From the NCBI GenBank assembly GCA_963702095.1, contig OY969706.1, positions 576,001 through 640,000 of the forward strand: DNA of 64,000 bases, written 5' to 3'. Shown here piece after piece: positions 1-64,000 of this stretch. Numbering within the stretch: position 1 is the stretch's first letter; each line of letters starts with the position of its first letter. The notes beneath the pieces are model-generated. The model was given only the letters and a program-made list of their open reading frames with translations. It was not told the origin of the DNA and ran no database searches. The translations under genes were made by a program, and so were the position numbers. The DNA comes from Candidatus Bathyarchaeota archaeon. Its GTDB lineage: Archaea; Thermoproteota; Bathyarchaeia; Bathyarchaeales; Bathycorpusculaceae.

Positions 1-2
1 GT

Positions 3-1310
3 CCGGGTCTCGCAATAAACGGAGTAACTGATGACGCAGTAGTGATGACTGGAGGATTCACTTTCGCCCAAGGATATGGAGGAACAACCAACGGCTGGCT
101 AGTTGTAGCAGCACAAGATGCAACTACTGGCGCTCAATTGTGGGTCAAAAACCTCACATATGCAGACACAGCTGTCTTAGAACCGTTTACAAGGACACAA
201 ATGCAAATCGATGATGGACTATTCCAGCTTAGCAGCATGTATAATTGGCAAGTCATAGCTCTAAATGCACGTACAGGCAGCACGGCATGGACAACAACTC
301 TCAAAACCGATAGCGGCGCTGAACCAAATATCTTCGATACAATTGGCGGCATAGCAACCCGCAATGGACCCGGCGTCACCGTCTATTACGGCTTCGGAGG
401 GGACATATGGGGCATAAGCAATACGGACGGAAAACAGCTATATTACACAAATACGACGAACCTGCTGGGTGATCCCGGCATTGAAACTCCTTACAATACC
501 TGGCCATTATGGACCTTTAGTTGTACCGCTCAGACCAATGATGTGATTTACTTAGCTGTCGGACACGAATACAACCCACCACTGTTTCACGGCTCACAGA
601 TGTTAGCCCTAAACATCACTGACGGAAGCCTGATATGGAAAGAACTAGGCACATATGTTGAATCCACCGCAATTGCATACAACATCTTGCTGTCGCGCAA
701 CTGTTATGACAACATGATATACGCTTTCGGCAAAGGACCAAGTGGTATGACTGTTTCAGCTCCTAGTGTAGGAGTTACAACGGCTACACCGATAACCATA
801 ACGGGTACCATTATGGACGTTTCCCCCGGCACGCACTATCTGACTGATCCTGAATTGACAATGACAAAGCAGAATGAGGTTCCATTGAGGTTCCCGAATG
901 GAGTTCCATGTGTTTCTGACGAAAGCCAGAGTACTTGGATGGAATACGTGTACCAGCAGCAGCCAATGCCATACAACACTACTGGTGTTCTAGTTACCAT
1001 CAGCGTCGTGGACAGCAACGGAAACTATCGTGAAATCGGCCAAACCACTTCAGTCGACGGAACATTCGCCTACACTTGGACTCCTGACATTTCAGGCAGC
1101 TATGAAGTCGTTGCTAGCTTTGCAGGTTCCAACTCGTACTATCCATCCTCAGCTGTAAGCCACTTCTATGCCAGTGACACGGCGCCAACACCAACCAATG
1201 AAGCCCAATCACCGCAAGTCGACAACACGATGACTATCATAGCATCCACCATTGCCATCATCATTGCAATAGCGATAGTCGGATTGCTAATGCTAAGAAA
1301 ACGGGCATAA
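3..1310 (+). CDS. PQQ-like beta-propeller surface protein, 5'-truncated by the window edge, C-terminal TM anchor
   Basis: Frame open from nt 3. AxDAxTGxxxW propeller repeats, EYNPPLFHG, FPNGVPCVSDESQ, Ig-like tail, hydrophobic helix then LRKRA. Paralog of 47763 and 52148. Confidence 0.85.
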   Translation, partial: PGLAINGVTDDAVVMTGGFTFAQGYGGTTNGWLVVAAQDATTGAQLWVKNLTYADTAVLEPFTRTQMQIDDGLFQLSSMYNWQVIALNARTGSTAWTTTLKTDSGAEPNIFDTIGGIATRNGPGVTVYYGFGGDIWGISNTDGKQLYYTNTTNLLGDPGIETPYNTWPLWTFSCTAQTNDVIYLAVGHEYNPPLFHGSQMLALNITDGSLIWKELGTYVESTAIAYNILLSRNCYDNMIYAFGKGPSGMTVSAPSVGVTTATPITITGTIMDVSPGTHYLTDPELTMTKQNEVPLRFPNGVPCVSDESQSTWMEYVYQQQPMPYNTTGVLVTISVVDSNGNYREIGQTTSVDGTFAYTWTPDISGSYEVVASFAGSNSYYPSSAVSHFYASDTAPTPTNEAQSPQVDNTMTIIASTIAIIIAIAIVGLLMLRKRA

Positions 1311-1330
1311 ACAAGCAAGCAACAAACAAC

Positions 1331-1477
1331 TTTCCCTTTTCCCTTTTTTTGGGATTAAAAGTAAGCTATAAAATGTGGGCTGAGAGGGCTCTGAATTAAA
1401 AATAATCAGTTGCGGTAGCAGAGAATGGTTTAGTTGCATTTTCCATTCTTTTCTTCCTTTAGTCGGGTTCCAGAGTC
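1331..1477 (+). repeat. Beta-propeller 3'-flank structured element, copy 1 (candidate ncRNA/3'UTR)
   Basis: Contains the 28-mer AGAATGGTTTAGTTGCATTTTCCATTCT (1422-1449) identical in copies 2 and 3; outer arms GGCTCTG / CAGAGTC. Confidence 0.85.
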
Positions 1478-1495
1478 AAATCGAGAGGTTAAAAG

Positions 1496-1568
1496 TAGCC
1501 CGTGAGAGATTCGAACTCTCGTCGTCGGGTCCAAAGCCCGATATGCTTGACCACTACACCAACGGGCT
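1496..1568 (-). tRNA. tRNA-Gln(TTG)
   Basis: Reverse complement AGCCCGTTGGTGTAGTGGTCAAGCATATCGGGCTTTGGACCCGACGACGAGAGTTCGAATCTCTCACGGGCTA folds as a cloverleaf; anticodon TTG; A1-U72 pair typical of archaeal tRNA-Gln. Confidence 0.95.
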
Positions 1569-1928
1569 GCATGATTCCAGATGTGGGTGTGGCGTTATTT
1601 ATTGTTAGAGGTTAATGGGCAGCTTTTTTCCATATAAGGGTTCCTCCAAGGGGGGTATCTCGGCGTGGGTTTGTTCGGTTAAAAAAAGGGATATATTGGT
1701 TTAGAGGTTTTGAGGCGGCGGTTTTACACTTTTCTATGTTTTTTGCCATATGGTTGTTTGGGGCTGTTTGGGTTTTTCTTGGTGATTATGTGCAATATAT
1801 TTAATAAACCACAAAGCTTAAATACTAAAGCAGTTCATCTGCTTAGTTTGCGCGGGCCGAATGTACTATTTTCTAGCCAGATTGGCCTATGGTGACGGTT
1901 CTACGCATATCGAAGTGAGGTAGAAGAA

Positions 1929-2873
1929 GTGAGCATAAAAAAAGAAGCACCGAGAACAACCCAACGTCATGTCGACAAATGCCCAGAATGCGGCGGCGAA
2001 AACCTAGTTCACGATTACGACACCGGAGAAACAGTCTGTGGCGACTGCGGCCTTGTCTTGTTCGAGCAAATGATGGATAAAGGACCGGAATGGCGCGCCT
2101 TCACCCAAGAAGAAAAAGCGTCCAGAAGCCGAGTCGGTGTCCCCACCTCTTACTCAGTCCACGATAAAGGCTTATCCACAGCGATTAGCCAAGTGGACCG
2201 CGATGCCTTCGGGCGAAAACTGCCTTTGTCCACACGTCTGCAAATGTGGCGTCTACGCAAATGGCAAATCCGCAGCCGCGTCCATAGCTCAATCGACCGT
2301 AACCTTGCACAAGCCATGGCTGAACTTGACCGCCTCTCAGACAAAGTCTACATTCCACCGCCAATCAAGGAGAAAGCAGCCGTCGTCTACCGCAAAGCAC
2401 TCGACAAAGGTTTAGTCCGTGGACGCTCCATTGCCGCCATTGCAGCCGCAGCCCTCTACGCGGCATGCCGTGGAAGCGGAACACCCCGTACACTGCGAGA
2501 AATCGCTGAAGCAAGCTTAGTCGACAAAAAAGACGTTGCACGATGCTACAGGCTGCTATTGCGGGAGTTGGAAGTACACATGCCCATCGCTGACCCACTC
2601 ACATACGTGTCTAAAATCGCTGAGAAAACAGGCATATCAGGCAAAACCCAGGGCGCAGCAATCAACATTTTGCGTGAAGCCAGACGCAAACGTGCTGCAG
2701 CAGGAAAAGACCCTATGGGCTTAGCCGCAGCTGCACTCTACATTGCATGCTTGCAGAACAACGAGAAAAAGACGCAGAAAGACATCGCTGAAGCAGCAGG
2801 CGTAACAGAAGTTACAGTGCGCAACCGCTACAAGACGCTTAAAAAACAGTTAAACCTCGAATTGCCCGACTAG
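1929..2873 (+). CDS. tfb: Transcription initiation factor IIB
   Basis: Zn ribbon CPECG...CGDCG, GPEWRAF B-reader, two cyclin repeats, TEVTVRNRYK. Confidence 0.97.
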   Translation: MSIKKEAPRTTQRHVDKCPECGGENLVHDYDTGETVCGDCGLVLFEQMMDKGPEWRAFTQEEKASRSRVGVPTSYSVHDKGLSTAISQVDRDAFGRKLPLSTRLQMWRLRKWQIRSRVHSSIDRNLAQAMAELDRLSDKVYIPPPIKEKAAVVYRKALDKGLVRGRSIAAIAAAALYAACRGSGTPRTLREIAEASLVDKKDVARCYRLLLRELEVHMPIADPLTYVSKIAEKTGISGKTQGAAINILREARRKRAAAGKDPMGLAAAALYIACLQNNEKKTQKDIAEAAGVTEVTVRNRYKTLKKQLNLELPD

Positions 2874-2885
2874 GGCTTTTTCCAC

Positions 2886-3125
2886 CTATTTTTTAGGTTT
2901 TTCGGTTATTTTTTCTTCGGTTGAGCCTTCTTCAGGTTCCAACTCCATAACTAAAATGCCGTGGTAACCGCAGTTTTCACAGTAATACTGCTTTGGCGTT
3001 AACCACACGTCGAGGCTGCTGTTTAGCTGGATTTTTGGGCTGCAGCATCGGGGACAGAAGATTTGGGCGGGTTTTCTGTGTTTTGTGTTTTTGAGAATAT
3101 CGCGTATGCTGTCTAGCTTTTTCAT
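2886..3125 (-). CDS. Small zinc-ribbon protein
   Basis: CPRC...CENCGY motif; co-oriented just downstream of SUI1. Confidence 0.7.
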   Translation of the reverse strand: MKKLDSIRDILKNTKHRKPAQIFCPRCCSPKIQLNSSLDVWLTPKQYYCENCGYHGILVMELEPEEGSTEEKITEKPKK

Positions 3126-3166
3126 TTTCGATCGGTTGCTTCCTTAATTTGTTGCGGGCTATGCGT

Positions 3167-3475
3167 TTACTGTAACTCGATGTTTTCTTGTGGGTACCCG
3201 ATTTTGATCAGGAACTCTTTCACGCGGTCACGGTGGTCGCCTTGCAACATGATTTGCCCATTTTTATGTGTGCCTCCACATGCACAGTAGGTTTTAAGTT
3301 TCTGTGCGACGCTTGCCAAGTTAGAATTTTTGTCGTCCATGCCGTCGATTATTGTGGTTGCTTTGCCAAATTTCCGGGTTTCAAGGCGTATGCGAATCCG
3401 CTGTTGCTCTTTCTCTATTTCCCCACAAACGCATAAGTCCTTAGGTAATCCGCATGTTGAACAAACTTCAGCCAT
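3167..3475 (-). CDS. Translation initiation factor aIF1 (SUI1)
   Basis: CSTCGLPKDLCVC N-terminus, LKTYCACGGT, LQGDHR; start taken at MAEV. Confidence 0.95.
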   Translation of the reverse strand: MAEVCSTCGLPKDLCVCGEIEKEQQRIRIRLETRKFGKATTIIDGMDDKNSNLASVAQKLKTYCACGGTHKNGQIMLQGDHRDRVKEFLIKIGYPQENIELQ

Positions 3476-3608
3476 GAATCTCAACAATGAAATTATCAAG
3501 TGCTGTATATAAGAGTTTCAAAGCCTAACCGGGTATTTTTTTGGTTGCCGTTTCCATGGGAATATGGTTTTTTTGTTGTTTTCTAAGCTTTTGGCTGAAG
3601 GATAATCG

Positions 3609-3815
3609 GTTTTTTCTCTTTATGTGGGTGTGGCGTTTTAGGGGGTGCCACAAGACGACTTGAGGCAACGATTGCATTTGGCGTTTGCAACGGTTTTCGG
3701 CGTCTGTTTCAGTGTGGGATATGCGTTTTCATCCACACACCCTTGCATGGCTCTATGTTGAAGCCTCAACGGTTGGATGTAGAAGCATGTATCGACTGGT
3801 TTTCTGAGCCACATG
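3609..3815. repeat. ~205-nt dispersed intergenic repeat, copy A
   Basis: Colinear with 17091-17295, including an identical 31-mer (3610-3640 = 17093-17123). Confidence 0.8.
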
Positions 3816-3860
3816 TCAGTGAGCCCTTCCGGTATCCACATCCAAACGTACCTTAGCTTA

Positions 3861-3890
3861 GTCAAGAAACCTTGACAAAAACACTTTTAA
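3861..3890 (+). promoter_or_regulatory. Palindrome GTCAAG-AAAC-CTTGAC, 8 nt upstream of TATA-like TTTTAA
   Basis: Same 16-mer and spacing at 28043-28058 (minus); degenerate versions at 5178-5193 and 5214-5229. Confidence 0.7.
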
Positions 3891-3921
3891 CCTGATTAAA
3901 AAAATAACAATCGATAACAAG

Positions 3922-5136
3922 TTGCAGAAAACAGCCTTAGCGATAATCGGTTTAGTACTCATATTTTCAGCAGTAACCTTGCCCCACACCAATTTCGCAT
4001 CTGCCCAATCAGACGAATACATAACAATAAAGGCCGACGGAAGCATTGAACCCGCAAACGCACCTATCCAAAGAAACGGTAACGTGTATACAGTGATAGA
4101 TAATATCCAACAATACCTTGTTTTGGAGAGAAACTATACCACTTTGGACGGCGGCGGGCATCATGTGGGTGGGGTTTATGGACCGTTACTTGTTCAGTCG
4201 GGCTACACATGGATTGCTGATGGAACAACCAACATTACTGTCGCCAATGTGGTTATCGATGGGCAAGGTATGGTTTTCTTCTCAACCGTAAACTCCGTTT
4301 TTTCTTATATCACTCTTAACAACGGGACAGGAAGTGATGTTAGTGGTGATGGAAACATCGTAGCTAATTTAACAGTAAATTCTGGACGGGGCTTATCCAT
4401 CAACGGCGAGGATAATTTGGTCTATGGTAACCATTTGAACAATTGCAACTATACATTTGCTGAAAACAACCCTCCTCCGTGCGGTATTGCGGTTAGTGGT
4501 TCAAACAATTGGGTTATTGGGAATTTTATTGTTGGAACTAACGGGTCTGCCATCAATCTAGGAACCTCGGCTGATAATATTATCTTTGGGAATCAAATAG
4601 AAAACAACAAAGTAGCAGTACAAACAATGGCTATCTACACACAAATCAGTGCAGAAAACAACCGTATTTACAACAACAATTTCGTAAACAACACCCAAAC
4701 CTACCACGATGAAAAGGTTATGGCTGCACCTGCATCGGTCACCATTTGGGATCATGATACTGTTGGCAACTATTGGAGTGACTACAACGGTTCAGATGCG
4801 AACGGTGACGGAAAAGGCGACACACCCTACGTCATAGACGCAGACAACCAAGACCACTACCCACTGATGAACCCCATAGATACCACCAGTATTTCAAACG
4901 TGCCAAGACCCTCTTCATCTACGTCACCAACTCCGACAGCAACACCTACTCAACCAACAACAAATCCAACGGCGACCACTCAACAACCAACAAACAATCC
5001 CACAGCAACCATATCACCCACCCCTTCTCCAACCGTTCCAGAGTTATCTTGGCTTGTAATTGTGCCTCTGCTTCTTTCTGTCTTCTGCACCGCTGTTATG
5101 TTTAGAGTTCAAATAATCGCTAAATTGAAGAGATGA
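3922..5136 (+). CDS. Right-handed beta-helix (NosD/CASH-type) surface protein
   Basis: Signal peptide, Asn-rich repeats, GNYWSDYNGSDANGDGKGDTPY motif, Pro/Thr linker, VPEL sorting-like motif plus TM. Confidence 0.85.
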   Translation: MQKTALAIIGLVLIFSAVTLPHTNFASAQSDEYITIKADGSIEPANAPIQRNGNVYTVIDNIQQYLVLERNYTTLDGGGHHVGGVYGPLLVQSGYTWIADGTTNITVANVVIDGQGMVFFSTVNSVFSYITLNNGTGSDVSGDGNIVANLTVNSGRGLSINGEDNLVYGNHLNNCNYTFAENNPPPCGIAVSGSNNWVIGNFIVGTNGSAINLGTSADNIIFGNQIENNKVAVQTMAIYTQISAENNRIYNNNFVNNTQTYHDEKVMAAPASVTIWDHDTVGNYWSDYNGSDANGDGKGDTPYVIDADNQDHYPLMNPIDTTSISNVPRPSSSTSPTPTATPTQPTTNPTATTQQPTNNPTATISPTPSPTVPELSWLVIVPLLLSVFCTAVMFRVQIIAKLKR

Positions 5137-5177
5137 GCGCGTCTGCCAAGCAGGTGTATATCTCCACCGTCTGTTTA

Positions 5178-5243
5178 GGTAAGGAACCTTGACTGACCAT
5201 TAACTGTGGCTTAGGCAAAAAATCTTGACAAATAGCCTTTTAT
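5178..5243 (+). promoter_or_regulatory. Two degenerate GTCAAG-N4-CTTGAC sites plus TATA-like TTTTAT
   Basis: GGTAAG-GAAC-CTTGAC (5178-5193); GGCAAA-AAAT-CTTGAC (5214-5229) followed by 8 nt and TTTTAT (5238-5243). Confidence 0.55.
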
Positions 5244-5268
5244 CGACTGTACTTTCATATAGCTAAGC

Positions 5269-6140
5269 ATGGGTAGAAAGAGCAAAACTTTGTGGTTATT
5301 GCTAAGTATAGTAATTGCATTAGTTATCTTAGCTCTTGAACCGTTAAACCACTACACATACCCATTGATAACATGTCTACCGCCCCATCTGATGACGATG
5401 CAGTTATAACTATCCAATCGCCCCAAGACGGTGCAACTTACAATGTAACTTCGTTGCCTCTTTATTTCACTGTTCAGAATAACTATGAGTATTTCTCGGT
5501 TCGTTATATCCTAAACAATCAATGCCCAGTTACAATTCCAGCATGGACCATCAATCAAACTTCACTGAAAGGGTTCTTTCCGACTGACAATTACACCTAT
5601 TATTATCCCATATACCAAGCTGTAAGCAACACGGCCTTGCCTGACTTAACGAATGGAAATTACAACTTAACGATTGAAAACTTTTATAACATATCAACAG
5701 GAGTTCAAGTAACAAATTCTACCTCAATTACCTTCACAATCGACACTTCCCGTCAGAATGCAACGATGGTTTTCCAGCTCCCTCCTGAACCTTACCCAAA
5801 GTTGACCATCAACTCATTTGACTCTCCCACAAAAAACGTTGCCACCAATGGTGATTCCTATGCATGGGTTGATGTTACTTTCAATTTAACAGGTATACCC
5901 TCATGGGTCGGATACAGCATCGATGGTAAAAGCAATCATACAATTTCTGGTTTTTCCGCTATATATGGCATACAAGCTGCAATCAACGTGCCACTTGGAG
6001 ACCATACTGTGACGCTTTACGTCAAAGGCACAGATGGAAACTGGGCGGCACCAGTGACTTTTCACTCAACCGTAATAAGCTTCGAAGACTACACTGGGGG
6101 AAAAACTGCCTCAAACACACTTTTAGCTCCTTCAACTTGA
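5269..6140 (+). pseudogene. Ig-like surface protein, frameshifted after the signal peptide, no C-terminal anchor
   Basis: ATG 5269 gives MGRKSKTLWLLLSIVIALVILAL; the body (ITIQSPQ, WVGYSIDG, GDHTVTLYV) is in another frame open only from 5340. Confidence 0.6.
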
Positions 6141-6189
6141 CCACCGCTAACTTGAAACAATGACCCTTTTCCACAGCATGATGAGTGTG

Positions 6190-7140
6190 CTAGCGCTTTT
6201 TTAGAACCAGTAAAATCCCTGCGCCTATAGCTGAGGCAATCGCTATGGGTAGAAGTATCCAGTAGGGGAAGGCGGCGGGTTGTGTTTCTTGGGTGGCGTT
6301 GGGTGTGGGGCTGGGTGCAAGCGGAGTTGAGGGCACTGTGGTGGTTGGTGGAGCAGTGGGGGTTGGGGTTGGCTGCGGAGTTGGTGAATATGTGGGCAGG
6401 GGTGTTGTTGGGTCAGGAACCGGCGGGGAATTTGCGTCTGAAATGTCGAGCTTAACGTTGGTTACGTCGACTTCTTGCTGTCCTGAGATGCTTGACCACC
6501 AACACTCCCCCATACCCGTCATCAGACTGATCTGGTGCACGCTATCTGTGAATTCGGTTTGAGATGAAGAAATAACGGTTACACCGTTCACCGATAACCC
6601 GACGGTTTTGGCTGAGTCATCAATCGTTAAAACAACATGGTACCACACGCCGCTGGCAGGTAGCGTCCCTGAGGCTTGGAAGAGGTAAGTGTAAACGGTG
6701 TTGCCGCCGATCCAAAGCGACCACACGCCTGAACCGTCAATGCCCACGCCGAAGTTGCCCAAGTTACCCCGCAAATCGTTGCTGTCGCAGACGTAGAGGA
6801 AGAATATTGCGTCCATGCCCTGTGGGCAACTGTTTGGGACTTTGGCGACGTAGATGTCTTGGCTTGCGGTGATGGTGCTGTTGGGGGTTGAGGTGAACCC
6901 TGATTTTTCTACGAAGGAGTAGCTGTATTCGCCGCCGGTGGGTGTTGGGACAGTGAAGCGTGCGATGCCGCCGCTGACTGTTTGGCTTGCGCCTGGGCTG
7001 TTGAAGGTTTGGGACCAGCCGGCGAAGCCTCCGCTTGAAAAACTATCGGAGAACACGGTTAACGCGGCTGCTGGCTGTGATGCCACAAGCAAGACGAGGG
7101 CAACAGCGGTTAAAACGGTTAGTTTGAGGGTGTTCTTCAT
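6190..7140 (-). CDS. LamG/concanavalin-like surface protein with TM anchor
   Basis: Signal peptide from MKNTLK, VFSDSFSSG, WYHVVLTID...LSVNG, Pro/Thr linker, TM then KKR. Confidence 0.7.
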   Translation of the reverse strand: MKNTLKLTVLTAVALVLLVASQPAAALTVFSDSFSSGGFAGWSQTFNSPGASQTVSGGIARFTVPTPTGGEYSYSFVEKSGFTSTPNSTITASQDIYVAKVPNSCPQGMDAIFFLYVCDSNDLRGNLGNFGVGIDGSGVWSLWIGGNTVYTYLFQASGTLPASGVWYHVVLTIDDSAKTVGLSVNGVTVISSSQTEFTDSVHQISLMTGMGECWWSSISGQQEVDVTNVKLDISDANSPPVPDPTTPLPTYSPTPQPTPTPTAPPTTTVPSTPLAPSPTPNATQETQPAAFPYWILLPIAIASAIGAGILLVLKKR

Positions 7141-7305
7141 CACTTCACCACAAAGAGAATAATGCCATTGCAACCAAGGCGGCTGCAACACTGCTTTTGG
7201 ACGCAAGGTTCCAAACGTGGATTTCTAGCCAAAACAAACGTAAATAAATTAGCGACACACGATTTAAAGTGCGTGACAAGCTAACTCCCAAACATGCAAC
7301 GGAGT

Positions 7306-8763
7306 TTACTCTTTGTTGAGTTTCTTCTTGATGAAGTAGTGGCTCGCTGAAACCAAAAGCACCACCACCCACATAAGACCAAGCCCCACGAGCACCAACC
7401 CTGCTATTTGCATGAGGTCAAGCTGTGTTAATGCGTCAGTCAAAAAGTCGCTGCCAAAGGTCAACGGGGACCCAGGGTCGATTTTGGCGGTTGGAACAGC
7501 CGTTGGGCAGGGGGTTGTCGTTGGACTCGGCGTCGGAGTTAGGGTGGGTTCGGTTTGGGGGGTTTCGGTGTTGTCTGCCGGTGGTGGCGTGGGTGTCTGA
7601 TATGTTGGATATGGAGTAACCGATGGGGAAGGCAAGGGGATGGGGGTCACAAAAGGCGTCGGAGTCGGAACAGACGTGAGGCTTAGTTTGTCAAGCGTCG
7701 GGGCGTCTGGGCTGGGTTCGGCGAGGAAGGGCGAAAAAGTCACGTTGCCCAGTGCTGTGTTATTTTTGTAGTCATAGATGGTTTGGTTGATGACTGATTG
7801 GTCTTTGCTGTCCCACCAGTTGTAGGATGCGTTTAGGGGGCTTATGATTGCCATCTGGAGGTTCAGGGTGTTGTCTACAAGGTTGTTTTGTGTTAGGTTG
7901 ATGAGGTTTGAGGTAACCTGCACGCCTATGTTGTTGTCGCCGATTAGGTTGCTTCTCATGTTTCCGCCGCCGCGTATGCCACAATAATTGCTCGAAAAAA
8001 CATTGTTTTGAACGGTGGTGTTTCCGTTGCTATACGTTGAATAGATTCCATAAGCATTTGCTGTGATAAGGTTTCGTGTTATAGTTGTGTTGCCTGTACC
8101 CGAAACGTAGATGCCTACGTTGCAACCGGTGATGTTGTTGTCAAATATGTTGGGGCTGCCACGGTTATAGATGTCAATTCCATAGTTTGATGATGATTTG
8201 ATAAAGTTGTTGCAGATGGTCGGTGAACCCTCGTTGACGGAGATGCAGGTAAGTCTGCAATCGAAGGCATTGTTAGAAATTAATGGTGACGCGGCGTTTA
8301 CTCCAACTGAGCTTTGGCCAGTGAAGTAGTTGTTGCTTATTTTCGGCGAACACAACGTCACAGACAGGGCAACGTCGCTTAAAATGGTGTTCTCAAATAT
8401 GCATCCACTTGGCGATTCAGTCCAGTTAGTGGAAGAAGCTAAACTAATTGAGGTCAATGCGCCGATGGAGGAATACAGGATTATTTTGTTGTCGCTTGTG
8501 CCGCGGCAGAAAAAGGTGCCTCCGCCCGACACGATGAAGCCGTATGAATACAAGTCCACAATTGTTCCAGGCTCGATGGTTAAAGCTACGTTGGGGTATA
8601 TCCATATGGCGCTGGTTAGCCTGTAGGGTCCTCCGGTTTGGGTCCACGTTGTGTTGGAAGTGATGCTTTCGCCAACATAAGTGGCATAAGTAGGAGCGAT
8701 GACTAGCATTGCCGCACCGACCAGAATGGTTACAACCGCTAAGACCCAAACGAGCCGCTTCAA
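7306..8763 (-). CDS. Right-handed beta-helix surface protein
   Basis: NTTWTQTGGPY, LTIEPGT, SPxIxNN repeats, NASYNWW, Pro/Thr linker, TM. Confidence 0.85.
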   Translation of the reverse strand: MKRLVWVLAVVTILVGAAMLVIAPTYATYVGESITSNTTWTQTGGPYRLTSAIWIYPNVALTIEPGTIVDLYSYGFIVSGGGTFFCRGTSDNKIILYSSIGALTSISLASSTNWTESPSGCIFENTILSDVALSVTLCSPKISNNYFTGQSSVGVNAASPLISNNAFDCRLTCISVNEGSPTICNNFIKSSSNYGIDIYNRGSPNIFDNNITGCNVGIYVSGTGNTTITRNLITANAYGIYSTYSNGNTTVQNNVFSSNYCGIRGGGNMRSNLIGDNNIGVQVTSNLINLTQNNLVDNTLNLQMAIISPLNASYNWWDSKDQSVINQTIYDYKNNTALGNVTFSPFLAEPSPDAPTLDKLSLTSVPTPTPFVTPIPLPSPSVTPYPTYQTPTPPPADNTETPQTEPTLTPTPSPTTTPCPTAVPTAKIDPGSPLTFGSDFLTDALTQLDLMQIAGLVLVGLGLMWVVVLLVSASHYFIKKKLNKE

Positions 8764-8821
8764 GCTATCACCGTATGCACTGTAGTCCGTCTGAAAATTT
8801 AAAACTATCCAGAAAACACAG

Positions 8822-10252
8822 CTATCTCATTTTTCTGTCGACCAATCTGCCCACTGAATCGATTAGCCGCACATCCAGCGGCATACTACCCACCGCATGC
8901 GTGGCACAGCTCAGGCACGGGTCAAACGCGCGGATAACCGCTTCAACACGGTTAAGCATGCCCTCCTGCAACTCACGGGCTTTAACGTATTTTTTGGCTA
9001 CCTGCGTCACCGCCATGTTGTAGGCGATGTTGTTGTTTTCGGTGGCGATTATCATGTTGTTCCACTTTATCATGCCCTGCTCGTCGACTTTGTAGTGGTG
9101 GATCAACGTGCCTCTTGGTGCCTCTGCAACTCCAACGCCTTCATAATTGTTGATTAAGGCTTTGGAGCTGACGTGTTCGGATTGGATTTCGGGGTCTGAG
9201 AGGAGTTTCTTAGCGGTTTCTATGCAGAAGAGGGTTTCGATTAGGCGTGCATAGTGGTATTGGAAAGTGCTCTGCACGACGCCGTTTTTGCCCAACTTCT
9301 TGAACTGCTTAAGCTCCTCGTCAGCAAGCGGTGTACCGCAGTGGGAAACCACATTGAGCCTTGCAAGTGGTCCGACACGGTAGGCGCCGCCGGGATAACC
9401 GATTGTTTTGAAGTATGGGAACTTCATGTAGGACCATGGCTCCACGGCTTCACCAATGAAGTCACCGTATTTTTTGGGGTCTACGCATTCGGCGGCGACG
9501 TTGCCGTTGGGGTCTACTATGCGGATTCTGCCGTCATAGTGTTCCAAGCCGCCGTCATCGGATACTAAGCCCATGTAGTAACTGGGGAAGTTGCCGAAGT
9601 TCTCCACTTCCTCCTGTAAGCCATCGAGCATTTGCTTGTACATTTCCAGCGTCTTCTGCGTAGCATCCAAGGCTTCGGGGAGGAAGTTGCGAAGGTAGTC
9701 GGCGCGTTCCTGTGTGAGAGGCCATTTTGCTCCGCCCGGCTGCACCCATTCGCTGGAGTGGATTTTTTTGCCGGCGACTTTTTCGATGATTTCTTGCCCG
9801 AACTTGCGGAGGCGTATGCCGCGCATGGCTAATTCGGGTTCACGTTCGATTAAGCCGAAGATGTTGCGTTGCGCTGGGTTCGAGTCAAACCCCAAAAGCA
9901 AGTCAGGCGAGGATAAATGGAAAAAGTTGAGTGCGTGAGACTGGATTATCTGTCCCATAAGCATGAGGCGCCGGAGTTTGATGGCGGGGGGTGGGGGTGT
10001 GACTCCTACGATTTGGTCGCAGGCTTTAGCGCTTGCAATCAGGTGGGCAACTGGGCAGATGCCGCAGATGCGGCTGGTAATCGAGGGCAACTCGTAGAAG
10101 GGTCTGCCCTCCGTGAACTTTTCAAACCCTCGGAAATCAACCACTTTGAAAAGCGCTTCTTTGACAGTGTCATCTTCGTTGAGCACTATAGTTACTTGGG
10201 CATGTCCCTCAATGCGTGTGACGGGGGAGATATGGAGTTTTTTTTCAGCCAT
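8822..10252 (-). CDS. hoxH: [NiFe]-hydrogenase large subunit, group 3d
   Basis: TRIEGH, L1 SRICGICPVAH, L2 DPCLSCATH with cleavable tail; last gene of hoxEFUYH. Confidence 0.92.
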   Translation of the reverse strand: MAEKKLHISPVTRIEGHAQVTIVLNEDDTVKEALFKVVDFRGFEKFTEGRPFYELPSITSRICGICPVAHLIASAKACDQIVGVTPPPPAIKLRRLMLMGQIIQSHALNFFHLSSPDLLLGFDSNPAQRNIFGLIEREPELAMRGIRLRKFGQEIIEKVAGKKIHSSEWVQPGGAKWPLTQERADYLRNFLPEALDATQKTLEMYKQMLDGLQEEVENFGNFPSYYMGLVSDDGGLEHYDGRIRIVDPNGNVAAECVDPKKYGDFIGEAVEPWSYMKFPYFKTIGYPGGAYRVGPLARLNVVSHCGTPLADEELKQFKKLGKNGVVQSTFQYHYARLIETLFCIETAKKLLSDPEIQSEHVSSKALINNYEGVGVAEAPRGTLIHHYKVDEQGMIKWNNMIIATENNNIAYNMAVTQVAKKYVKARELQEGMLNRVEAVIRAFDPCLSCATHAVGSMPLDVRLIDSVGRLVDRKMR

Positions 10253-10787
10253 ACTTTGAATGTTCCTCCATAACAGGTGTTCGCCCAGCCAACAATTCAG
10301 TTAAAACATAGTTGATCAGGTCAGCGCTGGGTGGGCAACCGGGAATGTAGTGGTCGACTTTGACGATTTCGTGGAGTGGACGAGCGTGAATCAGCAGCTT
10401 AGGCACCAACGTGGGGATTTGGGCGTTAAGGTTCGAGGGGTCCTCATAGGCGCGTTGGAGAATTGCTTGGTCACTGTGCACCCAGCCATTGCGCAACGCC
10501 GTTACGTTGCCTGTTACAGCGCAGTCGCCCAAAGACACCAACAAGGTCGTGCGGGAACGGACTTTGCGCAGCATCGCCTCTTGTTCCTCGTTGGCAACGG
10601 CGCCCTCAACTAAGGTGACAGCGACGTTTTCAGGGAACTCTTTGACGTCAGCAAGGGGACTATACACAAGTGTTATCTGCTTTGCCAAATCAACAAGCCG
10701 CTCGTCTTGATCAAGAAAAGACATGTGGCAACCCGAGCAGCCGCTTAACCAAACCGTTGCAAACCGCACTTTCTGGTTTTGGCTCAT
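10245..10787 (-). CDS. hoxY: Hydrogenase small subunit
   Basis: WLSGCSGCHMS, GDCAVTG, PGCPP; short 180-aa single-cluster form. Confidence 0.92.
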   Translation of the reverse strand: MSQNQKVRFATVWLSGCSGCHMSFLDQDERLVDLAKQITLVYSPLADVKEFPENVAVTLVEGAVANEEQEAMLRKVRSRTTLLVSLGDCAVTGNVTALRNGWVHSDQAILQRAYEDPSNLNAQIPTLVPKLLIHARPLHEIVKVDHYIPGCPPSADLINYVLTELLAGRTPVMEEHSKYG

Positions 10788-11491
10788 CTGCGGCTCCTCC
10801 TATTCGACAGGAACTCGGCCACATCTGGGTCTTTAGTGTGCTCAATGTTTTCGCCTTCGATGTAGATGGCGCCGACTGGGCAAACTTTGGCACATTTGCG
10901 GCATGACGTGCAGGAGGAGGCGTTGCCCCAGTTCTCGTCTAAGTCCATGATGACTTCTGTGTTTTTGCCTCTGAGTTTGAGGTCAAGGGTGTGAGCGCCC
11001 TCTATTTGGTCGCAAACGCGGACGCATCGTGTGCAGAGTATGCAGCGGTTTCTGTCTATGACCAAGAAATCGTGGGTGGAGTCGATTCCGTTGCAGCTCC
11101 AGTTGCGTTCGTAGAGGACGTGGTCGACGCCATGTTGGTTTGCTAATGCTTGTAGTTCACAGTGGTTGTCGGCGACGCATACCGAGCAAATGTGGGTGCG
11201 TTCGGCGAGGAGGGTTTGGATTGCCATTTTGCGGTATTCATAGAGTTTGGGCGAGTTGGTGGTTACGTTCATGCCTGACGCTGCTGGGGTGATGCAGGCG
11301 GGGAAAAGCTTGGTTGTGCCGCTGATTTCAACGAGACATAAACGGCAGCCGCCATAGGGAGTTAAGCCTTCAAGATTGCAGAGTGTGGGGATTTCTACAC
11401 CGCTGGCTTTGGCTGCTTCTAAGATGGTGGCGCCTTCTTTGCACTCGATGTCTGCGCCGTTGATTTTGAGTTTAACTGTGCCTGCGCTCAT
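10784..11491 (-). CDS. hoxU: Diaphorase Fe-S subunit
   Basis: IPTLC...GGCRLCLVE...C, HICSVC, CILCTRCVRVC, CTSCRKCAKVCP. Confidence 0.92.
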   Translation of the reverse strand: MSAGTVKLKINGADIECKEGATILEAAKASGVEIPTLCNLEGLTPYGGCRLCLVEISGTTKLFPACITPAASGMNVTTNSPKLYEYRKMAIQTLLAERTHICSVCVADNHCELQALANQHGVDHVLYERNWSCNGIDSTHDFLVIDRNRCILCTRCVRVCDQIEGAHTLDLKLRGKNTEVIMDLDENWGNASSCTSCRKCAKVCPVGAIYIEGENIEHTKDPDVAEFLSNRRSRR

Positions 11492-13140
11492 TTTGCTTCA
11501 TCCTCGTCGCGTGTTTTAAAACAGACCCCTGCCTCGCACTCTTTGTCAACGATGTGGCGCATGTATTCATCTTTGAAGTAACGCAGCGTCGTAAGCACGG
11601 GGTTGGGTGCGGTTTGCCCAAGTCCGCAGAGGCTGGCATCGCGAATATAGGCGCTGGATCTCTCAAGTGTACTTATGTCGCCGATTTCGCCTTGGCCATG
11701 CACTATTTTCTCGTAGATCTCAAGCATACGGGGTAAACCAGCGCGGCAGGGGGTGCATTTGCCGCAGGATTCATCTACACAGAACTCGGTGAAGTAACGT
11801 GCAGTATCAACCATGCATGAGTCTTCGTCAAGCACCACTATGCCGCCTGAACCCATAATAGCGCCTACCTTGGTCAGGGAATCGTAGTCTATGGGGATTT
11901 CCAGAAGCGCCTCAGGTAAGCAGCCGCCTGAGGGTCCGCCGATTAGGACGGCTTTGAATTTTTTGCCGTTTGGAATCCCGCCGCCTATGTCAAAGACGAC
12001 TTCCCGCAGCGTTATGCCCATGGGCACTTCGATTAAGCCGGGGTTGTTGATTTTGCCTGTTAGCGAGAAGCATTTGGTGCCGGTGCATTTGGGGGTGCCT
12101 GTTCTGGCGAACCAAGCCGCGCTGTTCTGGATGATTAACGGTATGTTGGCGAGGGTTTCCACGTTCTGGATTAACGTGGGTTTCTGCCAAAGCCCCGAGT
12201 TAGCGGGGTACGGTGGGCGGGGACGCGGCATAGCTCTGCAGCCTTCAACCGAAGCTAAAATCGCCGTTTCTTCACCCGCAACAAACGCGCCTGCTCCATA
12301 ACGCAGCTTCAAATCAAATTTGAAAGGCGTCTCCAAGATGTTACTGCCCAAAAGGGTCAATGCTTTGGCTTGGGCGATGGCTTTCTGCAGCGTTTGGATT
12401 GCAAGGGGATACTCGCTTCGTATGTAGATGTAGCCTTTTTCGGCGCTGATTGCGTAGGCGGCTATGAGCATGCCTTCGATGATGGCGTGTGGATCGGCTT
12501 CTGCTGTGGAGCGGTTGGCGTAGACTCCGGGGTCGCCTTCGTCGAGGTTCGCTACAATGTACTTGGGGGTGTTGTTGGCTCTGGCTACTAGCCGCCATTT
12601 CTGCCCTGTGGGGAACCCTGCGCCGCCTCTGCCCCTTAGTCCGCTGGCTAAAATCTCGTTTATGATTCCCTGCGGCGTCATGCTTGAGAGGCACTTGATC
12701 AATGCGGCGTAGCCGCCCATGGCGATGTAGTCTTGGATGCGTGAAGGATCGATTTTGCCTGCGTTGCGGAGTACGAGGCGATGCTGTTTTTTGAAGAAGC
12801 CGCCACTTTCGTAGAGCATTTCTTTTACGGGTAAACCCAAAACCACGTGGTCCCGCACGATTTCTCTTGCTTTTTCGGGCGCTATATTCTGGTAAACATA
12901 GTCGCCGGGTTCAATGAGCACTGTTGGGCCCGCTGAACATGCGCCCATGCAGCCTGTCCGCGCCACTTTGCATTCCTTCTCAACCCCTAACTCTTTCACT
13001 GCGTTTTCGAAAGCCTTCAGCAGTTTAACCGAACCCAACGAAGCACAACTGCTGGAGCAGCAGATGTTGATGCGGTAAGTGTAGGCGCGTTCGAACTCCA
13101 GTTCCTGCTCGACTATCTTGTGCAGGTCAGACAGTTTCAG
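11488..13140 (-). CDS. hoxF: Diaphorase FMN/NAD-binding subunit (NuoF-like), probable CTG start
   Basis: GLRGRGGAGFPTG, DEGDPG, GEETA, ESCGKCTPCR, SLCGLG. The frame extends 34 codons upstream of 13038, adding the CCSSSC ligands, to a CTG preceded by GGAGGAG. Confidence 0.9.
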   Translation of the reverse strand: MKLSDLHKIVEQELEFERAYTYRINICCSSSCASLGSVKLLKAFENAVKELGVEKECKVARTGCMGACSAGPTVLIEPGDYVYQNIAPEKAREIVRDHVVLGLPVKEMLYESGGFFKKQHRLVLRNAGKIDPSRIQDYIAMGGYAALIKCLSSMTPQGIINEILASGLRGRGGAGFPTGQKWRLVARANNTPKYIVANLDEGDPGVYANRSTAEADPHAIIEGMLIAAYAISAEKGYIYIRSEYPLAIQTLQKAIAQAKALTLLGSNILETPFKFDLKLRYGAGAFVAGEETAILASVEGCRAMPRPRPPYPANSGLWQKPTLIQNVETLANIPLIIQNSAAWFARTGTPKCTGTKCFSLTGKINNPGLIEVPMGITLREVVFDIGGGIPNGKKFKAVLIGGPSGGCLPEALLEIPIDYDSLTKVGAIMGSGGIVVLDEDSCMVDTARYFTEFCVDESCGKCTPCRAGLPRMLEIYEKIVHGQGEIGDISTLERSSAYIRDASLCGLGQTAPNPVLTTLRYFKDEYMRHIVDKECEAGVCFKTRDEDEAK

Positions 13141-13621
13141 CTTTAACTCCTCCCTCGAGCGCTTCTCTTATTTTTTGGATTACAACTTCTTTGGTTGCTT
13201 TGCCGATGACTACGTCGTCGACGCTGATGTTTGGAGCCATGGCGCAGGCACCGATGCAGCGGGTTTGAAACAGTGACAACTTGCCGTCAGCGGTTGAGCC
13301 GCCCCGTTTTAGGTGGAATTCCTCTTCGATTGCCGCCATGATTTGTTCGACGCCCTTGACGTAGCATGCGGTTCCTAAGCAACCTGTCACGATGTGTTCG
13401 CCGGGTTTTCGGAGTTTAAAGTAACTGTAGAAGGTGACGACGCCAAACACGGTGCTGGACGGAACGTTGAGCGTCACTGCAAGTTCAGTGAGCAAATCCT
13501 TGTCGAGGTACCCGTAGATTTCTTGGGCACGGTGCAGTATTTCAAGCAAAGCGCTTCCCTGATAACCATACTCTTTTAGCACCTTCTCGAGATTGACGCG
13601 TCGTTTATCGTCTTTAATCAA
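13127..13621 (-). CDS. hoxE: NuoE-like 2Fe-2S subunit
   Basis: GVVTFYSYF, CLGTACYVKG, RCIGACAMAP. Confidence 0.92.
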   Translation of the reverse strand: MIKDDKRRVNLEKVLKEYGYQGSALLEILHRAQEIYGYLDKDLLTELAVTLNVPSSTVFGVVTFYSYFKLRKPGEHIVTGCLGTACYVKGVEQIMAAIEEEFHLKRGGSTADGKLSLFQTRCIGACAMAPNISVDDVVIGKATKEVVIQKIREALEGGVKAETV

Positions 13622-14034
13622 AAGGCGTATTCCTCCGTCCGTGTCGCTACGGGCACAGTATAGGGTTACAGAAGTCCGAGCTATAAAAGCGTAGAGGCAG
13701 TTAAGTTGTGGCGGTGTTTGTTGTTTGGAAATTGTTCTCTCTCTTTGTCTGGGTGTGGTTGGTTTGCGAATTTTGTTGTTTCTCTTTAAACTGCTTAATT
13801 TATTGCTTTGGTTTTGAAATTTTGGTTAGGGTTTTAGGGGATCTTTGATTGTTAGGTTGGTGCTTTTGTAGGTTATTTTTTTGGTGTTTTAGGAGTGTTT
13901 TGTCGTGGGTGTAAAATCCACTTTAACGATTATTTCCTCAGCATTACTCCATATTCATCCCACTCCAACAAGGGAAAAGCTGGATTTAAAACATGCCAGA
14001 GAAAGCGGTTTATCTCAAAAATAAAAAGAAAAGT

Positions 14035-16875
14035 TTAGGCTGAGGTGGATTCGCGGGTTTCTCGTACCAGCGGTTTAGCCTCTATGATGGGGAGCCCTTC
14101 GGATTTGGCTGCCTGTGGCTTCTCCTCTTTTTTGTCCATTGGCGGCTCAGGTAGGTTTGGGCGGGTGCAGCGGAAGTCGATGTCTTCGCCTTTGAGGTCT
14201 AAGTTGCCTTTGACTGTGCCGTCGCTTAAGTATTCGATGTTAAAGCCCATCTTCTTGGTTAAACTCAAGGCGCGATAGTTGTCCTGCAACATGATTGCGT
14301 AAACGCTCTCCACGCCTTTTTCTTTGGCGATGTCTAAGGTGTAGTCAACCAGTTTGGTGCCTAAGCCCAGTCCCTGCCAGTAGTCCGAGACGATGAACGC
14401 CATTTCGCCGTGTTTGCCATCAGATTCGATGCTAAGGCGGCTGACGCCTAAGATTTTGCGTTTGCCATTTTCAACCATCTCTGCGACCATGGCGACTTCT
14501 CGGTCGTAGTCAACGTTGCAGTAGCGGACGCGGACTTCGTGGGGTGTGTCTTTTAGCATTTGGAAGAAGCGGTAGCGTATGGTTTCTTCGCTTAGGCTCT
14601 GGAACCACTCCAGCCACATGGGTTCATCTTCCGGTTTAATGGGGCGCAATAGGACTTCTTGGCCGTTTTTGAGCAGCCAGAGAATCTCGTATTTCTTGGG
14701 GTAGGGGCTGATAACCATGTGTTCGTGTGGCACAAACTTCTTGCAAACTTTGTCTTTGTCGACGACTATGCGGGCGTCGAGGATGGTTGCGTCTTTTTCA
14801 CTGATTAGCAGGGGGTTGATGTCGATTTCTTTGATCTGAGGGAAATCAGTGAGTAGTTGGCTGAATAAGAGGACAGTTTCGTCGAGGCGTTTTAAGTCGA
14901 CTGGGGTGGAGCCGCGGTAGCCTTTGAGGAGGCGGTAAACTTTGGTTTCCTCCATCATGCGGTGGATGAGAGTAGTGTTTAGGGGTGGAAGCCCGATTGA
15001 AACGTCTTTGAAGAGTTCCACGCCGACGCCGCCCATGCCGAAGAGGATAATTGGGCCGAAAACGGGGTCGGTTTTTCCTCCCAAGATGACTTCGTGGCCT
15101 TTCTTTTCAACCATGGGCTGCACGGTTACACCGATGATTTGGGCGCTGGGGTTGTAGGCGTTGGCTCGCTGGATAAGCAGGTCGAAGGCTTCTCGGACTT
15201 CGCGGGGTGAGTTTACGTTGAGGATTACTCCGCCTGCGTCGCTTTTATGGACGATTTGGGGCGAGAGGATTTTGAGTACAACTGGGAAACCCATCTCGGT
15301 TGCCAATGCAACGGCTTCGTCAACGTTGTTGGCGGCTGCAGTGCGTACAATGGGGAAATTGTAGTATTTGAGTATTTTTTTAGCTTCGTCCTCTGTTAGG
15401 ATTTCTCGGTCTTCAAACGCTGCATTGCGTAAAATCGCGAGGATGGGGCGTCTGGGCGGTGAAGAATCAACTGGGAGTTCCTCGGGGGTTTCGTAGAGGA
15501 GGTCGATGTTGCGTTGGTAATTGTACATGTACATGTATGTTTTGATTGCCTGTTCAGGGGTGCTGTAGGTGGGGATGTTGTTGGCGTTTAAGATGTTGTT
15601 TGCTTCCTGTACAGCGCCGTATCCCATAAACGAGGTGAGTATGGTTTTGTTCTGGTAGGGTTTGTTGCGCACTAACTCTACGATGTTTTTGGCGATTTCA
15701 ACCGATTCAGAAACAGCCTGCTGAGTGAAAATAATGAGGATACCATCAACGTTGTCATCGTTTAAGGCAGCATCTAATGCGGCTTTATACCGGTCTGCTT
15801 TGGCATCACCTAACACGTCGATGGGGTTGCCGTGGCTCCAGAAAGGCGGCAGCACCAAATTGAGGCTGTCGATAGTTTTTTGGCTGACCTTAGCGATTTT
15901 TCCGCCGAATCCAATCAGCGAATCCGTTGCCATGACTCCTGGCCCGCCTGCGTTGGTTATTATGGCGACATTATCGCCTTTGGGCAGAGGTTGCGTTCCC
16001 AAAACTTCGGCTGCATTGAATAGGTCGGCGATTTCACTGACTCGGACAATGCCTGCACGTTTGAAAGCGGCATCGTAGACTCCGTCTTCGCCTGACAGTG
16101 AACCTGTGTGGGAAGCGGCGGCTTTGGCACTTTCTGAAAATTTGCCTGATTTAACCACTATGATGGGTTTGGTTCTTGCAAAGTGTCTTGCCGCGGACAT
16201 GAATTTTCGGGCTTCAGTTATGCCCTCTACATACATGAGTATACTCTTTGTTTTTGGGTCGCCGCCGAAATAATCGATTAAATCGCCGAAGTCCACGTCA
16301 ATCATGGAGCCGACGGAGACGAAGTTGCTGAAACCGATGTTTTCATGGATAGCCCAATCCAAAATTGCGGAGCCCAACGCGCCGCTTTGTGAGAGAAAAG
16401 CTACGTTGCCTGCTTTGGGCATTTTGTCGAGGAAGGTTGCGTTGAGGTTTATTCTGGGGCGGATGATGCCGATGCAGTTGGGGCCGATGACTCGGATGTC
16501 GTATCGTTTGGCTACTTCGCCGACTTTGTCCTCGAGGGCTTTTCCCGCGGGACCTATTTCTTTGAAGCCGGCGGAGACGATGATTACGCCTTTAACGTGT
16601 GCTTTGCCGCATTCGACCATCACGTCTGGGACGGTTTTGGCGGGTGTAGCTATGAGGGCTAAATCCACTGGCTCTGGGATCTGGTCGACTGTCTGGTAGG
16701 TTTTGACGCCTAAGATTTCCGGTTTTTTTATGTTGACAAAGTAAACTTTGCCAGCGTAGCCTGATTGGGTAAAGTTCTTCACGATTGCGAAACCGACTGA
16801 ACCTTCCACGTCGCTGGCTCCGATAATTGCTACATTCTGTGGATTGAAAACTTTGTCAAGGTTGGTGGTAACCAT
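14035..16875 (-). CDS. ADP-forming acyl-CoA synthetase (alpha+beta) fused to a C-terminal GNAT domain (Pat-like)
   Basis: AIIGAS CoA-binding, GPNCIG, SQSGA, SHTGSL, ATP-grasp KILSPQIVHKSDAGGV, GNAT WQGLGLGTKL. Confidence 0.9.
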   Translation of the reverse strand: MVTTNLDKVFNPQNVAIIGASDVEGSVGFAIVKNFTQSGYAGKVYFVNIKKPEILGVKTYQTVDQIPEPVDLALIATPAKTVPDVMVECGKAHVKGVIIVSAGFKEIGPAGKALEDKVGEVAKRYDIRVIGPNCIGIIRPRINLNATFLDKMPKAGNVAFLSQSGALGSAILDWAIHENIGFSNFVSVGSMIDVDFGDLIDYFGGDPKTKSILMYVEGITEARKFMSAARHFARTKPIIVVKSGKFSESAKAAASHTGSLSGEDGVYDAAFKRAGIVRVSEIADLFNAAEVLGTQPLPKGDNVAIITNAGGPGVMATDSLIGFGGKIAKVSQKTIDSLNLVLPPFWSHGNPIDVLGDAKADRYKAALDAALNDDNVDGILIIFTQQAVSESVEIAKNIVELVRNKPYQNKTILTSFMGYGAVQEANNILNANNIPTYSTPEQAIKTYMYMYNYQRNIDLLYETPEELPVDSSPPRRPILAILRNAAFEDREILTEDEAKKILKYYNFPIVRTAAANNVDEAVALATEMGFPVVLKILSPQIVHKSDAGGVILNVNSPREVREAFDLLIQRANAYNPSAQIIGVTVQPMVEKKGHEVILGGKTDPVFGPIILFGMGGVGVELFKDVSIGLPPLNTTLIHRMMEETKVYRLLKGYRGSTPVDLKRLDETVLLFSQLLTDFPQIKEIDINPLLISEKDATILDARIVVDKDKVCKKFVPHEHMVISPYPKKYEILWLLKNGQEVLLRPIKPEDEPMWLEWFQSLSEETIRYRFFQMLKDTPHEVRVRYCNVDYDREVAMVAEMVENGKRKILGVSRLSIESDGKHGEMAFIVSDYWQGLGLGTKLVDYTLDIAKEKGVESVYAIMLQDNYRALSLTKKMGFNIEYLSDGTVKGNLDLKGEDIDFRCTRPNLPEPPMDKKEEKPQAAKSEGLPIIEAKPLVRETRESTSA

Positions 16876-17090
16876 GATGATTTGACCTTCTGTGTTAAGG
16901 GCGTGCAACGGAGCAAATTAAAGCTTATTGTTCAAGAATAAACATTTTCCTAATGCAACCCTGATACTACGGGAAACTATACCGTTTAAAGGTTACATTT
17001 TCGAGGACGGTGGTGCCGCAGAGCGATGTTGGCTGGCCGTTTTAGCGCGTAATGATTTTTTCTGTTGGCTCTTGTTTGAACGCCAGACTT

Positions 17091-17295
17091 GTTTTTTTCT
17101 CTTTATGTGGGTGTGGCGTTTTACGGGATTCCACAAGACTGCAAGTGTGGGCGGCTGCTTTTTTGGGTTGCAACGTTTTTCTATGCCTGTTTCGGTGTGG
17201 GATACTTGTTTTTCTTCACATGTGTTGCATGGTTCCATATAAAGCCGCAACGGTGTGGATGTGAATGCATGTATCATTTGTTTTTTAGTGACATG
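17091..17295. repeat. ~205-nt dispersed intergenic repeat, copy B
   Basis: Colinear with 3609-3815, same orientation. Confidence 0.8.
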
Positions 17296-17399
17296 ATGGA
17301 ACAGAGTGACAGCGCAATGCAGTCGGGTAATAGCATGGCTCAATCAGCAAGCTTAAGCCATCTCTTACCTCAACCAAGGTGTGTGCTTTATTGTAGATG

Positions 17400-18170
17400 C
17401 TATTTGGCGCTAACTCTTTTTTTTAGGACCTGTGTTTTGCTTTTGTCGATTGCTTGTTGGGATAGTGTTTGGGGATTGCTTTTTGTGACGGCGGCACTGT
17501 TTGCAGTTACCGCTGAAACCCCCGTGGCTGAACCTAGACCCATAGCTGATGATGCGCTACTGGAGGCTCCTGCGGGACTACCTTGCCCCGTCTGCGTCCT
17601 GTACGCTTCCACCAGCGTTGCCTGCTCACCAATGTGGCTTGAACAGACGCTTCTTGCGCCAGTGTTATTGCCGACTTCGGAGGCGCTTAGCACTTTCAGC
17701 GTTAGTGTGACTGTTGCTCTTGTAGTGTTGAGTATTTGGTCAAAGGTTTTCTCTTCAACGTTCATGCTGACGACTCGGACGGCTACCGCTCGCTTTGTGC
17801 CCCACTTGAAAACCACAATGGGCAATAAGGGTTGGTCGCTGACGGCTTGCGGTTGCATCATGGACTCCAGCATGGCTAAGGCGGGGTGTATGCCAAGGGT
17901 GTCGGCGATTTGGTTTTGGTTGGGTGGGTCAAGGTCTAAGCTGTCTAGGTCAAATGTTAAGTTGAATAGTTCAACTGGCGGTCCCGCCACTTCTATGGAG
18001 TTGCCTGATGCAGTTTGTGACGTAGCCGGGGTGTAGGTGTGGAGTAGTTTCTCTGGGTTGTATTGGAATACGAAGTAGGTGTTGGTTGTGGATATGTTGG
18101 CGTTTTGGGCGTTTGGGGCAAGCAGAATCAGGACGCCCCGGTTGAGGCTTGGAGTAGGCACACAGTCCAC
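17400..18170 (-). CDS. Contractile injection system tube-initiator-like protein
   Basis: FQYNPEKL, GIHPALAMLE, VVFKWG, EEKTFDQILNTTRATVTLTLKVL resemble eCIS tube-initiator proteins (recognised by eye); directly downstream of the tube gene. Confidence 0.65.
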   Translation of the reverse strand: MDCVPTPSLNRGVLILLAPNAQNANISTTNTYFVFQYNPEKLLHTYTPATSQTASGNSIEVAGPPVELFNLTFDLDSLDLDPPNQNQIADTLGIHPALAMLESMMQPQAVSDQPLLPIVVFKWGTKRAVAVRVVSMNVEEKTFDQILNTTRATVTLTLKVLSASEVGNNTGARSVCSSHIGEQATLVEAYRTQTGQGSPAGASSSASSAMGLGSATGVSAVTANSAAVTKSNPQTLSQQAIDKSKTQVLKKRVSAK

Positions 18171-18176
18171 CCTTAG

Positions 18177-18674
18177 TTAGGTTTCTTGGGGTTCAGCTAA
18201 ACCTGTGTCTCTTTCCCAACCCTCGTTCTCAATGGTTATACTTTGGATGGCAACTGCGTCTGCGCCTGCATCCAAATCGGGCAGTGCCGTGTACTGCGAC
18301 ACCCAGCAGCGGTAAACTCTGTACGCGATTGCTGGAACCCCTGCCTCGTTGAGCAGCTCGATGATTATGTCTTTGCGGAAGTTTTTAAGAGACATCGAAT
18401 CGGTTTTTTTGTTAAAAACCGAGTTTGCCCAGTTTTCAAATTCTGGGTCGTGGGTTACACCGCGTTCTAATATGATGGAGTCGAAGCGTGTTCTGCCGGG
18501 GGATTTGCGGTCCACGCTTGAGTCGCCGCCTTCACGGTGGGTGATGACGTCGGTTGTGCGGCTAAGCGGACTCATTTTGGAGACGCCGGCAACTACTTTT
18601 CCATCCCAAAAGACTCGGAACTTGAATTTTTTATAAGGGTCCTTTCGACTTGAATTTACTATGAACTGTGGCAT
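18177..18674 (-). CDS. Phage tail tube protein, T4 gp19 / Afp1-like
   Basis: RKDPYKKFKFRV, HREGGD, RKSPGRT, LERGVTHD, RKDIIIELLNEAG, CWVSQY, LDA...IENEG. Confidence 0.9.
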   Translation of the reverse strand: MPQFIVNSSRKDPYKKFKFRVFWDGKVVAGVSKMSPLSRTTDVITHREGGDSSVDRKSPGRTRFDSIILERGVTHDPEFENWANSVFNKKTDSMSLKNFRKDIIIELLNEAGVPAIAYRVYRCWVSQYTALPDLDAGADAVAIQSITIENEGWERDTGLAEPQET

Positions 18675-18766
18675 TTTATCCGACCGCTAACTGTTCTCGC
18701 GGGCTTGCCTTATTACGCTTGTGGTTTTCGCGGTGAATAACTGTTAGAGCCTGTACTCTAAAAAAA

Positions 18767-19694
18767 TTAGGTTGGGGAAGGCGCCGTTTCAGTGGGGCGG
18801 CTGAAAAGCAGCGGTACGGCTAGGAGTGGCAGTGATAGCATCCATAGGTCCAGGTTGCTGGCCTAGGAACCAAGCGTACCAATTGCTCCAGAGATTGTTG
18901 TTTACGTCGAAGATAATCCATGACAAATACTCCCAGAGAAAATAGGCTCCCAACGCTAAAATAATTACGCCTACGATTTTTAAGTTGAGCACTGGCGGTT
19001 TGCCTCGGCTGTATGCTACGGTGTAGCCTGCCGTGAAAATTGCTAATGCCAACAGCCCCGCAATAGTCAAGACAAAACTGACTTCGTTTATGGGGTAGTT
19101 GGTTACGCCGCTCCATCCGGGGTAGGAAATGATTGAGAGCCAGATGCTTGTGTTTGTCAGCCAGAAGACAAAGATTAACAATGTGCCGGTTATCAGCGCC
19201 CACTTTGCCGCGTTTTGGGGTTTGTTTGGGTTTAGCTTGAAGGCGAAGATTAGCAATATGATGGGGAAGACGATGGCTTCCATGACGCTTGGGATAGGGC
19301 TGATCATTACGCCGATGAGGGATACGGCTGGCCCCGTTATTGAAGTGTAGACTTCTACGCCTGCGGTGGCGGCTAAGCCGAACCAGTAGATGGCTTCCAG
19401 AATCAAGATTGCTTTTAGGATTCTGTAGAGTTTGTTGGTTGGAGGCATTTCTTTTCTGAAGTAGTATGCCACTGCGGATACGGCGATGATGCTGGCGACT
19501 AATCGAGTTGCCATTCCCACTGCCGCTACAACGTCTTCTATGTAAATGTAGAATGCGAAGGTGGGGTTGTTTGTGATGCGTTCCCACTCGCCCCACCAGT
19601 TGAGGTTGAACATGCTGTGTATGTTGAATAAGAGGTAGGCGAGGGCAACGATTAGTAACCCTACTTTTAACGGTGTGATTTTCAGAGGCGACAT
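18767..19694 (-). CDS. Polytopic membrane protein; 1-nt insertion near the 3' end
   Basis: Multiple TM helices. Removing one base near 18860 gives the hydrophobic ending WFLGHNLDLWMLSLPLLAVPLLF with stop at 18767. Confidence 0.65.
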
Positions 19695-19819
19695 ATTATC
19701 CCTAGTTTGCCAATAAATCAATCGTTAAATTGGATATATTATACTTGTGGTAAAAAAAATTACCCATCGGTTATAAATACTGAAGGCATTTATTATTGAT
19801 TTGAAAGAGGCGTGTTAGC

Positions 19820-20053
19820 TTGGCGTTAACGGACAAAAACATAACCTATCTCTTGTATGCCGTTGAAGGAATAGGCGCTGCCTTCGTCGGATTGTTTTTA
19901 GCTGCGTACCTCGGAGGATTATTTGTGATTCCCCAAACAACAGTATTCCACTCAGACCCCACGGTGAAACTAACGTTGGGCGTTTTAGGCGGCATCCTGC
20001 TGGCGCTGATATTGACTTCTGTAGTCTCGGCAATTATAAAAAGAAAGCAATAA
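19820..20053 (+). CDS. Small two-TM membrane protein
   Basis: Two hydrophobic helices, basic tail, upstream TTATAAATA and GAGG. Confidence 0.7.
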   Translation: MALTDKNITYLLYAVEGIGAAFVGLFLAAYLGGLFVIPQTTVFHSDPTVKLTLGVLGGILLALILTSVVSAIIKRKQ

Positions 20054-20140
20054 CCCATTTTTGTTGCCCCCCTTAGCAGTCACATAAACTTAATGTGTCG
20101 CCATCCCTAACACCTAAATGACCCTTTAGGAGGTGGATTT

Positions 20141-20488
20141 TTGAAGAAAGAAAACGAAGAGGTAATTTCAGCCACATCCAACAAAGGCGACACCAGTTTT
20201 ATGGCATGCAAAACCGACGAAGAAAATAAAACTAAAACCTGCATGGACGTTGAAAACCCCGAGCCCCTCTCAACCAAGGCGTCTGGCAGCAAAGTTATGC
20301 TTGACAATAACACCTACGATTTGATGGAGCAACTTTTAATCGAGAACAAAAGCCTCTGGCGCATAAAGAACAACTACAAAAACGACTCTGCTATGGATAA
20401 TGAAACCCGTGAGGTCTGGAGTTTCATCGAGAAGGACAAAGAAGAACTCGTCAAGATGCTTACAGAAAAACTAAAAGAGCGCCTCTAA
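20141..20488 (+). CDS. Hypothetical protein with a helical (possibly ferritin-like) C-terminal domain
   Basis: SD GGAGGTGG upstream; DNNTYDLMEQL...KSLWRI...Y helix pair. Confidence 0.6.
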   Translation: MKKENEEVISATSNKGDTSFMACKTDEENKTKTCMDVENPEPLSTKASGSKVMLDNNTYDLMEQLLIENKSLWRIKNNYKNDSAMDNETREVWSFIEKDKEELVKMLTEKLKERL

Positions 20489-20598
20489 ACCTCAACACTC
20501 GATTTCTTCGTAAATACCAAAAAAAGTTTTCTGTATTAACCAATTTACCTTTTGAATGCCATTACTATATTCAAAATTTACATCCCGAAGATACTTCT

Positions 20599-21237
20599 CT
20601 AACTTTTCCCGCTGAAAACTTGGCGTTCACCCTCATGAAACAGGTACACTTCACCAATCACGGAGAGTTTGCCGTTGCCACAGACAAGCGCCGACCCCGC
20701 GGGCAAAGCAAAAATCGGGGTCTCAAAAGAGAACCGTTTGAGCGCTTCATCTTTCTGCGGTGTATAATGCGCTTTTAGGGTTATGTCAACTATGCCCAAG
20801 CCGTCGAGGACCCTTACTTTGGAGTTGCTTCGGATGGTTGAGACGAATCTGCTGCAAAGCGCCAAGGCACCTGCGCTTCGCCCCACGATGACTCCACGGT
20901 ATCTTTTCAGTAGCGGTTCAAGCCCAATTGTTCTGGCTCTTTCCATTAAGACGCTGGGTTGTCCGCCCGTTAGATAAATCAGGTTTGAAGCAGCAATCCT
21001 CTCAGCTAAACTGTCCCCTTCGCTGTACTCTATGAAGTCAACGGTGGAGGCGCCGAGGCTTCGCATGTAATCGACGAAGAGTTTGCGTTTCTGGTAATGC
21101 CTATCAAACGATGCTCTTGCCCAAGGAAACACCAGCACCCTCCGTGGTTGAGCGGTGTCTTCGAAGGCTTTCTGGTTAATTTCTTTGGCGCTTCTGCGGT
21201 AGACGTTTTCTCCGCCTAAAAGGTAGAGTTTGGGCAT
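20599..21237 (-). CDS. Peptidase E / S51 family (GATase-1 fold)
   Basis: IYLTGGQ, nucleophile elbow GRSAGA, AHY. Confidence 0.85.
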   Translation of the reverse strand: MPKLYLLGGENVYRRSAKEINQKAFEDTAQPRRVLVFPWARASFDRHYQKRKLFVDYMRSLGASTVDFIEYSEGDSLAERIAASNLIYLTGGQPSVLMERARTIGLEPLLKRYRGVIVGRSAGALALCSRFVSTIRSNSKVRVLDGLGIVDITLKAHYTPQKDEALKRFSFETPIFALPAGSALVCGNGKLSVIGEVYLFHEGERQVFSGKS

Positions 21238-21271
21238 AGAAGATTAATGTCGGGGTAAATTAAAAGGGCTG

Positions 21272-21973
21272 TTATGCCACAACCGCGAGGCATTTTTCGA
21301 GGTTAGCCGCTGATGCATCGTTTAATGAGTAGACGATTTTTAACCCATCATTCACTTGTGCAATCAACTGGGTGCTTTTGAGGGTTTTCATCTGCCAAGT
21401 CAGCGCCTGCGAAGTAATCGCCACTTCCCCCGCCAACTTCCCATGTGATAAGGCGCCTCTGCAACGCAGCGCCTCCAAAATCCTCCGTGTTGTACGGTGC
21501 CGTAGCAGGCAAATCAATGCCATATCCCGCTTACTAAACCGCTTCGTAACGAAAAACCGCTTGTAGCGTCCATCCCGCACAAACGAAACCAACCCTGACC
21601 GGATCAGCACACCGAGATGGTATTCCGCCAACCCCACTGGGAGACAAAGGGCACTGGCTAGGGCGCGGAAGCCGACGCCGGGGTTTTGGTTGATGTAGGT
21701 GTAGATTTGGCTTCGGGTGGTGTTGACTAGTGTGGTTTGACTGATTGCTGGGGCTTGAACGGTCAAGACGGGGGTGACGCCTAGATACGTGTACTCGTTT
21801 ATGGTTACAGCCTGGAGTCCCCGTAAGCTGGAGATGTGGACTTGAGTGGTTTGTCCTTCGGTGTAGGTGTAGTGGAAGTTTTGCTGTTCATAGAGTTGGG
21901 TAACAAAGCAGCCCACTATAATCGCCGTTAACGCCAAACTGGCTAAGAGTGTTAGTGCCCGTTTAGGTTTCAA
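21272..21973 (-). CDS. Tandem winged-HTH regulator with N-terminal membrane anchor
   Basis: TTG start, hydrophobic N-terminus, TRSQIYTYINQNPG...YHLGVL and a second HTH ITSQALTWQM. Confidence 0.75.
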   Translation of the reverse strand: MKPKRALTLLASLALTAIIVGCFVTQLYEQQNFHYTYTEGQTTQVHISSLRGLQAVTINEYTYLGVTPVLTVQAPAISQTTLVNTTRSQIYTYINQNPGVGFRALASALCLPVGLAEYHLGVLIRSGLVSFVRDGRYKRFFVTKRFSKRDMALICLLRHRTTRRILEALRCRGALSHGKLAGEVAITSQALTWQMKTLKSTQLIAQVNDGLKIVYSLNDASAANLEKCLAVVA

Positions 21974-22268
21974 AGTTTTCCCTGTTAGGAACTCTGTGTT
22001 TAGGTTTTTAACCTTATTTGTAAACGACTGTACTAGTAAAAAAACCTTATGTCCTATAAACCGAGTATACCATCGATGCAAAATGGCGCTAGCCCAAGGC
22101 TATGTTGAGTATAAACGCAGAAAATTCTGCACACGCCAAAAATGCGGCGCCACCTGCCTCTACACCACCCTACAGTTCCACCAATGGCTCAATGAAAAAG
22201 GCTACTTGATCCTTAAACTAGAAGAAAAATAAGAAGGTTGAAAAATCAACCGTTGTTTTAGACAAAAT

Positions 22269-22853
22269 TTAGGCTTGGGCTGCCGTCACCGCAACATCGA
22301 AACTGTAGCTGAATTGCTGGTCTGGCGTGTAGTTGGCGTTGTTAGGTGTTAAGAAAGCTATCAGTGACATGTAGTAGTATTGTCCGGGTTGGATGGGTTG
22401 TTGGCTTGTGGCTTGGTCGGCTCCAAAAGCGCCGTTGATGGTGCCAAAGTACCCGCAGGTCAAGGTTAAGTCGACGTTTGAAGGCACGTTTTTGCTAGTT
22501 ACTGCTGCATTTACTGATATGGGGACTGTGCCGTCATTGTGGACAACTACGCATGTGGGTATCCAACCAGCGTTGTGGCCGCTTAAGGGGTCAACGACGA
22601 CGGTGTTGAGGGCGCCGTTGGTTATGGTTGTGGGGTAGGCTGTGCCGTTAGGAAAAAAAAGCGAGAATTGAACCGTTGGAGTGTTGCTGCTTGTGGTGGG
22701 GGCGGCGGTGGGTCCTGTTGGGGGGAGGTTGTGGGGGTATTTGGCGTTTCCTGATACATGAATCATCTGTGTTTGGTTTACGGCTGCAGCTACTAAGGGG
22801 ACTGCGATCACTAAAATCAGTCCGATTGCTAAAAAAAGGAACTTTCGATTCAT
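22269..22853 (-). CDS. Secreted/anchored hypothetical protein
   Basis: Signal peptide, beta-rich body, SD GAGGTG. Confidence 0.7.
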   Translation of the reverse strand: MNRKFLFLAIGLILVIAVPLVAAAVNQTQMIHVSGNAKYPHNLPPTGPTAAPTTSSNTPTVQFSLFFPNGTAYPTTITNGALNTVVVDPLSGHNAGWIPTCVVVHNDGTVPISVNAAVTSKNVPSNVDLTLTCGYFGTINGAFGADQATSQQPIQPGQYYYMSLIAFLTPNNANYTPDQQFSYSFDVAVTAAQA

Positions 22854-23082
22854 TTGTTCACCTCTAAAAACCGATAATTAAGTATAGGTTTTGTCAGATT
22901 TATACTTACAGTTCAACTGAAAAGGTAACTTTGACATACTATAAATATTAATCCGCGAATTGTTTTGAACAAAATAATTCAGGCACCAAAAAAGCGTGCT
23001 ATAACTGCAAACTATACAGTTAATTGGCGGGAAAGCACTACACAGGAACCTAAACGACTAAGGATAAGTCATTCTAAGTCCA

Positions 23083-23208
23083 TTACTCGAATGCGGTGTG
23101 GAGTTCCACGTTTTTGCAGTTAGGACACTGGTAAAAAACGATTGTGCCGTCTTCGGATATTTCTCCTCTGGATTCCATCGCGGTTTTACAGTATGAGCAT
23201 TTGTACAT
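23083..23208 (-). CDS. 41-aa zinc-finger microprotein (not in the ORF track)
   Basis: MYKCSYCKTAMESRGEISEDGTIVFYQCPNCKNVELHTAFE*; two CxxC pairs, GTGA before the ATG, CTTATAT about 45 nt upstream. Confidence 0.75.
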   Translation of the reverse strand: MYKCSYCKTAMESRGEISEDGTIVFYQCPNCKNVELHTAFE

Positions 23209-23392
23209 TATTTCACTTTCAGTAGGTTTAGATGTCTACTGTTTGAGTGGATATAAGGTTGATTGTGAAGTTATCTTAACTTTTCATAAACACCTTGACA
23301 AACGTTCCACACGCTAAACGCTCTATCTGCACCCAGCCAAAAGCATAAAGTTATTTAATTCTTCAGCCAACCTCTCTCTCGGAGAAATCACA

Positions 23393-24190
23393 ATGGAGTG
23401 GGGCATGCAAAACCGCTTAAGCAGGCTATTCCAGAAAGATGGAAAAGCATTATTTTTACCCATAGACCACGGGTACTTCCAAGGCCCAACACACTGCCTC
23501 GAAAAACCCGGAGAAACCATAAAACCAATCATCCAATACGCCGACGGCTTAATGCTCACACGAGGTGTCTTACGGAACTGTGTCAGCCCAGCAATCGACA
23601 AACCCGTCATCATGCGGGTCTCCGGCGCAGTCTCAGTAGTTGGAGAAGACTTAGCCAACGAAAGCGTAGTCACCTCGATTGGGGAAATCCTCCGCTTAAA
23701 CGCCTCAGCCGTATCAATGTCAGTTTTCGTCGGGACAAAATACGAAAACAAAAGCTTAACCAACCTCGCAAAACTCATCGACGAATGCGAAGACTACGGT
23801 GTACCAGTCATGGCAGTATGTGCAGTCGGCAAAGAACTAGAAAAACGAGAAGCACGCTACCTTGCCTTAGCAGCCAGAATCGTTGCAGAGATCGGCGCAA
23901 GAGTCGTCAAAACCTATTACTGTAAAGAAAAATTCGAGAAAATCGTCGAAGGCTGCCCAGTTCCAGTTGTAATTGCAGGCGGACCCAAAACTGAAACTCA
24001 GCGGGAAGTCTTCGACTTCGTCTATGATGGCTTGCAGAAGGGTGCGGCAGGTGTCAACTTGGGACGCAACATCTGGCAGACCCAGTACCCCGTTGCTTCC
24101 ATCCGTGCTATCCGTGCTATAATCCACGACGGCTACAATGTGCAGGAAGCCGACGACCTCTACAACCAAATAGTGGCGGGCAAAGCCTAA
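23393..24190 (+). CDS. lsrF: LsrF-like class I aldolase/thiolase
   Basis: WGMQNRLSR, DHGYFQGPT, VKTYY, PVVIAGGPK, GRNIWQ. Confidence 0.8.
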   Translation: MEWGMQNRLSRLFQKDGKALFLPIDHGYFQGPTHCLEKPGETIKPIIQYADGLMLTRGVLRNCVSPAIDKPVIMRVSGAVSVVGEDLANESVVTSIGEILRLNASAVSMSVFVGTKYENKSLTNLAKLIDECEDYGVPVMAVCAVGKELEKREARYLALAARIVAEIGARVVKTYYCKEKFEKIVEGCPVPVVIAGGPKTETQREVFDFVYDGLQKGAAGVNLGRNIWQTQYPVASIRAIRAIIHDGYNVQEADDLYNQIVAGKA

Positions 24191-24213
24191 CCTTTCCCTT
24201 TTTTGGTGATTTT

Positions 24214-25242
24214 TTGTTAGCTGCTTTTTACTACAACAACCATGATGTTCGTATCCAGGAGATTCCTACCCCTAAAATCGGCGAGGAAGAGGTGTTGCTC
24301 AAAGTTATGGCGAGCGGCATCTGCGGCAGCGACGTCATCGAATGGTACCGTGTGCCCAAGGCGCCGCGTGTTTTGGGTCACGAAGCCACAGGCGTCTTGA
24401 CTCAAGTTGGTGCTAAAGTCAAGGATTACACAGTGGGTGACCGCGTATTCGTTTCACACCACGTCCCCTGCTATGAGTGTCGCCACTGCATACGCGGCAA
24501 CCAAACCGCCTGCCACACACTCCACACCACCAACTACTACCCCGGTGGCTTCGCACAATACGTCCAAGTTCCAAAAATCAACGTGCAACATGGCATCTAC
24601 AAACTCCCAGAAGCCATGAGCTTCGAGGAAGGCACCTTCATCGAGCCTCTCGCATGTGTCTCCCGCGGACAACGGTTGGCAGCGCTAAAAAGCGACGACA
24701 CCGTGCTCGTCATCGGCAGCGGCATCTCGGGCATACTCCATGTGCAGCTTGCCAAATTCAAAGGCGTAGAACGCGTCATAGTAGCTGACATCAACCCCTA
24801 CCGCCTTGACCTGGCGAAGAAATTCGGTGCTCACTATGCGCTAGACGCAAAAGCCAACCTGCCGGAGAAACTCAAAGAAATCAACGACGGCCACCTAGCT
24901 GACCAAGTCATCGTCTGCACAGGCGCAACCTCCGCGGCACTGTCGGCGATGGACTGCGTGGAAAACGGCGGAACCATCCTCTTCTTCGCAGTGCCCGAAC
25001 CAACGGTGAAGTTGCCTGTGCCCATCAACCAGTTCTGGCGCAACGAAATCACCATGCGCACCAGTTACGGCGCCGCCCCCAACGACATCGAAGACTCACT
25101 CCATGTACTCTCAACGGGCGAGTTAAACGTCAAAGACATGATTACACATCGTTTACCCCTTACCGAGGCACAGGAAGGCTTCCGACTGATGGCTGAAGCA
25201 GGCAACTCGCTCAAAGTAATTTTGGTTCCCAACAGAGAATAG
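24214..25242 (+). CDS. Zn-dependent alcohol/polyol dehydrogenase
   Basis: GICGSD, GHE, CYECRHC...C, GSGISG. Confidence 0.9.
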   Translation: MLAAFYYNNHDVRIQEIPTPKIGEEEVLLKVMASGICGSDVIEWYRVPKAPRVLGHEATGVLTQVGAKVKDYTVGDRVFVSHHVPCYECRHCIRGNQTACHTLHTTNYYPGGFAQYVQVPKINVQHGIYKLPEAMSFEEGTFIEPLACVSRGQRLAALKSDDTVLVIGSGISGILHVQLAKFKGVERVIVADINPYRLDLAKKFGAHYALDAKANLPEKLKEINDGHLADQVIVCTGATSAALSAMDCVENGGTILFFAVPEPTVKLPVPINQFWRNEITMRTSYGAAPNDIEDSLHVLSTGELNVKDMITHRLPLTEAQEGFRLMAEAGNSLKVILVPNRE

Positions 25243-25273
25243 AAATAAAAAGCAAATCCATCTACCTTTCTTT

Positions 25274-25891
25274 ATGTCAAGTTTGTATGAAGTGATCCGG
25301 CAAAGGCGTAGCATCCGCAAATACCAATCCAAAGAAGTGCCTGACTCGAAAGTTCTCGAGGTTTTAGAGGCGACTGGCTGGGCTCCTTCCGCTCATAATT
25401 CGCAGCCTTGGCGGTTCATATTTCTGCGTGACTCCAAAGTCAAATATGAATTGGCTGAGCGGATGGCTGAAGCCTGGGCAGCCGACTTGGTCCATAATGG
25501 ATATGAGATTGATGAAAGAATGCACCAAGAACGTATGAAGCGGTTTGCAAAGTCGCCAGTTATGGTTCTTGCGTGTTTGACTATGGAGGGTCTGAGGAAA
25601 TTTTCCGATGAGCGACAGGTAATTGAACGCGATTTGGCTGTGGAGAGTTTAGCAGCCGGGATAGAGAACCTGTTGCTGGCGGCGCATGCGGCGGGTTTGG
25701 GGGCTTGCTGGTATTGTGCACCCGCATTTTGCAAAGACATTGTCCGTGAAGTGCTCAAGATTCCCAGTGAAGTAGAGCCTTCGGCGTTGATTGTAATGGG
25801 GTATCCAGCCGAGAAGACGCCTACGCCGCCCAAAAAAGCCCTAAAAGAATATTGTTACCTTGACGTTTGGGGTCAACCTTTAGATTTTTAA
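25274..25891 (+). CDS. Nitroreductase family protein
   Basis: RRSIRKY, APSAHNSQPWRF, LLLAAHAAGLGACW. Confidence 0.9.
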   Translation: MSSLYEVIRQRRSIRKYQSKEVPDSKVLEVLEATGWAPSAHNSQPWRFIFLRDSKVKYELAERMAEAWAADLVHNGYEIDERMHQERMKRFAKSPVMVLACLTMEGLRKFSDERQVIERDLAVESLAAGIENLLLAAHAAGLGACWYCAPAFCKDIVREVLKIPSEVEPSALIVMGYPAEKTPTPPKKALKEYCYLDVWGQPLDF

Positions 25892-26274
25892 ATCCAGTCA
25901 GTTTTAATTTCTTTGACAGCCTTAAAATGTGGGTCATCAGAGAGGCAAGTTGCGTTTAGAGACAACGCTGTTGCGGCTATAATACTATCAGCCATAGACA
26001 TATTGTACTTTGACCTTAACTCAGCTGATGATTTCGCAATATCAGTTGTGACATCGATTACTTCAAAGTCCTGCTCAACCAATGCTGTTCTTAGCTTGGC
26101 CGTTTCTTTGCCATTCTTTCGGAGTGTAACTTGATAAACCTCATGTAAAACTATTACAGAGACAAACCGTTCTTTTGTAGACCTTGCTTTTTCAGTCAGT
26201 TTCTTACTCTGAACTTCATTTGTCGAATAGTAGCCAGCCATAAAAAACCGTGTATCAAAAACAGCTCTATTCAT
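25888..26274 (-). CDS. vapC: PIN-domain toxin
   Basis: VFDT, LHEV, SMADSIIAATA, SDDPHF; overlaps the antitoxin stop. Confidence 0.88.
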   Translation of the reverse strand: MNRAVFDTRFFMAGYYSTNEVQSKKLTEKARSTKERFVSVIVLHEVYQVTLRKNGKETAKLRTALVEQDFEVIDVTTDIAKSSAELRSKYNMSMADSIIAATALSLNATCLSDDPHFKAVKEIKTDWI

Positions 26275-26512
26275 CTTGAGCCCTGAGTTCATCAAGCAGT
26301 TTATTGATTTCTTCTACAGTAGCAGAGCCGGCGCCTGAACCAAAGAGGTCGAATGTGGTTAATTTGCGCCTCAGTAATATTCCATCGCCTGTATCGGTAA
26401 CTTGAAGCTTTGTGCCTTCTTCTATTTTGTATTTTCTTCTTAGCTTAACAGGTATTGTTGTTTGGCCTTTTCTTGTAACCAGTACCTCGGCTTCAAATTC
26501 TGCTTCTAACAC
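26267..26512 (-). CDS. vapB: AbrB/MazE-type antitoxin
   Basis: VTRKGQTTIPVKLRRKYKIEEG. Confidence 0.88.
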   Translation of the reverse strand: MLEAEFEAEVLVTRKGQTTIPVKLRRKYKIEEGTKLQVTDTGDGILLRRKLTTFDLFGSGAGSATVEEINKLLDELRAQDE

Positions 26513-26616
26513 TCTACTCGCTCTCCTCTTGATAATAGTGCCATTGCACGAGTAGTACTTATAAGAATTTTCTTTTTTGTACTACATTGAGAAACTTGAG
26601 TAAAAAGTCGGCGTTA

Positions 26617-26946
26617 TTACTTTATCATTGTCAACAACATCTTGAACTTAGTCTTCGCCGATAAGGCATGCGGCTGATTTGCAGGCATAATCGTCATTTC
26701 ACCAGGTCGCAGCATAAAGGGTTTGCCTGTAATTGTAACTTCAACGGTGCCGTCCAATACATAAACCAACGCATCGTAAGGCGTTGTATGCTCGCTTAAA
26801 CCCTGACCCTCATCAAACGCAAACAACGTCACGGTTCCAGTTTTCTTGTCGATTATAGTTCGGCTTACAACAGCGCCTCCCTGATAACCGAATAGAGCGG
26901 AGAGGTTTTGGGCTTGTGCAATCAGATTTTCTTTTTCTGCAGACAT
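26617..26946 (-). CDS. Cupin domain protein
   Basis: LFAFDEGQGLSEHT, MPANQPHAL. Confidence 0.9.
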   Translation of the reverse strand: MSAEKENLIAQAQNLSALFGYQGGAVVSRTIIDKKTGTVTLFAFDEGQGLSEHTTPYDALVYVLDGTVEVTITGKPFMLRPGEMTIMPANQPHALSAKTKFKMLLTMIK

Positions 26947-27000
26947 AACTATCAATGGTGTTTAGTTTTGTTTCATTTAAAAGGACTTGGTAACTTGAGG

Positions 27001-27390
27001 CTATTCTGGTTTGTCCGGTATGAAATCCATTGACATCGAGTTAACACAGTGCCGCGTGTTTTTCTCTGTGAACTGTTCGCCTGTGAAGACGTGGCCAAGG
27101 TGGGCTCCGCAGTTGGCGCATTCAATCTCTGTCCGCATTCCATCCGGGTCGGGCAATCGTTTCACTGCGCCGGGGATTTGGTCGTCGAAGCTGGGCCAGC
27201 CGCAGTTGGCTTCAAACTTGTTTTCGGAGCGGTAGAGTTTGGCGCCGCAGCGTTTGCAGACATAAGTGCCTTTTTCCCAGAACGCATAGTATTTGCCTGT
27301 GAAAGGCATCTCAGTGCCTTTGTGAACGATAACCTGTTCTTCCTCGGGTGTGAGCTCCTTTGGTTTAGTTTGTTCTTGAGAAGACGACAA
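27001..27390 (-). CDS. msrB: Peptide methionine-R-sulfoxide reductase
   Basis: GTEMPFTG, CGWPSF, HLGHVF, RHCVNS (Cys form). Confidence 0.95.
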   Translation of the reverse strand: MSSSQEQTKPKELTPEEEQVIVHKGTEMPFTGKYYAFWEKGTYVCKRCGAKLYRSENKFEANCGWPSFDDQIPGAVKRLPDPDGMRTEIECANCGAHLGHVFTGEQFTEKNTRHCVNSMSMDFIPDKPE

Positions 27391-27488
27391 AACAACACAA
27401 CCAACAACATATTGGAGCCGAACGTAAAAAAGGATTCTAAATAACAGATATAAGAGGGCGCTTGCATCTTTTAGTTGAGGTTACTTAT

Positions 27489-27770
27489 ATGGTTGAAATT
27501 ACTAGATTATTTTGGAAGAAAGTTTTCACCAAAGACAACTATGAACTAGGCGAATTGCACAGTGCAGACGTAGATATGGGCACTTGGCAAATCATAAGCT
27601 TATACATCAACTTAAGTGACGAAGCAGCACGTGCACTTGGGTTTAAACAGCCTTTTCTTGGAAAAGTTGTGGTTTGCCTACCAGTTGCCGATGTGAAATC
27701 AGTCGCTGACGTTGCAATCCTAAACCACACGCTCGAGGAACTACGCAACTTAAAACAATGTAAAGAATAA
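27489..27770 (+). CDS. PRC-barrel-like protein
   Basis: KKVFTKDNYELGE...VDMGTWQI...VKSVADVAIL pattern. Confidence 0.7.
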   Translation: MVEITRLFWKKVFTKDNYELGELHSADVDMGTWQIISLYINLSDEAARALGFKQPFLGKVVVCLPVADVKSVADVAILNHTLEELRNLKQCKE

Positions 27771-28004
27771 CTATCGCTTATGAATCAGCTGGACTTCGTC
27801 TCTGACGCGGTTTCTGCTCCGCCGTTCAGCGTAAAGCGAAAAGACTGCGCCGAACAATGCGACTGTCGACACGATTGCCGCGGCAATGAGAAACGGCGAG
27901 GGCAGACTGGAGGCGGATATGGCGGAAGTAATTATGAGTAAAAGGGCGGATGCAAGCAGGATTAAGAGCAGCAGGATAGGGATGGTTTTCTTCATTTTAG
28001 TCAC
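27771..28004 (-). CDS. Small two-TM membrane protein
   Basis: Two hydrophobic segments, basic tail, TATA plus palindrome upstream. Confidence 0.6.
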   Translation of the reverse strand: MTKMKKTIPILLLLILLASALLLIITSAISASSLPSPFLIAAAIVSTVALFGAVFSLYAERRSRNRVRDEVQLIHKR

Positions 28005-28028
28005 CGCTTTTTTCTGGTAGGTTTTTGT

Positions 28029-28058
28029 TTAAAAGATTTCTTGTCAAGGTTTCTTGAC
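28029..28058 (-). promoter_or_regulatory. Palindrome GTCAAG-AAAC-CTTGAC, 8 nt upstream of TTTTAA
   Basis: Same 16-mer and spacing as 3861-3890. Confidence 0.7.
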
Positions 28059-28465
28059 TCAGAAACCGAGTTTAGTCCAGAACAGTTGACAAACTAAACC
28101 CCTTATATAGTAGTGGAGAGGTTTTCGGTTCTGCTTGAGGTTTGCTCCACAACCAGCATGCAACCCAAATCCGTTGCAGAACAAAAAACACATCCGCCCA
28201 CCAAGCCCATGGGAAGAAGAAGAGTAAGGGGGACACTGCCTTCTTCTAAGACTAGAAAAGCAAAAAGCCCAAACCTGATCCCAATAATGTAAGCGTATAA
28301 TAGTGGTGGTTTTGCGTCGGCGACCGCTAATTTGCGTTTTCAATACATCCCCATAGGCATGGAAGAATCATCTGCCGTAATGCTCAAACTTTATCTACTT
28401 CACACCAGCATTTTTGAGAACAATGCACTTACAGGTGCCATCCGATTAACACAGGTGTATCCTTT

Positions 28466-29041
28466 ATGACTGAGGTAACAACAAATCAAACCCAGCAGGG
28501 TAAGGATCAACCGATAAAAGCATCGGAAATTGACCCGAAATTCAAGTATGAGCTCCAGAAAATCCATGGAAGCGAAAACATCCTCAAATGCTTCCAATGT
28601 GGCACATGCACCTCTGACTGCCCAGTTGCAAGGTTCAGCGATTCCTACCGCCCACGTACTCTCATTCACATGGCGCAGTTGGGGCTAAAAGACCGCGTTT
28701 TAAATAGCGACACTCTTTGGTTGTGTGCCGCGTGCTTTACGTGCACAGACCGCTGCCCCCAAGACGTCGAAGTCGCCAACGTGATCCGCGTCTTCCGTAA
28801 CCTTGCTGCTGAGAAAGGCTGCATTCCACAGGTCTTCAAAGACCAAGCTCAGAGCCTAGTTGAAACCGGTTACGCTTACAGGATTCCCGAGTTACGCGTT
28901 AAGAAGCGGGAGCAGCAGGGTTTGCCGCCTCTGCCCAAAGGCAACCCCGAATCCGTGAAGAAGGTGCTTAAGGGCGTTAAATTCTTTGAGCGAACCCAAC
29001 CTTCTAAACCTTCAGGAGAGAACCCGAATGTCAAGCAATAA
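28466..29041 (+). CDS. hdrC: Heterodisulfide reductase subunit C
   Basis: CFQCGTCTSDCP, WLCAACFTCTDRCP. Confidence 0.92.
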   Translation: MTEVTTNQTQQGKDQPIKASEIDPKFKYELQKIHGSENILKCFQCGTCTSDCPVARFSDSYRPRTLIHMAQLGLKDRVLNSDTLWLCAACFTCTDRCPQDVEVANVIRVFRNLAAEKGCIPQVFKDQAQSLVETGYAYRIPELRVKKREQQGLPPLPKGNPESVKKVLKGVKFFERTQPSKPSGENPNVKQ

Positions 29042-29915
29042 GTGGCTAATTTTTCTGGGCTGCGCTGTCCCCTACCGCGTGTCCTCTTATGAGATTTCTT
29101 CGCGTAAAGTTCTCGCCAAGTTGGGGGTTGAATTGGTTGAGATGCCAGAATTCAGCTGTTGCGGTTTACCCTTTGACCCCGTCAGCCACGAAACCATGAT
29201 GATTTTGGCGGCGAAGAATCTTGCGTTAGCTGAGCAGCAGGGCTTAAACATCCTAACGCTCTGCCCCGGATGCGCAGGCACACTTAAAAAAGTCAATAAA
29301 ACCCTCAAAGCCGACAAAGCACAACGCGACGAAGTTAACAGTCACCTCAAAGAAGCAGGATTAGAGTACAAGGGCACAGTTGAAACCAAGCATCTGCTCC
29401 AGTTCCTCAAAGAAGACATTGGGATAGATAAAATCAAAGCCTCTGTTACCCGACCCCTAACCGATCTCAAAGTAGCCGAACACAACGGCTGCCACATCCT
29501 GCGCCCCAAAGAGTACATCGGCTTCGACGACCCTGAAGACCCACAGACGCTTAAGGCACTCATAGAAGCCACGGGCGCAACTTGCCTGGACTACATTGAT
29601 GAAACCGAATGCTGCGGCGCACCCAGCGTCGGCGTAAGCGACAAAGTCGCGTTGGCGCTTGCCAGAGACAAACTCAACCACATAAAGATGGTTGACGCCC
29701 AAGCACTTATCACAATTTGTCCATTCTGCCATATCATGTACGATACAAATGAGCTTCGGATAGAGAAAACTTTTAACGAGGTCTATGGCATTCCAATTCT
29801 GCATTATCCACAATTACTTGGATTAGCCATGGGCATGTCCCCCGAGGAATTAGCCTTTGGCGAACTTCGAGTAAACCCACAAAAAATAACCGCGCAATTC
29901 ACCACTAAGGAGTAA
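29028..29915 (+). CDS. hdrB: Heterodisulfide reductase subunit B
   Basis: FLGC, two CCG domains, CPGC, CPFCH; start at MSSNK. Confidence 0.92.
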   Translation: MSSNKWLIFLGCAVPYRVSSYEISSRKVLAKLGVELVEMPEFSCCGLPFDPVSHETMMILAAKNLALAEQQGLNILTLCPGCAGTLKKVNKTLKADKAQRDEVNSHLKEAGLEYKGTVETKHLLQFLKEDIGIDKIKASVTRPLTDLKVAEHNGCHILRPKEYIGFDDPEDPQTLKALIEATGATCLDYIDETECCGAPSVGVSDKVALALARDKLNHIKMVDAQALITICPFCHIMYDTNELRIEKTFNEVYGIPILHYPQLLGLAMGMSPEELAFGELRVNPQKITAQFTTKE

Positions 29916-29922
29916 ACAAGCC

Positions 29923-30912
29923 ATGAGTAAACCTAAGCTTAAGATAGCCTTTTACTGGGCTGCAAGCTGCGGCGGCTGTGAAGTAGCCGTCTTAGACATA
30001 GACGAGAAAATCCTCGACGTAGTACAAATAGCTGACATTGTGTTCTGGCCAGCCGCTATGGACATCAAGTACAAAGACGTCGAGGCGCTTGAAGACAACT
30101 ACATCGACATAACCTTCTTCAACGGTTCCATCCGCAACAGCGAACAGGAACACATGGCAAAACTGCTCCGCCAAAAAACCAAAACCCTCATCGCCTTCGG
30201 TTCATGCGCCCACGAAGGTAGCGTCCCCGGCTTAGCCAACCTAAACGACAAAGCCGAAGTTTTCGACCAAGTCTACATAAAAGACAAATCCAACGTTAAC
30301 CCCCAATCAACTGTGCCTAAATCAGAAACACAAGTCAAAGAAGGCACCCTTAAACTCCCAGAATTCTACGACACCGTTAGAACCCTTTCACAAGTCGTAG
30401 ACGTAGACTACTACCTCCCCGGTTGCCCACCCCCAGTCAAACTGACCGCTGCCGCAATCGACGCCATAGCCTCCAACAACCTCCCCCCCAAAGGCTCCGT
30501 GTTGGCACCGCCTAAAGCTGTCTGCGACGAATGCCCACGCAAACGCGACAACAAAAAAATAGACAGAATCTACCGCGTTTACGAGAAAGAGCCTGAACCA
30601 GAAAAATGCCTTCTTGAGCAAGGTATCCTCTGTATGGGTCCAGCGACCAGAAGCGGTTGTGGCGCTAAATGCTTAGCTGTTGATATGCCCTGTACTGGCT
30701 GCGGCGGCAAAGCCCCCAACGTGCCCGAGCAGGGAGCAGCCATGATAACCGCGTTAGCGTCTATTTTGGGTTATGACGGTGTTGAAGGCAAAACCGCCTA
30801 CACCGAGAAGGAGGTTGAAGATTTAATCAGCCAAATCAAGGACCCCGCTGGCACCTTCTACATGTACAGTTTACCAGCTTCAACCCTTAAACGCAAGGTG
30901 ATTAAGAAATGA
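29923..30912 (+). CDS. mvhG: Group 3c hydrogenase small subunit
   Basis: SCGGC, FGSCA, PGCPP, VCDECP, CMGPATRSGCG, CTGCGG. Confidence 0.9.
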   Translation: MSKPKLKIAFYWAASCGGCEVAVLDIDEKILDVVQIADIVFWPAAMDIKYKDVEALEDNYIDITFFNGSIRNSEQEHMAKLLRQKTKTLIAFGSCAHEGSVPGLANLNDKAEVFDQVYIKDKSNVNPQSTVPKSETQVKEGTLKLPEFYDTVRTLSQVVDVDYYLPGCPPPVKLTAAAIDAIASNNLPPKGSVLAPPKAVCDECPRKRDNKKIDRIYRVYEKEPEPEKCLLEQGILCMGPATRSGCGAKCLAVDMPCTGCGGKAPNVPEQGAAMITALASILGYDGVEGKTAYTEKEVEDLISQIKDPAGTFYMYSLPASTLKRKVIKK

Positions 30913-32360
30913 AAGAAATACTAATTGACCCAATAACACGGCTCGAAGGACACGGCAACGTATCTATATTCCTAAACGACAAGGGCGAAGTAGAAAACGC
31001 CTACCTCAAAATTCCCGAACTCCGTGGATTTGAGAAATTCTGCATTGGCAGAAGAGCTGAGCTCATGCCGCAACTTACCAGCCGCATCTGCGGTGTCTGC
31101 CCAGTTGCGCACCACTTTGCCGGAACCAAAGCCCTCGACGCAGCCTTCAACGTTGAACCGCCCTCAGCAGCCAAGAAGCTCCGTGAACTCATGTACGCCG
31201 CATACGTCATTTATGACCACACACTCCACTTCTACTACCTCGGCGGACCAGACTTCATCGTGGGCATCGATGCTCCACCAGAAAAACGCAACATCATAGG
31301 AGTCATCGAAAAAGCAGGCTTAGACGTAGCTAAAGATGTCATCAAACACCGTGCGTATGGACAGAAAATTACAGAGATCATCGGCGGCAAAGCCACTCAC
31401 CCAACATGTGGATTACCCGGTGGAATATCCAAGCCCCTGAGCGAAGAGAACCGTGCTGAAATTGAGCGGATGGCTGCTTCATGCAAAGACTTCGCCCAAT
31501 TCACCCTAAAACTCTTCCACGACATTGTTTTGGGCAACGCCAAATACGTGGGCTTAATCAAAAGCCAAGCCTACACACTGCCAACCTACTACATGGGCAC
31601 TGTAGACGGAAATAACAAAGTCAACTTCTACGACGGTAAAGTCCGCGTAGTCGACCCCAAAGGCACAGAATTCGCCAAATTCGACGCTCAAGATTACCTC
31701 AGCCACATCGGCGAACACGTTGAAGAATGGACATACAGTAAATTCCCGTACCTCAAAGCAGTCGGCTGGAAAGGACAAATTGCAGGCGCAGGTAGCGGTA
31801 TCTATCGTGTTGGACCGCTCGGCAGATTAAATGCTTCGGATGGCATGGCAACCCCGTTGGCGCAGGCAGAATACGAGGAAATGTATAGGACCTTGGGTAA
31901 ACCTGTCCACAGCACACTTGCTTTCCATTGGGCAAGACTCATCGAACTCATGTACGCAACCGAACGCGCCATGGAACTCGTTAAAGACCCAGAAATCACA
32001 AGCACAAAAGTCCGCAACAAAGTCGGCGAACCCGGCGAAGGCGTAGGTATAGTCGAAGCAGCACGGGGCACACTTATCCACCACTATGTACTCGACAAAG
32101 ACGCGATGGTAAAAGACGTTAACCTGATTGTTGCCACAACCAACAATTACCCAGCTATCTGCATGAGTATCCGCGACGCAGCTAAAGGCCTCATACACGG
32201 CGGCAAAGTCGATGAAGGCATCCTCAACATGGTTGAAATGGCGTTCCGCGCTTACGATCCATGCTTCGGCTGCGCAACCCACAGTGCATTCGGCAAGATG
32301 CCCCTGACAGTCGAGGTCTACAACGCAGACAAAAAAGTAGTCGATTCAGTTAGTCGCTAA
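30909..32360 (+). CDS. mvhA: Group 3c hydrogenase large subunit
   Basis: TRLEGH, RICGVCPVAH, RAYDPCFGCATH. Confidence 0.92.
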   Translation: MKEILIDPITRLEGHGNVSIFLNDKGEVENAYLKIPELRGFEKFCIGRRAELMPQLTSRICGVCPVAHHFAGTKALDAAFNVEPPSAAKKLRELMYAAYVIYDHTLHFYYLGGPDFIVGIDAPPEKRNIIGVIEKAGLDVAKDVIKHRAYGQKITEIIGGKATHPTCGLPGGISKPLSEENRAEIERMAASCKDFAQFTLKLFHDIVLGNAKYVGLIKSQAYTLPTYYMGTVDGNNKVNFYDGKVRVVDPKGTEFAKFDAQDYLSHIGEHVEEWTYSKFPYLKAVGWKGQIAGAGSGIYRVGPLGRLNASDGMATPLAQAEYEEMYRTLGKPVHSTLAFHWARLIELMYATERAMELVKDPEITSTKVRNKVGEPGEGVGIVEAARGTLIHHYVLDKDAMVKDVNLIVATTNNYPAICMSIRDAAKGLIHGGKVDEGILNMVEMAFRAYDPCFGCATHSAFGKMPLTVEVYNADKKVVDSVSR

Positions 32361-32441
32361 ATCCTTAACCCATCTTGGGTTCTTTCTCTTTTTGTTGTAA
32401 ACTTTTAAGTCCTTGTATGCCCTGTTTGTGGTTGACCATTT

Positions 32442-32927
32442 ATGGCTGACAATGTCGAGGAGGATTTGCGTGACTGGATCAAAGACGCCAAACGAGTTGT
32501 GTTAGTCGGCGTCGGCAACCCGATTCGCCAAGACGACAACATCGCCCTAAAAATCCTAGAGGGCTTACAGGGCAAACTCCCCAAAAACGTCTGTCTCTTG
32601 GAATGCGAGATGGTTCCCGAAGGCTACCTACTCGACATCGAAGAATTCAAGCCCACCCATGTGCTGCTCATTGACTCCGCGGTTTTGGGACGCAAACCCG
32701 GCGAAGCCAACTTGGTGCAGTTCGGTGAGGTGGCGGCTTTCTCGGCGATTTCCTCGCATATGCTGCCGCTGCGGCTCTTCTGTGAGTACGTGGCTAAGTC
32801 GACTGGCGCAAAAATCCGGTTGTTGCTTATAGAGCCTAAGTGTATGGGGTTCGGCGAAGAATTAACTCCTGAATTACAGGCGGCAGCGCAAAAGTTAACT
32901 GGGCTTCTGCTTAATCTGCTGAGTTAG
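32442..32927 (+). CDS. Hydrogenase maturation protease (HycI-like)
   Basis: GVGNPIRQDD, VPE, LLIDS, SSHMLPL. Confidence 0.9.
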   Translation: MADNVEEDLRDWIKDAKRVVLVGVGNPIRQDDNIALKILEGLQGKLPKNVCLLECEMVPEGYLLDIEEFKPTHVLLIDSAVLGRKPGEANLVQFGEVAAFSAISSHMLPLRLFCEYVAKSTGAKIRLLLIEPKCMGFGEELTPELQAAAQKLTGLLLNLLS

Positions 32928-33384
32928 CTTCCTTTCTTTTAAACACGTAATCTATCGAAAGTACCAGTTTGCCATGTATGTAGTGGGTTTCTTTGAGTTC
33001 AATTTGGTCCTTAGTTACCCAATTGGCTAAGATATGCTCTTCTTCCTCCTGGTCCTCGTAGGTGCCTCGCCAGTGAAGTTCAAGGGTCGAATCATCCATC
33101 CATCTGCCGATGTGGTCATGGGTGTCTCCCTCGGAGGTGATGCTGAAAAGATGCACTTCGCCCGTGGCTGGGTCGAAGCTCCAGAGGTCATTTTCAAAGT
33201 AATCCTCGTATCCTTCGATGTGGGTGTCGATTTCACTGTTTATGCCCGGTGCAATTTCTTCCGCGGTCATTTCGCCGCAGCCTGCAACCACTTTGTCCTC
33301 GCTGGTTTTGAGTGCGATGCCTACGGTCCATTCGCCTAGGAGTTGCTTGAGTAATTCTTCCCCTTTGATTTGCTGTTGCGTCAT
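32911..33384 (-). CDS. Acidic beta-barrel hypothetical protein (DUF1579-like)
   Basis: LLGEW N-terminal motif, FDPATG; family assignment tentative. Confidence 0.55.
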   Translation of the reverse strand: MTQQQIKGEELLKQLLGEWTVGIALKTSEDKVVAGCGEMTAEEIAPGINSEIDTHIEGYEDYFENDLWSFDPATGEVHLFSITSEGDTHDHIGRWMDDSTLELHWRGTYEDQEEEEHILANWVTKDQIELKETHYIHGKLVLSIDYVFKRKEANSAD

Positions 33385-33494
33385 AAGAATCAAGCACTCT
33401 TTAGCCGAAAACATGTAATAAACCGATGTGACTGGCTTATGCCGACAACTCTTCGGGTTACGTTAATTAGCAAGTTTACGGTTACCTTTTTGCA

Positions 33495-33983
33495 GTGAGC
33501 AGCTTGGTTGGCAAAGCAGTTATCGTTATGGGTTCCGAACGTGACTTGGATTTTAGCCGTGAAATCTGCAAGTACCTCAAACTTCTCGGCGTAACCTATG
33601 AGTTCCGCGTGGCTTCAGCACACAAAACCCCCCTAACCGTGCTTGGGATTCTCAAGGAATTCGAAGAGGAAAAAGTCGTGTATATTACCGTAGCTGGGCG
33701 CTCCAATGCACTCAGCGCCTTCATAGACGGCAACACCCAAAAACCCGTTATCGCCTGTCCACCCTACAGCGAAAAATACGGCGGCGCAGACATTTACTCG
33801 TCGCTGCGGGTGCCAAGCGGCATCGGCTCCGTCGTCACAGTCGAGCCTGAAGGGGCGGCGATTGCAACCGCGAAGATTCTGGGTTTAGAAGACCCTGAAG
33901 TGCAGTCTAAAGTCAAGGATTACCAGAGCAGCAAAAAAAGTGCCCTTGACATGGCTAATGAAAACATCCAGAAACTCAAGTAA
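33495..33983 (+). CDS. purE: AIR carboxylase
   Basis: MGSERD, SAHKTP, AGRSNAL, PVIACPP, SSLRVPSG. Confidence 0.93.
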   Translation: MSSLVGKAVIVMGSERDLDFSREICKYLKLLGVTYEFRVASAHKTPLTVLGILKEFEEEKVVYITVAGRSNALSAFIDGNTQKPVIACPPYSEKYGGADIYSSLRVPSGIGSVVTVEPEGAAIATAKILGLEDPEVQSKVKDYQSSKKSALDMANENIQKLK

Positions 33984-34216
33984 CCATTACTACTGCAGGC
34001 AAAATAGTTTTTCTATTGTTAGATGAAGGCAGAGTTGCCCTTGCTCATCATCTTCCTGTGGGCTTGTCTGGCGGCTGCTTTTCTGCCTCAGCATCTAGGC
34101 TACATTGCAAGCAAGTTGTGGACAAATCCGCAAGCAAAACACCAAATTCTTGATTAACTTAATAAAATACTGCAACAAAATTTTGCCCGATTTAGTTAGT
34201 TTTTGCAAAAACTGTT

Positions 34217-35404
34217 TTATGTGTGTGCCTCTTTTTCGCTTTCGAATTCTCCGCTGTGTCCCATTAAACCCGTTTTCTTTATCCAAACCCACATCAGCAG
34301 GCTGCCGCCGATTGTGGCGCTAGTCATAAGCACTAGGTAAGCGGGCAGGAAATCTGGTCCTATAACCCACACCGAGTTACCCAAAACTGTGGCGATGGTG
34401 TTTGGGATCAGTATGGCTGTGCCAATTATGGTTAAGTAGGCGACTATTTTGGATAAGCGGTTGTTGAGTAGGGTCAGTTTGTTGTTGGATATGGTGAGTT
34501 GGTTGTTTGCGATTGTTAGTTGGTTGTTGTAAATCGATTGGGTGGCTTCTATGCCTGACGCCAACACTTCAGACATGTGTTCGGATAAGCCGATTTGGCT
34601 CTTGACCTGATCCACCATGGCAGCGAACAAGTTCACCAGTTTAGGATTATCCGTCAAAAGCTCGGCGTCGCCATATCGAATCGTCTGCAGCACATCCACG
34701 CTTTCCCAAAGCGCATTAAGATAGATTATGAGGGCGTGTTTCATCTCATAAATTTTTGGACCCAAAACGGCTTTGTCAACGTCTCTATCCATAAGGTCCC
34801 GGTTGAGGTCGTCGCCGAATTCCTCTATGATCCTTAAATGCCTAAAGTTGCTGTCGTTGTTAGCTTCCAAAATCCGTAAGAGCAGAATAGTCAGCCTGTC
34901 CTCGGGTCTAATGTCCATGGGGATTTTTCTTAGAAACGTCTCTGAATACCTGCGGAGCCTAAGAAACCGTTTGTCTATGAGACGAGGGTGGAATGTGAAA
35001 ATCAAGTTTTTCCTAATCAACACCACAAGCGGATGCGCTTTAACGTCGGTCCCTCTGATTTGGACGGCTGGGAAAGTCAACCACATTTCAGTGTCAAAAT
35101 CCGAGTAGTTAAGTTGGTCACAGCCTGATAGGTTGTTGATGAAGGCTTCGGTAAAACCCATCTGGGCAGCCACCATCGGCAAGTCTTTGGTTGGGTCATC
35201 AGTGATGTAGTCAACCCAAGTGATGCTTGAATGGTTAACTATTTCCAAAAAATTGTTGGGTGCCTCATCTTCCTGCTTGAAAGTTCGACCCGAAGATTCG
35301 ACGCCCGCGCAGAACCACCGTTTAGGCAGCAACTCCAACGGAGTTGTTGTTGAAGAATTAAACCTTGTCTGTGCAGTCGGTACTGCCTGTTCTTGGACCA
35401 CCAT
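34217..35404 (-). CDS. CorA-family cation transporter
   Basis: Soluble funnel domain, long helix, two C-terminal TMs; the canonical GMN motif is not evident (LGNS). Confidence 0.7.
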   Translation of the reverse strand: MVVQEQAVPTAQTRFNSSTTTPLELLPKRWFCAGVESSGRTFKQEDEAPNNFLEIVNHSSITWVDYITDDPTKDLPMVAAQMGFTEAFINNLSGCDQLNYSDFDTEMWLTFPAVQIRGTDVKAHPLVVLIRKNLIFTFHPRLIDKRFLRLRRYSETFLRKIPMDIRPEDRLTILLLRILEANNDSNFRHLRIIEEFGDDLNRDLMDRDVDKAVLGPKIYEMKHALIIYLNALWESVDVLQTIRYGDAELLTDNPKLVNLFAAMVDQVKSQIGLSEHMSEVLASGIEATQSIYNNQLTIANNQLTISNNKLTLLNNRLSKIVAYLTIIGTAILIPNTIATVLGNSVWVIGPDFLPAYLVLMTSATIGGSLLMWVWIKKTGLMGHSGEFESEKEAHT

Positions 35405-35561
35405 TTTTTCCGCCGCTCCAAATATGCCTTGAGTATATTAGCCCATTCCGCTTTGTTGGGGATAAATAGCTTTTGCTCTTGCATCGGTTTAGTTCCATTT
35501 TTTAACTAGATAAAGTGATATATTTCCCAAAATAGATTATCAAACACCTGAGGCAATTAAC

Positions 35562-36620
35562 ATGGGTAGCGTAAAAGACCTGAATGTAATCCAACAACCA
35601 ACCCCGACCGCCATGGGCACTGGACGATTCCTTTTCAGCGACCGTTACAGCGTGTTTGACTGGGGCGAAATGCCTGACCACATCGGAGGCAAAGGCGCAG
35701 CCCTCTGCCTGATGGGAGCATACTGCTTCGAGCAACTCGAGAAGCAAGGCGTGAAAACCCATTACCGCGGCTTAGTAAACAGGGCTGGCAAAGCAGTTAA
35801 GGTTGATGCCCTCAGTGAGCCCTCAGCCACTATGGAAGTGGCATTGGTTAACGTTTACCGCCCCCAAACCAGCGTCGCCGACGGCAAAGTGGTCCATGAC
35901 TACAGCGCCTATACGCCGAGCATCAGAAACTGCCTTATCCCGCTTGAAATCATCTACCGCAATGGTCTCCCCGAAGGCAGCTCCGTCTTTAAGCGGTTGA
36001 CTCAGGGAAAAGTCACCTTAACAGACCTTGGCTTAGACCATCAGCCACAGCCCGGCGAAACCCTCAAAAAACCCATCTTCGACGTCAGCACCAAACTTGA
36101 AGAAACCGACCGCTATGTCACATGGGCTGAGGCGCAGAAAATTGCAGGCTTAACCGACGCCGAACTCTCCGAAGTCAAAGCTGTTCTGCTAAGAGCCGAT
36201 GAAACAATAACCAAAGCAGCCGCCAACGCAAGCCTAAAAAACGAGGACGGCAAAATCGAGTTAGCCTTCGACGAACAGCGCAGACTCATGTTTGTCGACG
36301 TACTGGGCACCCTCGACGAATGCCGCTTCACCTTCGACGGTGTGCACGTCAGCAAAGAAGTTGCTCGGCAATTCTACAAGAAAACCCAGTGGTACAGTGA
36401 TGTGGAACAAGCCAAAAAGGACGCGGAAGCCAAGGGTGTGCAGGATTGGAAGTCACTGTGCAAGTCGCAGCCCCCTCCGCTTGACCCCAAACTTAAAACA
36501 ATAATAAGCCAGATGTACATGGCGGTGGCAAACGAGATGACGGAGAAAACCCTGTTTAACTCGCCTAAACTTGCCGATGTCATAGGCGATTACAAAAGGT
36601 ACATGGAGGAAAAAACATGA
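35562..36620 (+). CDS. purC: SAICAR synthetase
   Basis: GSVKD, FSDRYSVFDWG, STKLE, DGKIE, GTLDECRF. Confidence 0.95.
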   Translation: MGSVKDLNVIQQPTPTAMGTGRFLFSDRYSVFDWGEMPDHIGGKGAALCLMGAYCFEQLEKQGVKTHYRGLVNRAGKAVKVDALSEPSATMEVALVNVYRPQTSVADGKVVHDYSAYTPSIRNCLIPLEIIYRNGLPEGSSVFKRLTQGKVTLTDLGLDHQPQPGETLKKPIFDVSTKLEETDRYVTWAEAQKIAGLTDAELSEVKAVLLRADETITKAAANASLKNEDGKIELAFDEQRRLMFVDVLGTLDECRFTFDGVHVSKEVARQFYKKTQWYSDVEQAKKDAEAKGVQDWKSLCKSQPPPLDPKLKTIISQMYMAVANEMTEKTLFNSPKLADVIGDYKRYMEEKT

Positions 36621-37717
36621 ATATGCAAGACAAAATCAAGCAGGTCCTAATGGACTACAACCCAGATGAAATCCGCATAGGCGTCTTGGGCAGCCACTCC
36701 GCATTGGAAATCGCTTCAGGCGCCAAGCAGGAGGGCTTCGAAACCGTTGTGGTATGCGAAAACGGCCGAGAAAAAACCTACGCCCGATACTACAGCAACA
36801 TTTTTGACAAATTTATTTTCCTCGACAAATTCTCAGACATCACCAACCCCGAAACCGTCAAGGAACTCCAAGACCTAAACACCGTTTTTGTACCCAACCG
36901 ATCTTTCAGCGTCTACGCAGGCTACGACGCGATTGAACAAAAATTCACTGTGCCCTTGATGGGTAACCGTTGGCTACTAAAAACCGAGGAACGCAACGCA
37001 CCCAAAAACCAGTTGTGGCTCCTAAAAGAAGCCGGCATCCAAATTCCCCAAGCTTTCAAGTCACCAAAAGAAATCGACCGCCCAGCCATCGTCAAAGTCC
37101 CCGAAAAAGGCAGAACCATCGAACGCGCCTTCTTCTACGCCTCCAGTCCTGAAGAGTATGAGCGGGAAGCGGAGAAACGCATCAAAGCAGGCATCATCAC
37201 CCGTGAAGCACTCGAAGAATCAGTCATCGAAGAATACGTGTTGGGCGCCAAATTCAACGCCAACTACTTTTACTCCTCCCTAAACGACGACATAGACCTC
37301 CTCGGGTTTGACCGCCGAATCCAAACCGACCTCGATGGCGTCCTCGACCTTCCCGCCCGCGAACAACTCGAACTAAACGTTGCGACGCAAAACATTGAGA
37401 TCGGCCACATGGGCGTTACCATGCGGGAGAGCCAACTTGAAAAAGTCTTTGAAGCTGGCGAACGCTGGGTGCGGGTTTGCAGCAAAGAGTTCCCGCCGGG
37501 CATGATAGGATTATTCGCCCTGCAAGGTGCAGTCACCAAGGACCTACAATTCAAGATCTTCGATGTCAGCCCCCGCGTCCCCGGTTGTCCCTGTGTAGAA
37601 CCCACCTCGCCCTACATGAAGTACAAGTACGGAATAGAAGTCGGCCCTGGCAAAAGGGTCGCCATGGAAATCAAACGTGCCGTGCGCAAACGCAGACTAC
37701 CCGAAGTGGTAACTTAA
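36617..37717 (+). CDS. purP: PurP-family ATP-grasp ligase
   Basis: LGSHSAL, VPNRSF, DRRIQT, RESQL, FALQG. Confidence 0.88.
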   Translation: MNMQDKIKQVLMDYNPDEIRIGVLGSHSALEIASGAKQEGFETVVVCENGREKTYARYYSNIFDKFIFLDKFSDITNPETVKELQDLNTVFVPNRSFSVYAGYDAIEQKFTVPLMGNRWLLKTEERNAPKNQLWLLKEAGIQIPQAFKSPKEIDRPAIVKVPEKGRTIERAFFYASSPEEYEREAEKRIKAGIITREALEESVIEEYVLGAKFNANYFYSSLNDDIDLLGFDRRIQTDLDGVLDLPAREQLELNVATQNIEIGHMGVTMRESQLEKVFEAGERWVRVCSKEFPPGMIGLFALQGAVTKDLQFKIFDVSPRVPGCPCVEPTSPYMKYKYGIEVGPGKRVAMEIKRAVRKRRLPEVVT

Positions 37718-37719
37718 AC

Positions 37720-38805
37720 ATGATTGACGCACAAGCTGTTGGAAAAATAATCGAAAAATACGACCAAAAAAAGCTTGCAATCGGCACCTTAGGCTCCCAC
37801 AGTTCACTTAACATTTTCAAGGGCGCAAAAGAAGAAGGATTCCGAACGGTTTGCATCTGCAAAGAAAAAGACGCCATCATGTACCAAAAGTACCCGTTGG
37901 TCGACGAGTTAATCATAGTTAAAGACTTCACTGAACTCCTCAGCGAGACACTGCAGGAGAGACTGCGGAAACTCAACGTCATTTTGATTCCACATGGCTC
38001 ATTCACAGCGTATCTGAGTACTGAACAGTTGACTGATAATTTAGCTGTGCCCATGATGGGAAACCGCAAGCTGCTCCATTGGGAAGCTAACCGCAAATCT
38101 CAGGAGGAATGGCTCCGCCAAGCTGGACTACGCTTGCCCGCAACATTCAACTCGCCCGAAGACATCGACCGCTTAATCATCGCCAAACTGCAAGGCGCCA
38201 AAGGCGGCAGAGGCTACTTCCTAGCCAACTCACCAGAGAACTTTAACAAACAATTCAATGAAATGGTTAAACGCGGCATGCTAACAAAAGACGACCTGCC
38301 AAGCATCCACCTGCAGGAATACGCATTGGGCGTTAACGTGTACCCCAGTTACTTCAGCAGCATCCTAAACGACGAAGTTGAGCTTTTGGCAATGGATCGC
38401 CGCTATGAATCCGCCGTGGATAGCATAGGCAAAATTCCCGCCAGCCAACAACTTGAAATCGACATCAACCCCACCTACACTGTCATAGGCAACTTCCCCA
38501 TAGTGCTCCGAGAGTCACTGCTGCCCGAAGTCATGCGCATGGGCGACAGCGTCCACAAAAAAGCCGCTGAACTCGCACCGCCAGGAATCATCGGCGCTTT
38601 CTGTCTTGAAACAGTCATTACTGACGAAGCTAAAATCTACACCTTCGAAATCTCTGCGCGTATCGTCGCTGGCACCAATGTGGGTATCGGCACCTCACCC
38701 TACGCTTACCTGCGCTATGGCGAGAACATGTATATGGGCAGACGAATCGCAGTGGAACTCAAAGAAGCAGTAAAACGGAAACGACTAAACGAAGTAGTAG
38801 CCTAA
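37720..38805 (+). CDS. purP: PurP-family FAICAR synthetase, second paralog
   Basis: GSHSSL, IPHGSF, GAKGGRGYF, DRRYES, FEISARIVAGTN. Confidence 0.92.
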   Translation: MIDAQAVGKIIEKYDQKKLAIGTLGSHSSLNIFKGAKEEGFRTVCICKEKDAIMYQKYPLVDELIIVKDFTELLSETLQERLRKLNVILIPHGSFTAYLSTEQLTDNLAVPMMGNRKLLHWEANRKSQEEWLRQAGLRLPATFNSPEDIDRLIIAKLQGAKGGRGYFLANSPENFNKQFNEMVKRGMLTKDDLPSIHLQEYALGVNVYPSYFSSILNDEVELLAMDRRYESAVDSIGKIPASQQLEIDINPTYTVIGNFPIVLRESLLPEVMRMGDSVHKKAAELAPPGIIGAFCLETVITDEAKIYTFEISARIVAGTNVGIGTSPYAYLRYGENMYMGRRIAVELKEAVKRKRLNEVVA

Positions 38806-38810
38806 GCAAA

Positions 38811-39572
38811 TTATTCGAGGCACCGTTTTAGGGTGTCATCAAAGTTACTGCGGCTCCGCTCCTTCCTATATTTCCTCAAAGCCGCAACCAACTCAACCCT
38901 GTTCCTTCCCCCAATTATCGCCGCAATCGCTTTGCATACTTCGCTATTGCCCTGAAACAGAAACTGGCACACCGACGTAACGTTCGAGGCGTTGCGTGTG
39001 GTGCTTGCGGTTTCAAAATCAACAATGAACGGCTTATCCGCCTTGTCCATGAGGAGGTGTTTGGGGGCTTTGCTGAGTTCGCCATGGTCTAAGCTGATTG
39101 TGTCGAGCCGCCAGCACTGCTCCAAAATGTCACCGATAACCCCTCGAACAACGTCTTTCTCTATGTGTGTTTTTAGCCAATCCTCCAAAACATCGCCATC
39201 TATAAGATGCATCAAAAGAAAATGCTGGGTAACCCCCATAAATTTGGGACCAACTGCAACGGCGTTGGCTTTCTGCAACAGTTCCGCCTCGCGCTCTAAA
39301 CTCGGGCGGTCAGAATCAACCCTCTGCATCTTAAGTGCCAACCACTCCCCTCCTACTTGTGCCGCCACGACGATGCCGACATAGCCTTTGCCCAGTACCC
39401 GCAGGGTGAAAGCGGATGATTTGCCGCTGAACTCCAGCGTTTCCACTCCGAGTCTCCGTAGCTCTTGGAGGCGACTCTGCATTTCTTGAGGGCTTGCTCT
39501 GGGGTAGCAAACCACTGATGCATAGGGTTCAGCATACAGCTCGTTAATTGACACTTTTATCAGCGGCTTCAT
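38811..39572 (-). CDS. RIO-like atypical Ser/Thr kinase
   Basis: LGKGYVG, ALK, DHGELS, IVDFE. Confidence 0.8.
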   Translation of the reverse strand: MKPLIKVSINELYAEPYASVVCYPRASPQEMQSRLQELRRLGVETLEFSGKSSAFTLRVLGKGYVGIVVAAQVGGEWLALKMQRVDSDRPSLEREAELLQKANAVAVGPKFMGVTQHFLLMHLIDGDVLEDWLKTHIEKDVVRGVIGDILEQCWRLDTISLDHGELSKAPKHLLMDKADKPFIVDFETASTTRNASNVTSVCQFLFQGNSEVCKAIAAIIGGRNRVELVAALRKYRKERSRSNFDDTLKRCLE

Positions 39573-39644
39573 TTTTGGTTCTCTTTGTTATAGATTTAAT
39601 AGGAACATGTTAAGTCAACATAAACCTATCTTGCTGGGTCACTT

Positions 39645-41768
39645 ATGCCACGGTTCAAGCAAATCCCCCAAATCCAAGCTTTAATGGGCAACAAAGAACG
39701 CATCCGCAACATAGGCATAATCGCCCACATCGACCACGGCAAAACTACCTTGGCGGATTCACTTTTGGCTGGAGCGGGGCTTTTGTCGCCGCAAATGGCG
39801 GGAATGGCGCGTGTGCTCGACTACCTTGAAGAAGAGCAGAAACGCAAAATCACCATAAAAACCGCTAACATAACGCTTCTCTACAGTCATCAATCCACAC
39901 CCTACATCATCAACTTGGTCGATACTCCGGGGCATGTGGATTTCACGGGCAAAGTCACACGGGCACTGCGCGTTATCGACGGGGCTGTGGTGGTTGTGGA
40001 TGCGGTGGAGGAGATTATGGCGCAAACCGAAATCCTCACCCGCCAGGCGCTCGAAGAACGAGTTTATCCAGTGCTTTTTATAAACAAAATTGACCGCTTA
40101 ATTACCGAGTTACAGCTCAGTGAAGAGCAAATCAGGAAAAAACTCAACCGCATAATCGGCAGCTTCAACGACCTAATTGAATTCTATGCCGAAAACCAAT
40201 TTAAAACCCAATGGAAAACCAGCATCACTCAGGGTAATGTGGCATTCGGCGCTGCACTCTATGGCTGGGGCTTCACCGCAGACATGGCAAAAAAACAATC
40301 TGTAAAGTTCACCGATATCATAGCTGCCTGCAAAAATGGCGAATCCTCTAAACTCAAGAAGGCGCTGCCAGTTTATGAGGCAATCTTTGAAATGGCGATC
40401 AAAAATGTGCCCAACCCGCGTGTTGCGCAGAGTTACCGTGTTGAGAAGATTTGGGGCGGACCAGTTAAAACTTCCATTGGAGCCGCGTTGGTTGAATGCA
40501 ATGACGAGGCACCCGCAGTCATGTTTGTTACGAATGTACGTGGTGATGGCAACGGCGATGTTTTTGCAACTGGTCGAGTGTTCTCTGGAAAAATGAAAAA
40601 GCAAGATAGGCTGCATCTGGTGGATAGCCTTTCGGAAACCCAAGTGAAAGCTGTCTATGTTGATATGGGTGCGATGCGGGAGGAAGTCGATGAGGTTTCC
40701 GCCGGCAACTTAGCCACTGTTGCTCTCACGGGCAATGTGCAGTCGGGAGAAACACTGGTGGATTTAGCGCTCAAGGGTATGGTGCCTTTCGAATGCATCC
40801 ACTATGTCTCGGAACCCGTGGTTACGTTGGCTGTGGAACCCAAAAACCCCCAAGACATCGAAACCCTCAAAAGAGGATTGGAAAAACTTGCCGCCGAAGA
40901 CCCCAACCTAAAAGTCGTCCCTGACAAAGAAACCGGCGAATACCTGCTAAGCGGCATGGGCGAGTTGCACCTTGAAGTAGCCATTAACCAACTCAAAAGC
41001 GAAACTGGCATCGATGTGGCAACTTCGTCGCCAAGGGTGGTCTACATGGAGTGCGCACAGAAGAGTGGTGCAGTGGCGCTTGCCAAGAGCCCTGATAAGC
41101 AAAGTAGCTTCTGGATGCAAGTGGAACCTGAACTTGAACAGGGCGCCGTTGGGGTCGACGAAGACCGTGGAGCGGTGCTTTCGATGGATGAAAACCGCAA
41201 TGTGCTCTTGGACTGCAACGGCAAAACCAGTCAGTTGCCGGAAGCAACTTTGGAAGCTATCATCGCCGGCTTTGAATACGCTTGCAGGGCTGGTCCGCTT
41301 TGCGGCGAACCGATAAGGCACCTAAAAGTTAACCTCATTGACCTCGAACTCTCAGATGACACAGCAGGCAGCTCAGAAGTCATGCGTGCCGTTGGCAAAG
41401 CAATCTTTGGCAGTTTCCTAACCGCAAACCCCACACTCCAAGAACCCATCTACAAAATCGCAATTTCAGTCGCCTCGGAACTCTCCGGCGAATCCACCCG
41501 CATACTCCAAACAAAACGGGGCAAAGTCACCCTGTTTGAACAGAAAGGGTTCCTATCCCAAAACACCGGTTACATCCCAGTCGCAGAAACCTTCGGTTTT
41601 TCCAAAGAACTCCGCAGCGCAACCTCGGGAAGAGCGGTGTGGCAATCCTTCTTTGACCACTGGCAAAAAATGCCCCAAAAACTCGCCTCTGAAGTCATCG
41701 CTGAACTTCGCAGGCGCAAAGGCTTAGCGGCAGAGGTGCCTAAACCAGAGAAATTCATGGAGCCTTAG
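39645..41768 (+). CDS. Elongation factor 2 paralog lacking the diphthamide loop
   Basis: AHIDHGKTT, DTPGH, NKID, GMGELHLE, LRSATSG; no HRG motif in domain IV; RKITI replaces RGITI. Confidence 0.88.
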   Translation: MPRFKQIPQIQALMGNKERIRNIGIIAHIDHGKTTLADSLLAGAGLLSPQMAGMARVLDYLEEEQKRKITIKTANITLLYSHQSTPYIINLVDTPGHVDFTGKVTRALRVIDGAVVVVDAVEEIMAQTEILTRQALEERVYPVLFINKIDRLITELQLSEEQIRKKLNRIIGSFNDLIEFYAENQFKTQWKTSITQGNVAFGAALYGWGFTADMAKKQSVKFTDIIAACKNGESSKLKKALPVYEAIFEMAIKNVPNPRVAQSYRVEKIWGGPVKTSIGAALVECNDEAPAVMFVTNVRGDGNGDVFATGRVFSGKMKKQDRLHLVDSLSETQVKAVYVDMGAMREEVDEVSAGNLATVALTGNVQSGETLVDLALKGMVPFECIHYVSEPVVTLAVEPKNPQDIETLKRGLEKLAAEDPNLKVVPDKETGEYLLSGMGELHLEVAINQLKSETGIDVATSSPRVVYMECAQKSGAVALAKSPDKQSSFWMQVEPELEQGAVGVDEDRGAVLSMDENRNVLLDCNGKTSQLPEATLEAIIAGFEYACRAGPLCGEPIRHLKVNLIDLELSDDTAGSSEVMRAVGKAIFGSFLTANPTLQEPIYKIAISVASELSGESTRILQTKRGKVTLFEQKGFLSQNTGYIPVAETFGFSKELRSATSGRAVWQSFFDHWQKMPQKLASEVIAELRRRKGLAAEVPKPEKFMEP

Positions 41769-41770
41769 CT

Positions 41771-42637
41771 ATGATTATGAGTTTGGATGTGGCGTTTGAC
41801 TTGGATTTTTCGCTGTGTTGTGGGCAGGTTTTTCGGTGGAAGAAGCAGGAGGGCTGGTGGTTTGGCGTGGTTGGTGAGCATGTCTTCAAGATTCGGCAAT
41901 GTGGTAGCGAATTGGAGTTTGAGGGCGTCAGCGAAGCGTTTGTGAGGCACTACTTCGGCTTAAACGACGATTTAGGGCAAATCAGTCGATGCATCAACAA
42001 AGACTCCACCATCCAACAAGCGCTACAGCAGTTTGGCGGATTGCGGCTGGTGCGGCAGGAGCCTTGGGGCTGTCTCATCGGATTCATATGTTCTATCCAA
42101 AAAAATATCCCCGCTATCGAACAAATGCTACAGAAACTGTCGGCTAAATATGGCGAAAAACGGTGTTTTGGCGGCCAAGACTTCCACCTATTTCCTACAA
42201 TAGAGCGGCTGGCGAATGCAAGCGAAAACGGCTTACGCGAATGCGGGTTGGGGTATCGCGCTAGATATGTGCAGGGGACCGCCCGAAAAATCCATAATGA
42301 ACACCTCAACCTCGAAAACCTAAAAACCCTGCCCTATGCGGAAGCTCGGGATGTGCTGCTGGAGTTTTCAGGTGTGGGCTTCAAGGTTGCTGACTGCGTG
42401 CTGCTGTTTTCACTGGAGAAAACAGAGGCCTTCCCAGTGGATGTCTGGGTGAAACGGGTTATTTTAAACCACTATGCCGACCAGTTCCCGCCTGAACTGG
42501 TGAAGAAGATGCAAAGCCACAACTCTTTGAGCAACGGCGAGTACCTGAAAATCGGCGACTTCGCGCGAGGTTACTTTGGCAAATACGCAGGCTACGCACA
42601 GGAATACCTGTTCCACTTTGAGCGGACGCAACGTTAA
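41771..42637 (+). CDS. ogg: 8-oxoguanine DNA glycosylase (OGG1-type HhH-GPD)
   Basis: CGQVFRW, GLGYRA, GVGFKVADC, FPVDVW, AGYAQEYLF. Confidence 0.9.
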   Translation: MIMSLDVAFDLDFSLCCGQVFRWKKQEGWWFGVVGEHVFKIRQCGSELEFEGVSEAFVRHYFGLNDDLGQISRCINKDSTIQQALQQFGGLRLVRQEPWGCLIGFICSIQKNIPAIEQMLQKLSAKYGEKRCFGGQDFHLFPTIERLANASENGLRECGLGYRARYVQGTARKIHNEHLNLENLKTLPYAEARDVLLEFSGVGFKVADCVLLFSLEKTEAFPVDVWVKRVILNHYADQFPPELVKKMQSHNSLSNGEYLKIGDFARGYFGKYAGYAQEYLFHFERTQR

Positions 42638-42676
42638 AATGCCATAGCCAAGCAATACCTGACAGGGTGCATACGG

Positions 42677-42928
42677 ATGAGTGAAGGCAAAATTACCCAG
42701 TTAATCAAGCAGAAAAGAGATTTTTTGAAGCAAGCAACAAAAGACTATGCAGCGGGCGGACGTGATATGCTTGACGACGTCGAAGCATTAATGGCGGAGG
42801 CTAAGGCGGAGCTCGCACATAACGTGGAGCTTGCCAGCGTTCTGAGGGAAGAGGATGAGGCTGAGTGGCAGAAAGAGTGCCTATCAATGTATCTTGCATG
42901 GTATGAGAAATGGTTCGGTAAAGCCTAA
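42677..42928 (+). CDS. Hypothetical helical protein
   Basis: Clean ORF in operon orientation; no recognised motif. Confidence 0.6.
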   Translation: MSEGKITQLIKQKRDFLKQATKDYAAGGRDMLDDVEALMAEAKAELAHNVELASVLREEDEAEWQKECLSMYLAWYEKWFGKA

Positions 42929-43108
42929 ACTGTGTTTTCTATTGTTTGTTGTTGCTGGGAACCCCTATACACAACAACAACCAGGGGCGTTTGGGGGCAA
43001 CTGTGTTTTTACATCAGGCTGCAGGGATGATTGCGGGCTGGTTGTGGCGGTTTCCGCAAGCAGTGCAGAGGAGTTCTCTGGAGGCATCTGAAAGGCTGCT
43101 TTGCCTGC

Positions 43109-43152
43109 GTTCCACTTTGGAACGGCTATGTTCCGTCAGCAGAGCTAATAGC
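43109..43152 (+). promoter_or_regulatory. Operator GTTC-N7-GAAC-N6-GTTC, then 11 nt, then weak TATA (CTAATAG)
   Basis: GTTC CACTTTG GAAC GGCTAT GTTC (43109-43133); same architecture at 56272 and 60893. Confidence 0.7.
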
Positions 43153-43184
43153 CGCTTCAACCTAATGCTGAATCGGCGAAAAAC

Positions 43185-44372
43185 ATGAAAATCGCACCAA
43201 AACTAATCCTATGCGCAACACTCTCACTGCTAATTGGAATAGCAGTTACAGCACCACTCCTCGCATCCGAACTAAACATCCGCCCGTGGACAACCCATGT
43301 ACAGGGACCAACCGCACCCTTTGACCTCGACCTAGTCTACGCCAACTTCACCATACAAAACCCCGACGCACCCATCACCCAAACCAGTGGACCAACCATC
43401 AACTACTATGCAGTAGTCAACGTAACCAACCCCTCCGACCATCGCGCCCTACTGCTTGGAACAGACTTCTGGGCAGGACAAAAAATCCTAAACGTCACCG
43501 GACAAGCCCCATTTGGCATGGAAGGCAACTGGAGCACCGGTGAAGGCTGGGAAGCCAAAGGCGCCTGGGTCGACGGCGTATGGTACAATGTCACCTACAC
43601 AAACGACCAGTATCCATTCTTCGACGCAGACGGCATAATGACAGAGTCACCTTTCCCCGCACCTTCATCTGAAGGACACTGGATGGAAGGAGTCCAAGTC
43701 TACGAGCGCACGATGCACACTGAAGACGGCACAACTACCACCAGCACCTACCTGAACATGAATGGAACATGGACAGACGTAACCGGCAGAATCACCGTTG
43801 ACAAAGCAGAAAGCGGTCCAGCCTACAGCATGGCTGGTCCAATCGCTGACCAACACATATCCTACCAAAGCGGCTCAACTACTAGCTTCGGAACAAGTGT
43901 CCAGTTTAACGGAACAGACGTTACCAACACTACTGATACGAGAATTAACATAGTGAGCTCTGTAGGCACCGACGGCACCATCGGTTACTCCACAACGAAA
44001 GACATCAACACAGGCGCAGACGCATTCGACAACCACTTTGCACCAGGCGAATCACGACTAATCGTGGTTTACGGCAGTTGGGAAGTCCGATCAGACTGGG
44101 TGACCATGAATGGAAATGGCTTCATAAACCCGGTTTCGGTCATCCAATCTGGCAGTGTACAAACAAAAACCATGGCACACAGCGTAGTTGACATGAACCC
44201 TGTCGCAGGCGACAACACTTTCATCGACCTTTGGTCAGACGCCGTAGAAGTACAGCAGCTCCCACTAACACAGGTAGGCAACAGCTACATCTACAACGCA
44301 GTCCTCAGCAGCAACCAAATGTTTAGGCTTGACCAATCCGGCGCAGAAGCCTTCATCGTAAACCAGAGGTAA
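43185..44372 (+). CDS. Membrane-anchored extracellular protein (KLILC family), putative sensor partner
   Basis: N-terminus KLILCATLSLLIGIAVTAPL and C-terminus LTQVGNSYIYN are homologous to 55499-56215. Confidence 0.8.
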   Translation: MKIAPKLILCATLSLLIGIAVTAPLLASELNIRPWTTHVQGPTAPFDLDLVYANFTIQNPDAPITQTSGPTINYYAVVNVTNPSDHRALLLGTDFWAGQKILNVTGQAPFGMEGNWSTGEGWEAKGAWVDGVWYNVTYTNDQYPFFDADGIMTESPFPAPSSEGHWMEGVQVYERTMHTEDGTTTTSTYLNMNGTWTDVTGRITVDKAESGPAYSMAGPIADQHISYQSGSTTSFGTSVQFNGTDVTNTTDTRINIVSSVGTDGTIGYSTTKDINTGADAFDNHFAPGESRLIVVYGSWEVRSDWVTMNGNGFINPVSVIQSGSVQTKTMAHSVVDMNPVAGDNTFIDLWSDAVEVQQLPLTQVGNSYIYNAVLSSNQMFRLDQSGAEAFIVNQR

Positions 44373-44377
44373 ATGAC

Positions 44378-44860
44378 ATGGCTGACTTGGACTGTGGAGA
44401 ACTCGAAGGAAACACCCTCAACGTGTACGCCTTCGTCGTGAAGGAAGGTAAACCTGTGGGTCCACGCGAAGTTATGCGTGGCGCCAACCTCAGCAGCCCA
44501 AGCACAGCGTATCGGCAACTGCAGAAGCTAGAATCCCTCGGCTTAATCAAGAAAAACGTGTATGGCGCATACGTTGCAAAGGAGAAAGCCAGTGTTAGCG
44601 GGCATGTGTGGGTCGGCAAAAACCTCGTGCCCCGTCTAATCTGTTACTCCCTCTTTTTCTTTGGCATCTTCAGCGTTGAGGTTGCGATTTTGCTGGTTCA
44701 GTTTTTCTTTCAAGGGCAGGCACCTAGTTTAGCTGTCCTTTATCTGGTTCCTATTACGGCTGGTTCAGCAGGGCTCTTTTTGGCAGAGGGTTTGATTCTT
44801 TGGAAACGCAGCAAGCCAGATAACACCCCAAAAAGCGAGGGTAGCACCGTATCAAATTGA
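44378..44860 (+). CDS. Membrane-tethered LexA-like winged-HTH regulator
   Basis: VGPREVMRGANLSSPSTAYRQLQKLE HTH, GHVWVGKNLVPRL linker, two TM helices; paralog of 55013-55480. Confidence 0.85.
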   Translation: MADLDCGELEGNTLNVYAFVVKEGKPVGPREVMRGANLSSPSTAYRQLQKLESLGLIKKNVYGAYVAKEKASVSGHVWVGKNLVPRLICYSLFFFGIFSVEVAILLVQFFFQGQAPSLAVLYLVPITAGSAGLFLAEGLILWKRSKPDNTPKSEGSTVSN

Positions 44861-44929
44861 TTGATAACCAATACAAGTAAACTTCATAAGGCTCGGCAAA
44901 GCTTGAAGTCAGAAAGTAAGGTTGGGCTG

Positions 44930-46337
44930 ATGAGAAGATCACTTGCATATGTCCTATTTGCTATCATTATTACTGCATCCATAGTAGCGGTATCCCTCAC
45001 AGTACTCTCAAAAAAAAGGAATTCTATGTTGGGGTAACTTACTGCGGAGACACCGTTGCTGGGGCAAAACAGTTAATTGACAAAGTACAGAACAACACTA
45101 ACCTCTTTGTGCTCCAATCAGGGTCGCTGCTGCGAAACGTTGACGCCATCAACGAAAAGGGGACTACGCCGTAAACGCTGGGTTGCACTACATTGTCTAT
45201 TTTGGGACAGATAGCGCTTGGGTGATGAATACGTGGCGAGAAAGTTATAACGGAAGCTGGGGAGACAAGTTTTTGGGGATTTATTTCGGGGATGAGCCAG
45301 GCGGAAAAATGTTAGATAGCGATAAATCGTTCTATGATCAGGTGTCTCAGAGTTATATTGGGAAAGACCGCTTTGGCATTCGATGGGAAATCGACAATGA
45401 AACGCTTGCAGCATACTTGCCAGATGGAGTCATCACATTAACTATTACTCCACCCTCTAGCGTGAATGGCGCAGACCGTTATGACGTTAACTTTTATCCG
45501 AATGGAACAGTAACAAATACAACGTACACACCGCAAAAGGACCCAGAGAACCCAAACCAAACAACCTTTATTCCCACTATCGTAACCGTGAAAGACCACT
45601 CAACCTTAAACTACACCTACCAAGAACTCTACAACGCACGCCCATTCCAAACCATTGAAGAAACCGCCCAGAGATTCGTCAACGCAACCAAATCAGCCCT
45701 CAACAATTTCGGCCCTGTCAACGGCACTTTTCTTACCTCGGATTACAGCCTCTACTGGTACGATTATTTAGGGGGCTACGATGCGGTGCTTGCGCAACTC
45801 GGTTGGAACCACACTTCGGTCAAAGATATTGCGCTTGTTAGGGGCGCCGCAGACTTGCAGGATAAAGATTGGGGCACAATTATAACTTGGAAGTATATGC
45901 AGGCGCCGTATTTAGCCAGCGGAGACGAAATCTACGATCAAATGCGGCTTTCGTATGAATGCGGAGCCAAATATGTCGTCGTCTTCAATTATGCGCCAAA
46001 CATGACCGCACCATATGGGACACTGCAAGATGAGCATTTTGAGGCTCTGCAACGCTTCTGGACAGATATAAAAGCCGGCAACATTAAACAGGGAGAAGTT
46101 AAAGCAGACACCGCATTCGTATTGCCCCATAACTATGGTTCAGGCCTAAGAAGCCAAGACGACATCATTTGGGGACTGTGGACGGCAAACGCGACTGACA
46201 GCCAAATTTGGCAACGCATGCAAGATGCATTGTCGGTTCATGGAGAAAAACTTGATGTAGTCTACGAAGACTCAGCGTTTCCGGCGGCGGGCGGCAAATA
46301 TTCGCAGGTTATTTACTGGAACCAAACAGGCAGCTAA
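44930..46337 (+). pseudogene. Secreted protein (possible glycoside-hydrolase-like), two -1 frameshifts near the 5' end
   Basis: ATG 44930 signal peptide; shift at the A8 run (45010-45017) into EFYVGVTYCG...; second shift at AAAAGGGG (45155-45162) into the 45183 ORF (YFGDEPGG). Confidence 0.65.
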
Positions 46338-46440
46338 TCGCTGAAGGCTTAGGAAAACAACTCTGATAACCAAACGCCGACGTGTAACCCCAAAAACGTT
46401 TAAATCTATTCAGAAACAGCAATACTAACAGACTCTCGGT

Positions 46441-46519
<79 letters not shown>

Positions 46520-46592
46520 ATCTTCTACCGCATGCTCAAACAGGGGGTGGCATCAACTGTTTTGACGGTGTAATCGCTGGAAAAAGCCCTCC

Positions 46593-47597
46593 TCAGATGG
46601 TTGATATATGTTGTTGTTGTGAGGGCCACCGGTCGGGAATTTTTCTAAGGCTGGCATCGAACTTTGTTACCTGATGGATTTTGGCAATTTGATCCTGCAA
46701 AACGAATAATTCTGCGACATCTCTAATCAACGCGGTTCCGTGAAGATCATATTCGCCGCTTGCCGTCATAATACTTGTTACGTTAGGTATCTTTGCGATT
46801 GATTCGAGAATGCTGCCCGACAAACTGTTGGACGCTGCAAACGCTATGTTGAAATCTAATATCGAGGAGTATCCAATCACATTTGGGTTTATCTGGATTG
46901 AAACCTTGATTGAACCTCTCTCCTTAAGCCTATTGTACCTTTTTATGACTGTTTCTACGGATACTCCTGCTTGTTTGGCTATTTGGCTAAAAGGGGTACG
47001 GCCATTCAGGACAAGCTTTGCCGTGATTTGTTTATCAAGTTCATCAACAAAGGCGTCCTGTGCGCAAACATTTGGCTTATTGGTTGGTGCTGTTTGGCTA
47101 TCTTGCTCAACGTATCGGGGGATGCCGTTAAGGTTGAGGTTTTCAGGTGTGTTTCTGACGCCTGTCCAAAGATATGTCTTCAACACTGTAGTAGGTAATC
47201 TCTGCTTTAATATCTGTTTTATCTGGTCCAGTTCATTTAGGTCCCTTAAGGTTGTAACTGCTCTAATATTGTAAACGCTATTGTATTGTCGGCTGGCTCG
47301 TACTTCCGATATTTTCTCCAAGAATTCCATAACTTGTTCAATCTGGTCCATGTTGACGCTTATTAGGACTGTGGCAATCGCAACTACCCCAAAATGACTG
47401 TAATTAATTTGAGTCGTGGCGCCTTTAACTATTCCTTTTTTCTTCATTACCTCATAACGTTTCCATGCAACATTTTCGGTAACTTTACATGCTTTTGCTA
47501 ACTCTCCAAAGCCAGTCCGACCGTCTTTTAAAAGGATCTTTAGTATCTGTGCGTCGAGGTCGCTGACTTTGCCTATCGGTTTCACTCGCTTCCGCAT
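46593..47597 (-). CDS. Tandem (double) Lrp/AsnC regulator
   Basis: Two HTH+RAM units: DLDAQILKILLKDGR and DELDKQITAKLVLNGRTPFS, SGEYD; divergent from the propeller gene. Confidence 0.9.
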   Translation of the reverse strand: MRKRVKPIGKVSDLDAQILKILLKDGRTGFGELAKACKVTENVAWKRYEVMKKKGIVKGATTQINYSHFGVVAIATVLISVNMDQIEQVMEFLEKISEVRASRQYNSVYNIRAVTTLRDLNELDQIKQILKQRLPTTVLKTYLWTGVRNTPENLNLNGIPRYVEQDSQTAPTNKPNVCAQDAFVDELDKQITAKLVLNGRTPFSQIAKQAGVSVETVIKRYNRLKERGSIKVSIQINPNVIGYSSILDFNIAFAASNSLSGSILESIAKIPNVTSIMTASGEYDLHGTALIRDVAELFVLQDQIAKIHQVTKFDASLRKIPDRWPSQQQHISTI

Positions 47598-47762
47598 GCT
47601 AACAGCTATTGATGCATTTATTATTAAGCTTCTTGGTTTGTAGAAATTTCCGCCAATATGTTCTGCTTTTTGGCGACTGATTTAACTTTTTCGGGCTTTT
47701 TTGCAAAGTCTTATAAATACCTTCGGTAAATAGCTAATTTTACGCAATAAAGGAGAAAAAAC

Positions 47763-50291
47763 ATGTTAAAATGCACTATACAACAAAAGAAAGCGTTAGC
47801 TATATTGCTAATACTATCTTTCGCAGCTTCAATGATAATGACAATACCCACAACAACCGCACAAGCAGGCACTCAAGCAACTTATCCATTTATCGAAACA
47901 ATCCCTAACGTCGCAGGAGTAGGACAACACGTTATCGTACGTTTCGGTATTCTGCAAGCTTTAGCGAACACTTATCTCGGCTGGAAAAACATAACTGTCA
48001 CAGTCGTTGACCCCGACGGTCAAACATCAACTCTGCACTTCACAACTGACTCAACAGGCGGAACCACAACGATCTACACTCCAACGAAAGTTGGCACATA
48101 CAAATTTACAACGAACTTCCCAGAACAGACAATGCCCGAAGACATCTTCGACATGGAGCGAGGCGCATTCATACCAGCAGGCACAATCATGAAAGCAAGC
48201 ACCAGCGTAACAATCGATCTCGTAGTAAACGAGAACATGCCACCAACATATCCAGAGCAACCACTTCCGACAGACTATTGGACACGACCAATAGACGCCC
48301 AACTCATAAACTGGGCTACAGTTTCGGGAAACTGGGTTGCCAGACCAAATAATGACATCGCACTCTACAACGACTATGCACCTGAAACACCACACGTACT
48401 ATGGTCAACACCATTGACATACGGAGGCTTAGCTGGAGGACTATACGGTGATGATTTAATTGCAGCTGGATCCCCGACAGGAGACGCATACGAAGGCAAA
48501 TTCGTGAATACAGTGGTAATTCACGGAGTAGTCTACTATAACTTAGGGAGTGTAGCGAATCAAAACGGAATCAACGCAGTCGACATACATACAGGCAAAG
48601 AACTTTGGACTAAAAACAATACATACCTATCCTTTGGTCAGACTTTCTTCTTCCACGGCTTCAACTACGACGGCACATTCGACTACCTATGGGATACTTC
48701 AAGCGTACCCGGCACATGGAATGCATATGATCCCTTCTCAGGTGAATGGTCATATTCAATGACAGACGTACCTTCTGGCACACAAACTTATGGACCAAAC
48801 GGTGAAATCCTAATCTACGTCATCGACTATACTCACAATTGGATGGCTCTTTGGAACTCAACCGCTTGCGGACAGCAAGACTCTCAAGGCGGCTACGCTC
48901 TTGGCGCAAACATGGGCAGTTGGGGCGATCAGGTTTACGGCAAAACTTTCAACGCATCGAATCCATTAAGCTACTCATGGAACGTAACAATTCCCGCAGG
49001 ATTAACAGCTGGGTCTTCGTTCTTTGTACCAATTCTGAAAATTTTCCCTGACCGAGTAATGTCTATCGACTTCAACCAAACACGCGTAAGAGTTTGGGGA
49101 GTAAGCACATTACCAGCATCAAGAGGACAATTGCTATTCGATAAAACATGGCAAGCACCATCTGAATGGTTAGACGGCTTCAACACTATACACTATGCAG
49201 GCGCAACCGACCTAGCTCAAAACGGCGTTATTGCAGTATGGGATAAAGAACTACAGAAATTCTATGGCTTTAGCACAGAAGACGGCAGCTATCTATGGAC
49301 AACCGGCGGCGAATATTGGTCAGATGCTTACGGCTGGGGCAACGTTGAACACACATGGTACTTCGCATATGATCACCTCTACTCAGTAGGCGTTGGCGGC
49401 ATCGTATACGCATACAACCTCGGTACAGGACAAACTGACTGGACATACAACATGACTGATCCCTATGGAGAACCCGTATCTGGCAATAACTGGTGGGGAT
49501 GGATACAATTGATCGCTAACGGCATGATCTATGTAGGCACCACAGAGCACTCTGCTAACATGCCTTACCCACGCGGCGGACCATTCATCTGTCTCAACGC
49601 TACAGACGGCACTGAAATCTTTAGAGTAAACGGCATGATGCGCGCGACCCGTTGGGGCGGAAACGCAGTAATGGGCGACAGTACAATCGTAGGCATGGAT
49701 ACATACGACCAACAAGTCTGGGCTATAGGCAAAGGACCCTCTGTAACTACAGTGACGGCAGGACCCAAATCCACTATGATGGGCGGCAGTGTAATCATCG
49801 AAGGCACCGTTATGGACGTATCTCCTGGCACATCAAGTGACAACTTGGCACTCCGCTTCCCAAGTGGTGTTCCAGCAGTCTCTGATGCAAGCCAAGGCGA
49901 TTGGATGCTCTATGTCTACAAGCAGTTCGCTAAGCCATCAAACGCTACAGGCGTCGATGTAACCTTCAGTGTAATCGATGCAAACGGAAACTTCCGCGAC
50001 ATTGGCCACACTACAAGCGACGCAAACGGCTACTACAGCTTCAGCTGGATGCCAGACATATCAGGCAAATACACAGTTTACGCTAACTTCGCAGGCTCTA
50101 ACAGTTACTGGCCATCATATGCAGAAACAAGCTTCGCAATCGACGAATCAGCCTCAACACCTGCACCAACCGATGCACCTTCAAACTATGCGACAACTTC
50201 AGACCTCATGATGTACATAGTCGGCGCAACAATCGCTATAATCATAGCAATCGTAGTTGTTGGCTTACTGCTGCTTAGAAAACGAGCATAA
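47763..50291 (+). CDS. PQQ-like beta-propeller surface protein
   Basis: Signal peptide, PLPTDYWTRPI, propeller repeats, FPSGVPAVSD, TM then LRKRA. Confidence 0.9.
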   Translation: MLKCTIQQKKALAILLILSFAASMIMTIPTTTAQAGTQATYPFIETIPNVAGVGQHVIVRFGILQALANTYLGWKNITVTVVDPDGQTSTLHFTTDSTGGTTTIYTPTKVGTYKFTTNFPEQTMPEDIFDMERGAFIPAGTIMKASTSVTIDLVVNENMPPTYPEQPLPTDYWTRPIDAQLINWATVSGNWVARPNNDIALYNDYAPETPHVLWSTPLTYGGLAGGLYGDDLIAAGSPTGDAYEGKFVNTVVIHGVVYYNLGSVANQNGINAVDIHTGKELWTKNNTYLSFGQTFFFHGFNYDGTFDYLWDTSSVPGTWNAYDPFSGEWSYSMTDVPSGTQTYGPNGEILIYVIDYTHNWMALWNSTACGQQDSQGGYALGANMGSWGDQVYGKTFNASNPLSYSWNVTIPAGLTAGSSFFVPILKIFPDRVMSIDFNQTRVRVWGVSTLPASRGQLLFDKTWQAPSEWLDGFNTIHYAGATDLAQNGVIAVWDKELQKFYGFSTEDGSYLWTTGGEYWSDAYGWGNVEHTWYFAYDHLYSVGVGGIVYAYNLGTGQTDWTYNMTDPYGEPVSGNNWWGWIQLIANGMIYVGTTEHSANMPYPRGGPFICLNATDGTEIFRVNGMMRATRWGGNAVMGDSTIVGMDTYDQQVWAIGKGPSVTTVTAGPKSTMMGGSVIIEGTVMDVSPGTSSDNLALRFPSGVPAVSDASQGDWMLYVYKQFAKPSNATGVDVTFSVIDANGNFRDIGHTTSDANGYYSFSWMPDISGKYTVYANFAGSNSYWPSYAETSFAIDESASTPAPTDAPSNYATTSDLMMYIVGATIAIIIAIVVVGLLLLRKRA

Positions 50292-50310
50292 AACACAAGA
50301 AACAAATCAA

Positions 50311-50468
50311 TTTCCCCTTTCTCTTTTTTTGGGAACTAAAATGCAAAGGTGAATATGAGGGCTGAGAAGGCTCTGGAATAATATTGGCAGTAACGGGTAG
50401 TTGAGAATGGTTTAGTTGCATTTTCCATTCTTCTCTCCTTAGACGGGTTCCGGAGCCCCAGCAAACCA
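50311..50468 (+). repeat. Beta-propeller 3'-flank structured element, copy 2
   Basis: Invariant 28-mer at 50404-50431; outer stem GGCTCTGGAA (50369-50378) / TTCCGGAGCC (50448-50457). Confidence 0.85.
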
Positions 50469-50558
50469 TACCCAAATTGGCATCTCGATCTATCTGTTTG
50501 GGATTAAAGGGCTTGTTTGGGGTTTATCAGTTGTTTTAGGGTGCCACTGGCTGTTCTC

Positions 50559-51422
50559 TTATTCTATTTCTTTCATTCCTTTAATGGGTGAAATGATGTA
50601 ATTGTGTTTGCTGGTGTCATAGAGGTTCTGGTCTTCGGTTGCTTCGTTCCAGAGTCGTTCGAAGTAGTCTTGAAGTACAGCGACTAGGCATGGGTTGTCC
50701 GAGTACAGTCTGGGCGTCTCTCTAGGTTTAGAAGCTGCTGCAACCCTTATTAAAACCCGTTTCCTATCGTCTATTCTGATTGTGGTTAAGGGTTCTTTAG
50801 AAATTATCCTTAATTCAATTTTCCACTTTCTATTTCTTTTTTGGCTGAGGATTTTGGGAAGATCTTGTCCTTCTTTAGGTTTGTTTGTGATTACTCTAAG
50901 CTTCACTTTTTTATCCATTAGTGCTTGGATTAATTCAGAGTCTTTTACTATTCTGCGCCTGAATAGATCAAATGAATCTAGAATATCTATACTATTCTCG
51001 GTAATCTTCGCGGCAACTTCTAATTTATGAATTAATGATTGTTCATTTTGGATTAGGTTGAATATGTATTCATTGGATGATTTGTTTGCAATTTGCTTGG
51101 TTCCAAAATGCGTTAATAGTTTTTTTGCTCTTCCTTTAAGGAGGTCGTACTCTTGAGCTCTTTCTTTTAATAGGGTTGCTAAGCAATCTTGTAGTGGAAG
51201 GGCTCTGAATTCGGCAGGTGAAGTTATTAATTTTTCTACTATCCCTTTTCTTTCTAGGTCATATATTGTCCGGTAGATGTCTTGCCTGTTTACTTTTGAT
51301 GTTTTCCAGATTGCTTGGGCTTTCGATTGTCCTAAGCTTAGCAGGGCTAGGTAGACTTTTGCTTGTGTGCTGTTGAGCCCTAGGGCTATTAGGGCTTCTG
51401 TGTCAGGGTCCTTGAGGTCCAT
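50559..51422 (-). CDS. TrmB-family transcriptional regulator
   Basis: LGLNSTQAKVYLALL, RQDIYR...LERKG, PLD-like C-terminal domain (IDDRKRVLI, YFERLW). Confidence 0.88.
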   Translation of the reverse strand: MDLKDPDTEALIALGLNSTQAKVYLALLSLGQSKAQAIWKTSKVNRQDIYRTIYDLERKGIVEKLITSPAEFRALPLQDCLATLLKERAQEYDLLKGRAKKLLTHFGTKQIANKSSNEYIFNLIQNEQSLIHKLEVAAKITENSIDILDSFDLFRRRIVKDSELIQALMDKKVKLRVITNKPKEGQDLPKILSQKRNRKWKIELRIISKEPLTTIRIDDRKRVLIRVAAASKPRETPRLYSDNPCLVAVLQDYFERLWNEATEDQNLYDTSKHNYIISPIKGMKEIE

Positions 51423-51816
51423 TCTTGCCCTAACACCCTGATGCAACGTAGCCAAATCTGCTGTGAGAATCGACTAATGCGATCATCTCTTCTACGGTTT
51501 GCATTTTTCTTCCTTTCATTTTTCTATCAGAATCAGATTTAAGCCTGCCTCACCTGACGTGAATGCATGAAGTATTAAAGATCCAATCGCTAGCCTGCTA
51601 AACATGATGGTGCTTATTGCGCCAGCAGGGTTAATTACTGCTTGGGTTTTCTTAGCATCTAAACCTCTTTTTTCTCTGTAAAGGCATTCTAAAGTTCAGA
51701 TTGATTTTGCTTTAACTGTTTTCCCGACACCACACCTACTGCGTTAGCACTGTCTGGAGTCGGAACTACTTTGTATCTGTGGTCATTAAACTTCCGTAGT
51801 AGCAATCGATGAAACA

Positions 51817-51911
51817 ATCCCTTTCCCTTTTTATTGGCACCCAAATGCAATAGGTGATATGTGATTTGAGTGGGCTCTGAATGAAAAATAACGGTTGCGG
51901 CTGAGGAATGA
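51817..51911 (+). repeat. Partial (5' half) copy 4 of the structured element
   Basis: TTTCCCTTTTT, TGAGTGGGCTCTGAA, AAAAATAAC, GTTGCGG, GAATG match copy 3; the 3' half is absent. Confidence 0.65.
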
Positions 51912-52147
51912 TTATTCTTCGTTTCTGCCTGTTTTCTCGGAAGCAATTCCTTATTTCGATCTCGCCCTTTCCATTTTTCTAACGTCTTCTTCTTGATTTC
52001 ATTTCCGGATTTTATTATTTTTTACTACTTTCCACTTATTTTTTTCTATTTTTGTAGGCGTATCGATCTACGGCAAGTACTTAAATTTCAAGTGAAGGAC
52101 ATGAGGAGCTACAAAATGGAAAGCCATTTTGCAAAAGAGGTTTATAA

Positions 52148-54804
52148 ATGAAAAGAAATGAGAATACGAAAAAATTAGTAGTACTTTCAACACTCTTGAT
52201 GCTTTCTATTGCAGCTTCACTGCTATTGGCTCCAAACGCAGCGCAAGTCTATCCACCAGCAGGCACCGAAATTCCGACTTATGCTTATCTTAACATTGCT
52301 CCTAACCCTGCAGGCGTTGGCCAAACTGTCACTGTCAACTTCTTCTTAGCAACACCTATGGAAACTAGTGAAAGACCGGTCAATATGACGGTTGTTCAGA
52401 CGAATCCTGATGGTACAACCAAGACGTTGGGTCCGTTTACAGGCGATACCACCGGTGGCTCATACACTACATTCGTTCCCGACCATGTGGGTAACTGGAC
52501 GTTCCAGTTCTTCTATGGTGGACAAGTACTCACAGGAACCAGCCGATGGGCAAACTTAACCAATGCACCCAGTCAAAGCGAAAAAGTAACACTCGTTGTC
52601 CAAGAAGAAGCTATCTCTCGAAGTTCATACCCAATCACTCCATTGCCAACAGCTTGGTGGGAAACTCCAGTAAACGCTGAAAACGTACAGGAATGGTACA
52701 AGATATGCGGTCCATGGCTAGGCTTCGGCAGCATAAACTTTGGTCAAACAGGTTCTTATAATTCTACCAGCTTCTGCAATCCCTACACACCATCTGTACT
52801 TTCTGGACACGTTCTCTGGACTAAGGTCTGGGCGAACGGCGGTGTAGTCGGCGGAGATGCGGGAGGAAGTGAAGATACTGGCCACTACTGGTCCACAAGA
52901 CAATACCAGCCACAATACGCTCCAGTCATAATCAACGGCATTCTGTACTCACAGACCTATGACATTGGTACGGGCACAAACATGGGCCATGGTATACAGG
53001 CAGTTAACATCTACACTGGCGAAACCATCTACACTATAAACACAACCAACTCCCTAAGATGCGGCATGACGACAAGATACTACCAAGCTAACCAATATGG
53101 CGCTGTCGGTCCGTTCATCTGGACAACCGGTACGTTGCCCGCAAGTGACACAGGTGGCTCTATACCTAGAAACGTAGGCACACAATGGAACATGTATGAT
53201 GCACTGAACGGCGAGTACGTCCTAAGTATCGTTAACGGCTCAGCTTTGACTCTTAGACCTGACGAGAACGGCAACCTGATCGGCTACTTCCTAAACAGCA
53301 CTAATGGCGCATGGAGTGAAACTGTTTATCCAGCACCGGGCCAAAGCAAAGTTGTCAACGGTACCGGTCCCCACCTAACCTGTGTGAACATGACCATGGC
53401 TATGGGTACAACAGGCGGCTCATTCCAACCAGCACGCAACACAGTCCGAGAGATGAAGACGGGCTACATGTGGACAGTCCCAGTACCAACCGAAATTAAC
53501 GGCGCAGCAATATCCCCTGATCTAGCAGTTAGGGAAGGAATCACTGGCAATGCACTCATTATGACAGGTGGCTTCATTCACGGCCAGGGTGTCGGTGGTG
53601 AATCAGCAGGTTGGCTGCAGTAGCAGCAAGTTTCGATGCAGACTCAGGTACTCAACTTTGGTGTAAGAACTTTACTTACGATGGCGGCTTCAAATCATTC
53701 TTGCCCTACACGAGGACTTCACAGGCTTACGGTGAAGGCGTCATATTCAACATGAACGACGTCAACTATGTTATAGATGCTATCGATGCACGCACAGGCG
53801 ATAAGTTGTGGACGGCAACATTTGCTGGTGATAATGGTGCAGAACCAAACTACTATGACTTGTTCAGTCTCAAACCCTACGTTGCTAACGGCAAACTCGT
53901 CACTGTGGGCCTTGGCGGAGATGTCTGGGCTCATGATGCAAAGACAGGCGCATTGGCATGGTACACAAACACAACAAAGATTCTAGGTGACCCGGGCATT
54001 GAAACTCCGTATGGTATCTGGCCATTCTGGGTCTTCAGTTGCAACGGCTTCTCAAACGACATAGCATACTTAGCAGTCGGACATGAATATAACCCGCCGC
54101 TGTTCCATGGAGCACAAATGATAGCTCTTAACTTGACTGATGGATCAACTGTATGGACTGAACTAGGCACCTACACACGCTCCACATCAATCGCATACGG
54201 CATTCTGTTCTCATTGAACATGTATGACAACCAACTCTATGCTTTCGGTAAAGGTCCAAGCCAAACCACAATATCTGTTCCACAAGTCGGCGTTTCAACA
54301 GACACCGCAATCACCATCACTGGCAGAGTTACCGACATTGCTGAAGGTTCAAAGCAACATGCAGTTGCAGCTAACTTCCCCAACGGCGTACCATGCGTTT
54401 CTGACGAAAGCCAAAGCAAATTCATGGAACATGTCTACCAGCAACAGCCAATCCCAATGGATACCACCGGTGTTTCAGTGACAATCAGCGTAGTCGACTC
54501 TAACGGCAACTACCGCCAGATCGGTTCAACAAAGACTGTTGATGGCACTTACGCATTCGTCTGGACTCCTGACATCTCTGGTACTTTCCAGATGATTGCA
54601 AGCTTTGACGGTTCCAACTCGTACTATCCATCGTCTGCAACATCGTACTTCTATGCGGGCGAAGCAGCAACACCTCAACCGACTACACAGACACAAACTG
54701 GCTTAGCTACAACTGCTGATTTGTTAACCTACATGGCGGCTGGCGTAATAGCTATCATCATCGTGGTAGTCATCGTCGGTTTACTTATCCTTCGGAAGAA
54801 ATAA
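52148..54804 (+). pseudogene. PQQ-like beta-propeller surface protein split by a frameshift at ~53618
   Basis: Removing 2 nt joins GWL and VAASFDADSG, colinear with GWLVVAAQDATTG in the paralog at the window start. Confidence 0.8.
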
Positions 54805-54830
54805 GCGGTAAAAAACAAAACCAAAAATCC

Positions 54831-54983
54831 TTTCCCTTTTTTTGGGAACAATGAATGCATCGGATAAATATGTGGGCTGAGTGGGCTCTGGATAAAAATA
54901 ACTAGTTGCGGTTGAAGAATGGTTTAGTTGCATTTTCCATTCTACTCTTCCTTTAGTTTGGGTTCCAGAGCCCCAGCAAACCC
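54831..54983 (+). repeat. Beta-propeller 3'-flank structured element, copy 3
   Basis: Invariant 28-mer at 54916-54943; perfect outer stem GGGCTCTGGA (54883-54892) / TCCAGAGCCC (54964-54973), plus GCTG/CAGC. Confidence 0.85.
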
Positions 54984-55012
54984 ATTTCTTTTCAGTTGTT
55001 GTTACAACGATT

Positions 55013-55480
55013 TTACCGCACTTCGTCGCCTTTGGGACGAGGAGTGTTTTTTCTGTAAAGCGCAATCCCCTCAACTAGGAACAAGACCATGGCTACGGCA
55101 GTCATGCCTGTCAAGAAGAGGAAACTGCTTTGAATCACTAAATCCTTAATAACCAAACTAAGTAAGAGTATACTTACTTCTGCGGCGAAAGCGCCCATAA
55201 AAAAGAAGGAGTAAAACATCAACCGTGGCACGAGGTTTTTGCCGACCCACACGTGCCCGTTGATGCTTGCTTTTTCCTTTAGGATATAGTCGCCGTAGCT
55301 GTTTTTCTCTATTAATCCCATGTCTTCGAGTTTTTGCAGGTGGCGGTGTGCGACGCTGGTGCTGCTGAGTTGTGCGCCTCTGGTTACGTCTCTGGTTCCC
55401 ACTGGTTTGGCTTCGTGGACGATGTATGCGTAGACGGTTAATGTGTTGCCTTCTAATGTTTCAGTTGATGCGCCAGCCAT
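55013..55480 (-). CDS. Membrane-tethered LexA-like winged-HTH regulator
   Basis: LEGNTL, VGTRDVTRGAQLSSTSVAHRHLQKLE, GHVWVGKNLVPRL, two TMs. Confidence 0.85.
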   Translation of the reverse strand: MAGASTETLEGNTLTVYAYIVHEAKPVGTRDVTRGAQLSSTSVAHRHLQKLEDMGLIEKNSYGDYILKEKASINGHVWVGKNLVPRLMFYSFFFMGAFAAEVSILLLSLVIKDLVIQSSFLFLTGMTAVAMVLFLVEGIALYRKNTPRPKGDEVR

Positions 55481-55498
55481 GCCTGTAACTCCTTTAAG

Positions 55499-56215
55499 TC
55501 ATAATTTTTCCCTAGCAAACAAGGGGTTAATCTGGTCTAGTTCTTGCTGAGGAATAGCGGTGTTGTATAGGTAGCCGTCGCGGTAACGTGTTAACTCGAT
55601 TTGCATTATTGGCTCCGAATTTTCGTTAGCGTAAATCTGAGTTGATGCAAAATTTACTGAGCGTATTATCGAGTTTTCAAGGTAGATTTTCATTGTAAGT
55701 GTCTCTGGCTGTTCTGTCGTAAGGTTCCAGTTGTCATCATAGCCGTTTTTGAAGTTTTGAGCTGTTCCATTGTACGATCCTGTTCTGCCTACGGGGCCTC
55801 TGTCACTTTCAAGATTAAAAATGTACCAGTTGTCAAGAAAGAACGTGAAATTGGCGGGTGGCTCATTGCCTGTGGTAGCCACGGCGCTTAGTGTTATATT
55901 TCCTATTGATGTTCCATCTGATGATAATTCTGCTCTGTAAGTTTCATAGTAAGCAACTGGGTCATCGGTAAACTCAAAATTCGGTGACGACTCAAAAATA
56001 ATTGAGAATGCCCATCCATATGTATCGTTTGTCAGTGTATTGTTATCCCACACATTACGTATGTAAGCGTATGACATGTCAAACTTTAATGCGGGTCTAT
56101 CAACTGATGGTTGCGCTGCGGCTGGGGTCATCAAATATGTTAAAGGCGCTATTGTTGATATTCCGATTGCGACTGCAAGGATGCTGCATAGGATTAGTTT
56201 CTTTTCAAACTGCAT
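55499..56215 (-). CDS. Membrane-anchored extracellular protein (KLILC family), putative sensor partner
   Basis: KLILCSILAVAIGISTIAPL; C-terminal LTRYRDGYLYN. Confidence 0.8.
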   Translation of the reverse strand: MQFEKKLILCSILAVAIGISTIAPLTYLMTPAAAQPSVDRPALKFDMSYAYIRNVWDNNTLTNDTYGWAFSIIFESSPNFEFTDDPVAYYETYRAELSSDGTSIGNITLSAVATTGNEPPANFTFFLDNWYIFNLESDRGPVGRTGSYNGTAQNFKNGYDDNWNLTTEQPETLTMKIYLENSIIRSVNFASTQIYANENSEPIMQIELTRYRDGYLYNTAIPQQELDQINPLFAREKL

Positions 56216-56252
56216 TTTTGGTTCTTCACCACTCCAGTAAGCAGTAGATTGG

Positions 56253-56296
56253 CAATATATTTCTCACTATAGAACGAAACTGTTCTCACAGAGAAC
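56253..56296 (-). promoter_or_regulatory. Operator GTTC-N7-GAAC-N6-GTTC, then 11 nt, then TATA (ATATATTG)
   Basis: Minus strand GTTC TCTGTGA GAAC AGTTTC GTTC (56296-56272). Confidence 0.8.
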
Positions 56297-56364
56297 ACAC
56301 TAAGAGGTAAGTATTCAGCGGGTTTGGCAGGACCTCTTTAGAGTGTTTCAGATCTGGTAGCCGC

Positions 56365-56874
56365 TCAAAGTGTTCTTCGTTTCCTCAGATTAATAATTAA
56401 CAGCAAAACCAATGAAAGAATACCCACACCAACTATCGCTAATGAGAACATCAGCAGGTCTTTTTCAAAGCCAGAAAAACTTAAAACCACCTTAATATTG
56501 GTAGCCTTATCTTCTGGCAAATGAACCAAAACAGCATAACCGCCCCTGCCCTGAGGTTGCTCACTAAAAACGCCCTCGGCGAGATCCTCATACGACCAAA
56601 CTGCATTAACCGACTTGTCAGTGTTCCATTGTTTTATAGCCGCCTCATCCAAAATATATACGCTAACAGTATTATTCGCCCTAATGTTAACGCTGAAATC
56701 TCGATCAAACATCAAAAAATCAGGATACAAAACCCACCCAATAGTAGCCCCCTCCGCTTCATTACCAAAATTCATAATCTTAGGCACCGAATTAACTCTA
56801 ACTGCCGTAACAGCCAAAAGAGCCAGACCAACCAAGAAAACAGCCAAACCCAACCTCAAACTCTTTTTCAACAT
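56365..56874 (-). CDS. Two-TM protein with an extracellular beta domain
   Basis: TMs at both ends; YILD...W and GFEKDLL are shared with the N-terminal part of the upstream gene. Confidence 0.75.
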   Translation of the reverse strand: MLKKSLRLGLAVFLVGLALLAVTAVRVNSVPKIMNFGNEAEGATIGWVLYPDFLMFDRDFSVNIRANNTVSVYILDEAAIKQWNTDKSVNAVWSYEDLAEGVFSEQPQGRGGYAVLVHLPEDKATNIKVVLSFSGFEKDLLMFSLAIVGVGILSLVLLLIINLRKRRTL

Positions 56875-56886
56875 AACATATCCTCC

Positions 56887-58261
56887 CTAGTCAATCTCCA
56901 TTTTACGAGTAAAATAAACAAAAGAAAAAACAAGCAACGAAACCGAAACACCCCCAACAACAAAAACGCTAAACAACCCATCAATCAGCGGTGTAAAAGA
57001 TAAACCGCCATATACATACTGGCGGATAAAAGTGAACCCGTTTGTAAATCGGCCTGTGAAACTAACAAGACTTTCCTGAGCAACGCTTTCAATGCCAAAT
57101 AGCAGGAGTGCAGAGGCTAAAATGGAGAGTACCTCATTTTTAGTAACCACCGACAAAGCAGTCGATATAGTGCAAACTAAGAGAAGTTGAAGAAGCACAA
57201 GCAGTACTGAAGCATAAAACATTGGTTCAAAAGGATTAAGCGCTAAAAGAGGAATCTGTAGCGCAAACACACCAACATAAACAGCAGCGAGCACAGTAAA
57301 GAGGGCTATAAATTTCGCCAAAAACAGTTTACTTCGCTGCACAGGATAGGAAAGAACCATTTTTGTCTCGCCTCTAGAAATGCCGCCTGCATAACTATGA
57401 CAAAACAAAACGCCCGCAATAAATATGAGCAAAAGAAAAATTGACTGGATCCCCACGGTAAGATTATCATAACTGGACGCTGGCGAAAACTCCTTAATAA
57501 CTGGGGTTAAAACCGTGAAAACGGCAATCACCAGTATAACTTCTAACATTGGAAAAGCAAAAGATTCCTCCAACTCCCAAACTAAGAGCCTACGCAGTTG
57601 ACCCCCAACCCTTGATCCACCTGCGCTTTTAGTATGAGCACTCGACACAACTTTTTGAGATAACAGCACGGTAGCACTACTGCTATTGTCATCTTTTTTT
57701 GGTTCTGCACCAGTAGAGGGCTTTTTTGTTTTGCCTTGAAACAATACCTTAGAAACTACAGTAATAAATAGACCTGCAGCAATTGTCGTTGCTGAAATCC
57801 ACAGCAAATCACTCTCATACCCATACAATTTTGGGAACATCTGCCCGTTTAGGCTTTCATTGTCAGGACTAATCACTAGTAAGAAATAGTCCTCTCTATG
57901 GGGGATTTCCATAGTTAAGTTACCTGTAGATGAGACGCCTTTAGCAGACCAAACAGGATCAATAGCTTTTTGTGAGTTCCAAAGCTCGCTGCCTTTAGAG
58001 TCAAGGAGGTAAAAGTCCAAAGATGAAATGGGCTTCAGGTGAAGATATTCATCAAGATAAGTAAAGTTTAATGATATAGCGTAGTTACGTGGTGACAGGG
58101 AATAAGGACCCGAGAAAAAAGTACTCGCAGTCCCTCCGAAGCAACCTGTCTGGCCAGGTAGAAGTCCAGGTGCTTCGGTAAATGGTTCCTGCTAAAAAAG
58201 AGGAGCCAATGACTAGGAGCATTAGGCCAATTGTTGTGAGCAGTTTGGATTTGTTTCTCAA
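56887..58261 (-). CDS. ABC-2 permease fused to an N-terminal extracellular domain; 1-nt frameshift near 58160
   Basis: TTG 58261 gives MRNKSKLLTTIGLMLLVIG; the 58020 frame is open back to ~58190; permease motif GETKMVLSYPVQRSKLFLAK. Confidence 0.7.
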
Positions 58262-58263
58262 TA

Positions 58264-59013
58264 TTAGTCGACCTCCATTTTACGGGTAAAATAGACAAAA
58301 ACGAATAGTAACGCAAGTATTGCAGTTATAAGCGGAAACAATATTGAACCCGTGAACTGCTCAAACGTAGGGGGTATAAGTGAGAGACTATGAGGGCCAG
58401 GGTGGGTTATTTGTTCAAAATACCCAAAAATATTGGTGAACCTTCCAATTGACGAGAAAATGCTGGAATAAAATGAGTTATCAAGTCCAAAAATCAACAG
58501 AAAAGAAACAACAATGGAAACCAATTCACTTTTAGCTATCATAGAAACACCCACTGAAACAGCACTCACAAATAGTAACTGTAGAAAAATCGTAAACAAA
58601 GACACATAAAACATGGGCTCTAGCACACTTATCGCGTTAATGTAAAGATTCATTGCGTATGCAGATGCATATATGCCAAAAATTATTAGATTAAGGGCAA
58701 GCACTTTTGATACGAAAATTTGCCAGCGCTTAACCGGATAAGACAACATTCTCTTTAGGTCGCCTCTTCCGAAGCTACCTGCAAAACTATGCGAAAACAA
58801 AGTACATGTAACAAGAGTTAAAATAAGGAAAATAGTGGTTACACCATTAGATAAATCGCTGTAACTATGGCTGAATCCGTTAATGGTTGTTGATTGAACT
58901 AAAACTGCAAGTATTGCTGAGGCAACAATTAAAGACAGGACAGGCAAGCTTAGGTGGTTTTCAATTTCCCAAATGAATAATCGGGAAAACGTCTTTGGTT
59001 TGGGGTTATTCAT
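58264..59013 (-). CDS. ABC-2 type permease
   Basis: RGDLKRMLSYPVKRWQIFVSK, about 6 TMs, YFTRKMEVD end shared with its neighbour. Confidence 0.88.
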   Translation of the reverse strand: MNNPKPKTFSRLFIWEIENHLSLPVLSLIVASAILAVLVQSTTINGFSHSYSDLSNGVTTIFLILTLVTCTLFSHSFAGSFGRGDLKRMLSYPVKRWQIFVSKVLALNLIIFGIYASAYAMNLYINAISVLEPMFYVSLFTIFLQLLFVSAVSVGVSMIAKSELVSIVVSFLLIFGLDNSFYSSIFSSIGRFTNIFGYFEQITHPGPHSLSLIPPTFEQFTGSILFPLITAILALLFVFVYFTRKMEVD

Positions 59014-59933
59014 CGTTTTTCCCCAACGGTTTGAGTATAAATTTCTTCAAGTGACCCTAAGGTTTTCTGGAAACTTTTCAGTTGCAGTTTTAGTTCTGAA
59101 GCCATTTTGGGGATTTCTGTATAAAACGCGTCTGGATTATTGACCTTACAGAATATTTTGCCGTTTTCAATCCAAACCCTGTCGATTGAGCTTAATTTTT
59201 GGAGCGCTGTCGTGAATTGTTGAGGGTCTGATACTTCAATTTTATAGATGCTGGCCGAATACCTTTCTGTTAGGTTATTTATGTAGCCTTGGTCGACTGT
59301 TTTTCCTTGGTCAATTATGACGAGGTAATTGCAGATCTTTTCTAGGTCACTTAGTATATGGGTAGATATGAGAAAGCTTGTGGCACGTTTTTCATGCATT
59401 TCTTTAATTTTCCCTAAAAGAGTGATTCGCCCCAGAGGATCGATGTTTGCGGTGGGTTCGTCAAGTATTGCTAATTCCGGATTGCCTATTAGTGCCTGAG
59501 CTAAGCCTAGTCGTTTGAACATACCTGCCGAGTAAGTTTTTATGGGTTTATCCTGCGCTTGAGTTAAGTCTACGTCGTTAAGTAGTTCGTCTATAGTTTG
59601 GTCGATTTGTGTTATGCCGTAGAGTTTTGCGACGTGTGTTAGGAAACGTCTTGCGCTAAAGTTGCCAGGGTAGGCGTTGGTTTCATGCATAACGCCCAAT
59701 TTTTGCCGTATTTCAAAAGAGTTTTTCCAACAATCCAAACCAAACACGGAGGCTTGACCTTTGTTAGCCTTAATTAATCCTAAGAGTACACCGATGGTTG
59801 TGGTTTTGCCTGAGCCATTTTTTCCTACAAACCCCGAGATACCCTTCGGAATCTGCATAGTTAAATCATTTAACGCAGGTGCTTTTTTAAAAGTCTTCAC
59901 AAGATTAGACGTTTCTACAACAAATTCTTCCAT
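59010..59933 (-). CDS. ABC transporter ATP-binding protein
   Basis: GKNGSGKTT, YSAGM, ILDEPT, STH. Confidence 0.95.
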   Translation of the reverse strand: MEEFVVETSNLVKTFKKAPALNDLTMQIPKGISGFVGKNGSGKTTTIGVLLGLIKANKGQASVFGLDCWKNSFEIRQKLGVMHETNAYPGNFSARRFLTHVAKLYGITQIDQTIDELLNDVDLTQAQDKPIKTYSAGMFKRLGLAQALIGNPELAILDEPTANIDPLGRITLLGKIKEMHEKRATSFLISTHILSDLEKICNYLVIIDQGKTVDQGYINNLTERYSASIYKIEVSDPQQFTTALQKLSSIDRVWIENGKIFCKVNNPDAFYTEIPKMASELKLQLKSFQKTLGSLEEIYTQTVGEKR

Positions 59934-59943
59934 CAAAACCACC

Positions 59944-60828
59944 TTAGTTTTTCTTTCTCCTACGTTTAATTAATAAAGTCACGACCAGCAAAATGATCGC
60001 TATTGGTATTATGGAGTAGTACAGGATTTGGTTCCAGTTTATTGTTGAACGCTCAGGCACCAGGTTGATGTTTGTCTCAGAAACCGTCCCGGGACCATTG
60101 GCAATGCCGACTACTGCGAAGACGGGATCCCAGAAGATGATGCCTAAACTAAGGCCTGTATCCAAATCACAACCAAAATTTAGCGTCAAATACGGGTTAT
60201 TGTTAATAGTAATGCGTGGACTTGTTACGAATATGTCTTGGTTTCCCTGAACTGTGGTAGTCCACGAATCAGAAGTCGTCGTTACTGGTGATGTGACTGT
60301 TTTTGAATTTTCTTCCCACATAGTTATTTCTTGGCCATTGACTGGGTTTGCAGGCAACCACAAATGCGTAGTACCCAAGAACGTCCCATTAACATTACAC
60401 ACGCTCCTAGTGTAGAGATCGACGTAAACCTCAGCGGTACGTTGTATAGGCACCTTTTCGGAAGAATTATCAACATAATTTACTTTTTCTCCAACGTAGT
60501 CAAGTGTAACCTGCAACTTTGCCATAGTGGCATTAACACTTTCACACCGCCACATTAGACTAGAACTATTAGTTTCAAGAACAGTGTCTAGCTTTTGAGC
60601 TGGTAGCGTGTAATTGGTTCCAGCAAACTTGGGATTAGATAAATTGAAAAAAGCAAAAGAGCATAAATTAGAAGCGCCGGGGATGGAGGGTTCGTATTTT
60701 ACGTATGTGCCTTCTTTTAGCCATGAAGGAGCAAAAGCATCCCTTGCAGTGGCAACTGGAATAAAAGTGCATACACACAAACACAGCATCAACATTGAAA
60801 CTATAAGTTTACGTGAATCTGTCACCAT
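59944..60828 (-). CDS. Surface protein, first gene of the ABC operon
   Basis: Signal peptide, WLKEGTYVKY, C-terminal TM then KRRRKKN. Confidence 0.8.
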   Translation of the reverse strand: MVTDSRKLIVSMLMLCLCVCTFIPVATARDAFAPSWLKEGTYVKYEPSIPGASNLCSFAFFNLSNPKFAGTNYTLPAQKLDTVLETNSSSLMWRCESVNATMAKLQVTLDYVGEKVNYVDNSSEKVPIQRTAEVYVDLYTRSVCNVNGTFLGTTHLWLPANPVNGQEITMWEENSKTVTSPVTTTSDSWTTTVQGNQDIFVTSPRITINNNPYLTLNFGCDLDTGLSLGIIFWDPVFAVVGIANGPGTVSETNINLVPERSTINWNQILYYSIIPIAIILLVVTLLIKRRRKKN

Positions 60829-60873
60829 TTATACACACCAACTATCGCTTGGTCCAACCAATCAGGCAGGCAG

Positions 60874-60917
60874 TGATATAACGCTCACTACAGAACAAAA
60901 CTGTTCTCACAGAGAAC
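60874..60917 (-). promoter_or_regulatory. Operator GTTC-N7-GAAC-N6-GTTC, then 11 nt, then TATA (TTATATCA)
   Basis: Minus strand GTTC TCTGTGA GAAC AGTTTT GTTC (60917-60893); 24/25 identical to the 56272 site. Confidence 0.8.
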
Positions 60918-60974
60918 ACATCAACCGCTAACCCCCAAGTACCTTTAAACGGTGGCATAACCTCTATGTTGTAG

Positions 60975-61184
60975 GTGCATTTTGTGGGTAATCGTTGGGT
61001 AGCAGTGCTCATCGCAGCTGTCTTCTTTACAGCTGCATTTCTGATTCTTTTCCAGCAGAAAGTGACGTTTGGGCTTTGGTTTCAATTTGGCGATTTGCAC
61101 CATGAAACTTTCGCCATTGCGGCGGTAACGCTGGGTTTAGGTGTGCTGATAGGTTCAGCAGTTACTGAAAATAACAAAAAATGA
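60975..61184 (+). CDS. Small two-TM membrane protein
   Basis: Two hydrophobic helices flanking DLHHE. Confidence 0.6.
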   Translation: MHFVGNRWVAVLIAAVFFTAAFLILFQQKVTFGLWFQFGDLHHETFAIAAVTLGLGVLIGSAVTENNKK

Positions 61185-61191
61185 GTAAACG

Positions 61192-61755
61192 CTACTTCAC
61201 TATTTCCCTGATAATGTCGTTGACCGCCATTACTCTCGCGTTGTAGACGTATTCTAAGTACTTCAGTCCCTCAACATGGTCTTTCTCAGTGAACGCTTCC
61301 ACCCCATCCTCCGCAATGACGATGTGGTAGCCCCGAAAGAAGGCATCCGCAGAAGTATGCCGCACACACATGTTCGTATGCAACCCCCCCAAAATAACGG
61401 TTTTTACGCCGTCGCCGTCATAGAGACTCCGCAGCAACGGATCCAGTCCTGTTTCGTAGAAACCGCTGTAGGTACGTTTCTCAACGATGTAGTCTTTGGT
61501 TTTGTCAGGTTCCAACTCGGGGATAACTTGTGCTCCGGGTGTGCCTTTTATGGCGTGAGTGCCCCATTTCCGTATGACTTCGATGTCTTGGGGGTAGTGG
61601 GCGTCGATGCTGTAGAGGACGGGTACATTGTTGAGGTGGGCTGCTACTACTATGCGTTTTAGGGGTTCGACTACTTTGTGGGCTCTTTTGGTTTTAAGTG
61701 GACCTGTGAAGAAATCGTTTTGTACATCGATAAGTATGACTGCAGGGTTTTTCAT
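61192..61755 (-). CDS. Isochorismatase/nicotinamidase-family cysteine hydrolase
   Basis: IDVQNDF, EKRTYSGF, TNMCVRHT. Confidence 0.92.
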   Translation of the reverse strand: MKNPAVILIDVQNDFFTGPLKTKRAHKVVEPLKRIVVAAHLNNVPVLYSIDAHYPQDIEVIRKWGTHAIKGTPGAQVIPELEPDKTKDYIVEKRTYSGFYETGLDPLLRSLYDGDGVKTVILGGLHTNMCVRHTSADAFFRGYHIVIAEDGVEAFTEKDHVEGLKYLEYVYNARVMAVNDIIREIVK

Positions 61756-61802
61756 AAAAACTCCCTAATAGAAAAACGATGGAGAACTACTTTAGTTTTA
61801 TC

Positions 61803-62852
61803 TTAGGGCTCGTAGGGTGCTTGGGTTAATTTTTCAGCGCCGTCTGGGGTGACGAGGACGGTGTCTTCGATTCTGACGCCGCCAAACCCGGGCAGATAAA
61901 TTCCCGGCTCATCCGTAACCACATTACCCGCTTGCAGCAAATCCCTGCTGTCGGGGCTCAAAATGGGGGTTTCATGCACTTCCAAACCCACTCCATGCCC
62001 CAGATTATGCACAAAATAATCGCCGAAACCAGCGTCCGCAATCGTATGGCGGGCTACAGAGTCGATTTCTCTGGCTAAAACATGGGGTTTAATGGCTTCA
62101 AACGCCTTCTGCTGCGCCAACCTCACTGCCTCATAGATTCTGGTTTGTTTCTCTGTGGGTTTTCCGCTGATGAAGGTTCGCGTGATGTCCGAACGGTAAA
62201 ACCGGTAGGTCGCCCCCAAATCGACGATGACGAAATCGCCTTCCCCAATGATTCTCTCCATAGCGGAGCCGTGGGGGTATGCACAGCATTCTCCACATGA
62301 TAAGATGGTTTCGAATGCTACTCCGTCTGAACCAGCTTTGCGCATGGCGTACTCGGCTTCGGCTGCCACTTGCTTCTCCGACACACCTACATGGATGGTT
62401 TCAGCGGCGGCTTTTAAGCCGGCGTCTGCGATTCTGCAGGCTTCATGTATAAATTTGATTTCTTCTGTATCCTTGACTTCGCGCAGGCTTCGGATTAGTT
62501 GGTTGGAAGGTTCCAGTTTTTCTTCGCCGCCCACTGCTTTAGCCAGCGCACGCCAACTCTCTATGGGCAACGTGTCCACTTTGAGTTTCGGCGTTTGAGT
62601 TTGCTCTGCGATTTTTTGCATGATGCTTTCGCCTCTTCTAAGAAGTTGAACCGTGAAGTCTTTAACTTCGGCTTTTGCCTGTTCATAGTTAACGCCTGAC
62701 ACAAACAGCACCCCTTCATCGTCTGGAGGAATGAATAGTGCGGTGGCGCCTTGGAAACCTGTAAAGTAGGCGATGTTGTAGGGGTTGAAGACTGCAAAAG
62801 CGGCTGGTTTTTCATGTTCTGAGATGGCTTTTCTTAGTTTGTCGATTCGCAT
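61803..62852 (-). CDS. Xaa-Pro aminopeptidase (M24)
   Basis: PHG, DLG...YRSDITRT, HNLGHGVGLEVHE, EPGIY, GVRIED. Confidence 0.93.
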   Translation of the reverse strand: MRIDKLRKAISEHEKPAAFAVFNPYNIAYFTGFQGATALFIPPDDEGVLFVSGVNYEQAKAEVKDFTVQLLRRGESIMQKIAEQTQTPKLKVDTLPIESWRALAKAVGGEEKLEPSNQLIRSLREVKDTEEIKFIHEACRIADAGLKAAAETIHVGVSEKQVAAEAEYAMRKAGSDGVAFETILSCGECCAYPHGSAMERIIGEGDFVIVDLGATYRFYRSDITRTFISGKPTEKQTRIYEAVRLAQQKAFEAIKPHVLAREIDSVARHTIADAGFGDYFVHNLGHGVGLEVHETPILSPDSRDLLQAGNVVTDEPGIYLPGFGGVRIEDTVLVTPDGAEKLTQAPYEP

Positions 62853-63063
62853 CTGGTTTACCACAGGATGGGATGGGGAGGGTTTGGTTTAAGTTTTCGC
62901 TTCCTCTGCTTCTGTGGCTAACAAACAGTTACCCATAACCCTCCAATAACCTGCAGACAGTTGCACAAAAAACATGAAATTCTACCTGAACAGCCCATTA
63001 GATTAATATAGGGTTCATATTGTTCCATACTCTTTTAACACTCACCTCTTGGAGAAGACTCGT

Positions 63064-64000
63064 TTGTTCGGCTACGCAGGAAAAATCTTGTATGTTGATT
63101 TAACAACAGGAAAAACACGCACCGAAAAACTTCCACAAGAAACCGCAAAGAAATACGTTGGCGGCATAGGTTTAGGCATGTATTTGTGGTTGTCTAACTC
63201 AAAAGCGGCTGTAGAACCCCTAAGCCCCAGCAACCCGCTTGTTCTCGCGATTGGACCCTTATCTGGAACGATGTTTCCCACAGGAGGCAACGGACACGTT
63301 TTCGTTGCCAAGTCTCCCGTAACCAACGGAGTAGGCACAGCAGTAAGCCACGGCACCTTCGGAACCGAACTCAAACGAGCCGGATACGACGCTGTAATAA
63401 TCACTGGTAAAGCCAAAGAACCTGTTTACCTCTGGATCGACGATAACCGCATCCAACTTAAAGATGCCAACCACCTGTGGGGCAGATCCACGGGGGAAAC
63501 CGAAGAGGCTGTCATAGACGAGATCGGCGACTACTACGTCCGTGTAGCCTCCATCGGTTTAGCAGGTGAAAAACAGTCAAAAATCGCCAACATAATCAAT
63601 GACGTAACCCGTGCCGCCGGCAGAACCGGTTTAGGCGCTGTTATGGGCAGCAAAAACCTCAAAGCCATAGCTGTAAGGGGAACCCACGACGTCGCCATAG
63701 CGAAACCTGAAGAATTCTTCGATATAGTTCAAGATTTCCATGAACGCATGAAGGGTCCAGCGGCACAGAAACACCGCACAGTAGGCACAATCCAGAACCT
63801 CACCGTAAACAACGACTTAACATGTTTGCCGACAAACAACTTTAACGGTTCACACTTTCTCAACGCAGAAAAAATCAGCGCCGAAGTCCTAAATGAACAC
63901 TATATCAGAAAAATCATCGCCTGTAACTCATGCGCCATGCGGTGTGAACACGAAGCCTCCATTAGAGAAGGCACCTTCACAGGCACAATGGCACGTATGG
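63064..64000 (+). CDS. Aldehyde:ferredoxin oxidoreductase family, 3'-truncated by the window edge
   Basis: TTG start; FGYAGKILYVDL, KSPVT, ELKRAGYDA, AAGRTGLGAVMGSKNLKAI. Confidence 0.92.
   Translation, partial: MFGYAGKILYVDLTTGKTRTEKLPQETAKKYVGGIGLGMYLWLSNSKAAVEPLSPSNPLVLAIGPLSGTMFPTGGNGHVFVAKSPVTNGVGTAVSHGTFGTELKRAGYDAVIITGKAKEPVYLWIDDNRIQLKDANHLWGRSTGETEEAVIDEIGDYYVRVASIGLAGEKQSKIANIINDVTRAAGRTGLGAVMGSKNLKAIAVRGTHDVAIAKPEEFFDIVQDFHERMKGPAAQKHRTVGTIQNLTVNNDLTCLPTNNFNGSHFLNAEKISAEVLNEHYIRKIIACNSCAMRCEHEASIREGTFTGTMARM

Follow-up and report, generated by a model that had tools for sequence, protein, structure and literature searches.

A putative membrane-tethered winged-helix regulator and a composite operator in Bathyarchaeia

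Transcription factors that remain tethered to the cytoplasmic membrane are known from bacteria as well as from archaea. A transmembrane transcription regulator has been defined as a protein that combines a DNA-binding domain with at least one transmembrane (TM) region (Demey et al. 2023), and a census counts 1,384 such regulators in archaea (PMC10269533). In Sulfolobus, ArnR and ArnR1, the one-component regulators of archaellum and pilus genes in Sulfolobus acidocaldarius, possess a helix-turn-helix (HTH) at their N-terminus and two C-terminal TM helices, with a HAMP-like and a sensor domain between HTH and anchor; no co-transcribed exported partner is described for ArnR in the available portion of that work (PMC6396743). 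In Halobacteria, arCOG00381 is a predicted membrane-bound regulator linked to pilin genes, whose products have hydrophobic N-termini (PMC4858521). The membrane-tethered factor ToxR or TcpP of Vibrio cholerae is accompanied by a co-transcribed single-pass partner with an extracytoplasmic domain, ToxS or TcpH respectively, and the DNA target of such factors has to reach the membrane (PMC10629549, PMC11323476). For Bathyarchaeia and related uncultured archaea, signal transduction is almost unknown.

Here we describe a two-gene operon, hereafter the cassette, from a window of 64,000 nt (the whole stretch of DNA analysed) of a Candidatus Bathyarchaeota archaeon. A first-pass annotation had placed the cassette at 43185-44860 (+) and 56215-55013 (-), and both positions are right; it is, however, present not twice but three times, the third copy lying at 976066-977738 of the 2.94-Mb genome, and gene 1 and gene 2 are paired in all three copies. 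The accompanying suggestion that such regulators are undescribed in archaea falls with ArnR and ArnR1 of Sulfolobus and with the 1,384 archaeal regulators on record (PMC6396743 and PMC10269533). Membrane-bound archaeal regulators are thus already known, and what is new is the operator, GTTCY-N5/6-RGAAC followed by a third GTTCY. A literature search on archaeal membrane-associated winged-helix regulators, regulators of Bathyarchaeia, TMEM106B/LEA-2 in archaea and ArnR homologues returned no description of the gene-2 family, the cassette or the motif; the supplements of PMC10269533 and PMC4858521 may list members.

The AlphaFold2 model of gene 2A (mean pLDDT 83.4) comprises a predicted winged helix (wHTH, residues ~12-67), a beta-hairpin (76-85) and two C-terminal helices (86-112 and 118-145). 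The latter are predicted TM helices, joined by a loop of about five residues and followed by a basic tail, and both hydrophobic helices are kept in an alignment of 33 family members. With a predicted DNA-binding domain, for which Pfam also gives winged-helix matches, and at least one predicted TM region, gene 2 falls within the transmembrane transcription regulators as defined above. Compared by domain scheme alone, it equals ArnR and ArnR1 in having an HTH and two TM helices, and the putative targets of gene 2 are, like those of ArnR, promoters of cell-surface structures (PMC6396743). Where ArnR carries its HAMP-like and sensor domains, however, gene 2 has only about 20 residues (~68-85, with the beta-hairpin), and Pfam gave no HAMP match. 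Searches of Pfam and NCBIfam agree with the earlier view that gene 2 is devoid of a sensor or protease domain, and neither yielded an S24 peptidase match; the C-terminal half is the membrane hairpin. ToxR and TcpP are bitopic, with a periplasmic domain of their own and a winged helix of the OmpR type, whereas gene 2 forms a membrane hairpin with no outside domain and has no Trans_reg_C match in Pfam up to E=1. The gene order of the cassette is also reversed, the partner standing first. What the cassette shares with these systems is gene 1 as a candidate co-transcribed membrane partner with a predicted extracytoplasmic domain. arCOG00381 differs from gene 2 in family (pfam11748, by its description), in lineage and in its tie to type IV pilus loci (PMC4858521).

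The winged helix had been called LexA-like, but the likeness is weak. Within the family, LexA_DNA_bind (PF01726) is the Pfam match seen most often, with 23 of 33 members reaching E<=0.01 (best 2.7e-6), and some relatives bear it in precomputed annotation. By contrast, the two window proteins reach only 20.1 and 16.8 bits against PF01726, below its gathering threshold of 23.7, and for TIGR00498 the score is 16.5 bits where 110.95 would be required. Nor does the structure comparison single out LexA: Foldseek of the gene 2 model against the PDB returned generic winged-helix matches, none at E<=0.001, among which LexA comes no higher than rank 11. When PDB sequences were searched with a profile, no LexA was listed. 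The ESM Atlas returned only unnamed Bathyarchaeota clusters, with LexA_DNA_bind in 12-29% of their members. The operator half-sites of the cassette, GTTC and GAAC, resemble those of the Bacillus LexA box, which consists of the same two half-sites in the opposite arrangement.

The products of genes 2A and 2B share 54% identity (E 2e-60). The linker GHVWVGKNLVPRL, a hairpin directly preceding the first TM helix, is identical in both window copies, as had been reported, but across the family it is not invariant (e.g. GHLWIGKTLVPRL). Eight gene-2 paralogs are encoded in this genome, and among the genomes sampled the family occurs in 125 of 151 from the class and in 113 of 201 from the phylum. Because five of the eight paralogs and the majority of members across the phylum are without a gene-1 partner, gene 2 can work without gene 1. 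Among the best 150 matches of an all-length profile search were about a dozen relatives of 200-500 aa; no extra Pfam domain was found in 13 longer relatives, and six that we inspected were mostly four-helix membrane variants. The cassette itself extends beyond this genome: thirteen regions of 15-29 kb contain 15 gene-1 homologues, each of which immediately precedes a gene 2 of the same strand, and additional cases are known from other loci. The distance between the two genes ranges from -29 to +138 nt at 16 paired loci.

The operator and its regulon, which the first-pass annotation had missed, are the strongest evidence for gene 2 as a transcription factor. The coordinate given there as the start of the finding, 43109, coincides with the opening base of an inverted repeat of 15 bp, GTTCCACTTTGGAAC, which together with a third half-site forms a composite site beside a TATA-like box (Table 1). 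The ATG of gene 1A lies 34 nt beyond TAATAG, whose position and composition suggest a TATA box. A composite operator is found upstream of gene 1 in all 16 loci where the upstream DNA extends for 220 nt or more (two further loci, cut by the locus end, stand outside this count), and 17 aligned promoters show no variation in the columns GTTC, A, GTTC, G and TA. It is absent from all 17 promoters of unpaired or distant family members, and autoregulation through the composite site is therefore not family-wide. The third operator of the window precedes the start of the 294-aa ORF by 64 nt, and its near identity to operator B suggests that the ABC-2 transporter operon may be under the control of regulator B.

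Table 1. Positions of the cassettes, operators and putative target operon in the window
Feature	Position	Strand	Description
Operator A	43109-43134	+	GTTCC-N5-GGAAC (43109-43123), 6-nt spacer, third half-site GTTCC (43130-43134)
Promoter A, proximal	43135-43151	+	degenerate fourth half-site AGAGC (43141-43145) abuts TATA-like TAATAG (43146-43151)
Gene 1A	43185-44372	+	395 aa; exported or type-II-anchored protein
Gene 2A	44378-44860	+	160 aa; wHTH and membrane hairpin
Gene 2B	55013-55480	-	155 aa; paralog of gene 2A
Gene 1B	55499-56215	-	238 aa; short form of gene 1, 6 sequons
Operator B	56271-56296	-	GTTCTCTGTGAGAAC, AGTTTC, GTTCT
Putative target operon of regulator B	56365-60828	-	ABC-2 transporter operon (Pfam, ORFs)
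169-aa membrane protein	56365-56874	-	target operon
ABC-2 permease	56887-58020	-	target operon
ABC-2 permease	58264-59013	-	target operon
ABC ATPase	59010-59942	-	target operon
294-aa protein, signal-like N-terminus	59944-60828	-	target operon
Third window operator	60892-60917	-	GTTCTCTGTGAGAAC, AGTTTT, GTTCT; one base off operator B

Genome-wide, the strict N5 pattern matched three times versus none for the reversed control, and the N5/6 pattern gave 11 matches, located in 10 promoters, versus 3 in the control. This enrichment belongs to the composite site only, as single dyads yielded 4-6 matches against 1-11 in controls. In the ten motif promoters an ORF starts 1-66 nt downstream (35-66 nt in nine of them), and all ten products have a hydrophobic N-terminus (binomial P 4.5e-7); the ABC-2 operon of the window is among the genes so preceded. 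In the background of 2409 ORFs that are 150 aa or longer, 559 have this feature. Six of the ten promoters are situated within 6 kb of a gene-2 family gene. The pattern recurs in five other genomes, where matches and controls number 15/2, 8/0, 11/2, 4/2 and 8/2; there, 20 of 30 operator instances possess a downstream ORF, and 17 of these 20 products have a hydrophobic N-terminus. No public sequencing runs, RNA runs included, are listed as covering positions 42900-45100 of the window.

Gene 2 most likely encodes a transcription factor that is tethered to the membrane, regulates itself and acts on genes for exported proteins. As we picture it, a small factor would sit at the cytoplasmic face of the membrane, anchored through its C-terminal two-TM hairpin, and its winged helix, as a dimer or as two dimers, would bind the composite operator; such binding is probable. 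The operator consists of a perfect dyad, GTTCY-N5/6-RGAAC, followed after 5-7 nt by a second, degenerate dyad, the right half of which abuts the TATA box. Gene 2 would control its own two-gene operon and, in the vicinity, promoters that serve genes of exported or membrane proteins, regulator B would in addition control the ABC-2 transporter operon, and the operator subtypes would insulate the three paired paralogs from each other. Gene 1, co-transcribed and probably translationally coupled, would be exported and N-glycosylatable, a beta-sandwich protein whose insert evolves fast, and would provide an extracytoplasmic input by touching gene 2 within or at the membrane and so modulating it. This explanation as a whole has, in our estimation, slightly better than an even chance of being right, while for the signal input from gene 1 we put the prospects somewhat below even. 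A ToxRS-like physical coupling of the two proteins is proposed by analogy. The observations comprise the gene architecture, the conserved cassette, the operator and its confinement to promoters whose products have hydrophobic N-termini; operator binding by gene 2, the sign of regulation and, most of all, a contact with gene 1 are inferred from them.

Gene 1A is predicted to begin with a hydrophobic helix (residues 4-27), followed by an all-beta body with eight N-x-S/T sequons. The conserved anchor and differing middle previously noted for gene 1 are evident from the comparison of 1A and 1B, which match only over their first ~54 residues (37% identity, E 8e-7). The C-terminal motif common to both (LTQVGNSYIYN / LTRYRDGYLYN) is equally real and is kept in relatives, with Y370 nearly invariant; the only invariant columns across long and short forms are G18 and P24, both in the N-terminal helix, which speaks for a role of gene 1. 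Pfam yielded nothing for gene 1 at E<=0.1 (OB_RRP5 at E 0.24 for 1A, no row for 1B) and thus no match of either protein to the LEA_2 family, the ESM Atlas gave no usable match, and Foldseek of the model against the PDB returned scattered beta proteins with low TM-scores, none at E<=0.001. The top structural match of the model is 8b7d_A, the LEA-2-type luminal domain of TMEM106B, with a Z of 9.2 (rmsd 3.6, 135 residues; next Z 7.1) that is barely above the usual best score of models without a true relative. The aligned residues span 41-376, and a corresponding beta-sandwich in gene 1 would be split by a large insert. The likeness would comprise an N-in, single-pass topology and a beta-sandwich that is glycosylated and adjoins the membrane on its outer side; in archaea, LEA-2 proteins have the topology of type II membrane proteins (bioRxiv 10.1101/2021.03.12.435176). 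The N-terminus of gene 1 may also be a cleaved signal peptide, in which case no helix-helix contact with gene 2 in the membrane would be possible. A complex prediction for gene 1A and gene 2A (two alignments, no controls; score 0.01, mark 0.32) counts for neither side.

A pilin-like nature of gene 1 was considered and set aside. Class III signal peptides carry a small residue (Gly or Ala) before the hydrophobic stretch, but the N-termini of gene 1 read M-x-x-x-x-K ahead of it, with Lys in this place, and archaeal pilin and FlaF structures match the model at Z 5.6-5.8, within background.

That gene 1 is the variable module of the cassette, as had been supposed, is borne out by two genomes of the same genus, between which the DNA identity of its body is 27-55%, compared with 83-98% for gene 2. 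That gene 1 diverges so strongly while gene 2 is conserved would be expected of a sensor and of a variable surface cargo alike. Between the same two genomes, the exported-protein gene that follows diverges likewise in its N-terminal half.

Gene 1 could be regulated cargo, i.e. a variable surface glycoprotein that shares the operon, rather than a sensor. Gene 2 would still be a membrane-tethered, operator-binding protein, but would sense the general state of the membrane or of secretion, or would hold exported-protein genes at the membrane for coupled transcription, translation and insertion. We regard this as rather unlikely, though several observations favour it: the gene 1 body diverges in the manner of a surface protein under diversifying selection, and with it the N-terminal half of the neighbouring exported-protein gene, the motif promoters all drive proteins with hydrophobic N-termini, gene 1 among them, and most members of the gene-2 family lack a gene-1 partner. 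On the other hand, the strict order, tight spacing and unbroken adjacency of the two genes exceed what would be expected of an ordinary member of the regulon, and it is the hydrophobic N-terminal helix that is best conserved across otherwise unalignable forms of gene 1.

The recognition helix of gene 2 and the adjacent operator correspond. GTTCC-N5-GGAAC pairs with the helix SPSTAYRQ (5 loci), GTTCT-N6-AGAAC with SPSVA[YH]WH (5 loci) and GTTCT-N5-AGAAC with STSVA.R[HQ] (8 loci), so that the operator subtype tracks the recognition helix of the adjacent gene 2 in all cassettes examined, and a fresh locus (L081) agreed with the prediction. Each of the three paired paralogs in the genome has a subtype of its own, and where additional sites lie close to a cassette, as is the case for cassette B and for the third one, they are of the subtype of that cassette's operator. 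As this concordance spans three clades, it represents only about two independent changes. It nevertheless speaks against the operator being bound by some other, soluble regulator, with the winged helix of gene 2 contacting proteins or having some different function at the membrane, and one shared soluble regulator would leave three insulated subtypes in a single genome unexplained. We consider this reading improbable, even though regulators of the TrmB and Lrp/AsnC types are encoded in the window and the winged-helix fold is not always DNA-binding. The other four of the ten motif promoters, moreover, are 15-86 kb from any family gene and their subtypes match none of the three cassettes, and for this reason another operator binder is possible. 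Very improbable, finally, is a latent gene 2 whose winged helix would be cut loose near the GHVWVGKNLVPRL hairpin under the control of gene 1, in an anti-sigma or TcpP/TcpH-like manner: a conserved linker hairpin placed immediately before the first TM helix, a nearly invariant Glu (E101) within that helix and the guarding of TcpP from proteolysis by TcpH (PMC11323476) would suit it, but no protease gene is conserved near the cassettes examined, and there is no evidence for a cleavage site in gene 2.

With membrane-tethered control by gene 2 as the preferred reading, a broader picture may be drawn, which we offer as speculation that is more doubtful than not: the family of sensor-less tethered wHTH proteins would be a dedicated control layer for the exported-protein genes of Thermoproteota. 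In Bathyarchaeia it would have expanded into paralogs, each with a private operator code (half-site C/T plus spacing N5/N6) and a private, fast-evolving extracellular co-receptor. If true, archaea would have an equivalent to the logic of RsgI/SigI or ToxRS in its multi-paralog form: different cues from outside would be read, and for each of them the fitting set of surface proteins and transporters would be turned on right at the membrane. Sequence alone thus yields a family of regulators with a likely DNA site, a small regulon that comprises exported proteins and a transporter, and a candidate outside partner. If confirmed, they would constitute a first regulator-operator code for Bathyarchaeia and related uncultured archaea, and an example of how a membrane-held factor without a sensor domain of its own can be controlled. 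To test the predictions, oligonucleotides and short recombinant proteins would suffice, and the organism need not be grown.

The neighbours of 13 cassettes have no fixed third gene in common. Around the cassettes, families of N-anchored proteins and PQQ-type propellers recur in varying order.

Both copies of the two-gene operon described in the first-pass annotation, here termed cassettes A and B, were recovered in the window, with all four ORFs in the positions that it had assigned to them. Gene 1 encodes a putative exported or N-terminally anchored partner and gene 2 a small winged helix-turn-helix (wHTH) protein with two predicted C-terminal membrane helices. Besides the two copies in the window, the genome has a third cassette at 976066-977738: the single 2.94-Mb contig harbours eight gene-2 paralogs, three of which (the two in the window and this third one) have a gene-1-like ORF immediately 5' while the other five have none, and a gene-1 profile recovered only the three cassette copies and one weak match (E 0.003). 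The gene-2 products, of 160 and 155 aa, share 54% identity (pairwise comparison, E 2e-60) and the segment GHVWVGKNLVPRL. Between the gene-1 products (395 and 238 aa), detectable similarity stops at about residue 54 (37% identical up to there, E 8e-7); the C-terminal strand motif LT-x5-Y-x-YN is common to both as well. The conserved anchor and C-terminus around a differing middle noted earlier were found again. Neither gene of the window reached a family threshold in the Pfam and NCBIfam scan, which agrees with the reported lack of a sensor or protease domain in gene 2. Homologues of both proteins are labelled Bathyarchaeia or Bathyarchaeota and annotated as 'hypothetical protein', and aEF-2 and PurP among the genes of the window mark it as archaeal DNA.

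The gene-2 family is present in 39 of 41 genomes (40 relatives and the window's own) with 1-11 matches each, and when 1.84 billion representatives were searched with its profile, 940 proteins reached E<=0.001, almost all of them 130-190 aa long. Of the genomes sampled, 125 of 151 in the class and 113 of 201 in the phylum contain it, usually in one copy, with 4-10 copies in the window's taxonomic family and one other. Members from Methanomethylicia are named 'ArsR family' or 'winged helix-turn-helix' regulators in their source, and five distant members that were inspected have an identical wHTH and two-helix layout. Among the loci returned, the gene-1 partner is confined to the closest gene-2 clades. 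The pairing recurs beyond this genome: in twelve regions of 15-20 kb taken from other sites and genomes, and in 29 kb of the window, all gene-1 homologues (15/15) lie directly 5' of gene 2 on the same strand (the gene 2 of one pair, in genome G014, was missed by the ORF filter and placed from the family-match listing), and no other conserved neighbour was found in these regions. At two loci, L023 (G017:C101) and L014 (G018:C84), gene 2 is interrupted by stop codons beside an intact or partial gene 1, and some cassettes are therefore decaying. At three distant loci within the phylum (L086 and L089, of one genus, and L090), a co-directional ORF 3' of the single-copy gene 2 encodes 107-115 aa with a hydrophobic helix at the N-terminus and may be a small partner in reversed gene order. 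Five longer family members of 280-315 aa (P0276, P0318, P0363, P0366, P0389) are extended by a linker and a third membrane helix, then by 60-80 residues of low complexity that lead into a fourth helix; these would be variants having their own outside loop.

A composite operator upstream of the cassettes, absent from the earlier description, is new here. It was found upstream of gene 1 in all 16 loci with enough 5' DNA (two further loci end too early). In an alignment of 17 promoters, the inverted repeat GTTCY-N5/6-RGAAC is followed after 5-7 nt by a third GTTCY and after ~6 nt by AGAGC or AGAAA touching a TATA-like box, with the start codon ~50-65 nt 3' of the site.

Composite operators in the window
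Feature	Position	Strand	Basis
Operator, cassette A	43109-43134	+	composite-site pattern
Operator, cassette B	56271-56296	-	composite-site pattern
Third operator	60892-60917	-	one base different from cassette B site

The third operator lies 64 nt 5' of the start of a 294-aa ORF, the first gene of an ABC-2 transporter operon. The strict pattern has three matches in the genome, all in the window, and none in the reversed control; with N5 or N6 allowed, 11 matches in 10 promoters stand against 3 control matches. In all 10 promoters an ORF starts 1-66 nt 3' of the site (35-66 nt in nine), and each of these ORFs encodes a product with a hydrophobic N-terminus, against a genome background of 23% (559/2409; binomial P 4.5e-7). 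Five other genomes gave 15, 8, 11, 4 and 8 matches against 2, 0, 2, 2 and 2 in the controls; 20 of their 30 deduplicated sites have an ORF 3', with a hydrophobic N-terminus in 17 of the 20 products and, in one of the three exceptions, a hydrophobic segment just past the 45 scored residues. A family gene lies within 6 kb of six of the 10 promoters. Against control through this site by the gene-2 family count the remaining four, whose nearest family gene is 15-86 kb away, the lack of enrichment of single dyads alone over controls in the genome search, and the absence of the composite site from the promoters of unpaired or distant family members (0/17). Double sites, with two full dyads 5 nt apart, occur at genome position 1370577-1370613, outside the window, and in G003, G008, G014 and G040; they are symmetric, match the pattern on both strands and have an exported-protein gene on one side. 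In an unpaired middle clade (L005, L024, L025, L028, L030) the gene-2 promoters contain the box GCAAAGCTAATACG, or GCAAAACTAATACG in L024 and L030, and no GTTC/GAAC dyad, while L008 and L033 have AGAAC-N5-GT(T)CT ~70 nt 5' of gene 2 instead.

The operator subtype tracks the regulator encoded beside it. GTTCC-N5-GGAAC accompanies the recognition helix SPSTAYRQ (L001, L009, L010, L011 and L023, the last with a broken gene 2), GTTCT-N6-AGAAC accompanies SPSVA[YH]WH (L012, L017, L002 and two G003 loci), and GTTCT-N5-AGAAC accompanies STSVA.R[HQ] (eight loci). A fresh locus from another genus, L081, agrees with this rule; the variant L083 combines a 228-aa gene-1-like protein, the helix SPSVAYRH and an imperfect distal dyad. 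Two additional sites in this genome, one close to cassette B and one directly 3' of the third cassette, each match the subtype of the cassette concerned. Because the clades are related, the agreement of helix and operator represents only some two independent changes; even so, three insulated subtypes in a single genome are the picture expected of paralogous regulator-operator pairs.

The best-supported reading makes gene 2 a winged-helix factor tethered to the membrane, with control over its own operon and over exported-protein genes nearby. One or two dimers of it would bind the composite operator, beside or over the BRE/TATA region; the targets of regulator B, the product of gene 2B, would include the ABC-2 operon, and gene 1 would be produced in step with gene 2 from a shared transcript. 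In the AlphaFold2 model of gene 2 (33 sequences, mean pLDDT 83.4), a winged helix (~residues 12-67) is followed by a beta-hairpin (76-85) holding the conserved GHVWVGK-LVPR segment, by long helices 86-112 and 118-145 with a short connecting loop, and by a basic tail. Since the two helices form a hairpin in the model, the winged helix and tail would be cytoplasmic and next to nothing would be exposed outside. The fold search retrieved generic winged-helix regulators (Zur, IclR, MarR-like, HrcA), with LexA at rank 11 and no match at E<=0.001, and the best match of the gene-2 profile among PDB sequences was MJ223 (E 0.013), LexA being absent from the listing. These results, despite LexA_DNA_bind being the most frequent Pfam match of the family (23 of 33 members at E<=0.01), reduce the proposed LexA likeness to a weak sequence affinity, not family membership.

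The model of gene 1 (51 sequences, mean pLDDT 84.7) consists of an N-terminal helix (4-27) and an all-beta body with a disordered segment (232-262); gene 1A has 8 N-x-S/T sequons. Foldseek gave no match for this model, and an all-against-all structural search placed the TMEM106B luminal domain first (Z 9.2, 135 aligned residues spanning 41-376), ahead of ordinary Ig-like sandwiches (Z about 7). We infer a membrane-proximal sandwich of conserved N- and C-terminal strands with a variable insert between them, which would account for long and short forms conserved at both ends only. Gene 1 evolves very fast: DNA identity to a same-genus genome is 83-98% in gene 2, ~74% from the promoter into the 5' end of gene 1, and 27-55% in the remainder of gene 1. 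That gene 1 provides the outside input to gene 2, as first proposed, is a tentative reading, somewhat short of even. The alternative, only a little less probable, is that gene 1 is just a variable surface protein of the regulon. Gene 1 may be freed from the cell via signal-peptide cleavage, which would tell against such an input. Proteolytic release of the winged helix of gene 2 is a further, unlikely possibility.

The observation of the first-pass annotation is thus confirmed and its interpretation partly supported. Gene 2 does not belong to the ToxR type, as it lacks an OmpR-type helix, is not bitopic and stands in reversed gene order. Nor is the kind undescribed in archaea, as had been suggested: ArnR and ArnR1, which control archaellum and pilus promoters, combine an N-terminal HTH with HAMP-like and sensor domains and a C-terminal pair of transmembrane helices (PMC6396743), a census of 404 species counts 1,384 archaeal transmembrane regulators, spread over 367 of them (PMC10269533), and a membrane-bound regulator family adjoins pilin genes in Halobacteria (PMC4858521). 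ArnR has its topology in common with gene 2, in which a sensor module is missing. No account of the gene-2 family, the cassette or the motif was found in the literature searches, although the supplementary tables of PMC10269533 and PMC4858521 may list members. Gene 2 represents a known kind of regulator, made more interesting by its sequence-defined operator code and regulon.

Three side observations concern other genes of the window. The gene 3' of cassette A (44861-46337, +) is split into a 58-aa ORF with a membrane anchor (44861-45037) and a 384-aa ORF in another frame (45183-46337), while its syntenic counterpart in a same-genus genome is one intact ORF of 461 aa (relatives 460-525 aa; no Pfam match for the family); either the gene has been disrupted or the assembly is in error. 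Two ORFs of 491 and 397 aa with a 13-nt overlap (52148-54804, +), clustered with an 842-aa PQQ/BamB-like propeller protein (47763-50291), look like a single gene broken by a frameshift. Of two PurP-type genes in tandem (DUF1246 and DUF1297; 36617-38805, +), the second has a listed start that overlaps the first ORF and probably lies too far upstream.
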